Source: Candidatus Flemingiibacterium sp.
Lineage (GTDB): Bacteria; Bacillota; Clostridia; Oscillospirales; CAG-272
Direction of reading: 5' to 3'
Assembly: GCA_045587285.1 (NCBI GenBank)
Contig: JAZNBZ010000160.1
Coordinates: forward strand, 1-57,627
Length of the DNA: 57,627 bases
Part shown: positions 1-57,627 of the stretch, piece by piece
Layout: each line of letters begins with the position of its first letter
How positions within the stretch are numbered: the stretch's first letter is position 1
Made by a program: the position numbers and the translations under genes
Notes under the pieces: model-generated
Told to the model about the DNA's origin: nothing
The model's input: only the letters and a program-made list of their open reading frames with translations
Databases searched by the model: none

Positions 1-1476
1 CTTTTTGTGCTTACCTTCAGCCTCGACAGCCTTCTTGATAGTTTCGCGGTATGCGATCTTCGGCTTTTCGAGTACTACGGACGTACCAAAGCGGTTCTTT
101 AATTTCGCAACGAGCACGTCGAGGTGGATATCGCCGACACCGGATATAAGAAGCTGCTTGGTTTCAGCGTTGTTCTCGTAGCGTGTGGTGAGGTCCTCCT
201 CAAGAAGCATTGCGATACCCGAGGAGATCTTATCCTCGTCGCCCTTTGCGAGCGGCTTGATAGCCTGAGTGAGGAAGGGCTCGGGGAATGCGATGCCTCT
301 GTACTTAATATCCTTTGCGGATGCGGTGAGTGTGTCACCGGTGTTGGTTGCGGAAAGCTTTGCGATCATACCGATATCGCCGCAGCAGAGCGAGTCAACC
401 TCGGTCTGCTTCTTGCCGCGCATAGTGTAGATCTTAGCCATCTTTTCGTTTGTACCGTTCGTGGTGTTGCGCAGTACCATATCACGCGTCAGAGTGCCGT
501 TCATAACCTTAAAGAGCGACATCTTGCCAACGAACGGGTCAGCGACAGTCTTGAATACGAATATTGAGGTCTCGCCCTCGGGCTCGATCGCGATCTCGTC
601 CTCGCCGTCTGCGGTGACGATGGTTTCGGTCTTGCGAGCGGTCGGACGCGGGAAGGAGTTAGCGATGGTGTCGAGCACCGCGGTAACGCCCCACAGCTTT
701 GTAGCCGCGCCGCAGAATACGGGCACGATCTCGCCGTTGATAATGCCGTCGTGAACGGCGTTCATTGCTTCATTATACGTGATAGGCTCCTCGTTGAAGA
801 ACTTATCCATAAGGTCGTCGCTGGTCTGTGCGATGGACTCGTAGAGCATATTGCGGTATTCTGCCGCGATTTCCTTGAAGTCCTCGGGAATCTCGGAAAC
901 CATATTAGCACCGGTCTTGTCGTAGACCTCAGCCTTCATATCTATAAGATTAAGGAAGCCGATAACCTTGTCACCCTCGATCATCGGAATGAGAAGGGGA
1001 CATACGGTAACGCCGAACTTTTCGCGAAGCGAGTCGAATACTCTCTTAAATCTTGCCTCGCCGTCGTCAAAGCGGTTGATGAAGAATGCCTTCGGGATAC
1101 CTTCGGTTTCAGCGTAGTCCCAAGCAAGCTCTGTGCCGACCTCAACGCCGTTTCGTCCGTCAACGACGATAAGCGCGCTGTCCGCAACTCTTATACCCTC
1201 GAGCATTTCACCCGTAAAATCGAGATAGCCGGGAGTGTCAAGTATATTAACCTTGCTGTCCTGCCACGTGAGAGGCTCAACCGTTGTCGAGAGCGAAAAG
1301 CCGCGGCGGATTTCCTCGGGATCGTAGTCACTTACAGTATTTCCCTCGGGAGTTTTTCCGAGACGGTCGGTAGCTTTTGCGAGATAAAGCATAGCCTCGC
1401 AAAGCGAAGTCTTTCCGCTTCCTCCGTGGCCGAGTAAGGCAACGTTACGTATACTTTTTGTGGTGATCTTGTCCAT
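1..1476 (-). CDS. EF-G family translational GTPase paralog. Only the N-terminal 492 codons are present; the C-terminus lies beyond the window start.
   Basis: Absent from the ORF track because the frame stays open to position 1. Reading the reverse strand from the ATG at 1476 gives MDKITTKSIRNVALLGHGGSGKTSLCEAMLY...DTPGYLDFTGE...FINRFD. These are the G1 P-loop, G3 DxxG and G4 NxxD motifs in EF-G order. An AGGAG RBS is the complement of 1486-1490. Confidence 0.8.
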   Translation of the reverse strand, partial: MDKITTKSIRNVALLGHGGSGKTSLCEAMLYLAKATDRLGKTPEGNTVSDYDPEEIRRGFSLSTTVEPLTWQDSKVNILDTPGYLDFTGEMLEGIRVADSALIVVDGRNGVEVGTELAWDYAETEGIPKAFFINRFDDGEARFKRVFDSLREKFGVTVCPLLIPMIEGDKVIGFLNLIDMKAEVYDKTGANMVSEIPEDFKEIAAEYRNMLYESIAQTSDDLMDKFFNEEPITYNEAMNAVHDGIINGEIVPVFCGAATKLWGVTAVLDTIANSFPRPTARKTETIVTADGEDEIAIEPEGETSIFVFKTVADPFVGKMSLFKVMNGTLTRDMVLRNTTNGTNEKMAKIYTMRGKKQTEVDSLCCGDIGMIAKLSATNTGDTLTASAKDIKYRGIAFPEPFLTQAIKPLAKGDEDKISSGIAMLLEEDLTTRYENNAETKQLLISGVGDIHLDVLVAKLKNRFGTSVVLEKPKIAYRETIKKAVEAEGKHKK

Positions 1477-1713
1477 TGTGAGATGCTCCTTTTCTGCATA
1501 TTTTATATAGGGAAATTATCCGCCCGTGCGCCGTTTTTGCACCGGACTCAGGTAGGCGAATATATATAATTTCTACTCATTTGTTAATAAATCATAATAT
1601 TCGATAACTGACTACATCATATATTATACATTATGCGAGGCGATTTTTCAAGGGGTTTAGGGAAAATAATGGCTATGTGGGCATAGAAATCAAAGCTCTG
1701 TTTTTGTGTATTT

Positions 1714-2673
1714 TCAACAATAAAGCTTACCCTGCCACGTGTCGCGCGAGTACATCATCTTGTCTATAGTGTTCATCACGACGAGCTTTTTGCGGCTCCA
1801 CAAGGGCGCGATAAGCGTGTCTGCCATACCGTCGCCCGTAAGCCTGCCGATGGCCGTTTCGGGCGGCATTACCTCAAGCTGACGCACCACGGTGTCGGCG
1901 TACGCTTCAAGCGACATACATTCGAACTCGCCGCGCGCGTACGTCTTGGCAAGCGGTGTGCCGTCGATAACGTGCAGGAGGTGCAGCTTTAATTGGTCGG
2001 GCTTCAGCGCGGCGACCGCCTTTGCGGACTCGAGCATCATATCGGCGCTCTCGTGCGGCAGACCGTTTATGAGGTGAACGCCGATGCTAATTTTGCCCGA
2101 GGCACGGCGTAGCTTTTCGTAGCCCTCCACGAACTCTGCGAAGGTGTGACCGCGGTTTATAAGCGCGGCAGTGGAGTCGTGGGCTGTCTGAAGCCCGAGC
2201 TCTACCGTCAAAAACGTGCGCTCGGCAAGGTCGGCGAGGTACTCGCAAACGCTGTCCCCGAGGCAGTCCGCACGTGTCGCTATGCTGATGCCGACGGTTT
2301 CGGGAAAAGCGAGCGCAGATTCGAATTTTTCGCGCAAAACGTCCACGGGTGCGTACGTATTGGTGAACGCTTGAAAATAAGCGATGCCGAGAGGGTGTGC
2401 CCATTTTTCGGAGAGCTTTTCGTATGCCGCCGAGAGCTGCTTTACTATCGGCGTCGCGCTGTCCGTACAGAAGTCGCCCGAGCCGCGCGCGGAGCAGTAG
2501 ATGCAACCGCCCACGCCGCGCGTACCGTCGCGGTTGGGGCAGGTGAAGCCGGCATCGACGGGAAGCTTCGCGCATTTCGCGCCGAATTTTTGGCGGAGAA
2601 AATAGTCGTATGAATGGTAGCGCTTGTTAGAGTCGCTAAAGGGGAAGGGATTGGTGTCTTTTTGTGTCGGCAT
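1714..2673 (-). CDS. TIGR01212-family radical SAM protein (YhcC-like)
   Basis: 319-aa ORF with N-terminal FTCPNRDGTRGVGGCIYC, the Cys cluster typical of this family. GGAGG RBS upstream of the ATG. Confidence 0.75.
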   Translation of the reverse strand: MPTQKDTNPFPFSDSNKRYHSYDYFLRQKFGAKCAKLPVDAGFTCPNRDGTRGVGGCIYCSARGSGDFCTDSATPIVKQLSAAYEKLSEKWAHPLGIAYFQAFTNTYAPVDVLREKFESALAFPETVGISIATRADCLGDSVCEYLADLAERTFLTVELGLQTAHDSTAALINRGHTFAEFVEGYEKLRRASGKISIGVHLINGLPHESADMMLESAKAVAALKPDQLKLHLLHVIDGTPLAKTYARGEFECMSLEAYADTVVRQLEVMPPETAIGRLTGDGMADTLIAPLWSRKKLVVMNTIDKMMYSRDTWQGKLYC

Positions 2674-2763
2674 AGCATACCTCCGCTTGGTTTATTGTAT
2701 ATATGATAGCATAAGCGCGAAGGGTTTTCAAGCGGTATTTTGCAAAAATTTAAAGAAACCCCT

Positions 2764-2794
2764 TGACAAAACGGCGCGAGTGTGGTATCATAAT
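2764..2794 (+). promoter_or_regulatory. sigmaA-type promoter for tRNA-Gly
   Basis: TTGACA at 2764-2769. The -10 is either TATCAT at 2786-2791 (16-nt spacer) or CATAAT at 2789-2794. It lies about 15-20 nt upstream of the tRNA 5' end. Confidence 0.6.
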
Positions 2795-2808
2795 TGAGTA
2801 CCGAATAT

Positions 2809-2882
<74 letters not shown>

Positions 2883-2888
2883 ATAAAA

Positions 2889-2919
2889 AACGAGAGGACC
2901 TTGTGTCCTCTCGTTTTTT
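2889..2919 (+). terminator. intrinsic terminator after tRNA-Gly
   Basis: Stem ACGAGAGGA / TCCTCTCGT with a 7-nt loop, followed by a T-run. Confidence 0.85.
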
Positions 2920-3002
2920 ATTGCGTGTTGGTGGGGCAGAGAAGTCCGCTTCAAGGATGCATTGCATCCTTGGTGCAGTCAGGCGCGAAGCGGCTTACTG
3001 CC

Positions 3003-3029
3003 GTGGGTAATCGATTCCCATCACTCGCT
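3003..3029 (+). repeat. partial direct duplicate of the tRNA-Gly T-arm and 3' acceptor end
   Basis: TCGATTCCCATCACTCGCT at 3011-3029 is identical to 2861-2879, exactly 150 bp upstream. Similarity extends 5' through GTGGGT with a 2-nt AA insertion. No matching 5' acceptor half is present. Confidence 0.8.
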
Positions 3030-3070
3030 TTTCGCTTGACATTCTGCAAGGATTGTGCTATAATGTTGAC

Positions 3071-3149
3071 GTTGCCACGGTTGGGCCGCACGGTTGTACC
3101 CGCACGCATTGTGCCGGAGGTTCCGTTCCCAGTGGCAACTATTTTTTTT
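3071..3149 (+). ncRNA. candidate small RNA 1 (unidentified family)
   Basis: Perfect extended promoter: TTGACA 3036-3041, 17-nt spacer, TGcTATAAT 3056-3064. The transcript of about 80 nt is closed by an 8-bp stem, GTTGCCAC (3071-3078) with GTGGCAAC (3132-3139), followed by TATTTTTTTT. There is no credible ORF and no same-strand gene downstream. Confidence 0.5.
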
Positions 3150-3213
3150 GCGTTTTTCAAATATCGCTTGCGCTCGTATTGACATCTGTGTGAATAAGGT
3201 GTATAATACTATC

Positions 3214-3350
3214 GCGAGGAGCTGCTTGACTGTTAGGAAGTGTGGGACGATGGTGCCCTACTGCTAACGACTTAGTGTCTCCTCCGAAAAGGTGCGCTGC
3301 TTGAACCCAAAAGCACAATGCTGCTGGAGGCACTTCGTAGCGCACTTTTT
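3214..3350 (+). ncRNA. candidate small RNA 2 (unidentified family)
   Basis: Promoter: TTGACA 3179-3184, 17-nt spacer, TATAAT 3202-3207. The transcript is about 135 nt. It has a GAGGAG (3216-3221) / CTCCTC (3279-3284) helix. A terminal stem GTGCGCT...AGCGCAC is followed by TTTTT (ending at 3350). The only ORF is a trivial 5 codons. Confidence 0.5.
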
Positions 3351-3386
3351 CTTGACAAGTTAGTCAAAGCGTGTTATACTAACAAT

Positions 3387-3459
3387 ACAGTCTTGATACG
3401 GGTAACACCGTGTGGTTTTGTACCAGCCTGACTGTATGCGGCCGTTTGGCCGCTTTTTT
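3387..3459 (+). ncRNA. candidate small RNA 3 (unidentified family)
   Basis: Promoter: TTGACA 3352-3357, 17-nt spacer, TATACT 3375-3380. Closing stem is ATACAGTC/GACTGTAT. Internal hairpins are ACGG-GTAACA-CCGT and GGT-TTTGT-ACC. The terminator is GCGGCC-GTTT-GGCCGC plus TTTTTT. It shares a GGTT(TT)GTACC hairpin motif with small RNA 1. Confidence 0.5.
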
Positions 3460-3488
3460 ATTGCGTGTCGTGTCGGCGGGGGAGAATT

Positions 3489-4241
3489 CTATTTTGCAAC
3501 CTCAATAAACTCAATATGGCCGTATTTCGCCTTAAACTCGTCGCTGAATATGTGGTCGGTTACGATTATATCTACGTCATTTGCGTCCATAACGACGCTC
3601 TTTGAGTCTATGTCTACCTTCGTGTGGTCTGCTAAATATATCACTTTCTTTGAGTTTTGCGCCATTACGTTAAGGATGAGATTATATCTTCCGCCGCCGC
3701 CGATTTCACCGTTTGAGGAGATACTGTGCGTTGAAAAGAAGAACTTGTCCGCTTTATAGCACATCGCGTTTTTGACGCACAGATCACCGCCGAGCATTGC
3801 GGGCGGCTCGTACATCTCTCCGCCAAGACAGATGATTTTTATATTTGAAAAATTACTCATTTGTGCGACGATTGCTATATTGCTCGTTATTACCGTAATA
3901 TCCTTTTTGCCTATGAGATACGGTACCATAAATTCCGTCGTGGACGAGGCGTCTATGAAAATAACGTCCCCGTCGCGGACAAGCTCTGCCGCCGCCTTGC
4001 ATATATGCTTCTTCTCGCTTTTCATCTTATGGTATCTGAATATAAGCGGAATGCCTTTTTTCTCTACAAGCTCAACGCCGCCGTAGCTGCGTTTTATGAG
4101 GTTTTGCTTCGCCATAAAGTTGAGATCGCGGTTTACGGTGGCTTTACTGTAGCCAAGCGTATCGCAAAGATATTTTACGTCAACGTACGTTTTTTCGCGG
4201 AGGATCTCGAGTATTTTATCCGTGCGCTCCTTTTGATACAT
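3489..4241 (-). CDS. DeoR/GlpR family transcriptional regulator
   Basis: 250 aa. N-terminal wHTH (ILEILREKTYVDVKYLCDTLGYSKATVNRDLNFM) and a C-terminal sugar-phosphate sensor-like region (IFIDASSTT). AGGAG RBS. Confidence 0.8.
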   Translation of the reverse strand: MYQKERTDKILEILREKTYVDVKYLCDTLGYSKATVNRDLNFMAKQNLIKRSYGGVELVEKKGIPLIFRYHKMKSEKKHICKAAAELVRDGDVIFIDASSTTEFMVPYLIGKKDITVITSNIAIVAQMSNFSNIKIICLGGEMYEPPAMLGGDLCVKNAMCYKADKFFFSTHSISSNGEIGGGGRYNLILNVMAQNSKKVIYLADHTKVDIDSKSVVMDANDVDIIVTDHIFSDEFKAKYGHIEFIEVAK

Positions 4242-4376
4242 AGCCTATTTCACTCCTTACGGTGCCGTGAGACTTTTTGAGATTTTCTCTTTTTTGTGAA
4301 CCTGCTTGACATTTTCGCGAGCGTGTAATACCATTATACAGTATAATATAAGAAAATTCAAGGGGGAATTTATACG

Positions 4377-5588
4377 GTGAACAAGGAAAAAAAGTCCGAG
4401 CTTAACAAAGCGGTGCAGGTCGGAACGGTCTGCGTGGGCGCGTATATGGTCAGATACTATATGAAGAATATACTTAGCGTCGTATCTCCCGAAATGCAAA
4501 GAGATGCGCTTTACTCCAAGGGAACGCTTGGCATTCTTACCTCGGCGTACACGGTTGCCTATGCGATAGGACAGCTTCTCAACGGCACTATCGGCGACGT
4601 CGTGAAGCCTAAGCTTATGATAACGCTCGGTATGGCGATATGCGGCATTTCGAGCGTATGCTTTTCGTTTACCGCAGTACCGATAATACAAATACTCCTT
4701 TTTGCTCTGATGGGCTTTTCGCTGTCTATGCTCCGCGGTCCGCTCGTGAAAACGATTTCGGAGAATACGAGCGCAAAGCATTCGCGCGTTATTTGCACGT
4801 TCTTCTCCTTTTCGAGCTTTGCGGGACCGCTTATTGCAAGTCTTATTTCGATGTTCTTCGATTGGAAAACGACCTTCATAGTTGCCGGCGGTATTGCGCT
4901 TTTGTTATGCGTGCTCGTGTATTTGGTATTTACCGTGTTCGAGCGAAAGGGAAGAATTACGTACAATTTACATTCCTCGGAGAAAAAGACGGGCGCATTT
5001 AAAAATATTTTTAAGGTATTCACCCTGCGCGGCTTCGTGTTTTATACGTTAGTCGGAGCGTTGGCGGAAATTTCATCGACGTCGATAAACTTCTGGCTTC
5101 CGACGTACTATACGGAGCAGCTTCTCGTTAGCGACGCGAGCGCAAAGATCATTTATACCGTGACGTCGTTCGTAAAAGCGGCGGTGCCGTTCTTTACGCT
5201 TTTTCTGTTTGGGTTATTCAAAGAAAAGGACGTTAAAATGATACGAATTATGTACGCTTTGGCGGCGCTTTTCTTCGGCGGTACGCTGTTTACCCTTGAG
5301 CTGACCTATTTGAATATATTACTGCTGCTTTTGGCGCAGGTGTCGATCGGCGTTACATCCTCTCTGCTTTGGAGCATTTACATCCCCTCGCAGAGAGAAA
5401 GCGGTATGGTTTCAACCGTAAACGGCGTGCTCGATTTTTCGGGCTACGTTTTCGCCTCGGTAGCCAACGTCGTTTTCTCGCACGCGATAGGCGGACTCGG
5501 CTGGAGCGGCATTATTTCGGTGTGGATGCTTTTGGCGATAGGCGGACTTGTTGTAGCTGTCTTTACGAAGGAGAAAAATAAAGCATAA
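4377..5588 (+). CDS. MFS transporter
   Basis: 403 aa, with about 12 hydrophobic segments in a 6+6 arrangement around a central loop. GTG start preceded by AAGGGGGA. Substrate is not inferable. Confidence 0.7.
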   Translation: MNKEKKSELNKAVQVGTVCVGAYMVRYYMKNILSVVSPEMQRDALYSKGTLGILTSAYTVAYAIGQLLNGTIGDVVKPKLMITLGMAICGISSVCFSFTAVPIIQILLFALMGFSLSMLRGPLVKTISENTSAKHSRVICTFFSFSSFAGPLIASLISMFFDWKTTFIVAGGIALLLCVLVYLVFTVFERKGRITYNLHSSEKKTGAFKNIFKVFTLRGFVFYTLVGALAEISSTSINFWLPTYYTEQLLVSDASAKIIYTVTSFVKAAVPFFTLFLFGLFKEKDVKMIRIMYALAALFFGGTLFTLELTYLNILLLLLAQVSIGVTSSLLWSIYIPSQRESGMVSTVNGVLDFSGYVFASVANVVFSHAIGGLGWSGIISVWMLLAIGGLVVAVFTKEKNKA

Positions 5589-5625
5589 CGAACGAAGCCT
5601 CTCGCACAAGCGAGAGGCTTATCCT

Positions 5626-6486
5626 TTAACTGTCGTTTTCGCGCTTGAACACGCCGGGAGTTACACCGCAGTGACGCTTGAAGAAGGATACGAACGACGA
5701 CTCATTCTCAAAGCCGAGCATATATCCGATCTCCTTGATGCTGTATCTGTCCTGCAAAAGCAGAAGCTGTGCGTTTTTGACGCGCGAGCGGGTTATGTAT
5801 TCAAACACGGTCATACCCGTGCTGGTTTTGAATATGCGTCCGAGCTGCTTTGCGCAAAGGCAGCATTCCTTGGCAACGTCGTCGGTCGTTATTACGCGGT
5901 TTAAGCTTTTGTCGATATACTGCTTTGCGACCAAAACGCGCGGGTCTATCTCTCTGTAATCCGTCTGCAAAATAGGCGTTCCGATAGCCTTGCATACCGA
6001 GTAGATTATCTCAAGCACGCGTCCGCTTACGATATTCGGCACGAACACGTCCTTGCTTTCGCTATGCTTCAAAATAAAGTCTACGTTTGGCGCAACGTCG
6101 TCGGGAATCTTAAATTTTATCGGTGCGCCGTCGAGCGTTATCGGCGGCGGAAAGGATTCGTTAAACGAGAACGCGAGTGTTGCTTTGAGAAAATGCCCCG
6201 TGGATTTTATGTAGCGGTGAGGCGTGCGCGGCGGCAGGAACAGAGCGTAGCCCTCCTTGAGCTCGATTAAATCGTTGCCGTGCTCGTAATACGCCGTGCC
6301 TGCGAACATCAAAAACATCTCGTAGAACGAGTGCGTGTGCACGTCAAGGCAGATGCGTCCGTCCATATTCTCGTTGGTTATCGTGTCGAACCACATCATT
6401 TTTAATTTAACGGGCCCCTCCATAGCAGGGCGGTTCATACGGTAGAGCTCTTCCGCGCGGTTTGGCGTATATTCGGTTATCTTCAT
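5626..6486 (-). CDS. AraC family transcriptional regulator (cupin sensor plus HTH)
   Basis: 286 aa. N-terminal cupin-like region (HTHSFYEMF...PPRTPHRY). C-terminal dual HTH (IKEIGYMLGFENESSFVSFFKRHCGVTP). Confidence 0.85.
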   Translation of the reverse strand: MKITEYTPNRAEELYRMNRPAMEGPVKLKMMWFDTITNENMDGRICLDVHTHSFYEMFLMFAGTAYYEHGNDLIELKEGYALFLPPRTPHRYIKSTGHFLKATLAFSFNESFPPPITLDGAPIKFKIPDDVAPNVDFILKHSESKDVFVPNIVSGRVLEIIYSVCKAIGTPILQTDYREIDPRVLVAKQYIDKSLNRVITTDDVAKECCLCAKQLGRIFKTSTGMTVFEYITRSRVKNAQLLLLQDRYSIKEIGYMLGFENESSFVSFFKRHCGVTPGVFKRENDS

Positions 6487-6636
6487 AGGCGTTGGCTCCT
6501 TTCACCGTTTTATGATACTATTATACATAAAAAAGCGCCTTTTGTCAAGAAAATGTCCGCAATGGGTAAATTTTTGTCCGCATATGAAATTGACAAAAAA
6601 TACTACGTGTGGTACTCTTGTTTTGAGGTGAATTTT

Positions 6637-7410
6637 ATGTTAAAGCAAAAAATATTAAACAAGGAAAAGACTGTCGGTATGTACGTTCAGCTCTCCGACG
6701 TCAGCATCTCGCGCATAGCGGGACTTGCGGGCTACGACTTTGTTTGGGTTGACACCGAGCACAGCTATATGTCGCACGAAACGCTGCTCGGTCACATAAT
6801 GGCGCTTCGCTCGACGGGTACGCCTATCATCGTCCGCGTGCCGCAGGACGACCTTTCTGCAACCAAGCACGTGCTTGATATGGGCGTTGACGGTATAATC
6901 TTCCCGATGATACGCACGGCAGAGGATGCGAACCGCGTGATATCGTGGACGCTTTATCCGCCCGAGGGCGAGCGCGGCTTCGGTCCTATGAATGCGAACG
7001 ACTACGGCTTCACGCCTGCGTTTGAATACACGAAGAAAACGCGTGACACCCTTTGCCGCTTTATACAGATCGAGCACAAGGACGCTATCGACAACCTTGA
7101 CGAGATAATGAAGAACCCGTACGTTGACGGCTATATCTTCGGCCCGAACGACCTGTCGGGTTCGTACGGTATGCTCGGCGAGTTCCTCTCGGATAAGATA
7201 ACGAGCGTTATGAGGGACGCTATCGACAAGCTTCACCAAAACGGCAAGTACGTTGCTATAGCGTCGGGCGGATATTCAGACGAAATACTCGAGCATTGGA
7301 GCAGCTTTGGCGTGGAGATGCTGTCGGCAGGCGCGGACTTTGATTTCCTTCGCGACTGTGCGAGAAGAAATCGCGAAAGCCTCGAGAGAATACACAAGAC
7401 CGAACGATAA
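6637..7410 (+). CDS. HpcH/HpaI family 2-keto-3-deoxy-acid aldolase
   Basis: The ORF track starts at 6553. I prefer the in-frame ATG at 6637, which has a GAGGTG RBS 6 nt upstream. Family-typical motifs: GYDFVWVDTEHS, VRVP, GIIFPMI and IQIEH. Confidence 0.75.
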   Translation: MLKQKILNKEKTVGMYVQLSDVSISRIAGLAGYDFVWVDTEHSYMSHETLLGHIMALRSTGTPIIVRVPQDDLSATKHVLDMGVDGIIFPMIRTAEDANRVISWTLYPPEGERGFGPMNANDYGFTPAFEYTKKTRDTLCRFIQIEHKDAIDNLDEIMKNPYVDGYIFGPNDLSGSYGMLGEFLSDKITSVMRDAIDKLHQNGKYVAIASGGYSDEILEHWSSFGVEMLSAGADFDFLRDCARRNRESLERIHKTER

Positions 7411-7440
7411 AACGAAAACGGCAGAGTCCACACTCTGCCG

Positions 7441-7683
7441 TTATTTTATCTCCTGCTCGAGGTTTGAAAATTCGTCAGTTGCGAAAAATTCCGCAAGCGA
7501 GATGCCAAGTCCGTCGCACAGCATCTTTATGGTGACGATTCCGGGATTTTTGCTTTTGCCGTACAGTATATTCTTTATTGTAGACGGCGGCACAGCCGCC
7601 TCCATTGCCAGCTTGTGTATAGACATTCCTTTTTGCTCGCACAAAACCAGCAAGCGGTTCTTTACGGTCGTATACGTATTCAT
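7441..7683 (-). CDS. XRE family helix-turn-helix transcriptional regulator (80 aa)
   Basis: HTH_3-like LCEQKGMSIHKLAMEAAVPPSTIKNILYG. Preferred start is the ATG at 7683 with a GGAGGG RBS. The track start at 7695 lacks an RBS. Confidence 0.75.
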   Translation of the reverse strand: MNTYTTVKNRLLVLCEQKGMSIHKLAMEAAVPPSTIKNILYGKSKNPGIVTIKMLCDGLGISLAEFFATDEFSNLEQEIK

Positions 7684-7712
7684 ATGTCCCTCCATTTATC
7701 TTATAGGCTAAT

Positions 7713-7745
7713 TATAGCCCATTTAACCAAAACATATGGGCTATA
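7713..7745. promoter_or_regulatory. candidate operator: 9-bp perfect inverted repeat upstream of the XRE gene
   Basis: TATAGCCCA (7713-7721) and TGGGCTATA (7737-7745), separated by 15 nt. It lies 30-60 bp upstream of the XRE start codon. Confidence 0.4.
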
Positions 7746-7777
7746 TATGATACAACCGCAAGCGCCTCACTTTAAAT

Positions 7778-7794
7778 TGTCGTTTTTTGTCGAA
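7778..7794 (+). promoter_or_regulatory. tandem Spo0A-box-like pair (TGTCGTT + TGTCGAA, 10-bp phase)
   Basis: TGTCGTT at 7778-7784 and TGTCGAA at 7788-7794. The pair lies between the spoIVA terminator and the XRE gene promoter region. Confidence 0.45.
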
Positions 7795-7826
7795 AAAATA
7801 AAATCGGCTTGCGCGTGGCGCAAGCC
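7793..7826 (-). terminator. intrinsic terminator of spoIVA
   Basis: Stem GGCTTGCGC/GCGCAAGCC (7806-7826) with a 3-nt loop, followed on the minus strand by a U-rich tract (plus-strand A-run 7793-7805). Confidence 0.8.
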
Positions 7827-7832
7827 GTGTGT

Positions 7833-9311
7833 TTACAATATAATGCAGATAAGTCCGCCGCTGCCCTCGTTGATGATGCGTCCGAGCGTTTCGGAAAGCT
7901 TCGTGCGCGCGTCCTCGGGCATATGCTCAAGCTTCGTGTGAAGCCCCTCGTTTATAAGCTGGTGGAGCGTTTTGCCGAACATATTCGATTGCCATATCTT
8001 CGTCGGATCCTCCTCAAACTCGCGGAGCATATACTTAACGAGCTCCTCCGACTGCTGCTCCGTGCCGACTACGGGGCTTATCTCCGTTTCGATATTCGCC
8101 TTTATCATATGGATGCTCGGTGCGGACGCACGAAGGCGTACGCCGTAGCCGCCCGATTGCTTGACTATCTCGGGCTCCTCGAGGTGCAGGTCTGCCGTTT
8201 CGGGCATAACGATGCCGTAGCCCTTTTGCTCGACGTCCGCGAGCGCGAGAGCGACGCGGTCGTATTTTTCCTTTGTTGCGGCAAGCTCCAAAAGCAGGGT
8301 GATAAGCTTTTTCTCGCTTGATACGTCAAATCCGCAAAGCTCGCTTACGGTGCTGTAGTAAAGCCCGTCGGCAAGCTCAACCGACAGCTCCGCCGTGCCG
8401 TGCCCGAGGTCGATTTTGTCGATATTCACGCACTTTATTTCCTCGCACCCGTCTGTATCCGCGAACACGCCGGCTATCTCGCCTATCTTCTTTATTCTCG
8501 CCGCGCGCGAGGTGACGAGCTCTTTCATCGCGCATACGAGGGAATGCGAGCTATCGAGCGCCTGCGTCCATTCGGGCAGCTTCACCCTCACCTCGCGAAC
8601 GGGAAACTCGAGCAGAACGAGCTCTAAAATATGCCGTATATCCTCCGCGTCGAGGCGCAGACAGTTGACGAGCGCGACGGGGGCGCCGTATTTTTCCTCG
8701 AGCTCGAGAGCAAGCGCTACCGCGCTCTCGCTTTTCGGATCGGCAGCGTTAAGTATGATGGCGAACGGCTTGCCTGCCGCCTTGAGCTCGCGTACGACGC
8801 GCTCCTCTGCCTCGACGTAGCTCTCGCGCCCGATCTCGCCGATAGTGCCGTCCGTCGTAACGAGCATACCGACGGTGGCGTGCTCGGAAATTACCTTGCG
8901 CGTGCCAAGCTCTGCCGCCTCTATAAACGGCATCGGCTCCGCCTGCCACGGCGTGTGAACCATACGCGCGTGCCCGTCCTCGATATGTCCGATAGCCTCG
9001 GGTACGATGTAGCCGACGCAGTCAACCGCTTTTACCCTCGTAACGGCGTTGTCGGAGAGCGTGATCTCCACAGCCTCGTCGGGAACAAATTTCGGCTCGG
9101 TCGTCATAACCGTTTTGCCCGCGGCGCTTTGAGGCATTTCGTCCTTTGCGCGCTCACGCTCGTGCTCGTCTCTTATAGCCGGTATTACCAGAGTCTCCAT
9201 AAAGCGCTTGATAAACGTCGATTTGCCCGTGCGCACGGGCCCGATAACGCCGAGGTAAAACGTACCCGCGGTACGCTCGGCTATATCCTTATAAACATTC
9301 GTGTCTTGCAT
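7833..9311 (-). CDS. spoIVA: stage IV sporulation protein A (spore coat morphogenetic ATPase)
   Basis: 492 aa from the ATG at 9311, with a GGAGG RBS (complement of 9320-9324). Sequence MQDTNVYKDIAERTAGTFYLGVIGPVRTGKSTFIKRFME carries the Walker A motif. The C-terminal ...INEGSGGLICIIL is typical of SpoIVA. The 46-codon N-terminal extension in the track is rejected. Confidence 0.9.
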   Translation of the reverse strand: MQDTNVYKDIAERTAGTFYLGVIGPVRTGKSTFIKRFMETLVIPAIRDEHERERAKDEMPQSAAGKTVMTTEPKFVPDEAVEITLSDNAVTRVKAVDCVGYIVPEAIGHIEDGHARMVHTPWQAEPMPFIEAAELGTRKVISEHATVGMLVTTDGTIGEIGRESYVEAEERVVRELKAAGKPFAIILNAADPKSESAVALALELEEKYGAPVALVNCLRLDAEDIRHILELVLLEFPVREVRVKLPEWTQALDSSHSLVCAMKELVTSRAARIKKIGEIAGVFADTDGCEEIKCVNIDKIDLGHGTAELSVELADGLYYSTVSELCGFDVSSEKKLITLLLELAATKEKYDRVALALADVEQKGYGIVMPETADLHLEEPEIVKQSGGYGVRLRASAPSIHMIKANIETEISPVVGTEQQSEELVKYMLREFEEDPTKIWQSNMFGKTLHQLINEGLHTKLEHMPEDARTKLSETLGRIINEGSGGLICIIL

Positions 9312-9430
9312 TGTTCGTTCCTCCCTAAAGATAGTTACTGACACATTTATATTAAGGATGGCGCACAAATATTCCGCGAGGGCTATATATGATACTAAAA
9401 AACATAAGTCTTTGTAGGAATTTTGATTTT

Positions 9431-9448
9431 TTCGACATTTTTTCGACA
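9431..9448 (-). promoter_or_regulatory. tandem consensus Spo0A boxes (2 x TGTCGAA, 11-bp phase)
   Basis: TTCGACA at 9431-9437 and 9442-9448, which read TGTCGAA on the minus strand, each followed by an A-run. They lie in the divergent region between spoIVA and the first Spo0A_C gene. Confidence 0.55.
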
Positions 9449-9512
9449 TTTGTTGATTGAATTATAGTAAAAAACGACAAAAAATTTGTTCTAACTTAGG
9501 TTGTACTGCCAA

Positions 9513-9541
9513 TTGCATTTTAGTTGTTTATATGGTAAAAT
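9513..9541 (+). promoter_or_regulatory. sigmaA-type promoter of the 9618 Spo0A_C gene
   Basis: TTGCAT at 9513-9518, 17-nt spacer, TAAAAT at 9536-9541, with a TGg extended -10 element. Confidence 0.5.
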
Positions 9542-9617
9542 ATTATTAGATTAACGTGCAGATGTGTGCTGAAGCATTATGACAGACGTATCACAAAAGC
9601 ACCACAGGAGAACCCAG

Positions 9618-10028
9618 ATGATCATAAACGTAAACACACCGCATACCAACACGAAGGGAGACGAGAGAGAGCAGATAGAAAATCAGATTTTTGATATAAT
9701 GCTTGAACTCGGAGTTCCACTCAATCTAAAAGGCTTCGCGTATCTGTGTGACTCAGTTCGCATAACATATTACGAGCCAATGTCCGGCGCCAGAATCGTA
9801 GACCGCCTTTATACACAGGTAGCTAAGGAAAACGGCACTACCGTACAGTGTGTAGAGCATGCGATCCGCACGGCACTTAAACGTGTGGAAAGCATACGTG
9901 ACAAGAGTGTGCTGAAAAAATATTTCGCTACGGCAGAATGTCCGTCGCCAAAAAGATTTATCAACTCACTTGCAGACTGGGTACGACGCAACGTGGACAA
10001 AAACGAAAGCCGCACCGCCCAAAGATAG
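9618..10028 (+). CDS. stand-alone Spo0A C-terminal (effector/DNA-binding) domain protein
   Basis: LELGVPLNLKGFAYLCDSVRI...LYTQVAKENGTTVQCVEHAIRTALKRV...KRFINSLADWV matches the layout of the Spo0A effector domain. No receiver domain is present. Preferred start is the ATG at 9618 with an AGGAG RBS. The track start at 9579 is in frame. Confidence 0.75.
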   Translation: MIINVNTPHTNTKGDEREQIENQIFDIMLELGVPLNLKGFAYLCDSVRITYYEPMSGARIVDRLYTQVAKENGTTVQCVEHAIRTALKRVESIRDKSVLKKYFATAECPSPKRFINSLADWVRRNVDKNESRTAQR

Positions 10029-10042
10029 GGCGGCGCGGTTTT
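10009..10042. terminator. intrinsic terminator between convergent Spo0A_C genes
   Basis: Stem CCGCACCGCCC/GGGCGGCGCGG with a 7-nt loop containing the TAG stop codon, followed by TTTTT. Confidence 0.75.
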
Positions 10043-10059
10043 TCTTTGCTTATAAACGG

Positions 10060-10413
10060 TTATTCCTCCGACGAGTGAAGATACCTTGCGATTTCGCTGA
10101 TTACGAGTGCGCTCGGCGGATAGGCGTCGCTTTCGGTACGCTCGAGAAAATCGTTGAGCAGGCCGAAATCTGCGGCGTGCTCTATAGCGTGGCGGCAGCC
10201 GCGCGAAACGCTTGTGATAGGCACGCGTCCGCAAAGGCGTGCAACTCTGGGAAAGAGCGATTTCGTGACGTAAGCGGTAAGCTCGGGGGAGTGATAGGCT
10301 TCGATGACGGCGCATCGCAGATATTCGTAGCCGCGAAGGTCAGCGGGGAAGCCGAGGCTGATAAGTGCTTTGGCGGTGTTTTCCTTGAGGTGCGCGTTGC
10401 AGTAAGAGTACAT
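10060..10413 (-). CDS. stand-alone Spo0A C-terminal domain-like protein (divergent paralog)
   Basis: LISLGFPADLRGYEYLRCAVIEAY...LFPRVARLCG..ITSVSRGCRHAIEHA. The ATG at 10413 overlaps the upstream gene's TGA stop (TGATG). The track's extra first codon is a TTG. Confidence 0.6.
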   Translation of the reverse strand: MYSYCNAHLKENTAKALISLGFPADLRGYEYLRCAVIEAYHSPELTAYVTKSLFPRVARLCGRVPITSVSRGCRHAIEHAADFGLLNDFLERTESDAYPPSALVISEIARYLHSSEE

Positions 10414-10820
10414 CAAATATCCCTGAATACGCGCGAGCCGGGCTTGATTAAATGATTGCGGAGCTTTTCCGCGAAAAGGGCGATGAACTTACGCGCGGAA
10501 ACGCCCTTCGCACGGAAGCCGAAATGCGAAAAGGATTCGTCAAGCACGGCAAAGCTTCCCGAGCTTAGGATGACTTTAAGCTCGCTTCGAATGTCGCGCT
10601 CAACGCAGGAGGGCGAGGTGCCTGCTTCTTCGGCGATCCTTGCGTATAAGCCGTTCATTACGTTGTGTATAGCGTCGGGCTCGTCGTGTACGATCTCAAT
10701 TGCGCGGCAAAGATAGGCAAAGCCCTTGATATGGGTTACCGCACCCATTTCGATAAGCAGTATTCGTATTTCTGCGCCAAGCTCGGTTTGCGCCCCTTCT
10801 TGGGTGTTCGTGTGTAGCAT
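10413..10820 (-). CDS. stand-alone Spo0A C-terminal domain protein
   Basis: LIEMGAVTHIKGFAYLCRAIEIVHDEPDAIHNVMNGLYARIAEEAGTSPSCVERDIRSELKVI...ARKFIALFAEKL. GGAG RBS. No receiver domain. Confidence 0.75.
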   Translation of the reverse strand: MLHTNTQEGAQTELGAEIRILLIEMGAVTHIKGFAYLCRAIEIVHDEPDAIHNVMNGLYARIAEEAGTSPSCVERDIRSELKVILSSGSFAVLDESFSHFGFRAKGVSARKFIALFAEKLRNHLIKPGSRVFRDI

Positions 10821-10957
10821 TCTGCGGCTCCTTTTGCGGGTGGTTTAACGTATGCGCCGTATACGATTAGGTATATTATAGCATATTTTGCCGTATTTTT
10901 CAATGTTAAAGACACACGAATATTCGCGTGCTGATTTGGTCAGCAGTTCTATCTTTC

Positions 10958-10974
10958 TGTCGAATATTGTCGAA
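10958..10974 (+). promoter_or_regulatory. tandem consensus Spo0A boxes (2 x TGTCGAA, 10-bp phase)
   Basis: TGTCGAA at 10958-10964 and 10968-10974. They lie in the divergent intergenic region between the Spo0A_C gene (10413-10820, minus strand) and cysK. Confidence 0.55.
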
Positions 10975-11059
10975 AACGCTAAAAAACGATTGCCGCACTT
11001 GACAACGCGGACGCTCGGTGATAGAATAATATTATTAAAGCGAAGGGGGCTTTTGTAAG

Positions 11060-11989
11060 GTGAATATAAAGAGATCCGTTTGCGAGCTTATCGGCAAAAC
11101 GCCGCTTCTCTTGCTCTCGCGATACGGTGAGGCGCACGGTGTGAAGGGAACGGTGCTCGCAAAGCTTGAATATTTTAATCCTGCGGGAAGCGTCAAGGAT
11201 AGAGTTGGCGCGAGGATGATAGAGGACGCCGAGAAGAGCGGCAAGCTGAAGCCGGGCGCGACTATTATCGAGCCGACAAGCGGCAACACGGGTATAGGAC
11301 TTGCCGCAGTCGCCGCCGCAAAGGGCTATAAGGTCATTCTGACAATGCCCGACACGATGAGCCGTGAGCGCATCGCGCTGCTTCGCGCATACGGCGCGGA
11401 GCTCGTTTTGACGGACGGCGCGAAGGGGATGGCGGGCGCTATCGAAAAGGCAAAGGAGATCGCCGCCGCAACGCCCGGAAGTATCATCGCGGGACAGTTT
11501 GAAAACCCGGCAAATCCTGCGGCGCACTACGAAGGCACGGGCCCCGAGATATGGGAGGATACCGACGGAAAGGTCGATATCTTCGTCGCAGGCGTCGGCA
11601 CGGGCGGAACGCTTACGGGTACGGCACGTTACTTAAAGGAGAAAAATCCCGACGTCAAGGTCGTTGCAGTCGAGCCGGCATCGTCGCCGCTCCTCTCGAA
11701 GGGCATATCGGGTGCGCACGGGCTTATGGGCATCGGAGCGAACTTCGTTCCCGAGATACTCGACACCTCGCTCTGCGACGAGATAATCGCCGTTACCGAG
11801 GAGGAGGCGTATGCGGCAGGGCGCGAGCTCGTAGGACGCGAGGGCGTGCTCGTCGGCATAACCTCGGGTGCGGCGCTTCACGCGGCGACGCTCGTTGCGT
11901 CGCGCGAGGAAAACCGCGGCAAAACGGTCGTGGTGCTCCTTCCGGATACGGGCGAGAGATATTTATCGACGCCGATGTATAGCGAATGA
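11060..11989 (+). CDS. cysK: cysteine synthase A (O-acetylserine sulfhydrylase)
   Basis: LIGKTPLL, NPAGSVKDR (the PLP-binding lysine), EPTSGNTGIGLA and GVGTGGTLTG. GTG start. A TTGACA-17-TAGAAT promoter lies at about 10998-11026. Confidence 0.9.
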   Translation: MNIKRSVCELIGKTPLLLLSRYGEAHGVKGTVLAKLEYFNPAGSVKDRVGARMIEDAEKSGKLKPGATIIEPTSGNTGIGLAAVAAAKGYKVILTMPDTMSRERIALLRAYGAELVLTDGAKGMAGAIEKAKEIAAATPGSIIAGQFENPANPAAHYEGTGPEIWEDTDGKVDIFVAGVGTGGTLTGTARYLKEKNPDVKVVAVEPASSPLLSKGISGAHGLMGIGANFVPEILDTSLCDEIIAVTEEEAYAAGRELVGREGVLVGITSGAALHAATLVASREENRGKTVVVLLPDTGERYLSTPMYSE

Positions 11990-12000
11990 TATTAACGGCA

Positions 12001-12029
12001 ATATCCCACCCTAAAATAGGGTGGGATAT
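12001..12029 (+). terminator. hairpin terminator after cysK
   Basis: Perfect 11-bp stem ATATCCCACCC/GGGTGGGATAT with a 7-nt loop. The T-tract is weak. Confidence 0.55.
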
Positions 12030-12133
12030 TGTTATAATTTGTCTATTATTACTATTGACAAAATCATCATTTAGTAATAATATATTATAGGTCGCTCAAA
12101 TGGGTGGCTAATACGTTTTTTGGAAGTGTAATT

Positions 12134-13435
12134 ATGACGCTTTTATTATCAATTTCGCTCGCGATGCTCGTCGGGTTAATGCTTTCCCGACTTGCAAAGC
12201 TCGTATCACTGCCGGCGGTTACCGCTTATCTCGTGGCGGGAATTTTGGTCGGTCCGTTCTGCCTTGGTGCACTCGGCATCGAGGGCTTCGGCTTCACGTC
12301 TGCCGAGAATATAGAGCATCTGTCCGTTATCTCAACGGCGGCGCTCGGATTTATCGCCTTTTCGATAGGCAACGAGTTTCGTCTGCCCCAGCTTAAAAAG
12401 ACGGGCAAGGCGGCTACGTTTATCGGTATCTTTCAGGCAATTGCAGCCGCACTCATAGTTGATATAGTGCTCGGCGTTATGGCGTTTTTTGAGGTGCTTT
12501 CTATGCCTGCCGCGATCGTGCTCGGCGCTATCGCCACCGCGACCGCACCTGCCGCAACGCTTATGGTCGTTCGCCAGTATAAGGCGAAGGGCGAGCTTAC
12601 CGACCTGCTTCTCCCCATCGTCGCTATCGACGACGCGGTAGGTCTCGTCGTGTTTGCCGTATCGCTCGGAGTCGCACGTGCACTCGAGCAGGGGCACGTT
12701 GACGTCGTTTCCATCGTCGTAAATCCGCTTATTGAGATAATCGCCTCGCTCCTTCTCGGCGCGCTTATGGGCGTTATACTCACGCTTATCGAGCGCTTCT
12801 TCCATTCGCGCTCCAAGCGTATGTCGATGGCAATCGCGTTCGTGTTCCTGACGGTTGCGCTCTCGATGCTCCATTTCCATATCGGCCCCGTCGAGATAGG
12901 ATTTTCGTCGCTTCTCGTTTGTATGATGCTCGGTACGGTGTTCTGCAATCTCTGCGATTACTCCGAGGAGCTTATGGAGCGCGTGGACGGCTGGACGACG
13001 CCTCTGTTTATCATATTCTTCGTGCTCTCAGGCGCGGAGCTTGACCTTGCCGTGTTCGGAAATCTTTCCATCGTGCTTATCGGCGTCGTATTCCTTGCTG
13101 CGCGTGCTATCGGTAAATGGGGCGGCACAGGTCTCAGCGCGAAGTGGATGAAATGCTCGCCGAGCGTGTGCAAGTACCTCGGCATCACCCTGCTTCCTCA
13201 GGCAGGCGTTGCACTCGGTATGTCGCTTCAGGTTGGCGACCTTAGCGACGGACATTTGATCCGCAATATTGTTCTTTTCTCGGTGCTCATTCTTGAACTG
13301 TTCGGTCCGCTTGCAACCAAGATCGCACTCACGAAGGCGGGCGATATTATCCCCGAAAACAAGACCTCGGCTCGAGGCATTATCCCAAGCAAGCATCACG
13401 GCCCTCACCCCAAGCAGGAAAAGAAGGCAAAATAA
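12134..13435 (+). CDS. cation:proton antiporter (Na+/H+ exchanger family)
   Basis: Polytopic membrane protein with more than 10 hydrophobic segments and a layout typical of the sodium/hydrogen exchanger family. Preferred start is the ATG at 12134 with a GGAAGTG RBS. The track's GTG at 12104 is in frame. Confidence 0.65.
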   Translation: MTLLLSISLAMLVGLMLSRLAKLVSLPAVTAYLVAGILVGPFCLGALGIEGFGFTSAENIEHLSVISTAALGFIAFSIGNEFRLPQLKKTGKAATFIGIFQAIAAALIVDIVLGVMAFFEVLSMPAAIVLGAIATATAPAATLMVVRQYKAKGELTDLLLPIVAIDDAVGLVVFAVSLGVARALEQGHVDVVSIVVNPLIEIIASLLLGALMGVILTLIERFFHSRSKRMSMAIAFVFLTVALSMLHFHIGPVEIGFSSLLVCMMLGTVFCNLCDYSEELMERVDGWTTPLFIIFFVLSGAELDLAVFGNLSIVLIGVVFLAARAIGKWGGTGLSAKWMKCSPSVCKYLGITLLPQAGVALGMSLQVGDLSDGHLIRNIVLFSVLILELFGPLATKIALTKAGDIIPENKTSARGIIPSKHHGPHPKQEKKAK

Positions 13436-13440
13436 AATTA

Positions 13441-13770
13441 TCCCCCACGGTGTTGGCGTGTTATCGCTTGCGATAACACGCAGTCAAATCCGTCTTTGAC
13501 GGGTGAAATCCACCTATGGTGGATGAAATCGCTTTCGCGATGAAATCCTGCTTCGCAGGGATATACGTTAGACGGGTTTGATTTCATCTAAGGCAGCGCC
13601 TTGTATTTCATCTGAGCCGCGCGAAGATTTCATCGTGGCATAGCCACGATTTCATTAGGGCAACAAAAAAGAGAGGACATTTCGGTTTTCCCGATTTGTT
13701 CTCTCTTTTTGCTTGCGACTTAATAGTGGGGGATTCTCCGATAAGGATATCCCATATTAGCCGTGGGGGA
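13441..13770. repeat. 330-bp multi-hairpin element bounded by inverted repeats (MITE-like), between convergent genes
   Basis: 10-bp terminal inverted repeat: TCCCCCACGG (13441-13450) and CCGTGGGGGA (13761-13770). The interior has an 11-bp hairpin (13456-13481). It also has three forward (A)TGAAATC copies (13504-10, 13523-30, 13540-47) and four reverse GATTTCAT copies (13580-87, 13605-11, 13626-33, 13648-55), each separated by short GC hairpins. A terminator-like hairpin lies at 13666-13710. Confidence 0.6.
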
Positions 13771-13776
13771 GCTTTT

Positions 13777-15843
13777 TTAACTTAGCGTTATTTTTCGATT
13801 AAGCAGGCTTATAAGCACGGGCGCTACCGCGTTCGTTCTGCGTACGGCGGTATAAAGCTCCGTGCCGTCGTCGGCAAGCTGTATTACCTCAAAGGAGCTT
13901 ATCTCGAGCGTGGGTGCGCCTATAGCGAGCGTGTTCCCGTCAATGAAGGTGGTGGTACGGGCGGTGCCGTTTACCTTGGCGCGGCTATACTCGTTAAAGC
14001 CCGAGCCGAATATGTAAAGCGTTTCGCCGTATAGCTCGTAGCGATTGAATACCACGGGGCGCGTGCCGATCTTCATATCGGTCGGCTCGTATTTTACCTC
14101 ATCCTCGTAAAGCTGCTCGTACGTGAGCGTGCGAAGAATGTCGTCGTACTCCTCGCCCGTTTCAAGCTCGTGCTGATGAAGCAGGGTTATATCGCCCGAC
14201 GCCATACCGCAAAGGCTCTGGAGATACGCCGCAAGCTGATAGATCTCAAGGTCACGGTCAAGCTCGTTTATATCCGAAACGCTTTCGGTGCCGACGAGGT
14301 CAACGTTGGTCTTTATAACGTATTCGGTCTGATAAATATTGCCGTTTTCAAGCTGGTCTGCCGTTATCGGGAGCGCGGGAAGGTGGTCGCCGTAGAACAC
14401 GAGCACGTACGGCTCGCCGCGGCTTTCCATCATCTCGCAAATGCTGCCGACCGTTTCGTCCATCTGCTCGATAAGCTTTGCATAGAAACGGTACTGGTTA
14501 TAAACGGCGTCTGCCTTGGCGCCGTCCTCGGCGTAGTGCCAAATTATATCAATATCGTCCTCGGTGTAATACCAATCGAGATTATAGTCGGGGTATCCGC
14601 CGTGTCCCTCAACGCTGACCGCGAAAACGAAGTCCTGCTCGGCACTCGAGTCAAGCGCGGATTCTATCTCGTGAACGAGCACGTCGTCAGTGCAGAAGGT
14701 GAGGACGTTGCGCTCGATGCCCGACATCATTTCAAGAGGTGTGAAGGTGTCAAAGCCGAGGTAGGGGTATACGGTGTTTCTGCCGTAGAAGGTGGCGGTG
14801 TGGTTGTGGAGCGCGTGTGAGGTGTAGCCGAGCTCGTTTAAGTTCGTCGCGAGCGTTTCGCAGGCGCGATCCTTGAGCACCGTCGTATAAGGGAATTCAC
14901 CGAGTCCGAAGTGGTCGAGGTTCATTCCCGTCAAAAACTCAAACTCAATATTCGCCGTGCCGCCGCCAACGTGTGCGACGTTTAAAAAACCCGAAATGCC
15001 GTTCGCTTTAAGCGCGGTAAAGCTTGGAATAGGATCTCTTGAAAGCTCCACGCTTGTCAGATGCTTTACGTCAAAGAAGGATTCGAGCTGAACCACGACT
15101 ATGTTGGGCGATGCAATAGCGGCGTCGGAGTCCTTGCCTGCGACGAGCTTGTCCATAAGCTCGTTTTTCTTGCTGACGTCATCGTCGTCGGGGCGCTCAA
15201 CGCCGTGCACGAACAGACTGCGTGTGAAGCAGTATGCAAATCCGTTTGCATTATATTCGCTGACGATGTTTTCGCTTTTGACGTAACCGAAGGACATACC
15301 GATAAACGCTATGGCGCAGAGCGCGCATACGGCGCCGAAGCTTATGCCCGAGCGTGCGTAATCGACCTTCGTGCGTCGCGCGCCGAAGATAAAGAGCAGC
15401 ACGATAAGCGCGACGAGCAGTACGAGTGCCACGGCGATAAGTACGAGCTCTACGAGCGTGAAATACGCACCTGCGATGCTGAACGCCTCGCGTATTATAA
15501 GGAAATCTATCGCCGAGAGCGGCGTGCCGCGGTTTGACATAACCACGGCGTTTATCACGCCGAGTATGATCCATATGATCGACGTCAAAAAGAGCATCGC
15601 AAAGCGGCGCTTTAAGAACAAACACAGCGCCAGCGTTGAAAGAATGATAAGCGTTCCCGCTGCGAATGCAAGCGGATCGTTTATTACGTGGCGCAGCGTC
15701 GCAGTGAGTGAGTGCCTGCCGCATACCTCGAGCAGTAAGTTAAGAAATACTGCCGCGAGCGCAAGTATAGGGAGCGTCACCCGAAGCCGTGCGTTCGTAA
15801 AGCCGCGAACGGGCTTAAGTATTATATTGAAGAGCTTTCGCAT
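13777..15843 (-). CDS. LTA synthase family protein (membrane-anchored sulfatase-like phosphoglycerol transferase)
   Basis: 688 aa. About 5 N-terminal TM segments are followed by a sulfatase-like domain (VVVQLESF, TANIEFEFLTG, HNHT) and an extra C-terminal region of about 120 aa. Confidence 0.75.
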   Translation of the reverse strand: MRKLFNIILKPVRGFTNARLRVTLPILALAAVFLNLLLEVCGRHSLTATLRHVINDPLAFAAGTLIILSTLALCLFLKRRFAMLFLTSIIWIILGVINAVVMSNRGTPLSAIDFLIIREAFSIAGAYFTLVELVLIAVALVLLVALIVLLFIFGARRTKVDYARSGISFGAVCALCAIAFIGMSFGYVKSENIVSEYNANGFAYCFTRSLFVHGVERPDDDDVSKKNELMDKLVAGKDSDAAIASPNIVVVQLESFFDVKHLTSVELSRDPIPSFTALKANGISGFLNVAHVGGGTANIEFEFLTGMNLDHFGLGEFPYTTVLKDRACETLATNLNELGYTSHALHNHTATFYGRNTVYPYLGFDTFTPLEMMSGIERNVLTFCTDDVLVHEIESALDSSAEQDFVFAVSVEGHGGYPDYNLDWYYTEDDIDIIWHYAEDGAKADAVYNQYRFYAKLIEQMDETVGSICEMMESRGEPYVLVFYGDHLPALPITADQLENGNIYQTEYVIKTNVDLVGTESVSDINELDRDLEIYQLAAYLQSLCGMASGDITLLHQHELETGEEYDDILRTLTYEQLYEDEVKYEPTDMKIGTRPVVFNRYELYGETLYIFGSGFNEYSRAKVNGTARTTTFIDGNTLAIGAPTLEISSFEVIQLADDGTELYTAVRRTNAVAPVLISLLNRKITLS

Positions 15844-15935
15844 CTGCGCCCTCCTCTCGTAGTTTTAGTAACGGTATTTATTTTACCACAATAGTATGAA
15901 CAATAATTGCTACTATCGTGAACATAATCGCAACA

Positions 15936-16892
15936 TTATCTAAATTCGTCGAGAAACCATATTTTTTGCTTGTCGGCGCAGAAAACCTTTCCGTCAAGAT
16001 AATCGAGCGCGGTGCCCTTCGTCTTGAAGCGAAACTCAAGGCGGTAGGCGTAAAGCGCCTGAAACTTGTACCCGAGCTTTTTGTCGTCGCGGTTCACGCC
16101 GTACTTGCCGTCGCCGAGCAATGGGTGTCCGATGGACGAGAAGTGCGCGCGAATCTGGTGCGTGCGTCCCGTTACAAGCTCGACCTCGACGAGCGAGAGA
16201 TCGCGACGCTCGTCTACTACGCGGTATTTGGTGATTATCTCTTTGTAGCCCTGACGAGGAGTCTTTATTATATCAACGATGTTGTTGGCGGAGTCCTTTT
16301 TTAGGTAGCCCGTAAGCGTGTCGGATTTTTTCGGCAGGCGACCGTGAACGGCGGCGAGGTAGAATTTGGACAATTCGTCGTTTTTTATTTTGTCGTTCAT
16401 CACGCGAAGCGCCTCGGCATTCTTCGCCGCGATTACGATACCGCCCGTGTTGCGGTCGATACGGTTGCAAAGTGCGGGCGCGAACGACTGCTCGTCCTCG
16501 GGCCTGTATTCGCCCTTCTTGTAAAGGTACGCCTTAACGTGGCTGATGAGCGTGTTTACGTCCTCCTTGTCGTCGGAGTGGACGATAAGCCCCGGACGCT
16601 TGTCGAGGAGCATAATATTCTCGTCCTCGTAGATGACGTCAAGGCGAGGCGTAAGCTTCATAAACGCCTCCTCGGTAGCGTTTTCGGCGAAAAACTCCTC
16701 GGCTAAAAACAGCTCTACCGTGTCGCCCTCACAGAGGATATAGCTTATCTCGGTGCGCTTGCGGTTGACCTTTATTTTTTTCGTGCGTATGGATTTATAC
16801 ATAAGCGATTTTGGCAGAGCCTTGACGGCCTTTGAAAGGAATTTGTCAAGACGCTGTCCCGCATCGTTTTCTTTGATATAGAGTGTTCGCAT
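15936..16892 (-). CDS. RluA family 23S rRNA pseudouridine synthase with N-terminal S4 domain
   Basis: The S4-like N-terminus carries RLDKFL. The catalytic region is NRIDRNTGGIVIAAKN, and a HQIRAH motif is present. Confidence 0.85.
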   Translation of the reverse strand: MRTLYIKENDAGQRLDKFLSKAVKALPKSLMYKSIRTKKIKVNRKRTEISYILCEGDTVELFLAEEFFAENATEEAFMKLTPRLDVIYEDENIMLLDKRPGLIVHSDDKEDVNTLISHVKAYLYKKGEYRPEDEQSFAPALCNRIDRNTGGIVIAAKNAEALRVMNDKIKNDELSKFYLAAVHGRLPKKSDTLTGYLKKDSANNIVDIIKTPRQGYKEIITKYRVVDERRDLSLVEVELVTGRTHQIRAHFSSIGHPLLGDGKYGVNRDDKKLGYKFQALYAYRLEFRFKTKGTALDYLDGKVFCADKQKIWFLDEFR

Positions 16893-16914
16893 AGTTACTC
16901 CTGTTTGTGATTTG

Positions 16915-17439
16915 TTAAAACAGCTTATCCGCGCTGATTAGTGTGGGCGGTGTGTCCGCATATTCTGCGGAGCATACGGTGACGTGGTATTCGCCGTACT
17001 CAAAACGCGAGAAGCACATTTTTGAGTCGAGCACCGAAAAGCTTGACATTGTGCGCGCGAAGCCCTCGCCCGTGTATTTCATATAGCTTTCCTTAGCGCA
17101 CCATATTTCGTAAAATCGGTCGCACGGCGAAGCACAAACGTACTCAGCCTCGGCTTTTGTAAAATACCGCCTTGCAAGACGGGACAGATGCTCCGCCTCA
17201 CCGCCTGTAAGCTCGATATCCGCGCCGATCTCGCCGTCCGATATTGCCGCGAGGCAGGTTCCCTTCGAGTGGGAAATGCTGACGTATATCGGCACGCCCT
17301 CAAAGTACGGCTTGCCGCGCGCATCCTTTTTGAGAGGAGCGTTGGCGCCGTACGCGTCGCAAAGCGCATAGCGTGCAAGTGCCGTCCCGACGGTGTGCTC
17401 GTCGCGCCCGTCTGCCACGGCAAGATACAATTTTATCAT
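16915..17439 (-). CDS. 4'-phosphopantetheinyl transferase (Sfp type)
   Basis: GKPYF...ISHS...GADIE...WCAKESYMKYTGEG. Preferred start is the ATG at 17439 (MIKLYLAV) with a GGGAGAGAG RBS. The track start at 17481 is rejected. Confidence 0.75.
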   Translation of the reverse strand: MIKLYLAVADGRDEHTVGTALARYALCDAYGANAPLKKDARGKPYFEGVPIYVSISHSKGTCLAAISDGEIGADIELTGGEAEHLSRLARRYFTKAEAEYVCASPCDRFYEIWCAKESYMKYTGEGFARTMSSFSVLDSKMCFSRFEYGEYHVTVCSAEYADTPPTLISADKLF

Positions 17440-17467
17440 ACGCTCTCTCCCTTCATAAAACGCGACA

Positions 17468-17494
17468 AACGAGGTGCGCAAAGCGCACCTCGTG
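17468..17494 (-). terminator. hairpin after rnfB (end of the rnf operon)
   Basis: Stem CGAGGTGCGC/GCGCACCTCG with a 3-nt loop. On the minus strand it is followed by TTTGTCGCGTTTT. Confidence 0.55.
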
Positions 17495-17499
17495 AATCG

Positions 17500-18348
17500 T
17501 TAGGCTTTGAGGTCCTCTTGCTTTATAGTGATGCTTACGCGCTGCGATCTGTCCGACCAGATTATCTTTCTCGGACACTTAGATACGCATTCGCCGCACA
17601 TCGTGCACTTGTCGTAGTCGATCGACGCAACGCCGCCCTCGACCTTGATAGCGTAGTAGTTGCACGCCTTCTCGCAGATCTTGCAGCTTATACAGCCAAC
17701 GTCGCAGTATTTCTTCGTAACCGCGCCCTTGTCGATAGACATACAGCCAACCCAATGGGTGGACTCGTAGGGGATTATGCGGATAATGTGCTTGGGGCAA
17801 GCCTCAACGCAGCGTCCGCACGCCTGACACTTCTCGTAGTCAACGACGGCAACGCCGTCAACGATGTTGATAGCGTCGAACATACAAGCCGCCGCGCAGG
17901 TGCCAAGACCGATACAGCCGTTGGGGCAGAGCTTGTCGCCGCCGCCCATCTTCGATGCGGCAAAGCAATCGTGCGCGCCCTTATAGGCGTATTTCTTTTT
18001 TGCGTACTCCGACGTTCCCGAGCACATAACCTGCGCGCGCTTTCGCACGGGCTTTTCGGCGGGAACGCCCATTATCTGTGCGATAGCCGCGGCGAGAGCC
18101 TCGTCGCCCGCAACGCAGGCGGAGGTTTTAGCCTCACCCTTTACGATAGCCTCTGCCAGAGCGTTACAGCCCGAATAGCCACAGCCGCCGCAGTTGGCAC
18201 CGGGCAGAAGCTCGGCAATAGCGGCAACGTTTTCGTTGGTCTTGACGAAGAATGCCTTGGAGGCGATGGCGAGCAGTATGCCCATCGCGCCGCCGAGCGC
18301 CAAAAACGCAAGCACGGCGTAGATTATATTCTGAATATTTTCATTCAT
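17500..18348 (-). CDS. rnfB: Rnf electron transport complex subunit B
   Basis: N-terminal TM helix, CGGCGYSGC cluster motif, and several CxxCxxCxxxCP ferredoxin motifs. Confidence 0.9.
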   Translation of the reverse strand: MNENIQNIIYAVLAFLALGGAMGILLAIASKAFFVKTNENVAAIAELLPGANCGGCGYSGCNALAEAIVKGEAKTSACVAGDEALAAAIAQIMGVPAEKPVRKRAQVMCSGTSEYAKKKYAYKGAHDCFAASKMGGGDKLCPNGCIGLGTCAAACMFDAINIVDGVAVVDYEKCQACGRCVEACPKHIIRIIPYESTHWVGCMSIDKGAVTKKYCDVGCISCKICEKACNYYAIKVEGGVASIDYDKCTMCGECVSKCPRKIIWSDRSQRVSITIKQEDLKA

Positions 18349-18361
18349 AGCTGTACCTCCA

Positions 18362-18949
18362 TCAGAACGACATTCCCGTGAAGCCCGAGAACGCCATCGC
18401 GATAAGTCCCGCCGCGATAAGTGCTATCGGCGTTCCTCGGAACGACATCGGCGGCTTTGCAAAGGAAAGGCGTACGCGAACGCCTGCGAAGATAACTATC
18501 GCGAGCGTAAAGCCTAATGCGGAGGAGAAGCCGTATGCGAGCGACTGCACGAAATCGTAGCCCTCCTGAATGTTGAGAAGGGCAGAGCCGAGCACCGCGC
18601 AGTTGGTCGTGATAAGCGGAAGATAGATACCGAGCGCGCCGTAAAGCGCGGGGATAAACTTGCGAAGGAACATCTCGATTATCTGTACGAGCGAAGCGAT
18701 TATAAGTATAAACGCTATAGTTTCGAGATATGCAAGGTTGAGCGGCACGAGCACGAGGTGGTAAATAAGCCACGTTGCGGCGCTCGATAACGTCATAACG
18801 AACATTACTGCAAAGCCCATACCGAGTGCGGTGTCGGGCTTCTCGGATACGCCGAGGAACGGGCAGATGCCGAGGAACTGCGAGAATATGTAGTTCTCGA
18901 CGAGCACGGCGGTGAGCATAAGGAGCAATATTTCAACTAAATAATCCAT
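18362..18949 (-). CDS. rnfA: Rnf complex subunit A
   Basis: 195-aa polytopic protein with ENYIFSQFLGICPFLGVS, the RnfA/NqrE signature. Confidence 0.9.
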   Translation of the reverse strand: MDYLVEILLLMLTAVLVENYIFSQFLGICPFLGVSEKPDTALGMGFAVMFVMTLSSAATWLIYHLVLVPLNLAYLETIAFILIIASLVQIIEMFLRKFIPALYGALGIYLPLITTNCAVLGSALLNIQEGYDFVQSLAYGFSSALGFTLAIVIFAGVRVRLSFAKPPMSFRGTPIALIAAGLIAMAFSGFTGMSF

Positions 18950-18952
18950 AAT

Positions 18953-19702
18953 TTATTTCTCCTCCTTTGCCGATACCGCCGCAAGATCGACCTTTACGTC
19001 GTCAGGCTCGTTGGCGTATTTTTCCTTGATGTCGGCAAGCTCGCGGATAGCCTCGGCTCTCGCGATCGCTTCCTTCTTCTTTTCGCTGTTCTTGCGGATA
19101 GTGCTCATAATCTTGTTCATCAGAGCGATGAGCATACCGAGCGTGAGGAACGCGCCCGAGGGAAGAATGAAGATTATCGCCGGCTCATACGCCTCGGGGA
19201 GTATACGCACTCCTGCAAACGAGCCGGAGCCGAGGAGCTCGCGAACCAAAGCGAGCGCTATAAGCGCGAAGGTAAATCCGAGTCCCGTTGAAATTCCGTC
19301 GAGGGCAGAGGGAAGCACGGCGTTCTTCGACGCGAAAGATTCCGCACGCGCGAGAATAATACAGTTTACGACGATGAGCGGAATGAACAGACCGAGCGAT
19401 TTGTCGAGGCTTGGCAAATACGCCTTTATGAGAAGCTGTACCGCCGTAACAAATCCCGAGATGATAACGATATACGACGCGATGCGTATTTCCTTGGGGA
19501 TAAACTTACGAAGAAGCGAAATGAATACGTTAGAGCAGATAAGCACTGCCGTTGTGGTAAGTCCCATACCGATAGCGTTCGTTACCGAGGTGGTTACCGC
19601 GAGCGTCGCGCACATACCGAGAAGCTGCATAAGGACGGGATTTTTAAAGAAGATACCGTCGAGAAGCTGGCTCTTAACGCTTTTTAAGGTGTATTTACTC
19701 AT
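18953..19702 (-). CDS. rnfE: Rnf complex subunit E
   Basis: NPVLMQLLGMCATLAVTTS signature. Polytopic membrane protein with a Lys/Glu-rich C-terminal tail of about 50 aa. Confidence 0.9.
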   Translation of the reverse strand: MSKYTLKSVKSQLLDGIFFKNPVLMQLLGMCATLAVTTSVTNAIGMGLTTTAVLICSNVFISLLRKFIPKEIRIASYIVIISGFVTAVQLLIKAYLPSLDKSLGLFIPLIVVNCIILARAESFASKNAVLPSALDGISTGLGFTFALIALALVRELLGSGSFAGVRILPEAYEPAIIFILPSGAFLTLGMLIALMNKIMSTIRKNSEKKKEAIARAEAIRELADIKEKYANEPDDVKVDLAAVSAKEEK

Positions 19703-20277
19703 TTGACACCTCCGCCAACGAACATCGGATATACCGTGTCAAATATCGAAACGGCGGCTTTTACGCCCTCGTGAACGGCTTTGCTCGAAACGGTCGAGCC
19801 CGTGATGACGTCAACGCCGCCCTCAAGCTCTGCGCCGTCCTTGCCTACGTACCTTGCGAGATATCCCGCGTCGCCGACACGGCTTCCGAGACCGGGAGTT
19901 TCAGAGTGAGAAATAAGCTTCACGCCAACGACGTCGCCGTTTATATCAACGCCGACCATAAGGGTGAGCTCACCGCCAAAGCCAAGCGGTGCGACCTCTG
20001 CGGTGTAGCCGATAGCCTTGCCGCTTGAGTATACGAGATAGAGCGCGTTTATACCCTCCGCCTCAAGCTCTGCGGCGCTGTTTTCAGTGGCGCTCGGGAA
20101 GATAGCCGCAATAGCCGCTTCCTTTTCCGCCGCTATATTGTCCGCGATCTTATCCTTGGTGAGGGCGTTTATGCAGGAGAGCAGCAGCGCGGTTATCACG
20201 CTTATAAGCAGAAGCTTAAAGGTTATGCCAAGTATGAATTTAATGCTGCTTTGATTTTCCACGCTTAGCACCTCCAA
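19699..20277 (-). CDS. rnfG: Rnf complex subunit G (FMN-binding)
   Basis: N-terminal TM helix and the FMN attachment motif ITGSTVSSKAV. The start may lie downstream of 20277 because it overlaps rnfD by 38 nt. Confidence 0.85.
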   Translation of the reverse strand: MEVLSVENQSSIKFILGITFKLLLISVITALLLSCINALTKDKIADNIAAEKEAAIAAIFPSATENSAAELEAEGINALYLVYSSGKAIGYTAEVAPLGFGGELTLMVGVDINGDVVGVKLISHSETPGLGSRVGDAGYLARYVGKDGAELEGGVDVITGSTVSSKAVHEGVKAAVSIFDTVYPMFVGGGVK

Positions 20278-21331
20278 ACTTTTTAGGCTTCGTGTAAAGG
20301 TCGATGTACCACACGAGCAGGTTCATTATAAGTATCGAGAAGGATACGCCCTCGGCGTAAGCGCCGAAGTAGCGTATGAACACCGTCAGTGCGCCGCAGC
20401 CGATACCGTAGATGATGCGTCCGCGTGACGATATGGGCGAGGTAGAATAGTCGGTCGCCATAAAGATAGCGCCGAGGAAAAGTCCGCCCGAGAGTATCTG
20501 CCACAGAGCAAAGGTGAGCGGATCTGCGCCCTGCGGGAAGATAAGCGAGAGCAGGAACACCGTGCCGATATACGCAACGGGAATGTGCCACGTTACGATG
20601 CGGCGGACGAGCATATAAACGAATCCTGCCGCAAGAAGGAGCGCGGAAACCTCACCGATACAGCCTGCCTCGTAGCCGAGAAGCGCGTCCATAAGCGAGG
20701 CGTTTTCGGGGATGACTGCGTTTTTAAGCGAAGCGAGCGGAGTCGCGCTTGATGCGACGTCGGGCGCGCCGATTGAAATTGCCGACATTTCGCTTTTCGG
20801 TGCGGGGAAGGTGCTCAGATGCGTTGCCCACGCAAGGAAAAGGAACACCCTTGCCGCGAGCGCGGGGTTCATAAAGTTTCGTCCTATTCCGCCAAAGAGC
20901 TGCTTTACGACTATGATGGCGAACACCGAGCCGATGGCAGGCACCCAAAGCGGTACGGAAACGGGAAGGTTAAGAGCTAACAGAAGTCCCGTTACTACCG
21001 CGGAAAAGTCGAGCACGGTGCTCGGGCGCTTCATTATCCGCAGGTAAGCGGATTCGGCGAGTGCCGCGCATATTACCGAAACGGCAGTCAGCGTGAGCGC
21101 GCGCCAGCCGAACACGTATATGCCCCAGATAAGCGCGGGCATAAGCGCGATACAAACGTCGAGCATTACCGTTCGCGTGGTAGCGCCTGCACGGATATGG
21201 GGAGAGGGCGAAACCGTGACGAGCTCGGGCATAAACTTATCTATCGATTCTTCTGCCGTGAGCTCCGCCGTGGGCGCTTCGGTGAGCGCCTCTACTATTT
21301 CCGTTTTGTTTTCAGAGGTAACTGACATCAC
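20240..21331 (-). CDS. rnfD: Rnf complex subunit D
   Basis: 363-aa polytopic protein of NqrB/RnfD type, including SGGLFLGAIFMATDYSTSP. Confidence 0.9.
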   Translation of the reverse strand: MMSVTSENKTEIVEALTEAPTAELTAEESIDKFMPELVTVSPSPHIRAGATTRTVMLDVCIALMPALIWGIYVFGWRALTLTAVSVICAALAESAYLRIMKRPSTVLDFSAVVTGLLLALNLPVSVPLWVPAIGSVFAIIVVKQLFGGIGRNFMNPALAARVFLFLAWATHLSTFPAPKSEMSAISIGAPDVASSATPLASLKNAVIPENASLMDALLGYEAGCIGEVSALLLAAGFVYMLVRRIVTWHIPVAYIGTVFLLSLIFPQGADPLTFALWQILSGGLFLGAIFMATDYSTSPISSRGRIIYGIGCGALTVFIRYFGAYAEGVSFSILIMNLLVWYIDLYTKPKKFGGAKRGKSKQH

Positions 21332-22698
21332 TTATCCTCCTTCTGTATCTTACTTTGTTCAAGAGATGCCTGCATAGCGCGCTTGCGGTCGTTTATCTTC
21401 ATTTTCGTTGCGCGGATACGCTGGACTATAGAAACGTGACCGGGACAGTTATAAGAGCAGCTTCCGCACTCGATACAGCTTAAAATGTCAAACTGCTCGG
21501 CAAGGTCAAGTCGGTTTAATTTTGCGAACATCGTAAGGTAGTTGGGCATAAGATGCATCGGGCAGTTCTGCACGCAGCGTCCGCATCTGATGCAAATAGG
21601 CGCCTGCTCGTAGTAATACTCCATATCGGGAGAGAGGACGAGCAGTGCGGCGGTACCCTTTGCAATGGGCGTTTCGAGGTCCCACTGCGCCGCACCCATC
21701 ATAGGGCCGCCGCAGATTATCTTTCTGGGCGAGCGTGTAAGTCCGCCGCAGAATACGATAAGGTCGCGGTAGGTCGTGCCAAACGGCGCGAATACGTTTC
21801 CGGGATTTTTGATGCAGTCGCCGTCAACGGTGACGACGCGTTCAACGAGCGGCATACCCGTCGTGATAGCGTTATGTATAGCCGCGCAGGTCTCTGCGTT
21901 GAATATACAGCAGCCGACCTCTGCGGGAAGGTGTCCTGCGGCGAGCTGCTTTTTTGTCAGCGCGTAAATAAGCTGGCGTTCGTCGCCCTGCGGATACTTG
22001 GTTTTGAGGAGCTTTATCTTAATCGAGGTATCCTCTCCGAGAAATTCCTTCAGAACCTTTGCCGCATCGCGCTTGTTGTCCTCGATGGCGATGATGCCCT
22101 CGTTAAGTCCGAACGTGTGCATAAGCACGCGCAGTCCACCGACAATCGTTTCGGGGTATTCGAGCATCAGGCGGTGGTTCGCCGTTATGAACGGCTCGCA
22201 CTCCGCACAGTTTACGATAATGGTGTCTACCTTACCGAGTGCAGAGCTTATCTTTGCGTGCGTCGGGAAGGTCGCGCCGCCCATACCGGATATGCCGGCG
22301 TTTTTGACGATCTCAACGATCTCCTCGGGCGTCGTTTCGGAAAGCGGCTTGCCCCACGGCTTAACGTCGGGGTGAACTCTGCCCTCGCCGTCGTTTTCGA
22401 TGGTGACGTGCTTGATAAGCGCACCGTTCTGACCGCTTCTCACGTCGATGCTGATTACCTTGCCCGATACGCTTGAGTGTACGGGCGCACCGAGGCCTGC
22501 CTCGATAATACCGATGACCTGTCCCTTGTCAACCGTGTCGCCGACCTCAACGCAGGGAGTAGCCTGCGCGCCGATATGCTGTGACATCGGGATGGTAACC
22601 GTCTTTGGCGGCGGCATATGCTTTATGGCACAGCCGCTTGTGTTTTTGTGTTCTTTTACGTGGGTTCCTCCACGGAAAGTAAGAGCCAAATATCTCAC
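21328..22698 (-). CDS. rnfC: Rnf complex subunit C
   Basis: ALTFRGGTHV N-terminus, GISGMGGATFPT motif, and two CxxCxxCxxxCP clusters. The GTG at 22698 or the TTG at 22689 (GAGGTG RBS) could be the start. Confidence 0.9.
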   Translation of the reverse strand: MRYLALTFRGGTHVKEHKNTSGCAIKHMPPPKTVTIPMSQHIGAQATPCVEVGDTVDKGQVIGIIEAGLGAPVHSSVSGKVISIDVRSGQNGALIKHVTIENDGEGRVHPDVKPWGKPLSETTPEEIVEIVKNAGISGMGGATFPTHAKISSALGKVDTIIVNCAECEPFITANHRLMLEYPETIVGGLRVLMHTFGLNEGIIAIEDNKRDAAKVLKEFLGEDTSIKIKLLKTKYPQGDERQLIYALTKKQLAAGHLPAEVGCCIFNAETCAAIHNAITTGMPLVERVVTVDGDCIKNPGNVFAPFGTTYRDLIVFCGGLTRSPRKIICGGPMMGAAQWDLETPIAKGTAALLVLSPDMEYYYEQAPICIRCGRCVQNCPMHLMPNYLTMFAKLNRLDLAEQFDILSCIECGSCSYNCPGHVSIVQRIRATKMKINDRKRAMQASLEQSKIQKEDK

Positions 22699-22742
22699 CT
22701 CACTGTGTATTTGTGAACTTTTGGGAATTGTTTCATAGATAT

Positions 22743-22771
22743 ATTATACTATATACGCTTGCAGATTTCAA
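22743..22771 (-). promoter_or_regulatory. sigmaA-type promoter of the rnf operon
   Basis: On the minus strand: TTGAAA (22771-22766), 17-nt spacer, TATAAT (22748-22743). Confidence 0.6.
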
Positions 22772-22923
22772 GAGCAAAAATGACGAAATTCACAAAAAAA
22801 TCATTCTCAAACTATGATTTTATGCAGATTGTCAACAAAATAACAAAGATTTAAGACAAAAACGCAAAAATCTGTTCCAAAAACGAAAAGGGGCGCTCGA
22901 TAGAGCGCCGCTTTTGATGCTGA

Positions 22924-24042
22924 TTATTCCTTTGGTGAAAGATCGCCGAGCTTTATATAGCGTATCGCGTCCTTGCCGCGGACCTTGGAGTTGCCGTTGT
23001 GATATTCAAGCGCGAGCACGCTCGAGCTGTAGCCGAAATAAAGGTCGCCCATAACGTCAACGAGACACACGTTCACGATACCGTATTTGCTGTGAAGGTC
23101 GGCAACGACTGTGTTTTTGTTCGGATCGGGATTTTCACCGTAGCAAAGCCTTACGGCGGTTCTGCCCTGCTGAATTTCGGGGCGGTTGCCCGTGTCCATA
23201 CAATAGTAGTTATACGACATAAGAATGTGTCCGTTGTGAACGATTATCTTCGGGCGGCACTGTATGCTCTCGGCAAAGTGCACGGGCTCGCTCCACGTTT
23301 TGCCGTTGTCGTCCGACGTGGTGTAGGAGATAGAGTCAACGTCGCGGTTGGTGCGGAAAATGGCGTGGATCTTGCCGTCGAGGTAGCGGTAGTCGAACTC
23401 GTACTGCGTCTGATGAGGACAAACTGCAAAGGGCTCAAGCGTTGCGAGATCGTCATTCGAGCGGCAGAGGATAACCTCGGAAAGGTAGGTGGATATTGCG
23501 GTGTACCAATAGCCGTCCTCACCCTTGAAGGGCGTCTGTGCGGCGGAGCATATTTGCTCGGTCTTTACGTGCTGATGATTAAAAAAGCCGTGCTCCTCGA
23601 GATATGCAAATTCCACGGACTGACACAGCTCAACGGTATTGCCGTTATCGAGCTTTATCATAACGGGCTTTTCCTCGGTAAGCTCGCCCGTTAGGTAGTC
23701 GAAATCCTTGTAGCAGGTTTGGTGGTCGCCTTCCGATATACTGTTTATCTCATAGAAGATTCTCACCTTGCCGTCGCCGAGGCTGATAACGTTGGGTACG
23801 TATTCCTTGCGTCCCTCGGTTACGTCGATGAATTTTATATTTGTCGGCTGTGATGCAGGGAAGTAGGATAGGGCTATTTTGCCGCGCGACTCGCCGTAGG
23901 AGCCGTGCTTGCCGGGCATATACGCGCAGAACATTACGCCGTATTTGGTGTCGAACGCGAGCGCAACGCCGTCGCCGCTCGTTTGCGTAAGGCCGTCGTT
24001 TATCTGAACGGCGCGGTCGAGATCGAAGGTTGGTTCTCTCAT
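22924..24042 (-). CDS. BNR/Asp-box beta-propeller protein (sialidase-like glycosidase fold), cytoplasmic
   Basis: 372 aa. A canonical Asp-box, SDDNGKTWS, is present. No signal peptide. Only one clear Asp-box was seen, so the function is uncertain. Confidence 0.45.
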   Translation of the reverse strand: MREPTFDLDRAVQINDGLTQTSGDGVALAFDTKYGVMFCAYMPGKHGSYGESRGKIALSYFPASQPTNIKFIDVTEGRKEYVPNVISLGDGKVRIFYEINSISEGDHQTCYKDFDYLTGELTEEKPVMIKLDNGNTVELCQSVEFAYLEEHGFFNHQHVKTEQICSAAQTPFKGEDGYWYTAISTYLSEVILCRSNDDLATLEPFAVCPHQTQYEFDYRYLDGKIHAIFRTNRDVDSISYTTSDDNGKTWSEPVHFAESIQCRPKIIVHNGHILMSYNYYCMDTGNRPEIQQGRTAVRLCYGENPDPNKNTVVADLHSKYGIVNVCLVDVMGDLYFGYSSSVLALEYHNGNSKVRGKDAIRYIKLGDLSPKE

Positions 24043-24154
24043 GGCTTTAACTCCTCTGGAACTGCATTTTTCTAATTATATCAACCGCCGTACCGTTAGT
24101 CAATGCGATAAACGGACAATTTTTTTCGTTTTTCGGACAGGTGGATACAATGCC

Positions 24155-24183
24155 ATTATACCTTTGATAAAAACAAATGTCAA
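24155..24183 (-). promoter_or_regulatory. consensus promoter upstream of the BNR gene
   Basis: On the minus strand: TTGACA (24183-24178), 17-nt spacer, TATAAT (24160-24155). A second TTGACT-17-TATAAT lies closer to the gene, at about 24073-24101. Confidence 0.6.
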
Positions 24184-24339
24184 TAAGCTTTGGCAAAACT
24201 CTTGCGCGATGAGAAAAAGTTCGCAAAATTTGCAATTTTGCTTGCCGATTTTGCAATGTTTTTCCGCGCACTGTTGTGATACATTGACATATGTATACAA
24301 AAAACGCAGGCGAGCTTTAACTCACCTGCGCGGATTTTA

Positions 24340-25131
24340 TTAAACGTGGAATTTGTCGTCCTCGGTGAGACCCAGCAAGTCGATGGCGCGCTCAAAGAGC
24401 GGGATAGCCTCGTCGAGCTGGTGCGGGAAGTGTGCATCGCTACCGAGATAGAATTTACAGCCGCACGCCTTGGCGATCTTGTACGGGCGAAGCAGTATAT
24501 CCGCTTCGGAGTCGTCAAAATTAAAGCAGGGGGCGTTTATCTCGATGCCCATACCGAGCTTGGCCGCTTTTGTGAAAAGACGCTCCATATCGTCGCCCTT
24601 GAGCTTGGTCACCGTTTCGATAAAGCCCTCGTGCGATGCGGGATAAGTAAGATCGCACGTCATATGGGCAAGCCCGACCTTACTAAAGGGAAGCGGCATA
24701 TTGAGCACCGCCTCGAGGCGCTCGGACCAAATCTTCGCGCGCTCGGAGGTGTCGAGCAGAGCTTTGTCAATGTTGTATACCATATGAAGATGTGTCGTTG
24801 GGATAATGATAAAGTCGAATTTATTATACCGCTCGGGTGAAATACCGAGTGTGAGCCCCTGATTTAAGTCCGTTTCACAGCCGAACAGAGAACAAATACC
24901 GTCTGCGGTGGGCAGCGGAAGTATCTCTGCGATGTGGTCATAGCCCTGACGCTGATACCATGGCGATGCTCCGTTAATATTTTCGTCCCAGTAGTGGTCG
25001 GTAACGCAGAAGGAGGTGAAGCTATTGTCCTTTGCATATTGGAGTATGCGCTCCGCCGTTTGCTCGGGATCATTTGAGCAGAGCGAGAGGTGTGAGTGAA
25101 TGTGGTAATCGTGGTCGATTTTGTAGCGCAT
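24340..25131 (-). CDS. PHP-domain metal-dependent phosphoesterase (histidinol-phosphatase family)
   Basis: N-terminal DYHIHSHLSLCS (the HxH motif), followed by further conserved His/Asp positions (TDH, THLH, GSDAH). Confidence 0.6.
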   Translation of the reverse strand: MRYKIDHDYHIHSHLSLCSNDPEQTAERILQYAKDNSFTSFCVTDHYWDENINGASPWYQRQGYDHIAEILPLPTADGICSLFGCETDLNQGLTLGISPERYNKFDFIIIPTTHLHMVYNIDKALLDTSERAKIWSERLEAVLNMPLPFSKVGLAHMTCDLTYPASHEGFIETVTKLKGDDMERLFTKAAKLGMGIEINAPCFNFDDSEADILLRPYKIAKACGCKFYLGSDAHFPHQLDEAIPLFERAIDLLGLTEDDKFHV

Positions 25132-25289
25132 AGCCGATCTCCCGGATGAAAAATATTATTTCCATTAAATTATACTACTGCCGCGAAGGTTTGTCAATAG
25201 AAAATCGGACGGGCGCGTGTTAATGTACACTAAAATGGTGCACATTATTTGTACACATCGCCAAAAATGAAATAATATGCGTATCCCTA

Positions 25290-25349
25290 TTGACAAACAC
25301 CACAATATATGGTATTATGAAAAGGCAACACCTACTATATCTTGTGGTG
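25290..25349 (+). promoter_or_regulatory. nrdDG promoter with two putative NrdR boxes
   Basis: TTGACA at 25290-25295, 17-nt spacer, TATTAT at 25313-25318. Two AT-core partial palindromes, CACCACAATATATGGT (25298-25313) and CACCTACTATATCTTGTGGTG (25329-25349), lie about three helical turns apart. They resemble the NrdR-box pattern acaCwAtATaTwGtgt. Confidence 0.45.
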
Positions 25350-25393
25350 GATGAACAAAAAATTGGACAAAATAAAACACGGAGAATATAATT

Positions 25394-27568
25394 ATGAAGA
25401 TAATCAAAAGAAACGGCTCGGAGGCGGAATTTGATAAGTCGAAGATAGCCGTAGCTATCGGCAAGGCAAACGATGCTATTGAGGAAGCGTACCGAATCAC
25501 GCCGCTGCAGATCGAGCGCATAGTTGAAAGCGTAGTTATAAGCTGTCAGGCACTCGGACGCTCGCCCGAGGTCGAGGAAGTGCAGGATATGGTCGAGCAT
25601 CAGCTTATGGCGCACGGTGCGTTTGAGCTTGCCAAGCTTTACATCACCTACCGCTACACCCGAAGCCTCGTTCGCCAGTCGAACACCACCGACGATAAAA
25701 TACTCTCGCTTATCGAGTGCAACAACGAGGAGGCGAAGCAGGAAAACGCTAACAAAAACCCCGTTATCAACTCCACGCAGCGCGACTATATGGCAGGCGA
25801 GGTGTCGCGCGATATCACCACGCGCATACTCCTGCCCGAGGATATCGTAAAGGCGCACAACGAGGGCATAATCCATTTCCACGACACCGATTACTACGCA
25901 CAGCATATGCACAACTGCGACCTCGTTAACCTCGAGGATATGTTAGAGAACGGCACGGTCATCACGGGTACTCTCATCGAGCGTCCGCACAGCTTCTCCA
26001 CCGCCTGCAACATAGCAACGCAGATAATCGCGCAGGTCGCGTCCAATCAGTACGGCGGACAGTCTATTTCGCTGACGCATCTCGCGCCCTTCGTGCAGGT
26101 AAGCCGCGACAAGATAACCGCAGACGTCAAAGAGGAAAACGCGGGTGTCGGCCGCGAACTTACGGACGCACAGATAAGCGAGATCGTTGAGCGCCGTCTC
26201 AAGGAGGAGATACGCAGAGGCGTGCAGACCATACAGTATCAGGTCGTAACGCTTCTCACTACGAACGGACAGGCTCCGTTCGTTACGGTGTTTATGTACC
26301 TCAACGAGGCAAAGAACGACGCCGAGAAGCGCGATCTTGCTATGATAATCGAGGAGGTCCTCAATCAGCGCATTATGGGCGTTAAGAACGAAAAGGGCGT
26401 TTGGGTAACGCCCGCGTTCCCGAAGCTCGTTTACGTTTTAGAGGAGGACAATATAAACGAGGGCGCGCCGTATTACTACCTCACACAGCTTGCGGCGAAG
26501 TGTACCGCGAAGCGTATGGTGCCCGACTACATCTCCGAGAAAAAGATGCTCGAGCTAAAGATCGACAAAAACGGCGACGGACACTGCTACACCTGTATGG
26601 GCTGCCGCAGTTTCCTCACTCCTTACGTTGACGAAAACGGTCAGCCGAAATATTACGGCAGATTCAATCAGGGCGTCGTTACGATAAATCTCGTTGACGT
26701 CGCGCTCTCGAGCGAAAAGGACCGCGACTCGTTCTGGAAGATATTCGACGAGCGTCTTGAGCTTTGCCACCGCGCGCTTATGTGCCGTCACGAGCGCCTC
26801 AAGGGTACGCTTTCCGACGCCGCGCCTATTCTTTGGCAGTACGGCGCACTCGCGCGCCTCAAAAAAGGCGAAACCATTGACAAGCTCCTCTACGGCGGCT
26901 ACTCGACCATCTCCCTCGGCTACGCGGGACTTTACGAGTGCGTGCGCTATATGACGGGCAGATCGCATACCGATCCCGAGGCAACTCCGTTCGCGCTCGA
27001 GGTTATGGAGCATATGAACGCCGCCTGCCGCAAGTGGAAGGCGGAGCATAACATCGACTTTTCGCTTTACGGCACTCCGCTTGAGTCCACGACTTATAAG
27101 TTTGCAAAGTGCTTACAGCGCCGCTTCGGTATCATCAAGGACGTTACCGACAAGTCGTACATCACCAACTCCTATCACATTCACGTTACCGAAGAGGTCA
27201 ACGCATTCGACAAGCTCATATTCGAGGCGCAGTTCCAGGCGCTCTCGCCCGGCGGAGCGATAAGCTACGTCGAGGTGCCCAATATGCAGAACAACCTCGA
27301 GGCGGTAATGCAGGTCATTCGCTGTATCTACGATAACATTATGTACGCCGAGCTTAACACCAAGAGCGACTACTGTCAGGAGTGCGGCTTCGACGGCGAG
27401 ATCGAGATACGCGAGGTCGGCGGCAAGCTTGTGTGGACCTGCCCGAACTGCGGCAATACCGATCAGGATAAGATGAACGTCGCACGCCGTACCTGCGGCT
27501 ACATCGGTACGCAGTACTGGAATCAGGGCAGAACGCAGGAGATCAAGGAAAGAGTGCTTCATTTATAA
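25394..27568 (+). CDS. nrdD: anaerobic ribonucleoside-triphosphate reductase (class III) with N-terminal ATP-cone
   Basis: 724 aa. ATP-cone (MKIIKRNGSEAEFDKSKI), C-terminal Zn ribbon (CxxC...CPNCG) and glycyl-radical motif RRTCGYIG. Confidence 0.95.
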   Translation: MKIIKRNGSEAEFDKSKIAVAIGKANDAIEEAYRITPLQIERIVESVVISCQALGRSPEVEEVQDMVEHQLMAHGAFELAKLYITYRYTRSLVRQSNTTDDKILSLIECNNEEAKQENANKNPVINSTQRDYMAGEVSRDITTRILLPEDIVKAHNEGIIHFHDTDYYAQHMHNCDLVNLEDMLENGTVITGTLIERPHSFSTACNIATQIIAQVASNQYGGQSISLTHLAPFVQVSRDKITADVKEENAGVGRELTDAQISEIVERRLKEEIRRGVQTIQYQVVTLLTTNGQAPFVTVFMYLNEAKNDAEKRDLAMIIEEVLNQRIMGVKNEKGVWVTPAFPKLVYVLEEDNINEGAPYYYLTQLAAKCTAKRMVPDYISEKKMLELKIDKNGDGHCYTCMGCRSFLTPYVDENGQPKYYGRFNQGVVTINLVDVALSSEKDRDSFWKIFDERLELCHRALMCRHERLKGTLSDAAPILWQYGALARLKKGETIDKLLYGGYSTISLGYAGLYECVRYMTGRSHTDPEATPFALEVMEHMNAACRKWKAEHNIDFSLYGTPLESTTYKFAKCLQRRFGIIKDVTDKSYITNSYHIHVTEEVNAFDKLIFEAQFQALSPGGAISYVEVPNMQNNLEAVMQVIRCIYDNIMYAELNTKSDYCQECGFDGEIEIREVGGKLVWTCPNCGNTDQDKMNVARRTCGYIGTQYWNQGRTQEIKERVLHL

Positions 27569-28089
27569 TGTATTACGGAAACATTAAAAACTGCGACGTT
27601 GCCGACGGCGTGGGCGTTCGCGTAACCCTCTTCGTATCGGGGTGCACAAATCGCTGTGAGCACTGCTTCCAGCCCGAAACTTGGGACTTTTCCTACGGCG
27701 AGGAGTTCACGTGCGAGGTTGAGGACAAGATAATCGCTATGCTCTCGCCGACGTACATAAACGGTCTGACGGTGCTCGGCGGAGAGCCGTTCGAGCCGTC
27801 AAATCAGCGTGCGCTGCTGCCGTTTCTTACGCGTGTGCGCGAGACGTATCCCGACAAGACGATATGGGCGTTTTCGGGCTTTACGCTTGAGGAGCTCACG
27901 CGCGACGGCTCGCACCCGAGATGCGAGGCGACCGACGGCATCCTCGCGCTTCTCGACGTACTCGTTGACGGCAGATACGAGCACGATAAGCGAAATCTGT
28001 CGCTCAAATTCCGCGGCTCGTCAAATCAGCGGCTTATAGATATGCCAAGGACGCTCCGCGCGGGAAGCGTCGTGCTTTGGGATGAATAA
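27568..28089 (+). CDS. nrdG: anaerobic ribonucleotide reductase activating protein (radical SAM)
   Basis: GVRVTLFVSGCTNRCEHCFQPETW (CxxxCxxC). The start overlaps the nrdD stop (TAATG). Confidence 0.9.
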   Translation: MYYGNIKNCDVADGVGVRVTLFVSGCTNRCEHCFQPETWDFSYGEEFTCEVEDKIIAMLSPTYINGLTVLGGEPFEPSNQRALLPFLTRVRETYPDKTIWAFSGFTLEELTRDGSHPRCEATDGILALLDVLVDGRYEHDKRNLSLKFRGSSNQRLIDMPRTLRAGSVVLWDE

Positions 28090-28182
28090 AAACGTGGGGG
28101 CTGTTTGATATCAGACAGTCCCCTCAGCTTGTTGAAAACATCGAGACGGAATCAAATTATAAAGAATTCTGCAAATTTATTA

Positions 28183-28289
28183 GGCTCGCCCTTTGGGAGA
28201 GCTGTCGCTGTAAGCGACTGAGAGGGTCAATGTCGTTTAAAAGCCCTCTCCGTCAGCCGATGGCTGACACCTCTCCCTGAGGGCGAGGC
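28183..28289. repeat. pair of GC-rich hairpin repeat units (REP-like dispersed family)
   Basis: Units GGCTCGCCCTTTGGGAGAGCTGTCGCTGTAAGCGACTGAGAGGGTC (28183-28229) and GCCCTCTCCGTCAGCCGATGGCTGACACCTCTCCCTGAGGGCGAGGC (28243-28289). The second unit is related to 44148-44200. Confidence 0.6.
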
Positions 28290-28411
28290 ATTTTAGTTGC
28301 TTTGCGTTTATCTCGGATAAAAAATTTGAATATTTATAAAATATATATTGAAATTCTCGCTTTAGTGTGTTACAATAAATTAGATCGTCATTGTGAAAGC
28401 GAGGACTGCGT

Positions 28412-29134
28412 GTGAATACGGATATTGCAAGAATTATGAGCCGCGTCGTTTTAGCGGACAAAAAGGTAAAAATCAAGCTTCTCGGCGACTCTATCACTCA
28501 TGGAGTGGGCGGCACGGGATTCATACAAAACGGTGAGTCTATTGCGGAGAGCTTTAAGAGAAACCCCGACGGGTACTGCTGGGCGAAGCTTTTTTCTGAG
28601 CATATGGAGTCGCAGTACAACTGCACCGTAGTTAACAACGGCTGTACGGGTACGAAGATAGAGTTCATCATAAAGCATTTCGACACGCTCGTTGACGAGG
28701 ACGACGATATAATCATCTGTACTATCGGCACGAATAACCGCGCACAGCTCTTTTCCGACGCTCCGAGACGTACGCGAGAGGAGCATTTGAAATTGGTTTA
28801 CAGCAGTATCCTCGAGCTTTACGGTATGTTCAAGACGGCGAATAAGGACGTTATTTTCGTTACCAATATCCCCGCATCCGCGGAAAACGAAAAGGACGGA
28901 GACCATTATTGGCGCGTTATTCATATGAACGATATAAACGACCTTTATTTAAAGGTGTCGGTCGAATGCGGCTTTCCGCTTATCAGCTTGTATACGCGAT
29001 TTACGGAATATTGCGATATGCGCGGCATTGAGCTTGACACGCTGCTGTCTGACGGGCTTCACCCGAACGACGAGGGCTATGCGGTGATGTACCGCCTTAT
29101 TATGCGAGAGCTTGGACTTGGAGTAAAGGTTTAA
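28412..29134 (+). CDS. SGNH/GDSL family hydrolase
   Basis: Block I is LLGDSITHG and block V is DGLHPNDEGY. GTG start with a GAGGA RBS. Confidence 0.8.
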   Translation: MNTDIARIMSRVVLADKKVKIKLLGDSITHGVGGTGFIQNGESIAESFKRNPDGYCWAKLFSEHMESQYNCTVVNNGCTGTKIEFIIKHFDTLVDEDDDIIICTIGTNNRAQLFSDAPRRTREEHLKLVYSSILELYGMFKTANKDVIFVTNIPASAENEKDGDHYWRVIHMNDINDLYLKVSVECGFPLISLYTRFTEYCDMRGIELDTLLSDGLHPNDEGYAVMYRLIMRELGLGVKV

Positions 29135-29151
29135 GATAAAGGAGAAACGTT

Positions 29152-30036
29152 ATGGCAGAGCTTCTTAAAAATCTCGGCTATTACGCCGGAAAATACGACC
29201 TTATCGAAAATATGCAGGTCCCGATGACCGACCGCGTTTGCTGGTTCGGCGACGGCGTTTACGAGGCGACGGCGACGCGAAACGGCGTTATTTACTGCCT
29301 TGACGAGCACATCGAGCGCTTTTACAATTCCGCCAAGCTGGTGGAGATTGAGATACCGATGAGCAAATCGGAGCTTGCCGCGCTGCTTTGTGACCTTGTT
29401 TCAAAGGTGGACGTGTCGGACACGAACGGCGAAACGTTCCTTTATTGGCAGATAACGCGCGGCGCAAATATTCCGCGCGGACACGAATTCCCCGTTGATG
29501 CAAAGGCTAATCTCTGGGTTACCGTAACGCCGAGAAAACTCGCCGACGTTTACAAAGAGATGAAGGTGCTCTCTCACGAGGACATCCGCTTCTTTATGTG
29601 CAATATCAAAACGCTTTGTCTGCTTCCGAACGTGCTTGCGGCAGAAAAGGCGAAGAAGGCGGGTGCCGGCGAGTGCGTACAGTACCGCGCCGAGGCAAAC
29701 GGCATCAAGAACCGCGTCACCGAAGGCTCACACTCTAACGTACACTGTATAAAGGATGGCAAGGTCTATACCGCTCCGCTTGACAATCTTATCCTGCCGG
29801 GCATCGCGAGAAAAAACCTTATCAAGGTTTGTGCCTCACTCGGAGTTGAGGTCATCGAGGAGCCGTTCTCACTCGAATTTTTAAAGAATGCCGACGAGGT
29901 TATATTCACATCAAGCTCGAATTTCTGTGTCAGAGCAACGCATATCGACGGCGAGGCGGTCGGCTGCAGGGCGGCGGCGCTTCTCAAGAGCATAAGAGAT
30001 GCGCTTCGGGCTGATTATCTTGAAAAAACAAAGTAA
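29152..30036 (+). CDS. class IV (D-amino-acid/branched-chain) aminotransferase, Dat-like
   Basis: FGDGVYE, the catalytic-region K (CNIKTL) and EGSHSNV motifs. 294 aa. Confidence 0.75.
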   Translation: MAELLKNLGYYAGKYDLIENMQVPMTDRVCWFGDGVYEATATRNGVIYCLDEHIERFYNSAKLVEIEIPMSKSELAALLCDLVSKVDVSDTNGETFLYWQITRGANIPRGHEFPVDAKANLWVTVTPRKLADVYKEMKVLSHEDIRFFMCNIKTLCLLPNVLAAEKAKKAGAGECVQYRAEANGIKNRVTEGSHSNVHCIKDGKVYTAPLDNLILPGIARKNLIKVCASLGVEVIEEPFSLEFLKNADEVIFTSSSNFCVRATHIDGEAVGCRAAALLKSIRDALRADYLEKTK

Positions 30037-30060
30037 AATTATTCCAGAAGGAGATCACAT

Positions 30061-31245
30061 ATGAAAATCAACACAAATTACAAAAAGCTCAAGGAAAGCT
30101 ATCTCTTTTCCGATATAGCGAAGAAGGTTGCCGATTATAAGGCGGCAAATCCCGACGCGGACGTTATCCGCCTCGGTATCGGCGACGTTACGCTTCCGCT
30201 TTGCGACGCTGTCGTTAAGGCGTTCCACGAGGCTGTCGATGAAATGGGCAGCAAGGACAGCTTCAAGGGCTACGGTCCCGAGCAGGGCTACGGCTTCTTA
30301 AAGGACGCTATCAAGGATTACTACAAAACCGAGGACGGCGTCGAGCTTAACGCTGACGAGATCTTTATCTCCGACGGCGCAAAGAGCGATCTCGGCAACA
30401 TTCTCGACATTTTCGCAAAGGACAACACCGTTCTCGTTCCCGATCCCGTTTACCCCGTTTACGTTGACACAAACACGATGGACGGACGCAATATCGTCTA
30501 TATGAACGGCAGTGCGGAGAACAACTTCCTTCCGATGCCCGACGACAGTGTTGACGCGGATATCATCTACCTCTGCTCGCCGAACAATCCGACAGGCGCG
30601 GCGTACAACCGCGAGCAGATGCGTGCTTGGGTTGACTACGCAAAAAAGAAGGGCGCTATCATTCTCTTTGACGCGGCTTACGAGTCGTTTATCTCCTCGA
30701 AGGAGCTTGTACGCTCGATCTACGAGATTGAAGGCGCACGCGACTGCGCTATCGAGTTCTGCTCGTTCTCCAAGACCGCGGGCTTCACGGGTACTCGCTG
30801 CGGCTGGACCATCGTTCCGATGGAGCTTGTATGCGACGGGCTTTCGCTCAATAAGCTCTGGCTTCGCCGTCAGACTACCAAGTTCAACGGCGTCTCTTAT
30901 CCCGTACAGCGTGCGGCGGCGGCTGTGTTCACTCCCGAGGGACGTGCACAGATCGCAGAAAATCTCGCTTACTACAAGGAGAACGCAGGTATCATCACCG
31001 CTGCTCTCGACGAGCTTGGCATATGGTACACGGGCGGCGTGAACTCGCCTTATATCTGGCTCAAGTGCCCGAACGGTATGGGCTCTTGGGAGTTCTTCGA
31101 TCTTCTCCTTACCAAGGCGAACGTGGTCGGTACTCCCGGCGCGGGATTCGGTGAGATGGGCGAGGGCTTCTTCCGCCTTACCGCATTCGGCGACCGCGAG
31201 CGTACACGCGAGGCGGCAGAGCGCATCAAGAAGCTTTTTAAATAA
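30061..31245 (+). CDS. dapL: LL-diaminopimelate aminotransferase
   Basis: N-terminal [10 protein letters not shown]...[17 protein letters not shown], and [15 protein letters not shown] (the PLP-binding lysine). 394 aa. Confidence 0.85.
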
Positions 31246-31257
31246 TGATTTTTTGTG

Positions 31258-31288
31258 TCGGGCACCGTGAAATCACGGTGCCCGATTT
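31258..31288 (+). terminator. intrinsic terminator after dapL
   Basis: 13-bp stem TCGGGCACCGTGA/TCACGGTGCCCGA followed by TTTGG. Confidence 0.7.
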
Positions 31289-31350
31289 GGATATTTTTAG
31301 CGTTTATTTGGACAAAATTAAGAATGTTTGAAATGCCTCGAAAATTCTGT

Positions 31351-31379
31351 TGACAAGCCGATTTTGATATGTTAGAATG
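31351..31379 (+). promoter_or_regulatory. consensus promoter of the paralog array (P1)
   Basis: TTGACA at 31351-31356, 17-nt spacer, TAGAAT at 31374-31379. The flanking ATGTTAGAATG is identical to the sequence at P4. Confidence 0.65.
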
Positions 31380-31410
31380 GCATCGGAAAATATATTTTTT
31401 GGAGGCTTTT

Positions 31411-33552
31411 ATGTTACCGAGAATAAATCCCGAGCTTACACCCGAGAGAAATAATCTTCCCACCCGTTGGCAGACCGTTATTTTCAGAAACTACCGTATG
31501 ATCAGCGCAGACGTTATCGCCAAGGTGCTCGAGTGCAGCGTCGAGGTCGTTGAGCGTGAGGCTAAACGTATGGGACTTCGCGCGGGTGAATATAACCCCG
31601 AGTGGATGGAGCGCGGCTTCATTACCGTTATCCGCAACAATTGGTATCTACTCCCGTACGATCAGCTTATGACGCTGACCGGTTACACAGAGGACCATCT
31701 CGACTTCATTCTCGAAAAGGAGGATTTTCTCTCCTACAAGCTCGGCTACAGAAACAAGCCGGAGTGCGCGCGTGTAATCTACTCGCCGCTTACCGACGAA
31801 GAAATCGCCGAAACCGAGCACGTTGCGAAGATCATCGCAAAGTTTGACACGTCGGAGCGAGTTTACTTTGATATCTACCGCGACAAGACCGACCGTGAGC
31901 CGAAGTATGTCGCCTCCAAGGAAGGCGGCTCGAGAGGACTTCACCCGTATCTCGCGTCCTGCTCGGATCCGTTCATTACCGACACGAGAAGCTTCCTTCC
32001 CGACGCGCTTCTCGACGATTATGCGAAGTACGGCATTAACAGCATTGGCGCTCACGGCGTTCTTTCAACGCTCTCTCCGTTCCCGTACGACCCCGATCAG
32101 AGCCGTGACTACAAGATCCGCCGCAAGAACTTAAAGGATCTCGTTGAGCGCGCCGGCAAGCGCGGCATCGGCATCAGTCTTTACTTTAACGAGCCGCTTG
32201 CGGTGCCGATCAATAAGTTCGAAAAGTACGGCCGCCCCGAGCTTGCGGGACGCGTCAGTGGGAGCGGTCTGGTGTCGCTCTGTATGGAGGTTGAGGAGAA
32301 CCGTCAGTGGTTTTATAATGCTATAAAGGACCTTCTCACGGAAATTCCCGACATTGGGAGCATCGGCTGTACCACTATGGGTGAGAACCCCACGCACTGT
32401 CTGTCCAGCAAGCGCGCCGCAGGCGATCAGAACTGTCCGCGATGTGCTGACCTTCCGCTTCACAGAGGCTCGACCACCGTATGTAACCTCGTCTTGAAGG
32501 CTGTACGTGACTCTGGTGCCAAGACGAGCGTCGGATGCTCGACCTGGCAGTGGACTGACGAGATGGTCGAGGAGGGCTTCAAGGAGCTTGATCCCGAGAT
32601 AAGCGTAAGCGCTACAAGCGAATGGGGCGTTAAGACCAACATCGGCGGCATTCCGTGGGAGGTTGTTGACTTCTCTATCGCCAACTACGGTCCGAGTGAC
32701 TGGGCAAAGCGAGTTGTAAGCCACGGACTTGCAACAGGACACAAGGTAGGCCTTAAGGTGCAGATGTCCTGCAGCTGGGAGCTTGCGGTATGCCCGTATC
32801 TGCCGCTGTTTGATCTTGAGCTTGAGCACATTAAGGCGGTGCACGATATCGGAGTAACCAGCCTCGGTCTTACCTGGACTCTCGGAGGCTATCCGTCCAT
32901 CACGTTTGATATGGTCGCTGACTACCTGACGGCACCAGACACGTTCACGATGGAAAAATGGTACGAAAAGCATTTTGGCAAGGACGGCGAGCGCGTTCAC
33001 GAGGCGGTTAAGCTCTTCAGCCGCGGATACCGCGAATATCCGTTCAGCGCATACACCGCTTACCACGATCCCAATAACCTCGGCGTTTCCAACCGTTGGA
33101 GCTTAACTCCGAACACCAACAAGACGACTATGGTAAACTGGACCTTCGACGATCCCGAATACTATGCAAAGCCGTATCCGATAGACATCTACATAAACCA
33201 GTACGAAAAATTGCTTGCCGATTGGGACAAGGGTATTGAACTGCTTGAGGGCGTTGACAACGATATTGCGCGCGAGATGCTGCTGTTTGCACGTGTTGCG
33301 GCAAATCATTTCCATTCGAGTATAGTACACACAAAGTATGTTCTTGCAAAGAGAAAGCTTCCCGAAGCGAAGGACGAGATGCGTGCGGTTATCGCAGAGG
33401 AAAGAGCGCTTTGCGAGGAGCTTATCGAGCTCTTGCCGCAGTCTACTATGATTGCGTACGAAACGTCGAACCACTATTTCTACACAGAGCGCGATATTAT
33501 CGAAAAGCTTATACAGCTGGACGGGCTCGAAAAAGAGCTTGACAATATGTGA
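31411..33552 (+). CDS. uncharacterised 713-aa cytoplasmic protein, paralog 1 of 4 (HTH-like N-terminal modules plus barrel-like core)
   Basis: ATG at 31411 with a GGAGG RBS (track start 31369 rejected). MLPRINPELTPERNNLPTRWQTVIFRNYRM...TSNHYFYTERDIIEKLIQLDGLEKELDNM. No TM segment or signal peptide. Confidence 0.85.
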   Translation: MLPRINPELTPERNNLPTRWQTVIFRNYRMISADVIAKVLECSVEVVEREAKRMGLRAGEYNPEWMERGFITVIRNNWYLLPYDQLMTLTGYTEDHLDFILEKEDFLSYKLGYRNKPECARVIYSPLTDEEIAETEHVAKIIAKFDTSERVYFDIYRDKTDREPKYVASKEGGSRGLHPYLASCSDPFITDTRSFLPDALLDDYAKYGINSIGAHGVLSTLSPFPYDPDQSRDYKIRRKNLKDLVERAGKRGIGISLYFNEPLAVPINKFEKYGRPELAGRVSGSGLVSLCMEVEENRQWFYNAIKDLLTEIPDIGSIGCTTMGENPTHCLSSKRAAGDQNCPRCADLPLHRGSTTVCNLVLKAVRDSGAKTSVGCSTWQWTDEMVEEGFKELDPEISVSATSEWGVKTNIGGIPWEVVDFSIANYGPSDWAKRVVSHGLATGHKVGLKVQMSCSWELAVCPYLPLFDLELEHIKAVHDIGVTSLGLTWTLGGYPSITFDMVADYLTAPDTFTMEKWYEKHFGKDGERVHEAVKLFSRGYREYPFSAYTAYHDPNNLGVSNRWSLTPNTNKTTMVNWTFDDPEYYAKPYPIDIYINQYEKLLADWDKGIELLEGVDNDIAREMLLFARVAANHFHSSIVHTKYVLAKRKLPEAKDEMRAVIAEERALCEELIELLPQSTMIAYETSNHYFYTERDIIEKLIQLDGLEKELDNM

Positions 33553-33570
33553 TTTATAAGGAGAATTGCT

Positions 33571-35745
33571 ATGTTACCCGTAATCAACCCCGAAATGACA
33601 CCCGAAAGAAACAATCTTCCCACCCGTTGGCAGACGGTTATTTTCAGAAACTACCGTATGGTGCCTGCTGAAAATATCGCAAAGGTGCTTGAGTGCACAG
33701 TAGAGGACGTTGAGCGCGAGGCGGCACGCCTCGGACTTCGCCAAGGTGAAGCCGATCCGATATGGTTCAGACGCGGACATATCACGATTATCCGCAACAA
33801 CTGGTATCTTTTGCCGTATGAGCAGATGCTGACGCTTCTTGACTATACCGAGGAAAAGCTCGATTTTATACTCGAAAAGGAGGACGGCCTTTATTCAAAG
33901 CTCGGCTTCACCAAGCCACTTTGTGAGAAGGTTACCTACTCGCCGCTTACCGAGGCGGAAATTGCCGAAACCGAAGCACTAGCAAAGACGATATCCGAGT
34001 ACGATACCTCTCATAGGGCATATTTCGATTTTTACGACGATACTTCCGATTTTGAGCCGAGATACGTTACGTCAGTCGAAAAGGGTATTCGTATGGTTTA
34101 TCCGTACCTCACTCCGTGCGGTGATCCGTTTTTGGTGGATTCTCGCACGCATCTGCCCGACGAGCTGCTTGATGACTACGCAAAGGTCGGCGTGAACACG
34201 TTTATCATTTACGCTGTTTTGTCGACGCTTTCACCGTATCCGATAAACCCCGAGGATAGCCGCGACTATAAGCTTCGCCGTAAGAATCTAAAGGAGCTTA
34301 TTGAGCGCGCAGGCAAGCGCGGTATTAAGATATGCCTTTATTTAAACGAGCTGCGTGCATTGCCGCGTGAGGTTTTCGAGCGTTACGGCAGACCTGACCT
34401 TGGCGGATCGGTAAGCGGCTCGGGGGATTTCGTTGCGCTTTGTATGCAGAAGGAGGAAAACCAAAAGCTTCTTTACGATCTTACGTATGACCTCTTTTCC
34501 GATATTCCCGAGATCAGCTACGTGTGCTGTACCACAATGAGCGAGCACATGACTCATTGCATTTTCCAAACGTATTATCCGGAGCTTCCAACGACTCCCG
34601 GCGATCCGAGAGGGACTGTGTGTCCCGTTTGCAAGGAGCTTCCCGTTGAAACAAATTCGGTAATCGTCTTGAATATCATCAATAAAGCTATTCGCGACGC
34701 CGGCAGCAATGCGACTACGATTGGTACAATGTGGGCGTGGAGTAGCGAGGAGATGATAGAAAACGGTATCCCGAAGCTTGACAAGGATATGATTATCTTA
34801 GGCTTCAGTGAATGGGGTATGCCGTTTAAGGCCGGCGAGCGCACGTTTGAGGTTATTGACTATTCCATTTCCAATTACGGACCGAGTGAGCGATACAAAA
34901 AGGTTGCCAAGGTCGCTATGGAAAGCTCTCACGAGATGATGGCAAAGGTTCAGCTTTCAAATAGCTGGGAGCTTGCGGCGGTGCCGTATCTGCCTCTTTT
35001 CGATATGGAGCTTGACCATATAAGAAATCTTAATGCAATAGGCACGAAAAACTATCAGCTGACCTGGACGCTGGGAAGTTATCCGTCGCTTACGTTTGAT
35101 ATGGTGGCGAACTATCTCGACGCTCCCGATACGTTCGACCTTGACAAATGGTATGAGAAGCATTACGGTGCAGACGCACCGAGAGTGCACGAGGCTGTAA
35201 AGCATTGCTGCAAGGGCTTCAGGGAGTATCCGTTCAGCATAGAGGTCATCTATTTCTCCGCGAAGAATCACGGTGCGGTCAACCGTTGGAATTTGTCGCC
35301 CGTTAAGCAAAGCTCCGCGGTGGTAGGCTGGACGTTCGATGACGTTGAGTATTATACAAGACCGTATAAGCCGCAGCTCTTTATCGAGCATTACGAAAGG
35401 CTTATCGCTGAATTTGACAAGGGTATTGAAATTCTTGAAGGCGCACAGAGCACGGACGCCGCAAAGGAGCTGCTCCTCTTTGCCAAGATTGCGAGAAATC
35501 ACTTTATGGCGGACGTTGTACATACAAAATATGTGCTTGCAAAACGCAGACTGCCCGCCTCGAAGGACGAGATGCGCACGCTTATCGCAGAAAACCGCGC
35601 ACTCTGTCTTGAGCTTTTAGAGCTCGTTGCGCAGTCGACGCTCGCCTGCTACGAAACCGCAAATCACTATTTCTACACCGAGCGCGATATTATCGAAAAG
35701 CTTATTCAGCTTGACGGCCTTGAAAAAGAGCTTGAAAATATGTAA
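33571..35745 (+). CDS. uncharacterised 724-aa protein, paralog 2 of 4
   Basis: AAGGAGA RBS, 18 nt after paralog 1. Collinear with paralogs 1 and 3 along its whole length. Confidence 0.85.
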   Translation: MLPVINPEMTPERNNLPTRWQTVIFRNYRMVPAENIAKVLECTVEDVEREAARLGLRQGEADPIWFRRGHITIIRNNWYLLPYEQMLTLLDYTEEKLDFILEKEDGLYSKLGFTKPLCEKVTYSPLTEAEIAETEALAKTISEYDTSHRAYFDFYDDTSDFEPRYVTSVEKGIRMVYPYLTPCGDPFLVDSRTHLPDELLDDYAKVGVNTFIIYAVLSTLSPYPINPEDSRDYKLRRKNLKELIERAGKRGIKICLYLNELRALPREVFERYGRPDLGGSVSGSGDFVALCMQKEENQKLLYDLTYDLFSDIPEISYVCCTTMSEHMTHCIFQTYYPELPTTPGDPRGTVCPVCKELPVETNSVIVLNIINKAIRDAGSNATTIGTMWAWSSEEMIENGIPKLDKDMIILGFSEWGMPFKAGERTFEVIDYSISNYGPSERYKKVAKVAMESSHEMMAKVQLSNSWELAAVPYLPLFDMELDHIRNLNAIGTKNYQLTWTLGSYPSLTFDMVANYLDAPDTFDLDKWYEKHYGADAPRVHEAVKHCCKGFREYPFSIEVIYFSAKNHGAVNRWNLSPVKQSSAVVGWTFDDVEYYTRPYKPQLFIEHYERLIAEFDKGIEILEGAQSTDAAKELLLFAKIARNHFMADVVHTKYVLAKRRLPASKDEMRTLIAENRALCLELLELVAQSTLACYETANHYFYTERDIIEKLIQLDGLEKELENM

Positions 35746-35759
35746 TAAGGAGAGTTGCT

Positions 35760-37934
35760 ATGTTACCCGTAATCAAACCTGAATGGACCCCCGAGAGAAA
35801 TAATCTTCCCACCCGTTGGCAGACGGTTATTTTCAGAAACTACCGTATGATCCCGAGTGAGAATATCGCAAAGGTGCTTGAATGTACAGTAGAGGAGGTT
35901 GAGCGCGAGGCGGCTCGCCTCGGACTTCGTGCGGGTGAGGCTGACCCCGTATGGTTCGAGCGCGGTCATATAACGCTTATCCGCAATAACTGGTATCTCT
36001 TACCGTACGATCAGCTTATGGCGCTTATCGACTATACCGAGGAGAAGCTTGACTTCGTTCTCGAAAAGGACGATTTCCTTTTCGTTAAGATGGGTAACGG
36101 TAAGCCCGTCTGCGAGAAGGTCGTATACGAGCCGCTGACAGAGGCACAGCTCGCCGAAACCGAAAAAATTGCTAAGATCATCGCAAAGCTCGATACCAAC
36201 GAGCGCAAGATGTTCGACTTCTACAACGATCCTACGGATACCGAGGTCAAATACGTTACCTCTACCGAGAGCGGACTGCGTACGGTGCATCCGTACCTCA
36301 CCCCGTGTGCCGACCCGTTTATGGTGGACTCGCGCACGCATCTTCCCGATGCGCTTCTCGACGACTACGCGAAGGTCGGTGTAAACTCGTTCATAATTCA
36401 CGCGGCACTTTCCACGCTTTCGTATTTCCCGATAAATCCCGTTGACAGCAAGGATTACAAAATTCGCCGCAAGAACTTAAAGGAGCTTGTAGAACGTGCA
36501 GGCAAGCGCGGCATTAAGATCGCTCTTTACTTCAACGAGCTTCGTGCCGTGCCGATAGACGTGTTTGAAAAATACGGACGTCCCGAGCTTGGCGGCTCTA
36601 TAAGCGAGGACGGCAGACGTATTTCGCTTTGTATGCAGCATAAGGACAATCAAAAGCTGCTTTACGATATGGTAAAGGATCTCTTCACGGAAATTCCCGA
36701 TATCGGCATCGCATCCTGCACTACGATGAGTGAGAATATGACTCACTGTATGTACCGCCCGAATATGGGACAGATTTCGAAGGTTACGGGAAAGCAAGTT
36801 GGCGTTGGTTGCCCCATTTGTATGAATCTTCCGCTTGAAACCGGCCCCGTAACCACCGTAAATATTATAAACAAGGCTATTCGCGACGCGGGAAGCAAGG
36901 CTGTTGTTGTTTCATCGACGTGGGCTTGGACCGACGATCAGATCAAAAACGGCATCCCGAAGCTTGACCCGGGAATTATGACCGGCTGTATCAGCGAATG
37001 GGGTATGCCTTTCACCGTTGGCGATCGCACCTACGGAGTTACTGACTACTCTATCTCAAACTACGGCCCGAGTGATATGGCAAAGGGTATTGTAGACATC
37101 TCGAGAAAGCACGGACATGAGTGCTCTGTTAAGATTCAGGTATCTAACAGCTGGGAGTGCGCGGTCGTTCCGTATCTTCCGCTCTTCGATCTCGAGCTTG
37201 CACACGCTAAGGCGGTACACGACATCGGTGTAAACAATTTCAGCCTTACCTGGACGCTCGGAAGCTATCCGTCCATCACGTTTGACCTCATTGCAGATTA
37301 TCTGAATGCTCCCGACACGTTCGATCTTGAAAAGTGGTACGAGAAGCATTACGGCGCTGATGCGGCAAAGGTACACGAGGCGGTTAAGCTTTGCTGTGCC
37401 GGTTTCAGAAAGTATCCCTTCAGCTGCGAGGTAATGTACGAGTCCGCAAAGAACCTCGGCGTTGCAAACCGCTGGAATTTTGCACCCGTTACACAGAAGT
37501 CTACTATGGTATGCTGGACGTTCGATAACGTAGACCACTACGCAAAGCCGTACACCGCAGAGGGCTTTATCGAGCAGTACGGCAAGATGCTGCCCGAGTT
37601 TGACGCGGGCATAAGGGTGCTCGAGAGTGCGGCAAACACCGACGCGGCGAAGGAATTGCTTCTTTTTGCCAAGGTTGCGCGCAACCACTTTATGGCGGAC
37701 GTCGTACATACGAAGTACGTGCTTGCAAAGGCGAACCTTCCCGCATCGAAGGACGAGATGCGTGCTATAATCGCCGAGGAGAGAGCGCTGTGCGAGGAGC
37801 TTTTAGAGCTTACGCCGCAGTCCACTCTCAACGCGTACGAAACCGCGAACCACTACTTCTACACCGAGCGCGATATCATCGAAAAGCTTATCCAACTTGA
37901 CGGACTCGAAAAAGAACTTGAAAATTTGAAATAA
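35760..37934 (+). CDS. uncharacterised 724-aa protein, paralog 3 of 4
   Basis: AAGGAGA RBS, 14 nt after paralog 2. About 70% amino-acid identity to paralog 2 by eye. Confidence 0.85.
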   Translation: MLPVIKPEWTPERNNLPTRWQTVIFRNYRMIPSENIAKVLECTVEEVEREAARLGLRAGEADPVWFERGHITLIRNNWYLLPYDQLMALIDYTEEKLDFVLEKDDFLFVKMGNGKPVCEKVVYEPLTEAQLAETEKIAKIIAKLDTNERKMFDFYNDPTDTEVKYVTSTESGLRTVHPYLTPCADPFMVDSRTHLPDALLDDYAKVGVNSFIIHAALSTLSYFPINPVDSKDYKIRRKNLKELVERAGKRGIKIALYFNELRAVPIDVFEKYGRPELGGSISEDGRRISLCMQHKDNQKLLYDMVKDLFTEIPDIGIASCTTMSENMTHCMYRPNMGQISKVTGKQVGVGCPICMNLPLETGPVTTVNIINKAIRDAGSKAVVVSSTWAWTDDQIKNGIPKLDPGIMTGCISEWGMPFTVGDRTYGVTDYSISNYGPSDMAKGIVDISRKHGHECSVKIQVSNSWECAVVPYLPLFDLELAHAKAVHDIGVNNFSLTWTLGSYPSITFDLIADYLNAPDTFDLEKWYEKHYGADAAKVHEAVKLCCAGFRKYPFSCEVMYESAKNLGVANRWNFAPVTQKSTMVCWTFDNVDHYAKPYTAEGFIEQYGKMLPEFDAGIRVLESAANTDAAKELLLFAKVARNHFMADVVHTKYVLAKANLPASKDEMRAIIAEERALCEELLELTPQSTLNAYETANHYFYTERDIIEKLIQLDGLEKELENLK

Positions 37935-37950
37935 AATAGCTGTAAATGGC

Positions 37951-37979
37951 TTGACATTAGGGAAAGTAAATGTTAGAAT
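37951..37979 (+). promoter_or_regulatory. consensus promoter of paralog 4 (P4), a duplicate of P1
   Basis: TTGACA at 37951-37956, 17-nt spacer, TAGAAT at 37974-37979. Geometry and ATGTTAGAATG context are the same as P1. Confidence 0.6.
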
Positions 37980-37980
37980 G

Positions 37981-38018
37981 AATGGGCAGAGAGAAATTTT
38001 CTGCCCATTTATATTTTT
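37981..38018 (+). terminator. terminator-like hairpin placed immediately after the P4 -10 box
   Basis: AATGGGCAG (37981-37989) pairs with CTGCCCATT (38001-38009), followed by TATATTTTT. It could terminate the paralog 1-3 transcript. A TSS from P4 would fall inside the 5' arm. Confidence 0.5.
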
Positions 38019-38029
38019 GGAGAAAGCTT

Positions 38030-40171
38030 ATGTTACCGAAAATAATTGAAACGACCACGAAAAGACTTAATCTTCCCACTCTCTGGCAGACGGTCATTTT
38101 CAGAAATTACCGTATGGCTCCGAGTGAAAATATCGCGAAGATCATCGGCTGTACTGCCGAGGACGTTGAACGCGAGGCGCTCCGTCTCGGTCTTATAAAG
38201 GGCGAGGGCACGAAGGAGTGGTGCGAGCGCGGATTTATCACCATTTTCCGCAACAACTGGCACCTGCTTGAATACGATCAGCTCCGTGACCTCGTCGGTA
38301 TGACCGACGCGCGCCTTGATTTCGTGCTCGAAACCGAGGACTTTCTCGGAATAAAGCTCGGTCACCAAAAGCCCGCAGTCGAAAGGCCCGTATACGCTCC
38401 CTTGACCGACGAGCAGATAAAAGAAACCGAAAAGGCTGCACAAACTATAAAGAAGTACGACACCGTCGAGCGCACGATGTTCGATTTCTTCAACGATAGA
38501 ACCGATAAGGAGCCTAAGTTCGTCGCTTCGAGCGAGAACGGCACCCGTATCGTTCACGGCTTCCTCTCTCCCTGCGGTGACGCGTTTATCGAGGACACTC
38601 GCTCGCATCTTCCCGACGTGCTTCTTGACGCGTACGCAGAGCAGGGCGTAAACACGCTGTTCTTACACGCCGTTCTTTCCACGCTTTCCTACTATCCGTT
38701 TGCTCCCGAGCTTTGCGAGGGCTACGAGATCCGCCGCAAGAACTTAAAGGACCTCGTCGCAAGAGCAGGCAAGCGCGGTATAAAGATATACCTTTACTTC
38801 GACGAGCCCCGCTCGCTGCCCGTAGATCTCTTTGAGCGCTACGGTCATAAGGAGATCGAGGGCAGACACCCCAAGCGCGGCGGCGTATGCCTGTGCCTGT
38901 CTACCGACGAGCCTAAGGAATATCTCTACAACGCAACCAAGGAGCTCTTCGAGGCGATCCCCGAGCTTGGCGGTATGCTCAATATCACCTGGAGTGAGTA
39001 CACCACTCACTGCCTCTCTCACGGCAGAAACGACTGCGATTGCCCGAGATGTAAGGACCTGCCCCTTTGGGAGCTTCCCGTACTCGTTAACAACGTTATG
39101 CACAAGGCTGTCCGCGACGCAGGCAGCGACGCGGAGGTGCTCTCGTACGCTTGGGGCTGGCAGGGTTGGCCGCAGGACGAGCTTGAAGCGGCGATGACTG
39201 CGCTTCACAAGGAGATCGGCGTTATTCAGGTAAGCGAAACCAGAAAGCCGATCGAGCGCGGCGGCGTTGAGGGTGTCGTCGGCGACTATTCCATTTCCGT
39301 GCTCGGTCCGAGCCCTATTGCCGAAAACTTCCTTAAAACTGCGGCAAGATTCGGTCACAAGACCTTTGCAAAGGTGCAGATGTCCTGTAGCTGGGAGGCG
39401 GCAATGGTGCCGTACCTTCCCGTGTTCGACCTTGAGCTTCAGCATCTTAAAAACCTCCACGAGATCGGCACGAACAACTATATGCTCACCTGGACGCACG
39501 GCGGTTATCCGTCCATTACGTTCGATATGATCTCCGACTATATGAAGTCGCCCGACACGTTCGAGCTTGACGAGTGGTACGAAAAGCAGTTCGGCGCGAA
39601 CGGTAAAGCGGTTCACGAGGCTATCAAGGTGTTCTGCGAGGGCTTTGAGAACTATCCCTTCAGCGTTGCGACGATGTATACCTCGCCGAAGAATATCGGC
39701 CCTGCTAATATGTGGATGCTCGAGCCCGACAACAATCCCTCGTCGATGGTCTGCTACGCGGTGGACGACTACGAGAAGTGGATCGCGCAGTATCCCGTTG
39801 ACGTGTATCTTGACCTTTTCGGAAAGGTAACAGACGCGTGGAAGCGCGGCTGCGAGATGCTCGAAGCGGTTGCAAACGACGAAAAGACGCGCGAGCTTTT
39901 ACTGTTCGCGAAGGTGGCTACGCTTTCGTTCGAGGCTGACATTATTCACACCGAGTATGCGGTTGCGAAGCGCGAGCTTCCCGCGACGAAGGACAAGATG
40001 GCGGAGCTTATCGCACGCGAGCGCGAGGTAACGAAGCAGATGCTTGAGATAATTCCCAAGTCTACGCTCGTCGGCTACGAGGCGTCCAACCACTACTTCT
40101 TCACCGAGCGTGAGTACATAGAAAAGCTCATCAACCTCGACGGCATTGAAAAAGAGCTTGAAAAGATGTAA
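38030..40171 (+). CDS. uncharacterised 713-aa protein, paralog 4 of 4 (most divergent)
   Basis: ATG at 38030 with a GGAG RBS (track start 37982 rejected). MLPKIIETTTKRLNLPTLWQTVIFRNYRM...SNHYFFTEREYIEKLINLDGIEKELEKM. Confidence 0.85.
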   Translation: MLPKIIETTTKRLNLPTLWQTVIFRNYRMAPSENIAKIIGCTAEDVEREALRLGLIKGEGTKEWCERGFITIFRNNWHLLEYDQLRDLVGMTDARLDFVLETEDFLGIKLGHQKPAVERPVYAPLTDEQIKETEKAAQTIKKYDTVERTMFDFFNDRTDKEPKFVASSENGTRIVHGFLSPCGDAFIEDTRSHLPDVLLDAYAEQGVNTLFLHAVLSTLSYYPFAPELCEGYEIRRKNLKDLVARAGKRGIKIYLYFDEPRSLPVDLFERYGHKEIEGRHPKRGGVCLCLSTDEPKEYLYNATKELFEAIPELGGMLNITWSEYTTHCLSHGRNDCDCPRCKDLPLWELPVLVNNVMHKAVRDAGSDAEVLSYAWGWQGWPQDELEAAMTALHKEIGVIQVSETRKPIERGGVEGVVGDYSISVLGPSPIAENFLKTAARFGHKTFAKVQMSCSWEAAMVPYLPVFDLELQHLKNLHEIGTNNYMLTWTHGGYPSITFDMISDYMKSPDTFELDEWYEKQFGANGKAVHEAIKVFCEGFENYPFSVATMYTSPKNIGPANMWMLEPDNNPSSMVCYAVDDYEKWIAQYPVDVYLDLFGKVTDAWKRGCEMLEAVANDEKTRELLLFAKVATLSFEADIIHTEYAVAKRELPATKDKMAELIAREREVTKQMLEIIPKSTLVGYEASNHYFFTEREYIEKLINLDGIEKELEKM

Positions 40172-40188
40172 TTGCATAGATAAAACCG

Positions 40189-40217
40189 AACCCCTCACGG
40201 ATTTTTCGTGAGGGGTT
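40189..40217. terminator. bidirectional hairpin between convergent genes
   Basis: AACCCCTCACG / GTGAGGGGTT stem with a T-rich loop and flanks. Confidence 0.65.
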
Positions 40218-40221
40218 ATTT

Positions 40222-42144
40222 CTATCCAATTTCAAATGCAACGCCGTCGCGCGCGTTTATCGCGAGATTTATCTTGCCGGCGTTTTTGTAAACCTCGCCG
40301 CTTCGGACGTTTGTGAGCGTGACGGGATTTTTGAGCTTACACTCGAACGCCATATCCTCGCGAGGGAAGAACGATATCACGCGGTTGTCCGCGTATACCG
40401 TACATTCCTTCGGCGCGTAGCAGTGCACGCCTGCCGCCTCGACAATTTCGCGTGTGGTGTCAATGCTCATCGGTACGCTCTCAACGACAAAATCGGCGAG
40501 CGAGGCGTCGGCGGAGGTGTAGCCGTGCAGAAGTATCGAAGAGTCCTTTGGCAGACGCGCGCGAAGGCTCTCCAGCCACTCGCTTGTGTACGTCGTCGGG
40601 TGCAAAAGCACGACGAGGCGTGTGCCAGACAGATCCATTTCCTCAAGGTCGTGCGTGAACACGACGTCGAGCGGCGCACCGCAAAGCTGAAGGTTGCGAA
40701 GGCTTTCCTCACAGGTCGGCACGGCGGTCGTCGGGCTGTGAAGGATGCCGTCCTCGTCCGCGACGACGAGTATCTCGGCGACGCTTTCGTGCGCTTTTTT
40801 TCTGATGCGCTCGGCGGCGCCGTTAAGCACGGCGATATTTTTCATTATCTCCGCGTCGTCGAACCAGCCGCCGCCAAGGTCCATATACCAAAAGCCCGAA
40901 TCGTGCGAGATGTTTTTGCAAAGCTCGCGAAGATGCACGGCACAAGTTTCTCCGAGAGTGGCCGCGTTATTGTTGACGTCGCCCTGCACGAGGTGCGTAC
41001 GGCAGTCGCACTCGTCTATCCAATATTTCTTGCGGTTTACGCCGACCGCCGGCGCCATTTCGCCGCTCGGCTCACCGGGCGCGCTTCGGTAATACGACTT
41101 GGGCGCGGCGAAGAAGTCTACGTTCGGGCAGTCGAGCAGGCGGTGCCAGCCGACGTGACCTGCGTAAACGCATCTTGCCATATACATTACGTAGCCGTAG
41201 AACGCGCCGACGGGCTTGCCGCCCGTTTTGCGCTTTATGATATCGCCGAAATACGATATTGCATCGGTGTTGGTTTCGTAAACGAACGTGTCGTAGTCGA
41301 GCGCGCGGCGGTCACGCACAGCGTCGCGGACGCGGTGCTCCTTAGGCTCGCGCTCCTCGGGAGAGGGAACCGTGTCGCCCTCAAAATTTCCCCAAGCGGC
41401 GCGCACTGCATCGTACGAGCCGTACTTTTTTAACGCCCAATCAAGGAAGCTCTTTTGACTCGTGATGCCGTAGTCGCCGAATTTTCCTGCCTTCTGTCCC
41501 CACACGTTCGCCTCTCCGCAAACGCCGTAGGCAATGTGATACGCGAGTATTTTCTCGGCGTACGGGCCGTTTTCGATGTGCTCAATGAGCCGCTCAAGTG
41601 CAGCGCCTGCATCGTGAAGCCATTTTTTTGAGCAGAAGCTTTGCAAAGAGATAAGTCCGCCGACATTCGGGCGCGGATCCTGCCAGCCGTTCGCGTTGTA
41701 GTAGCCGACCTTCGACTCATAGCCGAGATAGTCGTGTTTTTCGGTGCCGACGAGGTCGCGTATCTCATTTTCACTTCGCGGACCGTTATAGTAAACGAAA
41801 ACCTCGCTCGGATTTTCCAGACACCAATCTATCGGCACGTTGAGCTTTATGCGCGGAATGAAATATTCTACCTTGCCCGAGGCGAAGATAGCGTCGAGAA
41901 CTCGGTCGCAGAGCGAGTAGTCGTACGTATCAACTCCCGTCCAGCCTGCGTGCAGTATACAGGTGTGTATCTTAACGCCTGCGTCGGCAAAGGCGTCGTG
42001 AGTTTTGGTGTAAAAATCAAAGTCGGGATTAAAGACGAGCGGCTTGCCATCCTCGCCGAGCATCGGCGGATCGTAGCAAAAGCCGAGCCTTGACCAGAAA
42101 AGCGTGCTTTGCTTCAGCATTTCAAGCGCTTCTGTAGCGTTCAT
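40222..42144 (-). CDS. putative glycoside hydrolase, GH42-like (TIM barrel plus glutamine-amidotransferase-like middle domain)
   Basis: 640 aa, cytoplasmic. FWSRLGF resembles the GH42 N-terminal AWSRLEP region. RLVVLLHPTTY resembles the GH42 trimerisation-domain strand. The assignment is by eye only. Confidence 0.45.
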   Translation of the reverse strand: MNATEALEMLKQSTLFWSRLGFCYDPPMLGEDGKPLVFNPDFDFYTKTHDAFADAGVKIHTCILHAGWTGVDTYDYSLCDRVLDAIFASGKVEYFIPRIKLNVPIDWCLENPSEVFVYYNGPRSENEIRDLVGTEKHDYLGYESKVGYYNANGWQDPRPNVGGLISLQSFCSKKWLHDAGAALERLIEHIENGPYAEKILAYHIAYGVCGEANVWGQKAGKFGDYGITSQKSFLDWALKKYGSYDAVRAAWGNFEGDTVPSPEEREPKEHRVRDAVRDRRALDYDTFVYETNTDAISYFGDIIKRKTGGKPVGAFYGYVMYMARCVYAGHVGWHRLLDCPNVDFFAAPKSYYRSAPGEPSGEMAPAVGVNRKKYWIDECDCRTHLVQGDVNNNAATLGETCAVHLRELCKNISHDSGFWYMDLGGGWFDDAEIMKNIAVLNGAAERIRKKAHESVAEILVVADEDGILHSPTTAVPTCEESLRNLQLCGAPLDVVFTHDLEEMDLSGTRLVVLLHPTTYTSEWLESLRARLPKDSSILLHGYTSADASLADFVVESVPMSIDTTREIVEAAGVHCYAPKECTVYADNRVISFFPREDMAFECKLKNPVTLTNVRSGEVYKNAGKINLAINARDGVAFEIG

Positions 42145-42274
42145 TTTGGAGGCTCCTATTTTATAAGTATATTTGTACGTAAGAAATACCGTATAAATTA
42201 TACTTTACTTTTTCGGACATTGCAATAATTTTTCGAAACCCGTTCAATATTTTTTGCAAAATTCGTAAAGGTGC

Positions 42275-42303
42275 TTGACCTTACGGCGAAAATAATGTAT
42301 AAT
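42275..42303 (+). promoter_or_regulatory. sigmaA-type promoter of the M23 gene
   Basis: TTGACC at 42275-42280, 17-nt spacer, TATAAT at 42298-42303. Confidence 0.6.
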
Positions 42304-42350
42304 GTAGATATATAATGTGTAACTATACATAAAATTAAGGGGATATAAAA

Positions 42351-43961
42351 ATGACGAAGCTTAATAAAAGTTTGCTCATAACGATTGGCATTATCGCCGC
42401 ATTGTTTATACCGACGTATATTGCTCTCGGAAATTTCGTTTATTCGCAGTTCGCGTCCGTGAGTCCGACGAGCATCACGAAGCTTGAGATCACAGATCCG
42501 AGGGGAACGCTGTTCACGCTTTCGGCTGACGATTCAAAGGCTGCATCGGATATTGCGGGATTCGTCAAGATAAACGATAACGCCGCAAGAAAGACCTCGC
42601 TCCCCGAGGCGCTTGAGGGCACCGACTTTTTTGAATTCAAATATTTCAGCTACGACAGAGTAAAGACGTATAAGTATTACTTCTCCGAAAATCAGTCGGA
42701 GGCATACTACGTTGACGACAAGGGCACCGCATATCAGATAAACGAGAACGATGCGCTCGCCTTCCTCGCAACGAAATACGCGCGCTGCTTATACACCACG
42801 GCGTCCTTCCCGCAGATGACCGTGTCCGCGCAGGAGATCACTCCCGTGTCGGGCGAATGGGTTTACAAGACCTACGGCGGCGATTACGTTGCTCTTGAAA
42901 ATATTGAGCAAGCGCCCAAGACGGACGACGTTTATCAGATGAAGGGCGCGTTCGCGCTGTCGTTTGACAACGAGCCCGATTTCCTTAACGTAACCATAAG
43001 CGACGACACCGGCGTGGTGTTCAGCGACAGCTACGCTAACATTGCAAACGCTTCGCTCGAGGGCAGAACGATAGACGTCGTGGTCGAGGCGAAGTGGTAC
43101 GAGTCCGAAACGGAGAACTGCTACGGCTCCGCAACCTACGAGTTCAAGGCGAAGATACTTCTCCCTGCGGTATTCTATCTCGGCAAGACGGAGATAGAGC
43201 CCGGCGAGTTCGTGGTAATTTCCGCAAAGAACGTTGACGATCCCTCTGCGATAAAGGTAACGACCGAGCCCGATATCGGCTTTACGCCCACCTTCTTCAC
43301 CGATGGCAGATACGCGCGTGCGCTCCTTCCCGTATCTATGGAGTATGAGGGCGGCGACGTTAAGATAATCTGCTCGTACGGTGAGGTTTCGCAGGAGATG
43401 ACGCTCAATATAATCCCCAAGACCTTCAGAAGCAGCACGCTTGAGATCGGCGCGTCGATAGTAAGCCAGACGCGCACGGAAACCACTATAAAGGCGTTCA
43501 ACGACACGATGGCTCCGATAGTTGCCAAGACAGAGTCCACACCGCTTTGGGAGGGCTTGTTCACAGAGGCGGTCAATGCTGACGTTACCGTCGGCTTTGG
43601 TATAAAGCGTACGATATCCGCAACGGGTGAGGTATACCGCCATCAGGGCATCGACTACGTTGCTACTGCGGGCAAGGAGGTTATGGCGACGAACAACGGT
43701 AAGGTCGTTTACGTCGGCTACCTCGATCTTCCCGGATATATGGTCGTCATCGACCACGGACTCGGCCTCAAGAGTTGGTACTGCCACCTCGGCTCGACGG
43801 CGGTTGCAGTTGGAGATACGGTCGCGAAGGGCGACGTTGTCGGCTACGCGGGCTCCACGGGCTTCACGGTAAATCCGTTCCCGCATATCGGTCTTTCGGT
43901 GTTTGACGTTCCCGTATGTCCCTACGATCTCTGGGATGAGGGTATCCCGATGACGGAATAA
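42351..43961 (+). CDS. membrane-anchored M23/LytM-domain protein (HxH motif degenerate)
   Basis: N-terminal TM helix. The C-terminal LytM domain has HQGIDY (HxxxD) and GSTG, but PHIGLSV replaces the canonical PHLHFEV. Confidence 0.75.
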   Translation: MTKLNKSLLITIGIIAALFIPTYIALGNFVYSQFASVSPTSITKLEITDPRGTLFTLSADDSKAASDIAGFVKINDNAARKTSLPEALEGTDFFEFKYFSYDRVKTYKYYFSENQSEAYYVDDKGTAYQINENDALAFLATKYARCLYTTASFPQMTVSAQEITPVSGEWVYKTYGGDYVALENIEQAPKTDDVYQMKGAFALSFDNEPDFLNVTISDDTGVVFSDSYANIANASLEGRTIDVVVEAKWYESETENCYGSATYEFKAKILLPAVFYLGKTEIEPGEFVVISAKNVDDPSAIKVTTEPDIGFTPTFFTDGRYARALLPVSMEYEGGDVKIICSYGEVSQEMTLNIIPKTFRSSTLEIGASIVSQTRTETTIKAFNDTMAPIVAKTESTPLWEGLFTEAVNADVTVGFGIKRTISATGEVYRHQGIDYVATAGKEVMATNNGKVVYVGYLDLPGYMVVIDHGLGLKSWYCHLGSTAVAVGDTVAKGDVVGYAGSTGFTVNPFPHIGLSVFDVPVCPYDLWDEGIPMTE

Positions 43962-43970
43962 AATAAAACA

Positions 43971-44007
43971 AAGCGGCGCCGCAGGATATCCTGCGGCGCT
44001 TGTTTTT
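43971..44007 (+). terminator. intrinsic terminator after the M23 gene
   Basis: AAGCGGCGCCGCAGG-ATAT-CCTGCGGCGCTT followed by GTTTTT. Confidence 0.85.
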
Positions 44008-44348
44008 GCATATCGAAAACCACCAGCTAAGCCGGTGGCTTGTATAGGTTTTTGCCGTTGAGAAGTTCCGCGTGCCGCGGCAGCATTCTCCTGTGGGAGA
44101 AGGGGGACCACGCAGTGGTGGATGAGGAGTGCGATGCTCTTGGGGGGCACCTCATCCGTCAGCCGACAAGCGGCTGCCACCTTCCCCCACTGGGGAAGGC
44201 GTATGTTGAGTAGTCGCCGCATTTGCGGTAGCAGGGCAGATTTGCGTGTGTCAGACAATTCAGAGGGCGTTTAACCCTGCCGGTGCCACGCCCTTATAGG
44301 GCGGAGCAAACCACCGGATTCGACGGTGGTTATGATTGCATATCAAAA
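44006..44348. mobile_element. MITE-like insertion of about 315 bp flanked by a 14-bp direct repeat
   Basis: TTGCATATCGAAAC (44006-44019) and TTGCATATCAAAAC (44335-44348) flank the element. Its two ends are similar hairpins: AACCACCAGC-TAA-GCCGGTGG at 44019-44038 and AACCACCGG-ATTCGA-CGGTGGTT at 44308-44330. The interior carries REP-like units (44148-44200). Confidence 0.5.
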
Positions 44349-44373
44349 CGGGTGAGCGGTTTCGCTCACCCGT
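44344..44373 (-). terminator. intrinsic terminator of the PpiC-type isomerase gene
   Basis: Stem ACGGGTGAGCG/CGCTCACCCGT, followed by TTTTG on the minus strand. Confidence 0.75.
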
Positions 44374-44381
44374 TATCTATT

Positions 44382-45893
44382 TTATTTGCCGGTGTTGGGA
44401 TCGGGAATTGCTACGAGTACGTTAGCATCAAACTCAACGGGGTACGCCTCTGCCCATTCGGTGCTTAACTTTTCAAGCTCCTCGGTGATGATGTCGTTCT
44501 TTACGCTTGCCGTCCAAGCCTCGCCGCCTTCGCCGTCAAAGTACATAACGTGAACGCCGTATTCGCTCTCGACGATGCCCGTGTCGCCCGCCTTGCGGCC
44601 GTCCTCGAAGCACCAAGCGTCAAAGCTTTCAACCATATTACCCTCGGCAACGTTCATATAAAGACCGCCGTTGTAGTAAGAACCGGGATCCTCGGAATAC
44701 TCAAGTGCGAGAAGTGCGAAATCGTCAACCGTCGCACCGCCTGCCTTAAACTCTGCGAGAAGCTCCTCAGCCTTTGCAAGTGCGCCCTCGCGGTTTTCGT
44801 AGGTGTCATCGTAAAGGAGAATGTGACGAACGTTGATGGTTCTTGCCTCGTCACGGTATGCTTCCTTGGTGAGAAGGTATACGGTGTAGGTCTGATTTTC
44901 CTCGTCGATTATTACCTTTGTGTCACCCTCTGTTGCGGTGAATGCCCACTCAAGCGCCTCGTTGTCCTCAACGTAAAGCGCGCCCGTGGTTGCAACGGAA
45001 GCGAGCGTGGAGTCTATATTTCCATCGGTGATATCGGGGGTTTCTGCAAGAAGAACCTCGCGTGCAGACGCCTTAAAGTCGTCTAAGGTGGTAGTAGCAG
45101 CGAGCTTGTCCGCGAACGCCTTAACGTCGTCCTCGGTGATGATGACTGCCTGATCGCGGCCTGCCTTAACGTCGCTTCCGGACACTACGTAGTAAAGCGG
45201 GAAGGAAGCGTAGTCAACGTACTGATAGGTCTTGGTGCTTTCATCGTAGCGAGCGGCTACGGCTGCATCATCGGGAGTAAGCTCTGCTTCCTTGATGAAC
45301 TGATACTTGTAAGCGAGAGCCTCGAGAAGCTTCACGTTGTAAATGTCGTTATTGTTAGTGCCGCGACCGTAAAGACCGGTGTCCATACCGTCGGCACGGC
45401 TGCGTACTGCCGCAATCTCCGCATCGGTAAGGCTGACGCCGTCTGCCGCTGCCGCTTCGCAAAGCGCGAGCACGCTCGATGCGGTTTCCATAGCGCCCGA
45501 CATAAGGTAAGCGAACCAGCTTTCGCCCTCGGAGACCTCCTGAAGCTTGAGCGACATACTCGTGTCAAGTCCGAAGTATGCAACGTAGCTTCCGTAGTAG
45601 GAGAGGAACGAGTTGTAGGTATCGTTGAGCCAGTAGTTCATCATAGCGCCGTCAACGTCTATGTTCTTCGACGAGCCTGCGATCTCGCTTCTCAAATATT
45701 CGCCACGGTTAAGGCGAACGTTCTGTGCAACGCAGCCGCCTATGAGAGTGGCGAACAGAGCGGCGAGAAGCACCACGGTAACGATGGTGGTTATCTTGCG
45801 AACGCGGCGCTTATTGGCCTCGAATTTTTCAAGCTCAAGACGCTTCTGCTTTTTGTCAGCGTGCGCCTCGCGCTTACGGTTTCCTTTAGACAT
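44382..45893 (-). CDS. membrane-anchored peptidylprolyl isomerase (PrsA/SurA-like, PpiC-type rotamase)
   Basis: ATG at 45893 with a GGAG RBS (track start 45968 rejected). Lys/Arg-rich N-terminus, one TM helix, and a parvulin region (INVRHILL...GGLYMNV...GVHVMY). Confidence 0.75.
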   Translation of the reverse strand: MSKGNRKREAHADKKQKRLELEKFEANKRRVRKITTIVTVVLLAALFATLIGGCVAQNVRLNRGEYLRSEIAGSSKNIDVDGAMMNYWLNDTYNSFLSYYGSYVAYFGLDTSMSLKLQEVSEGESWFAYLMSGAMETASSVLALCEAAAADGVSLTDAEIAAVRSRADGMDTGLYGRGTNNNDIYNVKLLEALAYKYQFIKEAELTPDDAAVAARYDESTKTYQYVDYASFPLYYVVSGSDVKAGRDQAVIITEDDVKAFADKLAATTTLDDFKASAREVLLAETPDITDGNIDSTLASVATTGALYVEDNEALEWAFTATEGDTKVIIDEENQTYTVYLLTKEAYRDEARTINVRHILLYDDTYENREGALAKAEELLAEFKAGGATVDDFALLALEYSEDPGSYYNGGLYMNVAEGNMVESFDAWCFEDGRKAGDTGIVESEYGVHVMYFDGEGGEAWTASVKNDIITEELEKLSTEWAEAYPVEFDANVLVAIPDPNTGK

Positions 45894-46069
45894 AACTAAT
45901 CTCCATTCCGCCGCCAAATGGCGGCACAAAATATTTACAGTAACTATTTTAGCACATTTTTCTCCCATTATGTTGAACGAATTGTGAAGTTTGTCCGCTT
46001 TGGACGCTTTTTTGGAATAGTACGCCCTCCTGCGCGTAAAATATACAAAAAGCAGATTAGGAACGTGAT

Positions 46070-47149
46070 ATGGAGAAAAAGAAGCAGTTTTTAGTGTCCG
46101 CCGCCTACTACGTCAGCATCGCGGCGATAGTATTTTTCGCGGTAAAGTACGCGCTTAGCGCGGTTGCGCCGTTCGTCGCAGGCTTTTTGATCGCGGCTGT
46201 GCTGAATCCCGCCGTGCGCTTTTTTTGCTGTAGGTACAAGATGCGCCGCCGTGCGGCGGCTGTGTTCACGCTCCTATGCGTATACGCAACGCTCGGCACG
46301 CTGATGAGCCTTGGCGTACTGCGGCTTATAATATGGCTCGGAGACTTCTCGCAGGGGCTGCCCGAGCTTTACAAAGCGAGCGTTGAGCCTGCCATCGGAC
46401 GGGCGTACGAGTGGATAAGCACGCTCGTTTCTCGCTTTGCGCCGTCTGCCTCGGGCGAGGTAGTGGGCGGTATCAACGGCATATTCGAGGCATTCAGCAC
46501 GTCGCTCGGCAGTGCGGTGTCGGACGTATCCGTGCGTGCGCTGGCGGCGCTCTCAAGCGTTGCAACGGCGATACCGCGGATAGTAATTTCGCTTGGCTTT
46601 GCCGTTATATCAAGTTTTTTCTTTCTGCTTGACTTTGAGGCGGTGCTTGAATTTTTAAAAAGCCGACTGCCAAAAAAAGCAGTCGGCTTTATGAGCGAGC
46701 TTCGCGGCAAAGTTTTCCTTGCCGCGCTTAAATATATGCGCTCGTACGCGCTGATAATGCTTATTACCTTTGCGCTTTTATTCCTTGGTCTATCCCTGTT
46801 AAGAACTAAAAATGCGGCGGTGGCGGCACTTGTTATAGCGCTTCTTGACGTCCTGCCCGTTATAGGCACGGGACTTATTATTTTGCCGTGGTCCCTTATC
46901 TCAATGCTCGGCGGACGCGTCGGCTACGGTGTCGGGCTCATTATCATCTGGGCGGTGATTACCGTCACTCGAAATATTATCGAGCCTAAAATAGTTGGGA
47001 AGCAGGTTGGGCTTCATCCGCTCGTGACGCTTATCGCGATGTTCGTTGGGACGAAGCTTTTCGGATTCGTGGGACTCGTCGCCCTTCCGCTTGGGCTGTC
47101 GGTCGCGGCGTCCGTGATGCGCGAGCGCGGTCAGGACTCGGGGGAGTAG
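46070..47149 (+). CDS. AI-2E family transporter (YtvI-like sporulation integral membrane protein)
   Basis: 359 aa, about 8 TM segments. The C-terminal PKIVGKQVGLHPLVTLIAMFVG is typical of UPF0118/AI-2E proteins. Confidence 0.7.
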   Translation: MEKKKQFLVSAAYYVSIAAIVFFAVKYALSAVAPFVAGFLIAAVLNPAVRFFCCRYKMRRRAAAVFTLLCVYATLGTLMSLGVLRLIIWLGDFSQGLPELYKASVEPAIGRAYEWISTLVSRFAPSASGEVVGGINGIFEAFSTSLGSAVSDVSVRALAALSSVATAIPRIVISLGFAVISSFFFLLDFEAVLEFLKSRLPKKAVGFMSELRGKVFLAALKYMRSYALIMLITFALLFLGLSLLRTKNAAVAALVIALLDVLPVIGTGLIILPWSLISMLGGRVGYGVGLIIIWAVITVTRNIIEPKIVGKQVGLHPLVTLIAMFVGTKLFGFVGLVALPLGLSVAASVMRERGQDSGE

Positions 47150-49965
47150 TAGGGGTTGCTTATGCGCAGAGCCGTCATATTGAAGGCGTAGTCGTAAGCC
47201 TCGACGTAGATATACTTGCCCGTGAGCGTGCTCACGTCAAAGAAGGCATCGGACACCTGCTCTGCGTACACGCCGAGGCTGTCCACGACGCTTATGCGCG
47301 ATATGCCGACGGCATCCTCTGCCGATACGGAGAGCATCGGGCGTCCGTCTGCATCGAAGAAGTCGTACGAGCTTACCGTCGGCTTGGTGGCGTCGAGCTT
47401 TAACGTATAGGAGATGCTCTCCTCGCCGCCGCCCTTTACCGTGCGGTAGGTAATATCCACGAAATATTCGCCGTCGGGGTAGATATACGCCGGATTGTCC
47501 GCCGCTCTGCCGTCCCAGATGAATATCTGCGGCGAGGAAAGAGCGCCCGTCGAGGAGCTCTTGTAGGTTCGCATAAGGTCGCCGAGCGCCGCCTCCCGAA
47601 CGAGCACGCCGTCGCCGTCGCGCACGCTCACGCGTACGTCGCACACGCTTCTCAAAAGTCCGAGGTTTAAGTATACGCTCGCGTTCTCGCGGTCGTATAC
47701 GGGCGAGAAGATAAGCTCGTTTTCATTATATATTCTGTTTATGCCAAGCGTTCTTTCGCCGAGGACGCTTTTTTGCCTTTCGCCCTTTGCCGCCGAGAGA
47801 TAGCGGTAGAGATACGTTGCATCGTAGATGTACTGCTCGCCGCTGTAAACGTCTGCGTCGAGCGCAGGCGCGGCAGAGTAATCGCCGACGAAGCCGAGGT
47901 AGGGAATGCTTGCCGTTTCACCGTCGGCAGTCAGGCGAACGTATCCCTCAACGAAGAAGCCGTTCGTGAAGGTGTCACGGTAGCGCGTGTACGTTGCTTC
48001 ATCAATATAAACGGTCAGAGTAAAGGTACGGCTTGAGTGCGGCGCGAGCACGAACGTATGCGGCTCGTAATTCTCCGACGCGCGATTTAACTGATACATA
48101 AAATCGGCGAGCATAATTTTGGCGTCGCCAAGCTCTGTAAAGTGCCCGATGAACGCCTTTTCGTCGCTCGCGTCAAGTCCGAGACGCTCGTTAAGCGGCG
48201 TACCCTCCTCGCTCACGCCAAGCTCCTCAAAGCTTATCACCTCGTAGCTGTCCGAGCCGATGATAGCGTCAAGCGTGCACGTCTTTGACACGTCGGAAAG
48301 ATTGTGTGCGCTGACGCGAAGCTCGAAGATAGGTGCGCTGACCTCTCCAAGCTCAATTTTGTGCAGTCCGTCCGACGTGAGGACGAGCGAAGCGTCAAGT
48401 CCTGCCTGAAGGTCTATCACGCCGCCGCCCTGAATACGCGGAGAATAGAGCGTGCCCGACAGATACTCCATCTGCTCGGCAGACGACACGAGCAGGGAGC
48501 GAGTCATATTCATAAGCTCAACCTCGCTCGCACCTGGCATTTTTTCGGTAATGCGAGCCTTGAGCACGGCGTACGCGCCTGCAACCCTTGCCGCCGCACC
48601 GCGCGACGAGCTTATGCGCGTATATTCGCCGCCTGCGGTTGCACAATCGACGTACGAGCCTATAGCCGCGACGTCGGGCTTGAGTGAAAGCTCCGTCGTT
48701 GAGCCGTACGTCGTGTTACTCGATATAGACGGTGTCTTACGGGTATATACGGTGACCGAGTCGCCGTCTGAAAGCGTAACGCGCTTGTCGGCGGCGCTTC
48801 TCATAAGAGCGCCGTTTTCGCTTGAAATAATGACTGCGGGAACGGTAGCGCCCGTGAGGTCCATACGAAGGTTCAAGGCGGCGGTCTTATCCGCTTGATT
48901 GTCAACCACGACAAGTCCTATCGCGCCTGCCGCTGCGGCGTTTGCCGCCTTCTCGGCGAAGGTTATCTCACCGCGTCCGACCAGCGCGAGCTTGCCCGTA
49001 AGGTCGCCTGCCGCCGCAAAATCCGCAGGCGTTCCAAAGCCGCCGACGGGCACGTATTCGAGCGCTTTTCCGTTGAAAAATCCGTCGAAATCATTGCCGC
49101 CTGCCGTCGTGGGATACGAGGCGCTTGAGTCGCCGTAGGGTACCCTCGTCCCGTCGGCGAGCATGAGGCAGGGCGCCTCGAGCGTGTTTGCGTCGGCGCT
49201 CGTAACGGCGACGGTGGTTTTAAGGTAACCAGGCCACGCTATGGTGCCGACGTCGGGGGCTTCGGCGTCGATAAGGCTCATCTCGTATTCCTTTTCCCAA
49301 ACGCTGTCACTGCCGTAGGTCATAGCACTGCCTGCGGAGCATATTACCGCGACGCCGTTTGCTTCTGCGTTTTCGATAGCGAGATTTACGCCCTCCACGG
49401 CTTCCTTATCATCGAAGCCTTCCATTGAAACTATACCGATAAGTATAACGTCCGCGCCAAGTGCGACGGCGTCGTTTATAGCCGCCTCCATAGCGGACGC
49501 GGTGACGTAGCCGACCTTGTCGGAGTGCACCTTCATCGCGAATATCTGCGCCTCGGGCGCGACGCCCGTAGCACCTGCTTGGGGGCTTTCGAGCGACTTG
49601 CCGTTGCCTGCGGCTATAGAAATGAGGTTCGTACCGCTTGCGCCGATCACCGCGTGCGTTGCGTCCGCGTCGTTATCGCCGTAGTCGTAGGCAAAGGGTA
49701 TCTTGTCGCTGACGTAAAGCGTTTCGGGGACTGTCAACTTGTCGATGCCCGTTTTGTCGATAAGCGCGTCGGACGTTTCTTTGGTGACGTACGGCGCACC
49801 CGTTAGGGTGAAGGTTTCGTGAGAAAACTCAAAGCCGCGGTCAATAATGGCTATAGTCATACCCGCGCCGTCGTAGGTCTGCTCGCCGTTTTGCGCCCTT
49901 ATCGGCAAGACGGTTGCGAGCGTCAAAGCGGCAAGACACAGAGAAAATATTTTTTTGGGGTTCAT
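47131..49965 (-). CDS. secreted subtilisin-like (S8) protein with PA domain; catalytic motifs degenerate (probable pseudoprotease)
   Basis: Signal peptide MNPKKIFSLCLAALTLATVLPIRAQ. The Asp motif is AIIDRGF. The Asn-box reads CSAGS instead of AVGN. The Ser motif reads ISSSRGAAARVAG instead of SGTSMAAPxxxG. PA-like region is KLALVGRGEITFAEKAANA. The start overlaps the upstream gene's stop (TAATG). Confidence 0.7.
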   Translation of the reverse strand: MNPKKIFSLCLAALTLATVLPIRAQNGEQTYDGAGMTIAIIDRGFEFSHETFTLTGAPYVTKETSDALIDKTGIDKLTVPETLYVSDKIPFAYDYGDNDADATHAVIGASGTNLISIAAGNGKSLESPQAGATGVAPEAQIFAMKVHSDKVGYVTASAMEAAINDAVALGADVILIGIVSMEGFDDKEAVEGVNLAIENAEANGVAVICSAGSAMTYGSDSVWEKEYEMSLIDAEAPDVGTIAWPGYLKTTVAVTSADANTLEAPCLMLADGTRVPYGDSSASYPTTAGGNDFDGFFNGKALEYVPVGGFGTPADFAAAGDLTGKLALVGRGEITFAEKAANAAAAGAIGLVVVDNQADKTAALNLRMDLTGATVPAVIISSENGALMRSAADKRVTLSDGDSVTVYTRKTPSISSNTTYGSTTELSLKPDVAAIGSYVDCATAGGEYTRISSSRGAAARVAGAYAVLKARITEKMPGASEVELMNMTRSLLVSSAEQMEYLSGTLYSPRIQGGGVIDLQAGLDASLVLTSDGLHKIELGEVSAPIFELRVSAHNLSDVSKTCTLDAIIGSDSYEVISFEELGVSEEGTPLNERLGLDASDEKAFIGHFTELGDAKIMLADFMYQLNRASENYEPHTFVLAPHSSRTFTLTVYIDEATYTRYRDTFTNGFFVEGYVRLTADGETASIPYLGFVGDYSAAPALDADVYSGEQYIYDATYLYRYLSAAKGERQKSVLGERTLGINRIYNENELIFSPVYDRENASVYLNLGLLRSVCDVRVSVRDGDGVLVREAALGDLMRTYKSSSTGALSSPQIFIWDGRAADNPAYIYPDGEYFVDITYRTVKGGGEESISYTLKLDATKPTVSSYDFFDADGRPMLSVSAEDAVGISRISVVDSLGVYAEQVSDAFFDVSTLTGKYIYVEAYDYAFNMTALRISNPYYSPES

Positions 49966-52937
49966 TATCTGCCACTCCTTTCACGAAGCTCGCGTATGGA
50001 TACGCGTCCCACGAGAGCGTTGTACGCCTCGTCAATTATTTCATAGTAAACGATATCGCTCTTGATATCGGAAATATCGAACACCGCATCGCCGTCAGCC
50101 TCCAAGCGGCTTATGCCGTCAGAGCCGCCCTCGTATATGCGTATCGCCCTTACTCCGGAGTTGTCGTCTGCCGCTACGGTGAGCCTATTGCCCGAAAGGT
50201 ACATCTCGGTGAGTGTCGGCAGCTCGGTATCCAATTTTACGTTGTAGCTGAATTTCTGCGTGCTGTTTTCGCCGTAGTCGAGCGTGTAGACGACCTCGAA
50301 AATATAGTCGCCGTCGGGCATTTTGTAGAACGAGTGCATACCGTCGCCGCCGTCCCACGAGAAGTAGAATACGACCGCCTGATCCTTGCCCGCGGTTTTC
50401 GTGATAGTGTCCACCTTCGACGTGCGGATTATCTCGCCCTCGGCATCGTAGACGGTCATTACGGCATTTCGCGAATTTCTGATATGCGTTGCCGCGAAGA
50501 ATATTTCGTCAGCGTAGCCGTCGCCGTTTGGCGAGAAGGCGACCGTGTCGCCGCTAAATACCTCACCGCCTGCGAATATATTGGCGCCTGCCGGGGAAAA
50601 GCTGCCGTCTATTTCCAACATAAATTTGGTGCTTCCAAACATCGTGCTCTCGTTTTTGTAAGCGTCGCCGTCGGCAACGGAGCCGCTCGTGAAGTCGCCG
50701 ATGTAGCCCATATAAGGAAGGGAAACGGTCGCGCCTGCGGCTTCGCAGTAAACGAAGCCCTCGGCGAAATAGCCGTTTTTGAATATGCGCGAAAGACGGC
50801 TGTGGTATACTCTGTCGAGCGTGAACGTAAGCGTAACCGTCTTCTCTTCGCCCGCATTGAGCGTCAGAGCGAGCGGCGTGAAGCCCTCGCTGTAGCGGTT
50901 AATATTGCCCGAGCCGTCTGCCGTGACGTGCGATTTTTCGTCTGCCTCGGCATTCAGCGTACTGTAGTATTCACCGTTTTGCCTGATGTAACCGTCACTC
51001 GTGAGCGTTGCCGTGAGCGAAGCCTCGAGCGGCTCGTCGGTGAGATTTTTTAGCGTTACGTCAAAGGAAAACGCGTTGCCGAGCTTGTCGAAAAGCTCCG
51101 CCTTAGCCTTGCCGTTTTTGGCGTACGTTATCTCTATATTGCGCTCGAGCGCCGCGGATAGGTCGATGAGTCCGGCGCCCTGTGCACGCGGCGAATACTC
51201 GACGCCGTTCGACTGAAGGACGGGGGACGCCGTGTTGATTATTGCGTTCATAATGTCGCCCTCGCCGCTCTCGGTGCGCTGCTTTTCTACGAGCAGAGCG
51301 GTAATTCCCGTGAGCTGCGGAGCCGCCATTGACGTGCCCGACATAGTGCCGTAGCCGCCGATGACGGTGCTGTAAACGTAGCCGCCGACTGCCGTCACGT
51401 CAGGCTTCAGCGTGAGCGACGGAGTGGCTCCCCACGAGGAAAAATGCGATATCTTGCCCGCCGTTTCGGCGTTGTCAACGTATATGTATTCGGCGCTGAA
51501 GGAAAGCTTTTTTTCTTCTTTTGCGAGAAGCGCTTTGCCGTCCTCGAGCGTTATCGCGAGCGCGGGAATGCTCGCGCCCGTGAGGTCCATATTCGCGTAT
51601 TCGTTTGCTACGTTGTTGTAAATTATAGCGCCGAGCGCTCCGTGCGCCGCCGCGATATTCGCCTTCTCGGCAAAGGGTATCGTGCCGCGCTCGATTAACA
51701 CAAGCTTGCCATTTGCATCGATGCCCTCGTAATCCTTTTCCTCACCCACGCCGGGCACTGCAACGTATTCGAGAGTTTTGCCCTCGAAGTATTCGCTGAA
51801 CGTTATATCGATAACGCCCGACACGACGTTCGTGTCAAGATAGTGGTACGGCGTGCCGTCGGCACCCTTGAAATGCTCGCCGTAGATGACGGCGCTGTCC
51901 ACGCTCGCAACGGCGATCGCTTCGGCGGCAGTTGCAGGCGAGCTTACCGTGCCGTAATCGGTGTAGGCCGCGAGCGGCAGAGGGGTATCTGCTCGTGTTG
52001 TGGTAACGCCGTGGTTGCCCACTGCGCAGATAAGTGTAACGCCGCTCTCGCGAACCTTTTCTATAACCTTGTCAAGCCCGATGACTGACATATCCGCCGA
52101 GCCTGCGTAATGGCCGATGCTCAGGTTTATAACGTCCGCCTCGAGGCGTACCGCGTCCTCGAGCGCGGCTATAAGAGCGCTGTCCGTGGCGGTTTTTGCG
52201 CCGTCTGAAAAGACCTTCATAAGAAGAAGTTGGCAGTTCGGCGCGATGCCGTGCATTTCGCCCTCGTCGGCGGGCGCGGCGCCGATTATGCCTGCCACGT
52301 GCGTGCCGTGATTGGTTTTTTCGTCGAGCACGTTCGTGTCGCGGTCAGCGTAGTCGAACGCGAAGGGTATCTTCGCGCTGTGATAGAATTTCTGAACGTT
52401 GATAACGTATTTCATCGCGTTAAGACGCACGGGTATACCCGGCTTCATCGCGTACTCGGCAAGGTCGAGCGTTTCGGTCACCGTAACGTCGAAGGCGGGG
52501 TGCGTAACGTCGAAGCTGTTGTCGATGACGGCGACCTTTACGCCGTCGCCCGTCAGTCCGTCGGTCACGCTTTCCGTGACTCCCACGGACCTTGCCGCGA
52601 ACGTTTTTATTTCTTCGGCGGACAGCGCCTCGTACTCACCGACGCCGTAAACCGTGTCTACGAAGCCGATTGACGGCAGCGCGGACACGGAGCCTTCGGG
52701 CAGGGTAAGGCTGAAACCGCAAAGCAGCGTGTCGTATATATAGCCGTACTCGGCGCCCGGTATACGGCTCGTCAGCGTTTCGGCGCACTCGAGCGCGTAC
52801 GTATACGCATCGACACCCTCGGGCGCGTCGAGCGTTACGATGACCTCGGATGTTTCTATATTTTGGGGCAGGGCAGAGCCGCCAAAGGCGAGAAGCTGTG
52901 CCGTAATAAGAAGCGATGATAACAGAATGCTTTTCAT
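49965..52937 (-). CDS. secreted S8 family serine peptidase with PA domain (lactocepin/C5a-peptidase-like architecture)
   Basis: Signal peptide MKSILLSSLLITAQLLAFGGSA. The catalytic triad motifs are canonical: VAVIDNSF, NHGTHVAGIIGA, AVGNHG and SGTSMAAPQLTG. PA-like region is KLVLIERGTIPFAEKANIA. No LPXTG motif. Confidence 0.85.
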   Translation of the reverse strand: MKSILLSSLLITAQLLAFGGSALPQNIETSEVIVTLDAPEGVDAYTYALECAETLTSRIPGAEYGYIYDTLLCGFSLTLPEGSVSALPSIGFVDTVYGVGEYEALSAEEIKTFAARSVGVTESVTDGLTGDGVKVAVIDNSFDVTHPAFDVTVTETLDLAEYAMKPGIPVRLNAMKYVINVQKFYHSAKIPFAFDYADRDTNVLDEKTNHGTHVAGIIGAAPADEGEMHGIAPNCQLLLMKVFSDGAKTATDSALIAALEDAVRLEADVINLSIGHYAGSADMSVIGLDKVIEKVRESGVTLICAVGNHGVTTTRADTPLPLAAYTDYGTVSSPATAAEAIAVASVDSAVIYGEHFKGADGTPYHYLDTNVVSGVIDITFSEYFEGKTLEYVAVPGVGEEKDYEGIDANGKLVLIERGTIPFAEKANIAAAHGALGAIIYNNVANEYANMDLTGASIPALAITLEDGKALLAKEEKKLSFSAEYIYVDNAETAGKISHFSSWGATPSLTLKPDVTAVGGYVYSTVIGGYGTMSGTSMAAPQLTGITALLVEKQRTESGEGDIMNAIINTASPVLQSNGVEYSPRAQGAGLIDLSAALERNIEITYAKNGKAKAELFDKLGNAFSFDVTLKNLTDEPLEASLTATLTSDGYIRQNGEYYSTLNAEADEKSHVTADGSGNINRYSEGFTPLALTLNAGEEKTVTLTFTLDRVYHSRLSRIFKNGYFAEGFVYCEAAGATVSLPYMGYIGDFTSGSVADGDAYKNESTMFGSTKFMLEIDGSFSPAGANIFAGGEVFSGDTVAFSPNGDGYADEIFFAATHIRNSRNAVMTVYDAEGEIIRTSKVDTITKTAGKDQAVVFYFSWDGGDGMHSFYKMPDGDYIFEVVYTLDYGENSTQKFSYNVKLDTELPTLTEMYLSGNRLTVAADDNSGVRAIRIYEGGSDGISRLEADGDAVFDISDIKSDIVYYEIIDEAYNALVGRVSIRELRERSGR

Positions 52938-53058
52938 TTATGTTTTCCTCTTTTGTGGAGTATATGGCAATAATACCATTATAACAGCAAAATTCGAGCA
53001 AATCAAGTGCCGTCGGGTACACGCGCTCAATATTTACACATCGTTTATAAAATCGCGC

Positions 53059-53083
53059 AAAAAAGCCGACCGAAGCGGTCGGC
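53059..53083 (-). terminator. intrinsic terminator after the coaX-like gene
   Basis: GCCGACC-GAAGC-GGTCGGC stem, followed on the minus strand by TTTTTT (plus-strand A-run 53059-53064). Confidence 0.8.
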
Positions 53084-53089
53084 TTTTGA

Positions 53090-53866
53090 CTATTTTTGCT
53101 TTCGTTGGTTTTTTTCGTAAATTTTCGCAAGACCGATGAGAAGCACCGTGTCGTCGCATACGGTTTCGCGCTCGATAAGCCGTGCGATGCGCTCGCTGTC
53201 GCGTCCCGATACGATAACGCGCGTATTCACGCCGAGCTCGCGCTCGATACGCTCTATCATACCGTCAACCATAGCCGCGCCGCCGAAGATGCAACCGCTT
53301 TGCATACTTTCCATCGTGTTCGTGCCGATGCATTTTTTAGGCATCGACGCCGCAAATTCGGGCAGCAGGCTCGCGCCTTTTGAAAGTGCCTCTGCCGAGA
53401 GGGAAATGCCCGGTGCGATGGCGCATCCGACGAACGCGCCGTCGGCGTCTATTACCGAGAACGCGGTAGCCGCGCCGAGGCTTACGAGTATCATCGGACC
53501 GTCGTATTTGGAGAGTGCGCCGACTGCCGAGGCAACGAGGTCCGCGCCGAGCTGCGTCGGATCGTCGGTGAGTATGCGAAGTCCCGTTTTCGTGCCCGCG
53601 CCGAGCACGTGAGGACGCACGCCGAGAATAAGCTCGACGGCGTTTCGCATTTTTTCGGTGAGCGTCGGTACGACCGACGAGCATATCGCTCCCTCGAAGG
53701 AAGTTTTGTCAAAGCCGCGTAGCTCCAAAATTCCGCGAAGCAGGACTGCATATTCGTCGGCGGTTTTGCGCGTGTCCGTCGAAATTGAGGCGGTGGTAAC
53801 GAGCGTGCCGTCCTTGATAAGACCAAAGAGAATTTCGTCGTTTGCGACGTTGTATGTAAGGAGCAT
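53090..53866 (-). CDS. coaX: type III pantothenate kinase (CoaX) homolog with degenerate ASKHA motifs
   Basis: Collinear with CoaX: MLLTYNVANDEILFG, GADLVASAVGA, LVSLGAATAF, AIAPGI and GTNTMESMQSG. However, the DxGNT, GADR and DFGTAT motifs are altered (see findings). Confidence 0.7.
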   Translation of the reverse strand: MLLTYNVANDEILFGLIKDGTLVTTASISTDTRKTADEYAVLLRGILELRGFDKTSFEGAICSSVVPTLTEKMRNAVELILGVRPHVLGAGTKTGLRILTDDPTQLGADLVASAVGALSKYDGPMILVSLGAATAFSVIDADGAFVGCAIAPGISLSAEALSKGASLLPEFAASMPKKCIGTNTMESMQSGCIFGGAAMVDGMIERIERELGVNTRVIVSGRDSERIARLIERETVCDDTVLLIGLAKIYEKNQRKQK

Positions 53867-53868
53867 TT

Positions 53869-54480
53869 TTATCTCGCTATCTTTTTGTTGTAGTAGTCCA
53901 CAACGCGTGTGATGACCGTGCCGAGAGCGATGTTGACGATAAATTCAACGATGAAGTTCAAGCCGATCCAAGTGAGGAAGAGAAGTGCCATAGGCGACTG
54001 ACCGTCGGTGGCAGAGCCCTCGAGGAAACCGTAGAAAATTGTGATTATTCCGAGTGCGAACAGACCTGTGTTCGTGATGGGCGTGAGCGCGCTTGCGGTT
54101 AAGGTGGCTACGGTGGGCTTTTTCTTAGAAATAGGTCTGTATACAAGACCTGCAACCGCTCCTGCGACAGTGCCCTTCAAAAGGCAAAGAACTGTCGTGC
54201 CGATGGCGTTGTAGTTCATCATTGCTTGAATAAAGCCGCCGTCCCAGCCCATAAGACCGGTTACGTAAACGACCGCGCTGAAAATAAATCCGAGAAATGC
54301 GCCGCATTTCCAACCGTATATTGCCGCGCCGACGATTATCGGCGTGAGCGCGAGGGTAATAGAAAAAGGACCGAATTTAATGAACGTACAGACGATCTGA
54401 AGGGCGATGACTATCGCCGCCAGAATAGCGTACATTGCCATTTTGCGGACCTTTTCGTGAGAGCTTGTGCGTGTATTCAT
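53869..54480 (-). CDS. ECF transporter S component (candidate pantothenate-specific, PanT-like)
   Basis: 203 aa with 6 hydrophobic segments. GGAGG RBS. It ends 2 nt before the coaX-like start. The substrate is inferred only from this linkage. Confidence 0.6.
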   Translation of the reverse strand: MNTRTSSHEKVRKMAMYAILAAIVIALQIVCTFIKFGPFSITLALTPIIVGAAIYGWKCGAFLGFIFSAVVYVTGLMGWDGGFIQAMMNYNAIGTTVLCLLKGTVAGAVAGLVYRPISKKKPTVATLTASALTPITNTGLFALGIITIFYGFLEGSATDGQSPMALLFLTWIGLNFIVEFIVNIALGTVITRVVDYYNKKIAR

Positions 54481-54556
54481 AATTCCTCCTGCTGCCGTTC
54501 ACGCTTTGCGTGATACAGCGCAAATTTTATTTCACGGACAGTACCGTGATGAGAAC

Positions 54557-54585
54557 ATTATACTCCGTCGCGGCGAAGTTGTCAA
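54557..54585 (-). promoter_or_regulatory. consensus promoter of the ECF-S/coaX-like operon
   Basis: On the minus strand: TTGACA (54585-54580), 17-nt spacer, TATAAT (54562-54557). Confidence 0.65.
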
Positions 54586-54655
54586 GAGAAAATTAAGCCT
54601 GAGAGCGGATACTTTAATTTTTCTCAAAAAATCTACTGTTTGTCGCCGTTTTCGG

Positions 54656-54684
54656 TTGACAAATCTATTTAATTGAGTTATAAT
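54656..54684 (+). promoter_or_regulatory. consensus promoter of the yicC-remA-gmk cluster
   Basis: TTGACA at 54656-54661, 17-nt spacer, TATAAT at 54679-54684. Confidence 0.65.
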
Positions 54685-54732
54685 ATATTATATAACTAAA
54701 AATATGCCCATTTTGGCGAAAGGAATTTTGAA

Positions 54733-55626
54733 ATGGTACGCAGTATGACTGCCTTCGGCAGAGCAACCTCTGTCGGAAACGAAAGCGGTAAAAATATAAC
54801 CGCAGAGCTTAAAAGCGTAAACAACCGATATCTCGACTGCACGGTCAAGATCTCGCGTATGTACAGCTTTCTTGAGGACAGGATCCGTCAGTACGTACAG
54901 CAGAGCGGTATAGCGAGAGGTAAGCTCGATGTATATATCGGCGTGGAGGTGGTCGAGAATGTCGGTATGACGATAAACATCGACCGCGCAGTAGCCGAAA
55001 GCTATATAAACGCGCTGAAGGCACTCCGAGATGAGTTCGGACTCAAAGACGACATCACCGTTATGAGCGTGGCGCAGAACCGCGACGTATTTACGGTAAC
55101 CAAGCCTGAGGAGGATATGGAGCGCGATTGGCTTATCATAAAGCCCGTGCTTGACGAGGCTATCGCGGCGTTCATTAAGGTGCGCGAGGCGGAGGGCGAG
55201 CGTCTGAAGGCTGACATAATGGACAAACTTCAGAAGATCGAGGCGCTTGTTGCCAAGATCAAGGAATATTCCGAGGACGACATTTCCTCTTATCGCACAA
55301 AGTTTGAAACGCGTCTAAAGACGCTTCTCGCGGAGAATGCAGTAGAATTAAACCCGAATATGGTGCTGACCGAGTGCGCGATATACGCAGACCGCGTGGC
55401 TATCGACGAGGAGCTCGTTCGCCTCGGCTGTCACTTCAAGGCGATGCGCGAGATCTTCGAGGCAAACGAGCCTATCGGACGCAAGCTCGACTTTATGATG
55501 CAGGAGATGAACCGCGAAACCAACACCATCGGCTCAAAGGCGAGCAACGTGGACGTCGCGGCAATCGTGGTCGATATCAAGAGCGAGCTCGAAAAGATAC
55601 GCGAGCAGATACAGAACATCGAATAA
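54733..55626 (+). CDS. YicC/YloC family endoribonuclease-like protein
   Basis: MTAFGRA...[11 protein letters not shown]...[11 protein letters not shown], the signature of the YicC N- and C-terminal domains. Confidence 0.85.
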
Positions 55627-55646
55627 GGGCGCGAGGTGAGAGAATT

Positions 55647-55919
55647 ATGAAATTCATAAACGTTGGCTTTGGAAATATGGTTGCCGCCGAGCGCGTGGTT
55701 GCCGTGGTAAGCCCCGACAGCGCTCCGATAAAGCGCCTTATTCAGGACTCAAAGGATAACGGCAGAGCAATTGACGTGACGTGCGGTAAGCGTACGCGCG
55801 CGGTGATAATCACCGACAGCGAGCACGTTATTTTGTCCGCGTTCCAGTCCGAAACGATATCCAACCGCCTGTCCGACCGTGACGAGGGCGAGGACGACGA
55901 GATCGACGAGGTTGTTTAA
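55647..55919 (+). CDS. remA: RemA/YlzA (DUF370) regulatory protein
   Basis: [65 protein letters not shown]. This is the in-frame internal start of track ORF 55374-55919, with a GAGGTGAG RBS. Confidence 0.85.
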
Positions 55920-55923
55920 GACT

Positions 55924-56535
55924 ATGAAAAAGGGAATTCTAATCGTTATATCAGGCCCGTCCGGCAGCGGAAAGGGTACTGTCATCAAGCGTATTATGGA
56001 GTACGACCGCAGCTTCATCTATTCCGTGTCCGCGACGACGCGTGCACCGAGAGTGGGCGAAAAGCACGGCGTGAACTACTACTTCATCGACCGCGAGGAT
56101 TTTGAAGAGCGCATTTCGGCGGATATGATGCTCGAGCACGCAGAGTACTGCGGCAACTATTACGGCACGCCGAAAAAGGAGGTCGAGGAAAGCCTCGCGG
56201 CAGGTCACAACGTGATACTCGAGATAGAGGTCGAGGGAGCGATGCAAATAAAGAAAAAGTGTCCCGACGCGCTTCTCGTTATGATAGCGCCGCCCGATTT
56301 TGAAACGCTAGAGGCAAGGCTTCGCGGCAGAGGCGACGACGTTTCGGAGGACGTTATCCAAAAGCGTCTTACCACCGCCAAAAAGGAGCTTAACAAACTC
56401 GGTGAATACGACTACATCGTGGTCAACGGCGACAATACGGTCGATGAGACCGCGCACGATATAATCGGCATCGTGTACGCACAGACGCATCACGTGTCGA
56501 GAAACGAAGATTTTACGAGTAAATTTTTCGCCTGA
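55924..56535 (+). CDS. gmk: guanylate kinase
   Basis: ATG at 55924. ISGPSGSGKGT P-loop, SATTRAPR, and YYGT. Confidence 0.9.
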   Translation: MKKGILIVISGPSGSGKGTVIKRIMEYDRSFIYSVSATTRAPRVGEKHGVNYYFIDREDFEERISADMMLEHAEYCGNYYGTPKKEVEESLAAGHNVILEIEVEGAMQIKKKCPDALLVMIAPPDFETLEARLRGRGDDVSEDVIQKRLTTAKKELNKLGEYDYIVVNGDNTVDETAHDIIGIVYAQTHHVSRNEDFTSKFFA

Positions 56536-56726
56536 TAAGGCGTAAGCACAAAGAAATGAGGTACTGGCGTGAAGGCTTATTTAGCTTGAAAAGCAAAGTT
56601 GGCTGTTCACGCACCGAAATTCAAATTAAAAATGGGACCCAACCCATTTTTGTTCGCAGAGCGAACACATTTAAATTTCAAAAAATATTTTGTACAGCCG
56701 CTGTAGCGGCAGAATGGAGATAACAA

Positions 56727-57011
56727 ATGATCTATCCTTCCGTAGAAGAACTCAGCCAGGACGGCAAATTCAATCGCTATATGCTTTGCATCGCAACCGC
56801 TAAATGCGCGCGTCTCGTTACCGACGAGTACGTTCACCAGCGCGAGCAGGCGGAAAAGCTTATCGCAAACAAGGAGACCGACAAGTCGCTCGCTTCGATG
56901 ATCAAGCGCGATATCCGCGACGAAAAGGCGGTCAAGAATGCGCTTAACCGTATTCGTCAGGGCGAATACAGAATCAACGAGGACACTATTGACCTTACCG
57001 GCGGCAACTGA
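56727..57011 (+). CDS. rpoZ: DNA-directed RNA polymerase subunit omega
   Basis: 94 aa. NRYMLCIATAKCARLV is typical of RpoZ. It sits in the conserved gmk-rpoZ context. Confidence 0.8.
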   Translation: MIYPSVEELSQDGKFNRYMLCIATAKCARLVTDEYVHQREQAEKLIANKETDKSLASMIKRDIRDEKAVKNALNRIRQGEYRINEDTIDLTGGN

Positions 57012-57627
57012 TGAGCGCTGAATGCACGAGAGGGACGGTTGCCGGAGTACGCATACTCGAGCTTCCGTATTCTGCCGACCGTGCGTACGACTATCGAATA
57101 CCGCCCGAGCTTTTGGGGCGGGTCAAGGTAGGCTCGCTCGTGTCGGTGAGCTTCGGCTCGCTTCGCCGTACGGCGATAGTAACGCATATCGCCGACACCT
57201 CGGAATACGACAATTTAAAGCCCGTGACGGCACTCGCAGACGATACTTTTTCGATTTCCGGGGAGCTTCTCGGGCTGTGCGCGTTTTTATGTGAGCGGAC
57301 GTTTTGCTCGTTTGGCGAGGCGGTTCAGACCGTGCTCCCGAGCGGAGCAGCACACTCGCTCTTTCGCCAAAAACGCGATCCCGTCGAGCGATTTTACCGT
57401 GTCGCCACCGACACAAGTGAGCTTCGGCTCGGTGCGGCGGAGGCTCGCGCGGTAGAATTTATCGCAGACGGTGAGCGCAGTGCGACCGAGCTTAAATCGG
57501 CGGCAAGCGTGTCGGCGGCGACGCTTAAAAATATGGTCGCGAAGGGCATACTTTCGCTTCGCGAGTGCGCCGCTTTTCGCAACCCGTACAAGGGGCGCGG
57601 AAGGATAACGGACGACAATACTTTGAG
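57011..57627 (+). CDS. priA: primosomal protein N' (PriA), N-terminal 205 codons; continues beyond the window end
   Basis: Absent from the ORF track because the frame is open-ended. The ATG at 57011 overlaps the rpoZ stop (TGATG). MSAECTRGTVAGVRILELPYSADRAYDYRIPPELLGRVKVGSLVSVSFGSLRRTAIV matches the PriA 3'-DNA-binding N-terminal pattern (fdY.vP......G..V.V.fg.r...g.v). Confidence 0.75.
   Translation, partial: MSAECTRGTVAGVRILELPYSADRAYDYRIPPELLGRVKVGSLVSVSFGSLRRTAIVTHIADTSEYDNLKPVTALADDTFSISGELLGLCAFLCERTFCSFGEAVQTVLPSGAAHSLFRQKRDPVERFYRVATDTSELRLGAAEARAVEFIADGERSATELKSAASVSAATLKNMVAKGILSLRECAAFRNPYKGRGRITDDNTL

What the first reader, a model, noticed from the sequence alone, without database searches (positions are those of the whole stretch)
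7778..10974. Three helically phased tandem pairs of the Spo0A-box heptamer TGTCGAA in intergenic regions around spoIVA and the Spo0A_C genes
The pairs are:
- 7778-7784 (TGTCGTT) plus 7788-7794 (TGTCGAA), 10-bp phase
- 9431-9437 plus 9442-9448 (both TGTCGAA on the minus strand), 11-bp phase
- 10958-10964 plus 10968-10974 (both TGTCGAA), 10-bp phase

The pairs sit, respectively, upstream of the XRE regulator, in the divergent region between spoIVA and the first Spo0A_C gene, and in the divergent region between the last Spo0A_C gene and cysK.

TGTCGAA is the established 0A-box consensus for Spo0A. Tandem boxes at about one helical turn are the arrangement seen at classical Spo0A targets. In my manual scan, the other exact copies in the window are isolated and intragenic: 6384, 23949, 27206, 28679 and 51086. 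That is close to the roughly 7 expected by chance for a 7-mer on both strands. Five exact copies packed into three phased intergenic pairs within 3.2 kb is therefore very unlikely to be random. The pairs bracket the genes for proteins predicted to bind exactly this motif.
Basis: partly seen in the sequence, partly recalled or inferred. Interest (0 to 1): 0.65.

Follow-up and report, generated by a model that had tools for sequence, protein, structure and literature searches.

The report
Spo0A-box operators of receiver-less Spo0A paralogs
Two perfect tandem copies of the Spo0A binding motif are real, non-random and conserved, but they belong to the promoters of three small genes that encode only the Spo0A DNA-binding domain, not to spoIVA, cysK or the XRE gene. 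This points to an untested circuit linking the sporulation master regulator to phosphorylation-independent copies of its own DNA-binding domain.

Summary
All stated boxes are at the stated coordinates. The 5.55 kb of intergenic DNA in the window should hold about 0.7 exact TGTCGAA boxes and about 1e-4 phased exact pairs. It holds 5 boxes and 2 pairs, all within 640 bp around the Spo0A_C genes.

The window is a contig of an uncultured gut Clostridium, Candidatus Flemingiibacterium. Comparison with 16 related loci changes the interpretation:
- The 10-bp pair (10958-10974) is invariant in 8 lineages, 54 nt upstream of the -35 of the P3-P2 operon (two Spo0A_C genes).
- The 11-bp pair (9431-9448) travels with the P1 Spo0A_C gene in three different genomic contexts, always 64 nt upstream of its -35. 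It is absent upstream of spoIVA wherever P1 is absent.
- The XRE "pair" is one exact box plus a 2-mismatch box. It is missing in two of four relatives.
- In 325 kb of fetched DNA, every exact tandem pair lies upstream of a P1- or P3-type gene.

The genus also has a full-length Spo0A whose recognition helix is identical to that of B. subtilis.

Best reading: these are high-affinity Spo0A-family operators that wire receiver-less Spo0A paralogs to Spo0A and/or to themselves. The binding protein and the sign of regulation are inferred, not shown.

The parts
10958..10974 (+). Tandem exact 0A boxes TGTCGAA-tat-TGTCGAA (10-bp period). This is the P3-type operator. It lies 54 nt upstream of the -35 of the P3-P2 operon (about -90 to -106) and 24 nt upstream of the cysK -35 (about -60 to -76).
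   Evidence: Both boxes are 98-100% identical across 8 lineages, while the rest of the spacer is 70% identical. The 3-bp spacer varies in sequence (tat, gat, aat, cac) but not in length. The distance to the -35 is 54 nt in 7 of 8 lineages and 53 in one.
9431..9448 (-). Tandem exact 0A boxes TGTCGAA-aaaa-TGTCGAA (11-bp period). This is the P1-type operator. It lies 64 nt upstream of the P1 -35 (about -100 to -117) and reads TTCGACA in the direction of P1.
   Evidence: Present in 7 P1-type lineages in 3 genomic contexts, always with a 4-bp spacer and 64 nt to the -35. Absent upstream of spoIVA in loci that lack P1.
9473..9479 (-). Weak third box TGTCGTT (keeps G2, C4 and G5), at about -69 to -75 of P1.
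   Evidence: It is kept in close relatives (TGTCGTT or TGTCGAT) but not in the distant P1-type loci L011, L013 and L015, so its status is doubtful.
7778..7794 (+). The XRE 'pair': TGTCGTT (2 mismatches) plus exact TGTCGAA, 10-bp period. It starts directly after the T-tract of the spoIVA terminator and lies upstream of the XRE gene. It is lineage-specific.
   Evidence: Present in the window and L009 only. It is replaced by a 13-15 bp gap in L001 and L008, while the XRE promoter region downstream is invariant. The terminator is at 7805-7827 on the minus strand.
10413..10820 (-). P3: a receiver-less Spo0A_C protein of 135 aa with recognition helix CVERDIR. First gene of the P3-P2 operon.
   Evidence: Pfam PF08769, 74 bits against a cutoff of 25. 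Aligns to 1LQ1/1FC3 at E about 1e-12. The AlphaFold2 model matches only the Spo0A DNA-binding domain, with target-normalised TM-score 0.78-0.88. CVER[DN]IR is invariant in 12 orthologues.
10060..10416 (-). P2: a receiver-less Spo0A_C protein of 118 aa with helix VSRGCRHAIE. It overlaps the P3 stop by 4 nt, which suggests translational coupling.
   Evidence: Pfam, 51 bits. PDB alignment. The P3-P2 overlap or abutment is kept in all loci. Orthologue alignment.
9618..10028 (+). P1: a receiver-less Spo0A_C protein of 136 aa with helix QCVEHAIR. It is an indel gene of lower G+C (0.46).
   Evidence: Pfam, 68 bits. PDB alignment. Family alignment with QCVEH invariant. The gene is absent in L003, L005 and L006. 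G+C values.
10875..10903 (-). SigmaA-type promoter of the P3-P2 operon: TTGAAA-N17-TGcTATAAT.
   Evidence: 11 of 12 consensus matches with an extended -10. Both hexamers are 97-98% conserved in 8 lineages.
9513..9541 (+). SigmaA-type promoter of P1: TTGCAT-N17-TGgTAAAAT.
   Evidence: Read from the sequence. It is conserved as TTGxAT-N17-TA(A/G)AAT in 7 lineages. It falls below the scan tool's -35 criterion in the window itself.
10999..11027 (+). SigmaA-type promoter of cysK: TTGACA-N17-TAGAAT, divergent from P3.
   Evidence: 11 of 12 consensus matches. Conserved in 8 lineages.
7833..9311 (-). spoIVA (492 aa), with a sigmaE-like promoter (GGAATATT 9368-9375, AATATAAAT 9345-9353, minus strand). 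It is a neighbour of the P1 operator, not its target.
   Evidence: Pfam SpoIVA ATPase, middle and C-terminal domains. The promoter block is conserved in all loci with or without boxes.
7441..7695 (-). XRE-family HTH regulator (84 aa). It is an indel gene of lower G+C (0.455).
   Evidence: Pfam HTH_26 and HTH_3. Absent in L003, L005 and L006. G+C.
11060..11989 (+). cysK-like PLP enzyme (309 aa).
   Evidence: Pfam PALP, 276 bits.

Best explanation
The two exact pairs are conserved operators for Spo0A-type DNA-binding domains. They belong to the transcription units that encode receiver-less Spo0A paralogs.

**Anatomy.** Each operator is a head-to-tail direct repeat of the 0A-box core. It sits at a fixed, helically in-phase distance upstream of a sigmaA-type promoter: 54 nt upstream of the -35 of the P3-P2 operon, and 64 nt upstream of the -35 of P1. 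In both cases it reads TTCGACA towards the gene.

**Proposed mechanism.** I propose that two Spo0A-type domains bind each pair cooperatively, as they do at documented two-box Spo0A sites. I propose that the main binder is the organism's full-length Spo0A, whose recognition helix is identical to the B. subtilis one. Production of the phosphorylation-independent paralogs would then be coupled to Spo0A activity. P3 keeps the E-R-x-x-R recognition residues, so it probably also binds, which would give autoregulation.

**What is shown.** The sites exist, are far beyond chance, are conserved at single-base resolution and move with the paralog genes. The proteins are Spo0A_C-fold proteins, and the genus has a Spo0A with a canonical DNA-binding domain.

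**What is inferred.** Which protein binds, whether binding activates or represses, and what the paralogs do downstream. The third pair, upstream of XRE, is probably a recent and possibly non-functional addition.
For: - **Statistics:** 5 boxes against 0.73 expected, and 2 phased exact pairs against 1e-4 expected, in intergenic DNA.
- **Conservation of the P3-type pair:** invariant in 8 lineages whose P3 proteins are 64-92% identical. The box columns are 98-100% identical against 70% for the rest of the spacer, the same level as the -35 and -10 hexamers. The 3-bp spacer varies in sequence.
- **Extra boxes:** some lineages carry a third exact box at 9-10 bp.
- **P1-type pair travels with its gene:** it occurs in three genomic contexts: divergent from spoIVA, BacA>P1>cysK, and HTH>P1>CLIPPER. 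The spacer is always 4 bp and the distance to the -35 is always 64 nt.
- **Specificity of the association:** all 24 exact tandem pairs found in 325 kb from 49 sources lie upstream of P1- or P3-type genes.
- **Exclusion of the neighbours:** loci without P1 have spoIVA without boxes, and L011 cysK has none.
- **A canonical Spo0A is present:** P0025 comes from the same MAG (GCA_045579105.1) as locus L005/L010. It has SRVERAIRHAIEVAW, identical to B. subtilis, and scores 150 bits on Spo0A_C.
- **Spo0A's own promoter:** in that MAG it carries TTCGACG-N3-TTCGAAG in the same orientation, 33 nt from its -35, plus an exact box further upstream. The distances 33, 54 and 64 differ by about 2 and 1 helical turns.
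- **Literature:** TGTCGAA is the Spo0A core, contacted at G2, C4 and G5. The isolated DNA-binding domain binds without phosphorylation, and the motif holds in Clostridia (PMC3485338). Footprinted Spo0A sites consist of two boxes 3 bp apart (PMC2731898).
- **P3 identity:** P3 folds like 1LQ1/1FC3 and keeps CVERxIR.
- **Expression hint:** a gut metatranscriptome holds short contigs at least 99% identical to P1, P3 and spoIVA coding sequence.
Against: - No binding or expression experiment exists, and the organism is uncultured.
- The operators lie about 90-117 bp upstream of the predicted transcription starts. That is too far for simple occlusion or for contact at the -35, and the promoters are already near consensus, so the sign and mode of regulation are unclear.
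- The P1-type spacer is 4 bp, not the 3 bp documented for Spo0A sites. The type-specific spacing (P1 always 11, P3 always 10) could mean that each paralog binds its own site rather than Spo0A.
- The compared loci are homologous, so conservation counts lineages, not independent origins. Among close relatives the P1 upstream region is 89% identical overall.
- Other families of stand-alone Spo0A_C genes show no tandem pairs, so this is not a general rule for such genes.
- I could not scan a complete genome of the genus, so the true genome-wide frequency of such pairs is unknown.
- Transcription starts are predicted, not mapped.
Confidence: 0.62

Rival explanations
1. Pure autoregulation. The boxes are the operators of the paralogs themselves: P1 on the 11-bp pair, and P3 (perhaps with P2) on the 10-bp pair. 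Each gene plus its operator forms a self-contained module, and full-length Spo0A plays no physiological part.
For: - Gene and operator move together through three genomic contexts.
- Spacing is type-specific and invariant: 4 bp for P1-type and 3 bp for P3-type.
- P1 and XRE are low-G+C indel genes, as expected of acquired modules.
- PF08769 genes are reported as enriched on mobile elements of gut Firmicutes (PMC6907783).
- Isolated Spo0A DNA-binding domains bind DNA without phosphorylation (PMC3485338).
Against: - P1 has an invariant His where Spo0A has the first Arg of E-R-x-x-R, yet its boxes are perfect canonical TGTCGAA. Both gene types share the same core despite different helices, which is more simply explained by one common binder.
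- A Spo0A with a canonical helix is present in the same genus, and in L011 it lies 4.4 kb from the P1-type gene. It would be expected to bind perfect tandem consensus sites.
Confidence: 0.2
2. The pairs are Spo0A sites that place spoIVA, the XRE regulator and cysK in the Spo0A regulon, and the Spo0A_C genes are bystanders or co-targets.
For: - Each pair lies in a spacer shared with one of these genes.
- The cysK -35 is only 24 nt from the 10-bp pair, and the cysK adjacency is conserved in 8 lineages.
- The XRE pair abuts a weak promoter-like match, TTTAAA-N18-TATCAT.
Against: - spoIVA keeps its sigmaE-like promoter but has no boxes in L003, L005 and L006, which lack P1.
- P1-type pairs occur without any spoIVA nearby.
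- L011 cysK lacks boxes.
- The XRE pair is absent in L001 and L008.
- In B. subtilis, the sigmaE factor turns on 262 genes of the mother-cell programme (PMC517825). That spoIVA is one of them, and is not a direct Spo0A target, is from my own knowledge.
- Co-regulation of cysK from the shared spacer is not excluded.
Confidence: 0.08
3. The repeats bind an unrelated factor, or are neutral products of local tandem duplication in A/T-rich spacers with no regulatory role.
For: - Each pair could arise from a single 10-11 bp duplication.
- The boxes are embedded in A- or T-runs.
- Exact TGTCGAA-N3-TGTCGAA occurs in more than 117 viral contigs, roughly what chance allows in a collection of that size.
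Against: - The same 7-mer is found in two independent arrays.
- The boxes are invariant while the spacers between them and the flanks diverge.
- Distances to the promoters are fixed.
- The pairs are associated exclusively with Spo0A_C genes in 325 kb.
- The XRE regulator cannot be the binder, because the boxes persist where it is absent.
Confidence: 0.05

Closest known systems
Two-box Spo0A binding sites of Bacillus (abrB promoter; phage phi29/Nf sites 0A-1 and 0A-3)
   Same: - The same 7-bp core, TGTCGAA.
- Two boxes in direct repeat separated by 3 bp, giving a 25-30 bp footprint (PMC2731898). The window's site TGTCGAAtatTGTCGAA has exactly this geometry.
- In phi29 and Nf, one such site sits between divergent promoters and affects both, as could happen here in the P3|cysK spacer.
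   Different: - Here both boxes are perfect. Most natural sites pair one good box with a degenerate one (PMC2731898, PMC3485338).
- The sites lie about 90-117 bp upstream of the predicted starts, rather than over or next to the core promoter.
- The P1-type site has a 4-bp spacer.
- No binding has been shown.
Autoregulation of spo0A through 0A boxes at its own promoters (B. subtilis Pv/Ps)
   Same: - A Spo0A-family gene is preceded by 0A boxes that feed its product's activity back onto its own synthesis (PMC12090719).
- The genus' own spo0A promoter also carries 0A-like boxes in the same orientation.
   Different: - The genes here encode only the effector domain. Any feedback would therefore be independent of phosphorylation of the product.
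- There are three such genes in two transcription units, in addition to spo0A.
Stand-alone Spo0A_C (PF08769) proteins of gut Firmicutes and their mobile elements
   Same: - P1, P2 and P3 are members of this domain family without a receiver.
- The family is noted as enriched on mobile elements (PMC6907783).
- P1 behaves as an indel gene.
   Different: - I found no paper that assigns a function or a regulatory site to such proteins.
- Other stand-alone families sampled here (115-160 aa, including one viral) lack tandem boxes upstream.

Membership tests
Spo0A operator (0A-box site) | 7-bp core TGTCGAA with G2, C4 and G5 intact | tested here: met
   Five exact intergenic cores. The two weak boxes (TGTCGTT) keep G2, C4 and G5. 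The core and its contacted bases are defined in PMC3485338.
Spo0A operator (0A-box site) | Two boxes in direct repeat about one helical turn apart (3-bp spacer in footprinted sites) | tested here: met
   The site at 10958-10974 has a 3-bp spacer, and the site at 9431-9448 has a 4-bp spacer. The 3-bp geometry is documented in PMC2731898. The 4-bp variant is not documented in what I read.
Spo0A operator (0A-box site) | Located in the regulatory region of a gene, with selective constraint on the boxes | tested here: met
   The boxes sit at fixed distances of 54 and 64 nt from conserved -35 hexamers. They are 98-100% conserved against 70% for the background.
Spo0A operator (0A-box site) | Bound by Spo0A~P or its DNA-binding domain, with an effect on transcription | not testable with these tools
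   This needs EMSA or footprinting and reporter assays. The only indirect support is that the genus' Spo0A has a recognition helix identical to B. subtilis.
Spo0A_C effector-domain family (PF08769) | Significant match to the family profile and the Spo0A effector fold | tested here: met
   P1 scores 68, P2 51 and P3 74 bits against a cutoff of 25. All three align to 1LQ1/1FC3. The only significant PDB matches of the P3 model are Spo0A chains.
Spo0A_C effector-domain family (PF08769) | Recognition-helix residues of Spo0A (E-R-x-x-R in VERAIRH) that would predict 0A-box specificity | tested here: inconclusive
   P3 has VERDIR, with all three kept and invariant in 12 orthologues. P1 has VEHAIR, with His invariant. 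P2 has V(S/A)R(G/A)CR. Which residues make base contacts is recalled from the 1LQ1 literature and was not re-derived here.
Spo0A orthologue (sporulation master response regulator) | N-terminal receiver domain fused to Spo0A_C | tested here: not met
   P1, P2 and P3 are 118-136 aa and consist of the effector domain alone. They are paralogs, not Spo0A. The true orthologue of the genus is P0025-like, about 270 aa.
Direct Spo0A control of spoIVA | Boxes co-conserved with the spoIVA promoter | tested here: not met
   L003, L005 and L006 keep the spoIVA promoter block but have no boxes. The boxes follow P1 instead.

The most novel reading that the evidence does not exclude
The pair 'tandem perfect 0A boxes plus receiver-less Spo0A DNA-binding-domain gene' is a portable regulatory module.

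- It plugs into the host's Spo0A circuit. Spo0A switches on (or off) phosphorylation-independent copies of its own DNA-binding domain.
- Those copies then occupy 0A boxes genome-wide. They could lock in the sporulation decision as a feed-forward or bistable switch. They could instead act as dominant competitors that veto it.
- This occurs in a clade whose Spo0A itself has an unusually divergent receiver domain.
- Three diverged paralogs with different recognition helices would then partition or retune the Spo0A regulon.
Probability: 0.3. Interest if true: 0.75.

Novelty: new variant of a known kind. Interest (0 to 1): 0.55.

Why it matters
Spo0A is described as a canonical receiver-plus-effector regulator found in all known spore-formers (PMC6136694). 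Its activity is thought to be set by phosphorylation.

Stand-alone Spo0A_C proteins are common in gut Firmicutes and on their mobile elements (PMC6907783). I found no paper assigning them a function or a place in a circuit.

This locus gives a concrete, conserved and testable wiring diagram. Perfect tandem 0A boxes sit at fixed, helically phased positions upstream of each paralog transcription unit, in a genus that also has a Spo0A with a canonical DNA-binding helix.

If Spo0A drives these genes, or if they drive themselves, then sporulation initiation in this uncultured gut lineage contains a phosphorylation-independent layer of Spo0A-type DNA binding. That bears on how gut anaerobes decide to sporulate and transmit.

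The practical value is that a few gel shifts and reporter fusions in a surrogate host would settle the question.

Tried and rejected
- **JGI metagenome scan with the P3 family alignment:** no relatives found.
- **JGI metagenome scan with the P1 family alignment:** only distant hits at 30-37% identity. Most were full-length Spo0A of human-gut bacteria, plus other stand-alone families. None had tandem boxes, so I used them as a negative control.
- **Viral contig scan with the P1 family:** one 115-aa relative, without boxes.
- **Exact-pattern scan TGTCGAA-N3-TGTCGAA in viral contigs:** That is about what chance allows in a collection of that size, so it is uninformative and I did not pursue it.
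- **GTDB genome scan:** only three species representatives, all Candidatus Flemingiibacterium, so the P3 family appears genus-restricted.
- **Rfam search of 7300-11300:** nothing.
- **Conserved P1 5'UTR:** it does not fold better than shuffled sequence, z = -0.35.
- **RNA evidence:** one metatranscriptome, available as contigs only. Three short contigs fall in the coding regions. No transcription start information was obtained, and DNA carry-over is not excluded.
- **XRE regulator as the binder of the boxes:** rejected, because the boxes persist where the gene is absent.
- **Palindrome CGAATATTCG as a pair of inverted 0A half-sites:** rejected as a 0A box, because it has 3 mismatches including G2.
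- **Spo0A receiver 'dead' in this genus:** my first impression did not survive a careful alignment. The Flemingiibacterium proteins keep the acidic pair, the phospho-acceptor Asp and the Lys.
- **Literature searches for receiver-less Spo0A paralogs and for the genus:** nothing relevant.

Full report
**1. The observation**

Exact TGTCGAA occurs ten times in the window. Five copies are intergenic: 7788(+), 9431(-), 9442(-), 10958(+) and 10968(+). Five lie inside ORFs.

The total is unremarkable, with 9.1 expected from shuffles. The placement is not:
- I built a gene map and took 5.55 kb of intergenic DNA (43% G+C). A first-order Markov model expects 0.73 boxes there, and 5 are observed. Five or more occurred in about 0.1% of 2000 simulations.
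- The model expects about 1e-4 same-strand exact pairs at 10-11 bp, and 2 are observed.
- All five intergenic boxes fall in three adjacent spacers totalling 640 bp.
- Allowing up to one mismatch, the two exact pairs are the only same-strand pairs at 10-11 bp in the whole window.

The "pair" at 7778-7794 is weaker. Its first member, TGTCGTT, is two mismatches from consensus, although it keeps G2, C4 and G5.

**2. The genes**

Pfam confirms the following:

| Gene | Coordinates | Identity |
|---|---|---|
| XRE | 7441-7695(-) | XRE-type HTH protein |
| spoIVA | 7833-9311(-) | spoIVA |
| P1 | 9618-10028(+), 136 aa | Spo0A_C only |
| P2 | 10060-10416(-), 118 aa | Spo0A_C only |
| P3 | 10413-10820(-), 135 aa | Spo0A_C only |
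| cysK | 11060-11989(+) | cysK-like enzyme |

- P1, P2 and P3 share only 24-33% identity with each other.
- All three align to the Spo0A effector-domain structures 1LQ1 and 1FC3.
- An AlphaFold2 model of P3 (pLDDT 74.5) finds only Spo0A chains as significant PDB matches, with target-normalised TM-score 0.78-0.88.
- P3 and P2 overlap by 4 nt and are adjacent in every relative, so they form an operon.

Against Spo0A's recognition helix VERAIRHAIE:
- P3 has VERDIRSELK, and CVER[DN]IR is invariant in 12 orthologues.
- P1 has VEHAIRTALK, with His invariant.
- P2 has V(S/A)R(G/A)CR(H/R)AI.

**3. Where the window comes from**

A scan of GTDB species representatives found only three relatives of P3. 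All are MAGs named Candidatus Flemingiibacterium (Clostridia). The window is a whole 57.6-kb contig. DNA runs that hold it are gut, faecal and chicken-gut metagenomes.

**4. Comparative evidence**

Homologues of P3 (64-92% identical) and of P1 (53-82% identical) led to 16 loci.

*(a) The 10-bp pair.* In all eight P3-bearing lineages, the spacer between cysK and P3 carries two exact boxes with a 3-bp spacer. In L003/L004 and L015/L016 it carries three boxes at 9 and 10 bp. In an eight-way alignment:
- The box columns are 98-100% identical against 70% for the rest of the spacer. This is the same level as the -35 and -10 hexamers of the two flanking promoters.
- The 3-bp spacer between the boxes varies in sequence (tat, gat, aat, cac).
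- The proximal box is 54 nt (53 in one lineage) from the -35 of a near-consensus promoter, TTGAAA-N17-TGcTATAAT, that points at P3.

*(b) The 11-bp pair.* It is present wherever a P1-type gene is present, in three different contexts:
- divergent from spoIVA (window, L001, L008, L009, L015);
- BacA>P1>cysK with no spoIVA nearby (L011/L012);
- HTH>P1>CLIPPER (L013/L014).

The spacer is always 4 bp. The pair is always 64 nt from a TTGxAT-N17-TGgTA(A/G)AAT promoter and always reads TTCGACA towards P1.

*(c) spoIVA is not the target.* L003, L005 and L006 lack P1. There spoIVA follows P2 directly. It keeps the same sigmaE-like promoter block and leader but has no boxes.

*(d) cysK is not the target in its own right.* In L011, cysK has its own promoter and no boxes.

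*(e) The XRE pair is not conserved.* It exists only in the window and in L009. L001 and L008 have a 13-15 bp gap there, while the XRE promoter region downstream is invariant. The exact box begins right after the T-tract of the spoIVA terminator.

*(f) Exclusive association.* Across 325 kb from 49 sources, all 24 exact tandem pairs at 8-12 bp lie upstream of P1- or P3-type genes.

*(g) Not a general rule.* Other stand-alone Spo0A_C families (115-160 aa, one of them on a viral contig) show at most a single box upstream.

The constant association is therefore with the receiver-less Spo0A paralog genes. It is not with spoIVA, XRE or cysK.

**5. Who could bind**

Locus L011 encodes a 274-aa Spo0A 4.4 kb from its P1-type gene. 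Its relative P0025 comes from the same MAG (GCA_045579105.1) as locus L005/L010.

- These proteins score 150 bits on Spo0A_C. They carry SRVERAIRHAIEVAW, identical to B. subtilis.
- The genus therefore has a Spo0A that should recognise TGTCGAA.
- In that MAG, the spo0A promoter itself (TTGCAT-N17-TGgTAAAAT) is preceded by TTCGACG-cta-TTCGAAG in the same orientation, 33 nt from the -35. An exact box lies further upstream.
- The three distances 33, 54 and 64 nt differ by about two and one helical turns. This hints at a face-of-helix requirement, but it is an inference from three numbers.

From the literature:
- TGTCGAA is the Spo0A core, contacted at G2, C4 and G5.
- The isolated DNA-binding domain binds legitimate targets without phosphorylation.
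- The specificity holds for a clostridial Spo0A (PMC3485338).
- Footprinted sites consist of two boxes 3 bp apart, and a site between divergent promoters can act on both (PMC2731898).
- spo0A is autoregulated through 0A boxes (PMC12090719).

**6. Mechanism**

I commit to this reading: each pair is a high-affinity operator for two Spo0A-type domains bound head to tail, and it controls the adjacent paralog transcription unit.

- The most likely binder is Spo0A. One canonical helix explains why two gene types with different helices carry the same perfect core.
- P3 is a probable second binder, which would give autoregulation.
- The strictly type-specific spacing (4 bp for P1-type, 3 bp for P3-type) is the best argument for the rival, pure autoregulation.
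- The sign of regulation is open. The sites lie about 90-117 bp upstream of the predicted starts of promoters that already look strong.
- Regulation of cysK from the shared spacer is not excluded.
- A gut metatranscriptome contains three short contigs at least 99% identical to spoIVA, P1 and P3 coding sequence. This is a weak hint that the genes are expressed.

**7. Comparison with what is known, and novelty**

The sites are members of the 0A-box class by sequence and geometry. Binding could not be tested. P1, P2 and P3 are members of PF08769 but are not Spo0A orthologues, because they have no receiver domain.

I found no paper describing a function or regulatory site for receiver-less Spo0A paralogs. 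One study only notes that PF08769 is enriched on mobile elements of gut Firmicutes (PMC6907783).

I therefore rate this as a new variant of a known kind. The motif and domain are known. The new part is a conserved link between them, in an uncultured genus.

**8. Limits**

- All mechanism beyond sequence conservation is inferred.
- No complete genome of the genus could be scanned.
- Transcription starts are predicted, not mapped.
- The compared loci are related by descent, so they are not independent trials.

Noticed in passing
window 7738-7753 and 9380-9395; L001, L008, L009 upstream of spoIVA: A 16-bp element, GGGCTATATATGATAC, occurs twice. One copy is upstream of the XRE gene, inside an inverted repeat TATAGCCCAT...ATGGGCTATA. 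The other is upstream of spoIVA, between its sigmaE-like -35 and the 0A boxes. It is invariant in the relatives that carry the XRE gene and absent in L003, L005 and L006, which lack that gene. It is a candidate XRE operator that would put spoIVA under XRE control.
   Followed up: partly
window 10917-10926 and 10929-10945: A palindrome, CGAATATTCG, lies between the 10-bp box pair and the P3 -35. Its core AATATTCG is invariant in 8 lineages and is followed by a conserved TGTCTTT. Next to it is a short hairpin, TGCTGAtttggTCAGCA. It is not a 0A box and its role is unknown.
   Followed up: partly
L017 3501-4388 (P0025) and L018 3501-4325 (P0024); proteins P0024-P0143: The full-length Spo0A orthologues of this clade have a canonical DNA-binding domain but a very divergent receiver.
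- Pfam Response_reg scores only 18-22 bits, or nothing, against a cutoff of 30.2. A canonical relative scores 66 bits.
- The conserved Thr/Ser is Gly in 86 of 88 proteins, and the conserved Lys is Arg in 79 of 88.
- The phospho-acceptor Asp is Glu in 15 of 88.
- The Flemingiibacterium proteins themselves keep the acidic pair, the Asp and the Lys.
   Followed up: partly
window 31369-40171 (+) and 40222-42144 (-): Four tandem genes of 724-729 aa are 49-68% identical to one another. Three of them were scanned and have no Pfam match at E<=1e-5. A convergent 640-aa ORF also has no match.
   Followed up: no
window 7441-7695 and 9618-10028: P1 and the XRE gene have lower G+C (0.46) than their neighbours (0.53-0.60). 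They are present or absent as units among relatives, which suggests later acquisition. P1-type genes also sit in unrelated contexts in L011 and L013.
   Followed up: partly
window 11060-11989; L011 5633-6562: cysK is the immediate neighbour of a Spo0A_C gene in both arrangements seen: divergent from P3 in 8 lineages, and directly downstream of the P1-type gene in L011. This may be coincidence or a functional link.
   Followed up: no
window 9548-9617: The predicted 70-nt leader of P1 is almost invariant among close relatives and still recognisable in L011 and L013. It has no Rfam match and folds no better than shuffles.
   Followed up: partly
window 47131-52937 (-): Two adjacent large subtilase genes (944 and 990 aa; Peptidase_S8 + PA + Fn3-like domains). 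Elsewhere in the window are an anaerobic ribonucleotide reductase (25394-27568) and an M23 peptidase (42351-43961). These are ordinary chromosomal content, and no other sporulation regulator was seen among the ORFs scanned.
   Followed up: no

Follow-up and report, generated by a model that had tools for sequence, protein, structure and literature searches.

Four tandem genes in a 57,627-nt stretch of DNA from Candidatus Flemingiibacterium sp. (contig JAZNBZ010000160.1; "the window" below) probably code for catalytically competent cytoplasmic enzymes that belong to a large, as yet unclassified family of proteins resembling glycoside hydrolases. We base this reading on the fold matches of a predicted structure, weak links to GHL6 and DUF4838, conserved residues, the genomic context and domain fusions of relatives, the cytoplasmic location of the products, and the age of the array and the selection acting on it.

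The array and its surroundings

That the window holds four collinear, same-strand paralogs of about 715 aa had been proposed from the sequence alone, and both the ORFs and a protein alignment confirmed it: the products of 713, 724, 724 and 713 aa align over their full length in 728 columns, at 50-68% pairwise identity. Also confirmed in the array copies were the shared terminal motifs, MLP...NLPT.WQTVIFRNYRM and NHYF.TER..IEKLI.LDG.EKEL. Ribosome-binding sites of the form GGAG(G) lie 6-9 nt 5' of the MLP starts. For copies 1 and 4 the mechanical ORF list begins at upstream ATGs; we adopted the MLP starts instead, and the resulting products match the NCBI product records exactly. The array and its flanking elements are as follows.

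31260..31285, + strand: likely terminator, a GC-rich hairpin then a T-rich stretch, 3' of the dapL stop
31350..31378, + strand: promoter-like P1, TTGACA, 17-nt spacer, TG-extended TAGAAT; 5' of copy 1
31411..33552, + strand: copy 1, 713 aa, own ribosome-binding site (RBS)
33571..35745, + strand: copy 2, 724 aa, own RBS; starts 18 nt past the copy 1 stop
35760..37934, + strand: copy 3, 724 aa, own RBS; the copy used for modelling
37951..37979, + strand: promoter-like P2, TTGACA, 17-nt spacer, TG-TAGAAT, as P1; 5' of copy 4
37978..38012, + strand: 16-bp hairpin with T-run, overlapping the P2 -10 box; 5' of the copy 4 RBS
38030..40171, + strand: copy 4, 713 aa, own RBS; the most divergent copy (50-52% identity to the others)
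40189..40217, both strands: bidirectional intrinsic-terminator-like hairpin, 11-13 bp stem with 7 GC pairs, T-runs on both strands

The gene upstream is indeed dapL, scoring 546 bits with TIGR03542, whose cut-off is 365. The downstream gene, which had been called convergent and GH42-like, is convergent, with the 40189..40217 hairpin between it and copy 4, but its likeness to GH42 is found only below threshold. The hairpin at 31260..31285 (gggcaccgtgaaatcacggtgcccg followed by atttggatattttt) was found by direct reading and is absent from the output of our pattern scan; it likely acts as a terminator parting dapL from the array. P1 is a putative promoter by consensus match only, with 11/12 positions matching, and the array would probably have two promoters, with copies 1-3 transcribed from the first and copy 4 from the second. 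The 37978..38012 hairpin, for which an Rfam search returned no family match, could terminate the transcription unit of copies 1-3, act as a leader hairpin, or do both. None of the four products has a signal peptide or TM segment, as already noticed in the sequence-only reading (the maximum Kyte-Doolittle 19-residue mean is 1.2), and the proteins are predicted to be cytoplasmic.

Predicted fold and family membership

The AlphaFold (AF2) model of copy 3 is confident (pLDDT 92.2, pTM 0.92) and shows eight beta/alpha units followed by long helices. A beta/alpha core and an all-helical tail had been anticipated, and both are present in the model, the tail being about 200 aa long rather than 120. 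Domain limits and the codons of key residues in copy 3, the Glu and Cys codons verified by a codon check, are given below.

aa 1-165: N-domain
about aa 170-520: (beta/alpha)8 barrel
about aa 521-724: helical bundle
36537-36539, 36732-36734 and 37155-37157, + strand: codons of the candidate catalytic residues E260, E325 and E466
36630-36632, 36747-36749, 36810-36812 and 36819-36821, + strand: codons of the Cys4 cluster
37839-37856, + strand: E694-x-x-N-H-Y699 motif

When this model was searched against the PDB with Foldseek, the best 22 matches were all glycosidases (GH138, GH20C, GH67, GH84 and GH115), headed by the GH138 structure 6hzg (E 4.6e-12, 720 aligned columns). The structural neighbours have 9-13% identity and TM-scores of only 0.35-0.46 over a multidomain alignment, which counts against a glycosidase function.

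In sequence searches with the array proteins, nothing in Pfam, NCBIfam or the PDB reached threshold, as the earlier inability to name a family would lead one to expect. The fold, however, is recognisable as glycosidase-like, and the proteins, which belong to a family of about 2000 cluster representatives, are thus unclassified rather than unrecognisable. Among Pfam models GHL6 gives the best hint, a match that runs from helix 1 to strand 3 of the barrel at E 6e-4 to 5e-3 and scores 19 bits where the cut-off is 35; 5 of 40 family members match it, with a best E of 6e-4. A single long-form member exceeds the gathering score of DUF4838 (PF16126; 27.6 vs 26.6 bits), one of 40 close relatives reaches E 0.009 with that model, and the window proteins do not match it at E <= 1. 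Weak matches to Glyco_hydro_67M (E 0.02-0.24) also occur in the family. Longer relatives combine the same N-domain and barrel with an inserted GH20b-like domain, which immediately precedes the barrel and whose matches (best E 2e-5 to 2e-3) all miss the Pfam cut-off. That the curated threshold of no GH family is reached weighs against the glycosidase reading.

Conserved residues and a proposed active site

Sixteen positions show conservation of 97% or more across 369 members: E260, E325, E466, C291, C330, C351, C354, W388, W390, W465, W498, Y430, K458, Q460, E694 and Y699. E260, E325, E466, C330, C351 and C354 do not vary at all in a set of 67 sequences reaching down to 24% identity, and the conserved Glu/Cys/Trp set is retained in all four window copies. 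For instance, copy 1 has all three invariant glutamates, the Cys4 cluster and the Trp set, although it departs at R262L, S324G and Y430F (copy 3 numbering), positions where conservation elsewhere reaches 95% or more.

From DSSP strand order and conservation we suggest that the barrel would cleave imported oligosaccharides or glycoconjugates at its C-terminal face, with E325, past predicted strand 4, as acid/base, E466, past strand 7, as nucleophile or base, and E260, in an N/D-E-P/L motif past strand 3, as a third essential carboxylate. The sugar would stack against an invariant pocket of tryptophan and tyrosine, the C-terminal invariant E-x-x-N-H-Y motif probably completes the active site, and the Cys4 site (C291, C330, C351-x-x-C354) is most likely a structural zinc site holding a variable loop past strand 4. 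Our conservation analysis of the family found neither the H-x-G-G-D-E motif of GH20 nor a conserved D-D or D-E pair; the only adjacent pair in the family is N259-E260, replaced by D258-E259 in copy 4. The missing signatures of the nearest mechanistic classes count against the glycosidase reading.

Genomic context of relatives

Our survey of context covered 88 fetched loci plus the window (89 sequences, in some cases the same contig fetched more than once), and places relatives in AraC-controlled sugar-catabolism operons. Recurrent same-strand neighbours are AraC regulators (25), M24 peptidase-like (21), creatininase-like (20), GFO/IDH/MocA (10), GH38 (8), GH2 (7) and GH78 (5) genes, and members of the family are fused to GH95, GDSL/CE2, CE15 glucuronoyl esterase, alkaline phosphatase and aminoglycoside-N-acetyltransferase-like domains. 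Two aspects of context argue against a glycosidase function: the clues diverge on substrate (uronic acids, hexosamines, mannosides or glycopeptides), and the window array itself sits among housekeeping genes, with no sugar transporter or regulator adjoining it, as had been noted before.

Comparison with known glycosidase families

An N-domain followed by a (beta/alpha)8 barrel and then by a helical bundle at the C-terminus is a plan common to GH138, GH20, GH67, GH84, GH115, GH163 and GH185, whereas the double three-helix N-domain is specific to the window family. GH138, an alpha-galacturonidase of rhamnogalacturonan-II degradation (6HZG, BP0997), is the best full-length structure match (TM 0.42/0.44) and is similar in size (694 vs 724 residues), but identity is 13%, there is no HMM-level sequence relationship, and the window N-domain alone has no significant match in the PDB. 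GH67 and GH115 alpha-glucuronidases likewise have an N-domain, barrel and helical domain (Foldseek E 3e-9 to 2e-6), and the family has the weak Glyco_hydro_67M matches and one relative fused to a CE15 glucuronoyl esterase; however, identity is 9-12%, matches lie under every curated threshold, and the short form found in the window lacks their GH20b-type N-domain.

Similarly, GH20 and GH84 beta-N-acetylhexosaminidases (Foldseek E 2e-9 to 1e-6) resemble the family in its predicted tryptophan-rich pocket, in the GH20b-like domain of the long forms and in the N-acetyltransferase-like fusions of some relatives, but differ in the catalytic signatures described above. DUF4838 is a domain of GH163 and GH185 (PMC10570127), whose respective members BT1035 (endo-beta-GlcNAcase) and Sp_0475 (6-sulfo-beta-GlcNAcase) are TIM-barrel glycosidases and distant kin of GH20. 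Among solved structures, Sp_0475 is closest in fold to GH115 (4C90) and GH84 (2V5C) (PMC10570127), which are also fold neighbours of the window family, and the GH185 cluster is cytoplasmic, like the window proteins. Catalysis in GH185 uses Q174, H227, D309, Y436 and R633 with substrate assistance (PMC10570127), whereas the window family has three invariant glutamates and a Cys4 cluster.

The GH42 and GHL6 barrels, which are clan GH-A-like, share an N-E-P-like motif with the family, and the placement of its glutamates in our model, past strands 4 and 7, would be that of the 4/7 superfamily. Its Cys cluster, also near strand 4, may be reminiscent of a zinc site that some GH42 enzymes have. GH42 enzymes, however, have trimerisation and beta-sandwich domains in place of a helical bundle, and GH42 structures are absent from the top Foldseek matches of the copy 3 model.

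Alternatives to a glycosidase function

If these proteins are not glycosidases, what else might they be? They could be other TIM-barrel enzymes active on carbohydrates or metabolites, such as a phosphorylase, lyase, isomerase/epimerase, esterase/amidase or a zinc-thiolate alkyl-transferase with a catalytic Cys cluster, and we regard this as rather unlikely. In its favour, D-psicose 3-epimerase, old yellow enzymes and the methionine synthase Zn/homocysteine barrel (3bof, 1q8j; E 1e-5) appear at lower ranks of the Foldseek list. The family also has an invariant Cys cluster and matches no catalytic signature of a GH, and the proteins most often encoded beside it in operons resemble amidohydrolases or peptidases (M24, creatininase family), not glycosidases. 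Against this, the 22 best structure matches are to glycosidases, only glycosidase matches span about 560-720 columns across barrel and helical bundle, and the GH20b-like domain of the long forms, the DUF4838 link and the fusions to GH and CE domains point the same way. Four Cys ligands would saturate a zinc ion, and the Cys4 cluster would fit a structural rather than a catalytic site.

A role in sugar-sensing transcriptional regulation or in non-catalytic binding, with N-terminal modules that bind DNA and a barrel degenerated into a ligand sensor, is very unlikely. HTH-like modules had been suggested for the N-terminus; the model does contain two three-helix units, HTH regulators and the HTH domains of transposases are over-represented among its weak Foldseek matches, there are sub-threshold Pfam matches to Sigma70_r4_2, HTH_38 and PCI, and no separate regulator adjoins the array. 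The proposed internal duplication of about 45 aa found weak to modest support (hhalign P = 1e-4, probability 56%). However, the N-domain searched alone gave no significant match to a DNA-binding domain in the PDB or BFVD (best E 0.24 and 0.005, respectively; TM-scores about 0.2-0.25), it is acidic (net charge -2 to -5, pI about 5), and no family member lacks it, the fusions to esterases, GH95 and phosphatase included, so regulatory DNA binding is unlikely. Also, single-copy relatives lie downstream of dedicated AraC regulators, and the barrel has invariant carboxylates and aromatics typical of an active site.

An old, diversified array

Did the array arise by a recent amplification? The sequence-only reading had presented it as a fourfold amplification, and as a recent event this did not hold up, since the duplications are old and common to sister genomes. 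A comparison of copy number and neighbourhood across independent MAGs of related Ca. Flemingiibacterium found 2, 6 and 6 copies at the syntenic site after dapL, and one further MAG has 5+3 copies there, divided between the ends of two contigs. Every window copy has orthologs in sister genomes, for instance L014_c3 and L001_c1 for copy 1 (dN/dS 0.10-0.13), L012_c2 and L014_c2 for copy 2 (0.09-0.12) and L013_c3 and L001_c6 for copy 4 (0.04-0.12), whose orthogroup is always the terminal gene of the array. These orthologs, their overall dN/dS of 0.04-0.13 and a paralog dS above 1.4, with synonymous sites saturated, argue together against recent amplification. The four copies repeat with a period of about 2160-2270 nt at the DNA level, and their comparison revealed no near-identical stretches.

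The chance that the four copies stem from faulty assembly or binning, or were amplified very recently and lack functional meaning, is negligible: the contig does derive from a short-read MAG, and the array split over two contig ends shows that assemblers struggle here, but the copies share only 61-70% DNA identity overall (<=85% over any 300 nt) with saturated synonymous sites, all are under purifying selection, each has distinct orthologs in independent assemblies, and other MAGs, with 2 to 6 or more copies arrayed at this site, show that the window array is not an artefact.

By these comparisons the array, which holds 4 of at least 7 orthogroups, is a remnant of an old, diversified array whose copies were gained and lost within the genus and whose members are evidently kept by purifying selection. 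Paralog identity is lowest in the barrel (51%), with a minimum in the Cys330-Cys351 loop (6%). We propose that an old, lineage-specific expansion in Ca. Flemingiibacterium produced copies differing mainly in their barrel loops, which would most likely supply a panel of related specificities. With its predicted glycosidase-like fold, the family is a candidate for a new family of glycoside hydrolases that has undergone expansion within a single genus of gut bacteria.

The array and its surroundings

Four open reading frames of 713, 724, 724 and 713 residues, counted from MLP start codons, occupy 31411-40171 on the + strand; a GGAG(G) ribosome-binding site precedes every start by 6-9 nt, and the products match NCBI-recorded proteins exactly.

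Features of the array and its flanks (residue numbers in the text are those of copy 3)
31260-31285, GC-rich hairpin and T-rich tail after dapL
31350-31378, promoter-like site ahead of copy 1, near-consensus with extended -10 (TTGACA, 17 nt, TG-TAGAAT)
31411-33552 (+), copy 1
33571-35745 (+), copy 2
35760-37934 (+), copy 3
37951-37979, promoter-like site ahead of copy 4, with the same boxes (TTGACA, 17 nt, TG-TAGAAT)
37978-38012, 16-bp hairpin and T-run, overlapping the -10 box of the copy 4 promoter-like site
38030-40171 (+), copy 4
40189-40217, bidirectional terminator-like hairpin at the end of the array
40222-42144 (-), convergent gene of 640 aa with sub-threshold GH42 similarity, followed by an M23 peptidase gene

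The sequence-only reading had described four same-strand frames collinear over their full length, and end-to-end protein alignment bears this out: copies 2, 3 and 4 are 59, 63 and 52% identical to copy 1 (pairwise range 50-68%), and the N- and C-terminal motifs that had been quoted are found in the copies. In nucleotide sequence the repeat period is about 2160-2270 nt and the copies are only 61-85% identical, and the array therefore did not arise from collapsed or duplicated reads. As had also been stated, all four lack signal peptides and membrane helices, the Kyte-Doolittle mean over 19 residues nowhere exceeding 1.2, and the surroundings are as first given, with a bona fide dapL (TIGR03542, 546 bits) on the 5' side, itself preceded by NrdD, NrdG, a GDSL esterase and a class-IV aminotransferase, and the GH42-like convergent gene on the 3' side.

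All the transcription signals listed are sequence patterns. From them, and from intergenic gaps of 18 nt before copy 2 and 14 nt before copy 3, we infer two predicted transcription units, one of copies 1-3 and one of copy 4. The hairpin at 37978-38012 may be the terminator of the copy 1-3 transcript or a leader structure. An Rfam scan of 28000-43000 returned no RNA family.

The remaining genes of the contig are housekeeping genes (SpoIVA, Rnf, two subtilases and others). The following were recorded in passing:

47131-49965 and 49965-52937 (-), a second tandem pair of paralogs, large subtilases of 944 and 990 aa (Peptidase_S8, PA and fn3_5) whose annotated ends share the single base 49965
22924-24042 (-), 372 aa, no Pfam and no NCBIfam match
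17188-18381 (+), 397 aa, no Pfam match
13777-15843 (-), 688 aa, Sulfatase domain (PF00884, E 5e-31), of a size that would suit a membrane enzyme of the LTA-synthase or sulfatase type

Predicted fold and family membership

The sequence-only reading could not assign the proteins to any named family, and sequence searches left them unassigned, every scan staying below threshold. Against Pfam, copies 2 and 3 alone gave GHL6 matches of 17.6-19.2 bits (cut-off 35) and the rest was noise; an NCBIfam scan of the four copies gave nothing meaningful. Profiles of 4, 40 and 67 sequences, the last spanning down to 24% identity, found no glycosidase among PDB sequences at E <= 10, and the catalytic residues are therefore not mappable by sequence onto a solved structure.

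For the fold of the family, structure prediction was decisive. From a 40-sequence alignment AlphaFold2 gave a model of copy 3 (mean pLDDT 92.2, pTM 0.92) that begins with two three-helix units (19-53; 64-103), followed by a long helix at 128-144, continues with eight beta/alpha units over approximately 170-520 and ends in long helices that run to the C-terminus; residues 335-347 are its sole disordered stretch. The beta/alpha core and helical tail that had been proposed from sequence patterns are thus seen in the model. A Foldseek search of the PDB gave 160 matches at E <= 1e-3, with glycosidases alone at the top of the list: the best was the GH138 enzyme 6HZG (E 4.6e-12, 720 columns), followed by GH20C, the GH67 alpha-glucuronidases, the GH84 O-GlcNAcases and the GH115 alpha-glucuronidases. 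With these enzymes the model has in common an N-terminal domain, a (beta/alpha)8 barrel and a C-terminal helical bundle, and Foldseek probabilities of 1.00 with E-values of 5e-12 to 2e-6 for GH138, GH67, GH115, GH20 and GH84 members place it in their fold class, in which the barrel is followed by the bundle. Modelling and structural search, which had been suggested as a check, give a recognisable fold whose nearest solved relatives are glycosidases.

Relatives of 800-900 aa (the long form) have the same N-terminal domain, barrel and bundle and add some 110 residues between the first two. This insert matches Glyco_hydro_20b with best E-values of 2e-5 to 2e-3, always under the Pfam cut-off, and such hints in relatives, together with those of DUF4838 and Glyco_hydro_67M, agree with the predicted fold.

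Could the window proteins simply be diverged members of one of these families? DUF4838 is the domain found in GH163 and GH185, and the GH185 enzyme Sp_0475, whose gene cluster is cytoplasmic, has GH115 and GH84 as its closest folds (PMC10570127). The long-form distant relative P0330 scores 27.6 bits to PF16126, above the cut-off of 26.6 bits, over a partial stretch of the profile; among close relatives there is a match in 1 of 40 (E 0.009), and none of the four window proteins matches at E <= 1. The active-site residues of Sp_0475 are Q174, H227, D309, Y436 and R633 (PMC10570127), whereas the invariant set of the window family is different in kind, comprising three glutamates, four cysteines and several tryptophans. 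For GH138, the best structural match, the identity in the Foldseek alignment is 13% and the PDB profile searches detect no sequence homology. GH20b-like similarity is confined to long-form relatives, where it is below threshold, and is lacking in the window proteins; the GH20 motif H-x-G-G-D-E is absent from all four copies, and no conserved D-E pair occurs across 369 family members. The same 369 hold no barrel aspartate that is at least 90% conserved, and so no conserved GH84-type D-D pair after strand 4. The highest Glyco_hydro_67M score comes from a Planctomycete relative, at 14.2 bits (E 0.023) against a cut-off of 23.5, and 1 of 40 close relatives has a match, at E 0.24. The GHL6 (35 bits) and Glyco_hydro_42 (21 bits) cut-offs are not reached either; GHL6 matches occur in 5 of 40 relatives, and Glyco_hydro_42 gave no match. 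Nor did searches of the accessible literature on GH138, new GH families, DUF4838 and the ASRT/creatininase operon turn up a description of the family. We conclude that it lies inside the structural neighbourhood of GH138, GH20, GH67, GH84, GH115 and DUF4838 and outside each named family.

The convergent 640-aa protein also appears, from its sequence, to be an unclassified glycosidase-like protein (Glyco_hydro_42, E 1.5e-3, sub-threshold; PDB GH42 beta-galactosidases, E 0.007). A functional link between its gene and the array was considered and rejected: beyond this contig the gene turns up next to the array in one MAG alone, the nearest (L013 9298-11274, 86% identity), the two are not inherited together, and its product has no similarity to the tail of P0210, a fusion protein, which is likewise GH42-like.

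Candidate active site and cysteine site

Conservation was assessed over 369 full-length members, comprising short forms, long forms, fusions and Planctomycete proteins. At least 97% conserved are W78, L200, Y257, E260, R262, G279, C291, E325, C330, C351, C354, W388, W390, Y430, K458, Q460, W465, E466, P471, P474, W498, G501, P504, P553, Y560, G567, E694, Y699, E708 and K709; the strictly invariant columns of the 67-sequence set include E260, E325, E466, C330, C351 and C354. In the model, E260 (in the motif N/D-E-P/L), E325 and E466 are placed 3-8 residues past predicted barrel strands 3, 4 and 7 (DSSP order). Many TIM-barrel glycosidases have their acid/base and nucleophile on strands 4 and 7, the classical arrangement, and E325 (strand 4) and E466 (strand 7) might be such a pair, although we hold this specific assignment as a tentative one that leans towards doubtful. 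The 369 members have no conserved aspartate pair, and the four copies no GH20 signature.

Two of the four invariant cysteines, C291, C330, C351 and C354, form a C-P-x-C motif, and they flank the sole disordered and most variable loop; the four probably make up a structural zinc site. The full candidate active-site set is kept in all four copies. Three substitutions (R262L, S324G and Y430F) mark copy 1 and one (D for N259) marks copy 4; these could go with altered specificity. Mean pairwise identity among the paralogs is 69% in the N-terminal repeats, 51% in the barrel and 57% in the bundle, and falls to its lowest value, 6%, in the Cys330-Cys351 loop.

The N-terminal domain

An internal duplication with an HTH-like pattern had been proposed at the N-terminus. 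The two modules do align in the register proposed, but the similarity is weak (hhalign P = 1.1e-4, probability 56%, 29 columns). On its own the domain gives a confident model (pLDDT 89.9), HTH-like in topology; against the PDB Foldseek found nothing significant (best E 0.24, among VqmA, IdeR and MarR-type regulators), against BFVD the best E was 0.005 with none <= 1e-3, matches of the isolated domain had TM-scores of about 0.2-0.25, and Pfam HTH-type matches in window proteins and relatives were at E >= 0.03 only. The domain is also acidic rather than basic (net charge -2 to -5), and its membership among HTH DNA-binding domains is therefore unlikely. It is found in every family member, enzyme fusions included, and is the most conserved region of the paralogs (residues 16-30 are 97% identical). 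We read it as an integral, family-specific enzyme domain of HTH-like topology and not as a DNA-binding module. Neither this domain nor the four-cysteine site has a counterpart that we could find in the closest characterised families.

Distribution and age of the array

A word-indexed search returned 289 relatives, all annotated "hypothetical" and none with a precomputed Pfam domain, and an exhaustive profile search of 1.84 billion cluster representatives returned 1999 at E <= 1e-3, of which 661 matched at E <= 1e-30. Among GTDB species genomes, scanning located 77 loci with family members. The nearest are Ca. Flemingiibacterium MAGs, with identity up to 95%; the others are mostly from Clostridia MAGs (Christensenellaceae, Ca. 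Scatosoma, Oscillospiraceae) of ruminant, deer and other animal guts, and Planctomycete members are about 30% identical.

Comparison of copy number and neighbourhood among relatives, which the sequence-only reading had recommended, set Flemingiibacterium, with arrays of 2-6+ copies, apart from every other locus, where the family HMM counted a single copy. Within the genus the counts are one (L017), two (L016), four (the window) and six (L012); L001, a metagenome contig with the window's synteny, has six, preceded by the same NrdD-NrdG-GDSL-aminotransferase-dapL block. In one MAG (JAZQZL), five copies run to a contig end (L014 1251-11827) and three run from a contig start (L013 1-6372), so that the true number may be eight; this split indicates that short-read assemblies break inside the array.

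The array had been described as a fourfold amplification; it is not a recent one. In a neighbour-joining tree each window copy groups with orthologs from other arrays, there are at least seven orthogroups in the genus, and the copy 4 orthogroup is always the last gene of the array. dN/dS of ortholog pairs is 0.04-0.13, and dS of the window paralog pairs, at 1.45-1.81, is saturated. Taken together, these observations show that the array is old and diversified: the window holds four retained lineages of an old birth-and-death cluster.

Genomic context and possible roles

Recurrent neighbours lying within 6 kb of the family genes are listed below; they were counted over the window and 88 retrieved loci, a set of 89 sequences in which some contigs occur more than once.

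Neighbours of family genes
AraC regulator, mostly divergent, 25 loci
Creatinase_N/Peptidase_M24 (M24) protein, 21 loci
creatininase-family protein, 20 loci
GFO/IDH/MocA oxidoreductases, 10 loci
GH38, 8 loci
GH2, 7 loci
GH78, 5 loci

In single-copy relatives (L002, L004, L008 and L009; for example L004 6373-12139) the family gene closes a conserved operon in the order divergent AraC, M24, ASRT (PF07100), creatininase-family gene, family gene; the small ASRT gene stood between the M24 and creatininase-family genes in every such operon inspected gene by gene. The M24 and creatininase-like partners score far under all NCBIfam equivalog cut-offs. Relatives are also fused to GH95, GDSL/CE2, CE15 glucuronoyl esterase, alkaline phosphatase or an aminoglycoside 3-N-acetyltransferase-like domain. 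The last of these (PF02522, E ~1e-44) occurs in two independent cluster representatives, P0146 and P0206, and might point to amino-sugar substrates for some members. Neighbours and fusion partners together speak for a role in the cytoplasmic breakdown of glycans or glycoconjugates; the context hints at uronic acids, amino sugars and mannosides alike, and therefore identifies no single substrate. A role in peptidoglycan recycling, suggested by dapL, the D-amino-acid transaminase-like gene and the M23 peptidase nearby, was considered and dropped, since only Flemingiibacterium has this gene order and the single-copy relatives lack it.

Conclusions

We consider it likely that copies 1-4 are glycosidase-type enzymes. 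The window proteins almost certainly descend from glycosidases built of a barrel plus a helical bundle and, judging from the model, would work like them, and they fail every family-level test run for GH20, GH67, GH84, GH138, GHL6/GH42 and DUF4838. New GH families turn up regularly, and the glycosidase fold, the failed family tests and the lack of a description in the papers searched together make this a candidate for a new GH family, one with a tandem expansion specific to one lineage. A fuller reading is possible, if somewhat short of an even chance: that a GH family absent from CAZy, Pfam and NCBIfam combines an undescribed N-terminal double three-helix domain that aids catalysis or substrate recognition, a four-cysteine metal site beside the active site and an uncatalogued activity, whose targets might be decorated uronic-acid or amino-sugar residues that are freed in herbivore guts from glycans of plants, hosts or microbes, the Flemingiibacterium arrays of 4 to 8 copies providing graded specificities for one complex substrate.

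If the prediction is true, this would be a new CAZyme family of about 2000 clusters at 50% identity. Its members come mainly from uncultured Clostridia that live in the guts of ruminants and other animals, and because annotation pipelines call every member "hypothetical", a potentially common cytoplasmic step of glycan breakdown in these habitats is invisible to metagenomic CAZyme profiling, which makes the finding relevant to CAZyme annotation of gut microbiomes. The paralogs in the arrays are old, evolve under purifying selection and diverge chiefly in their barrel loops; once one activity has been found, they could be used to map the determinants of specificity.
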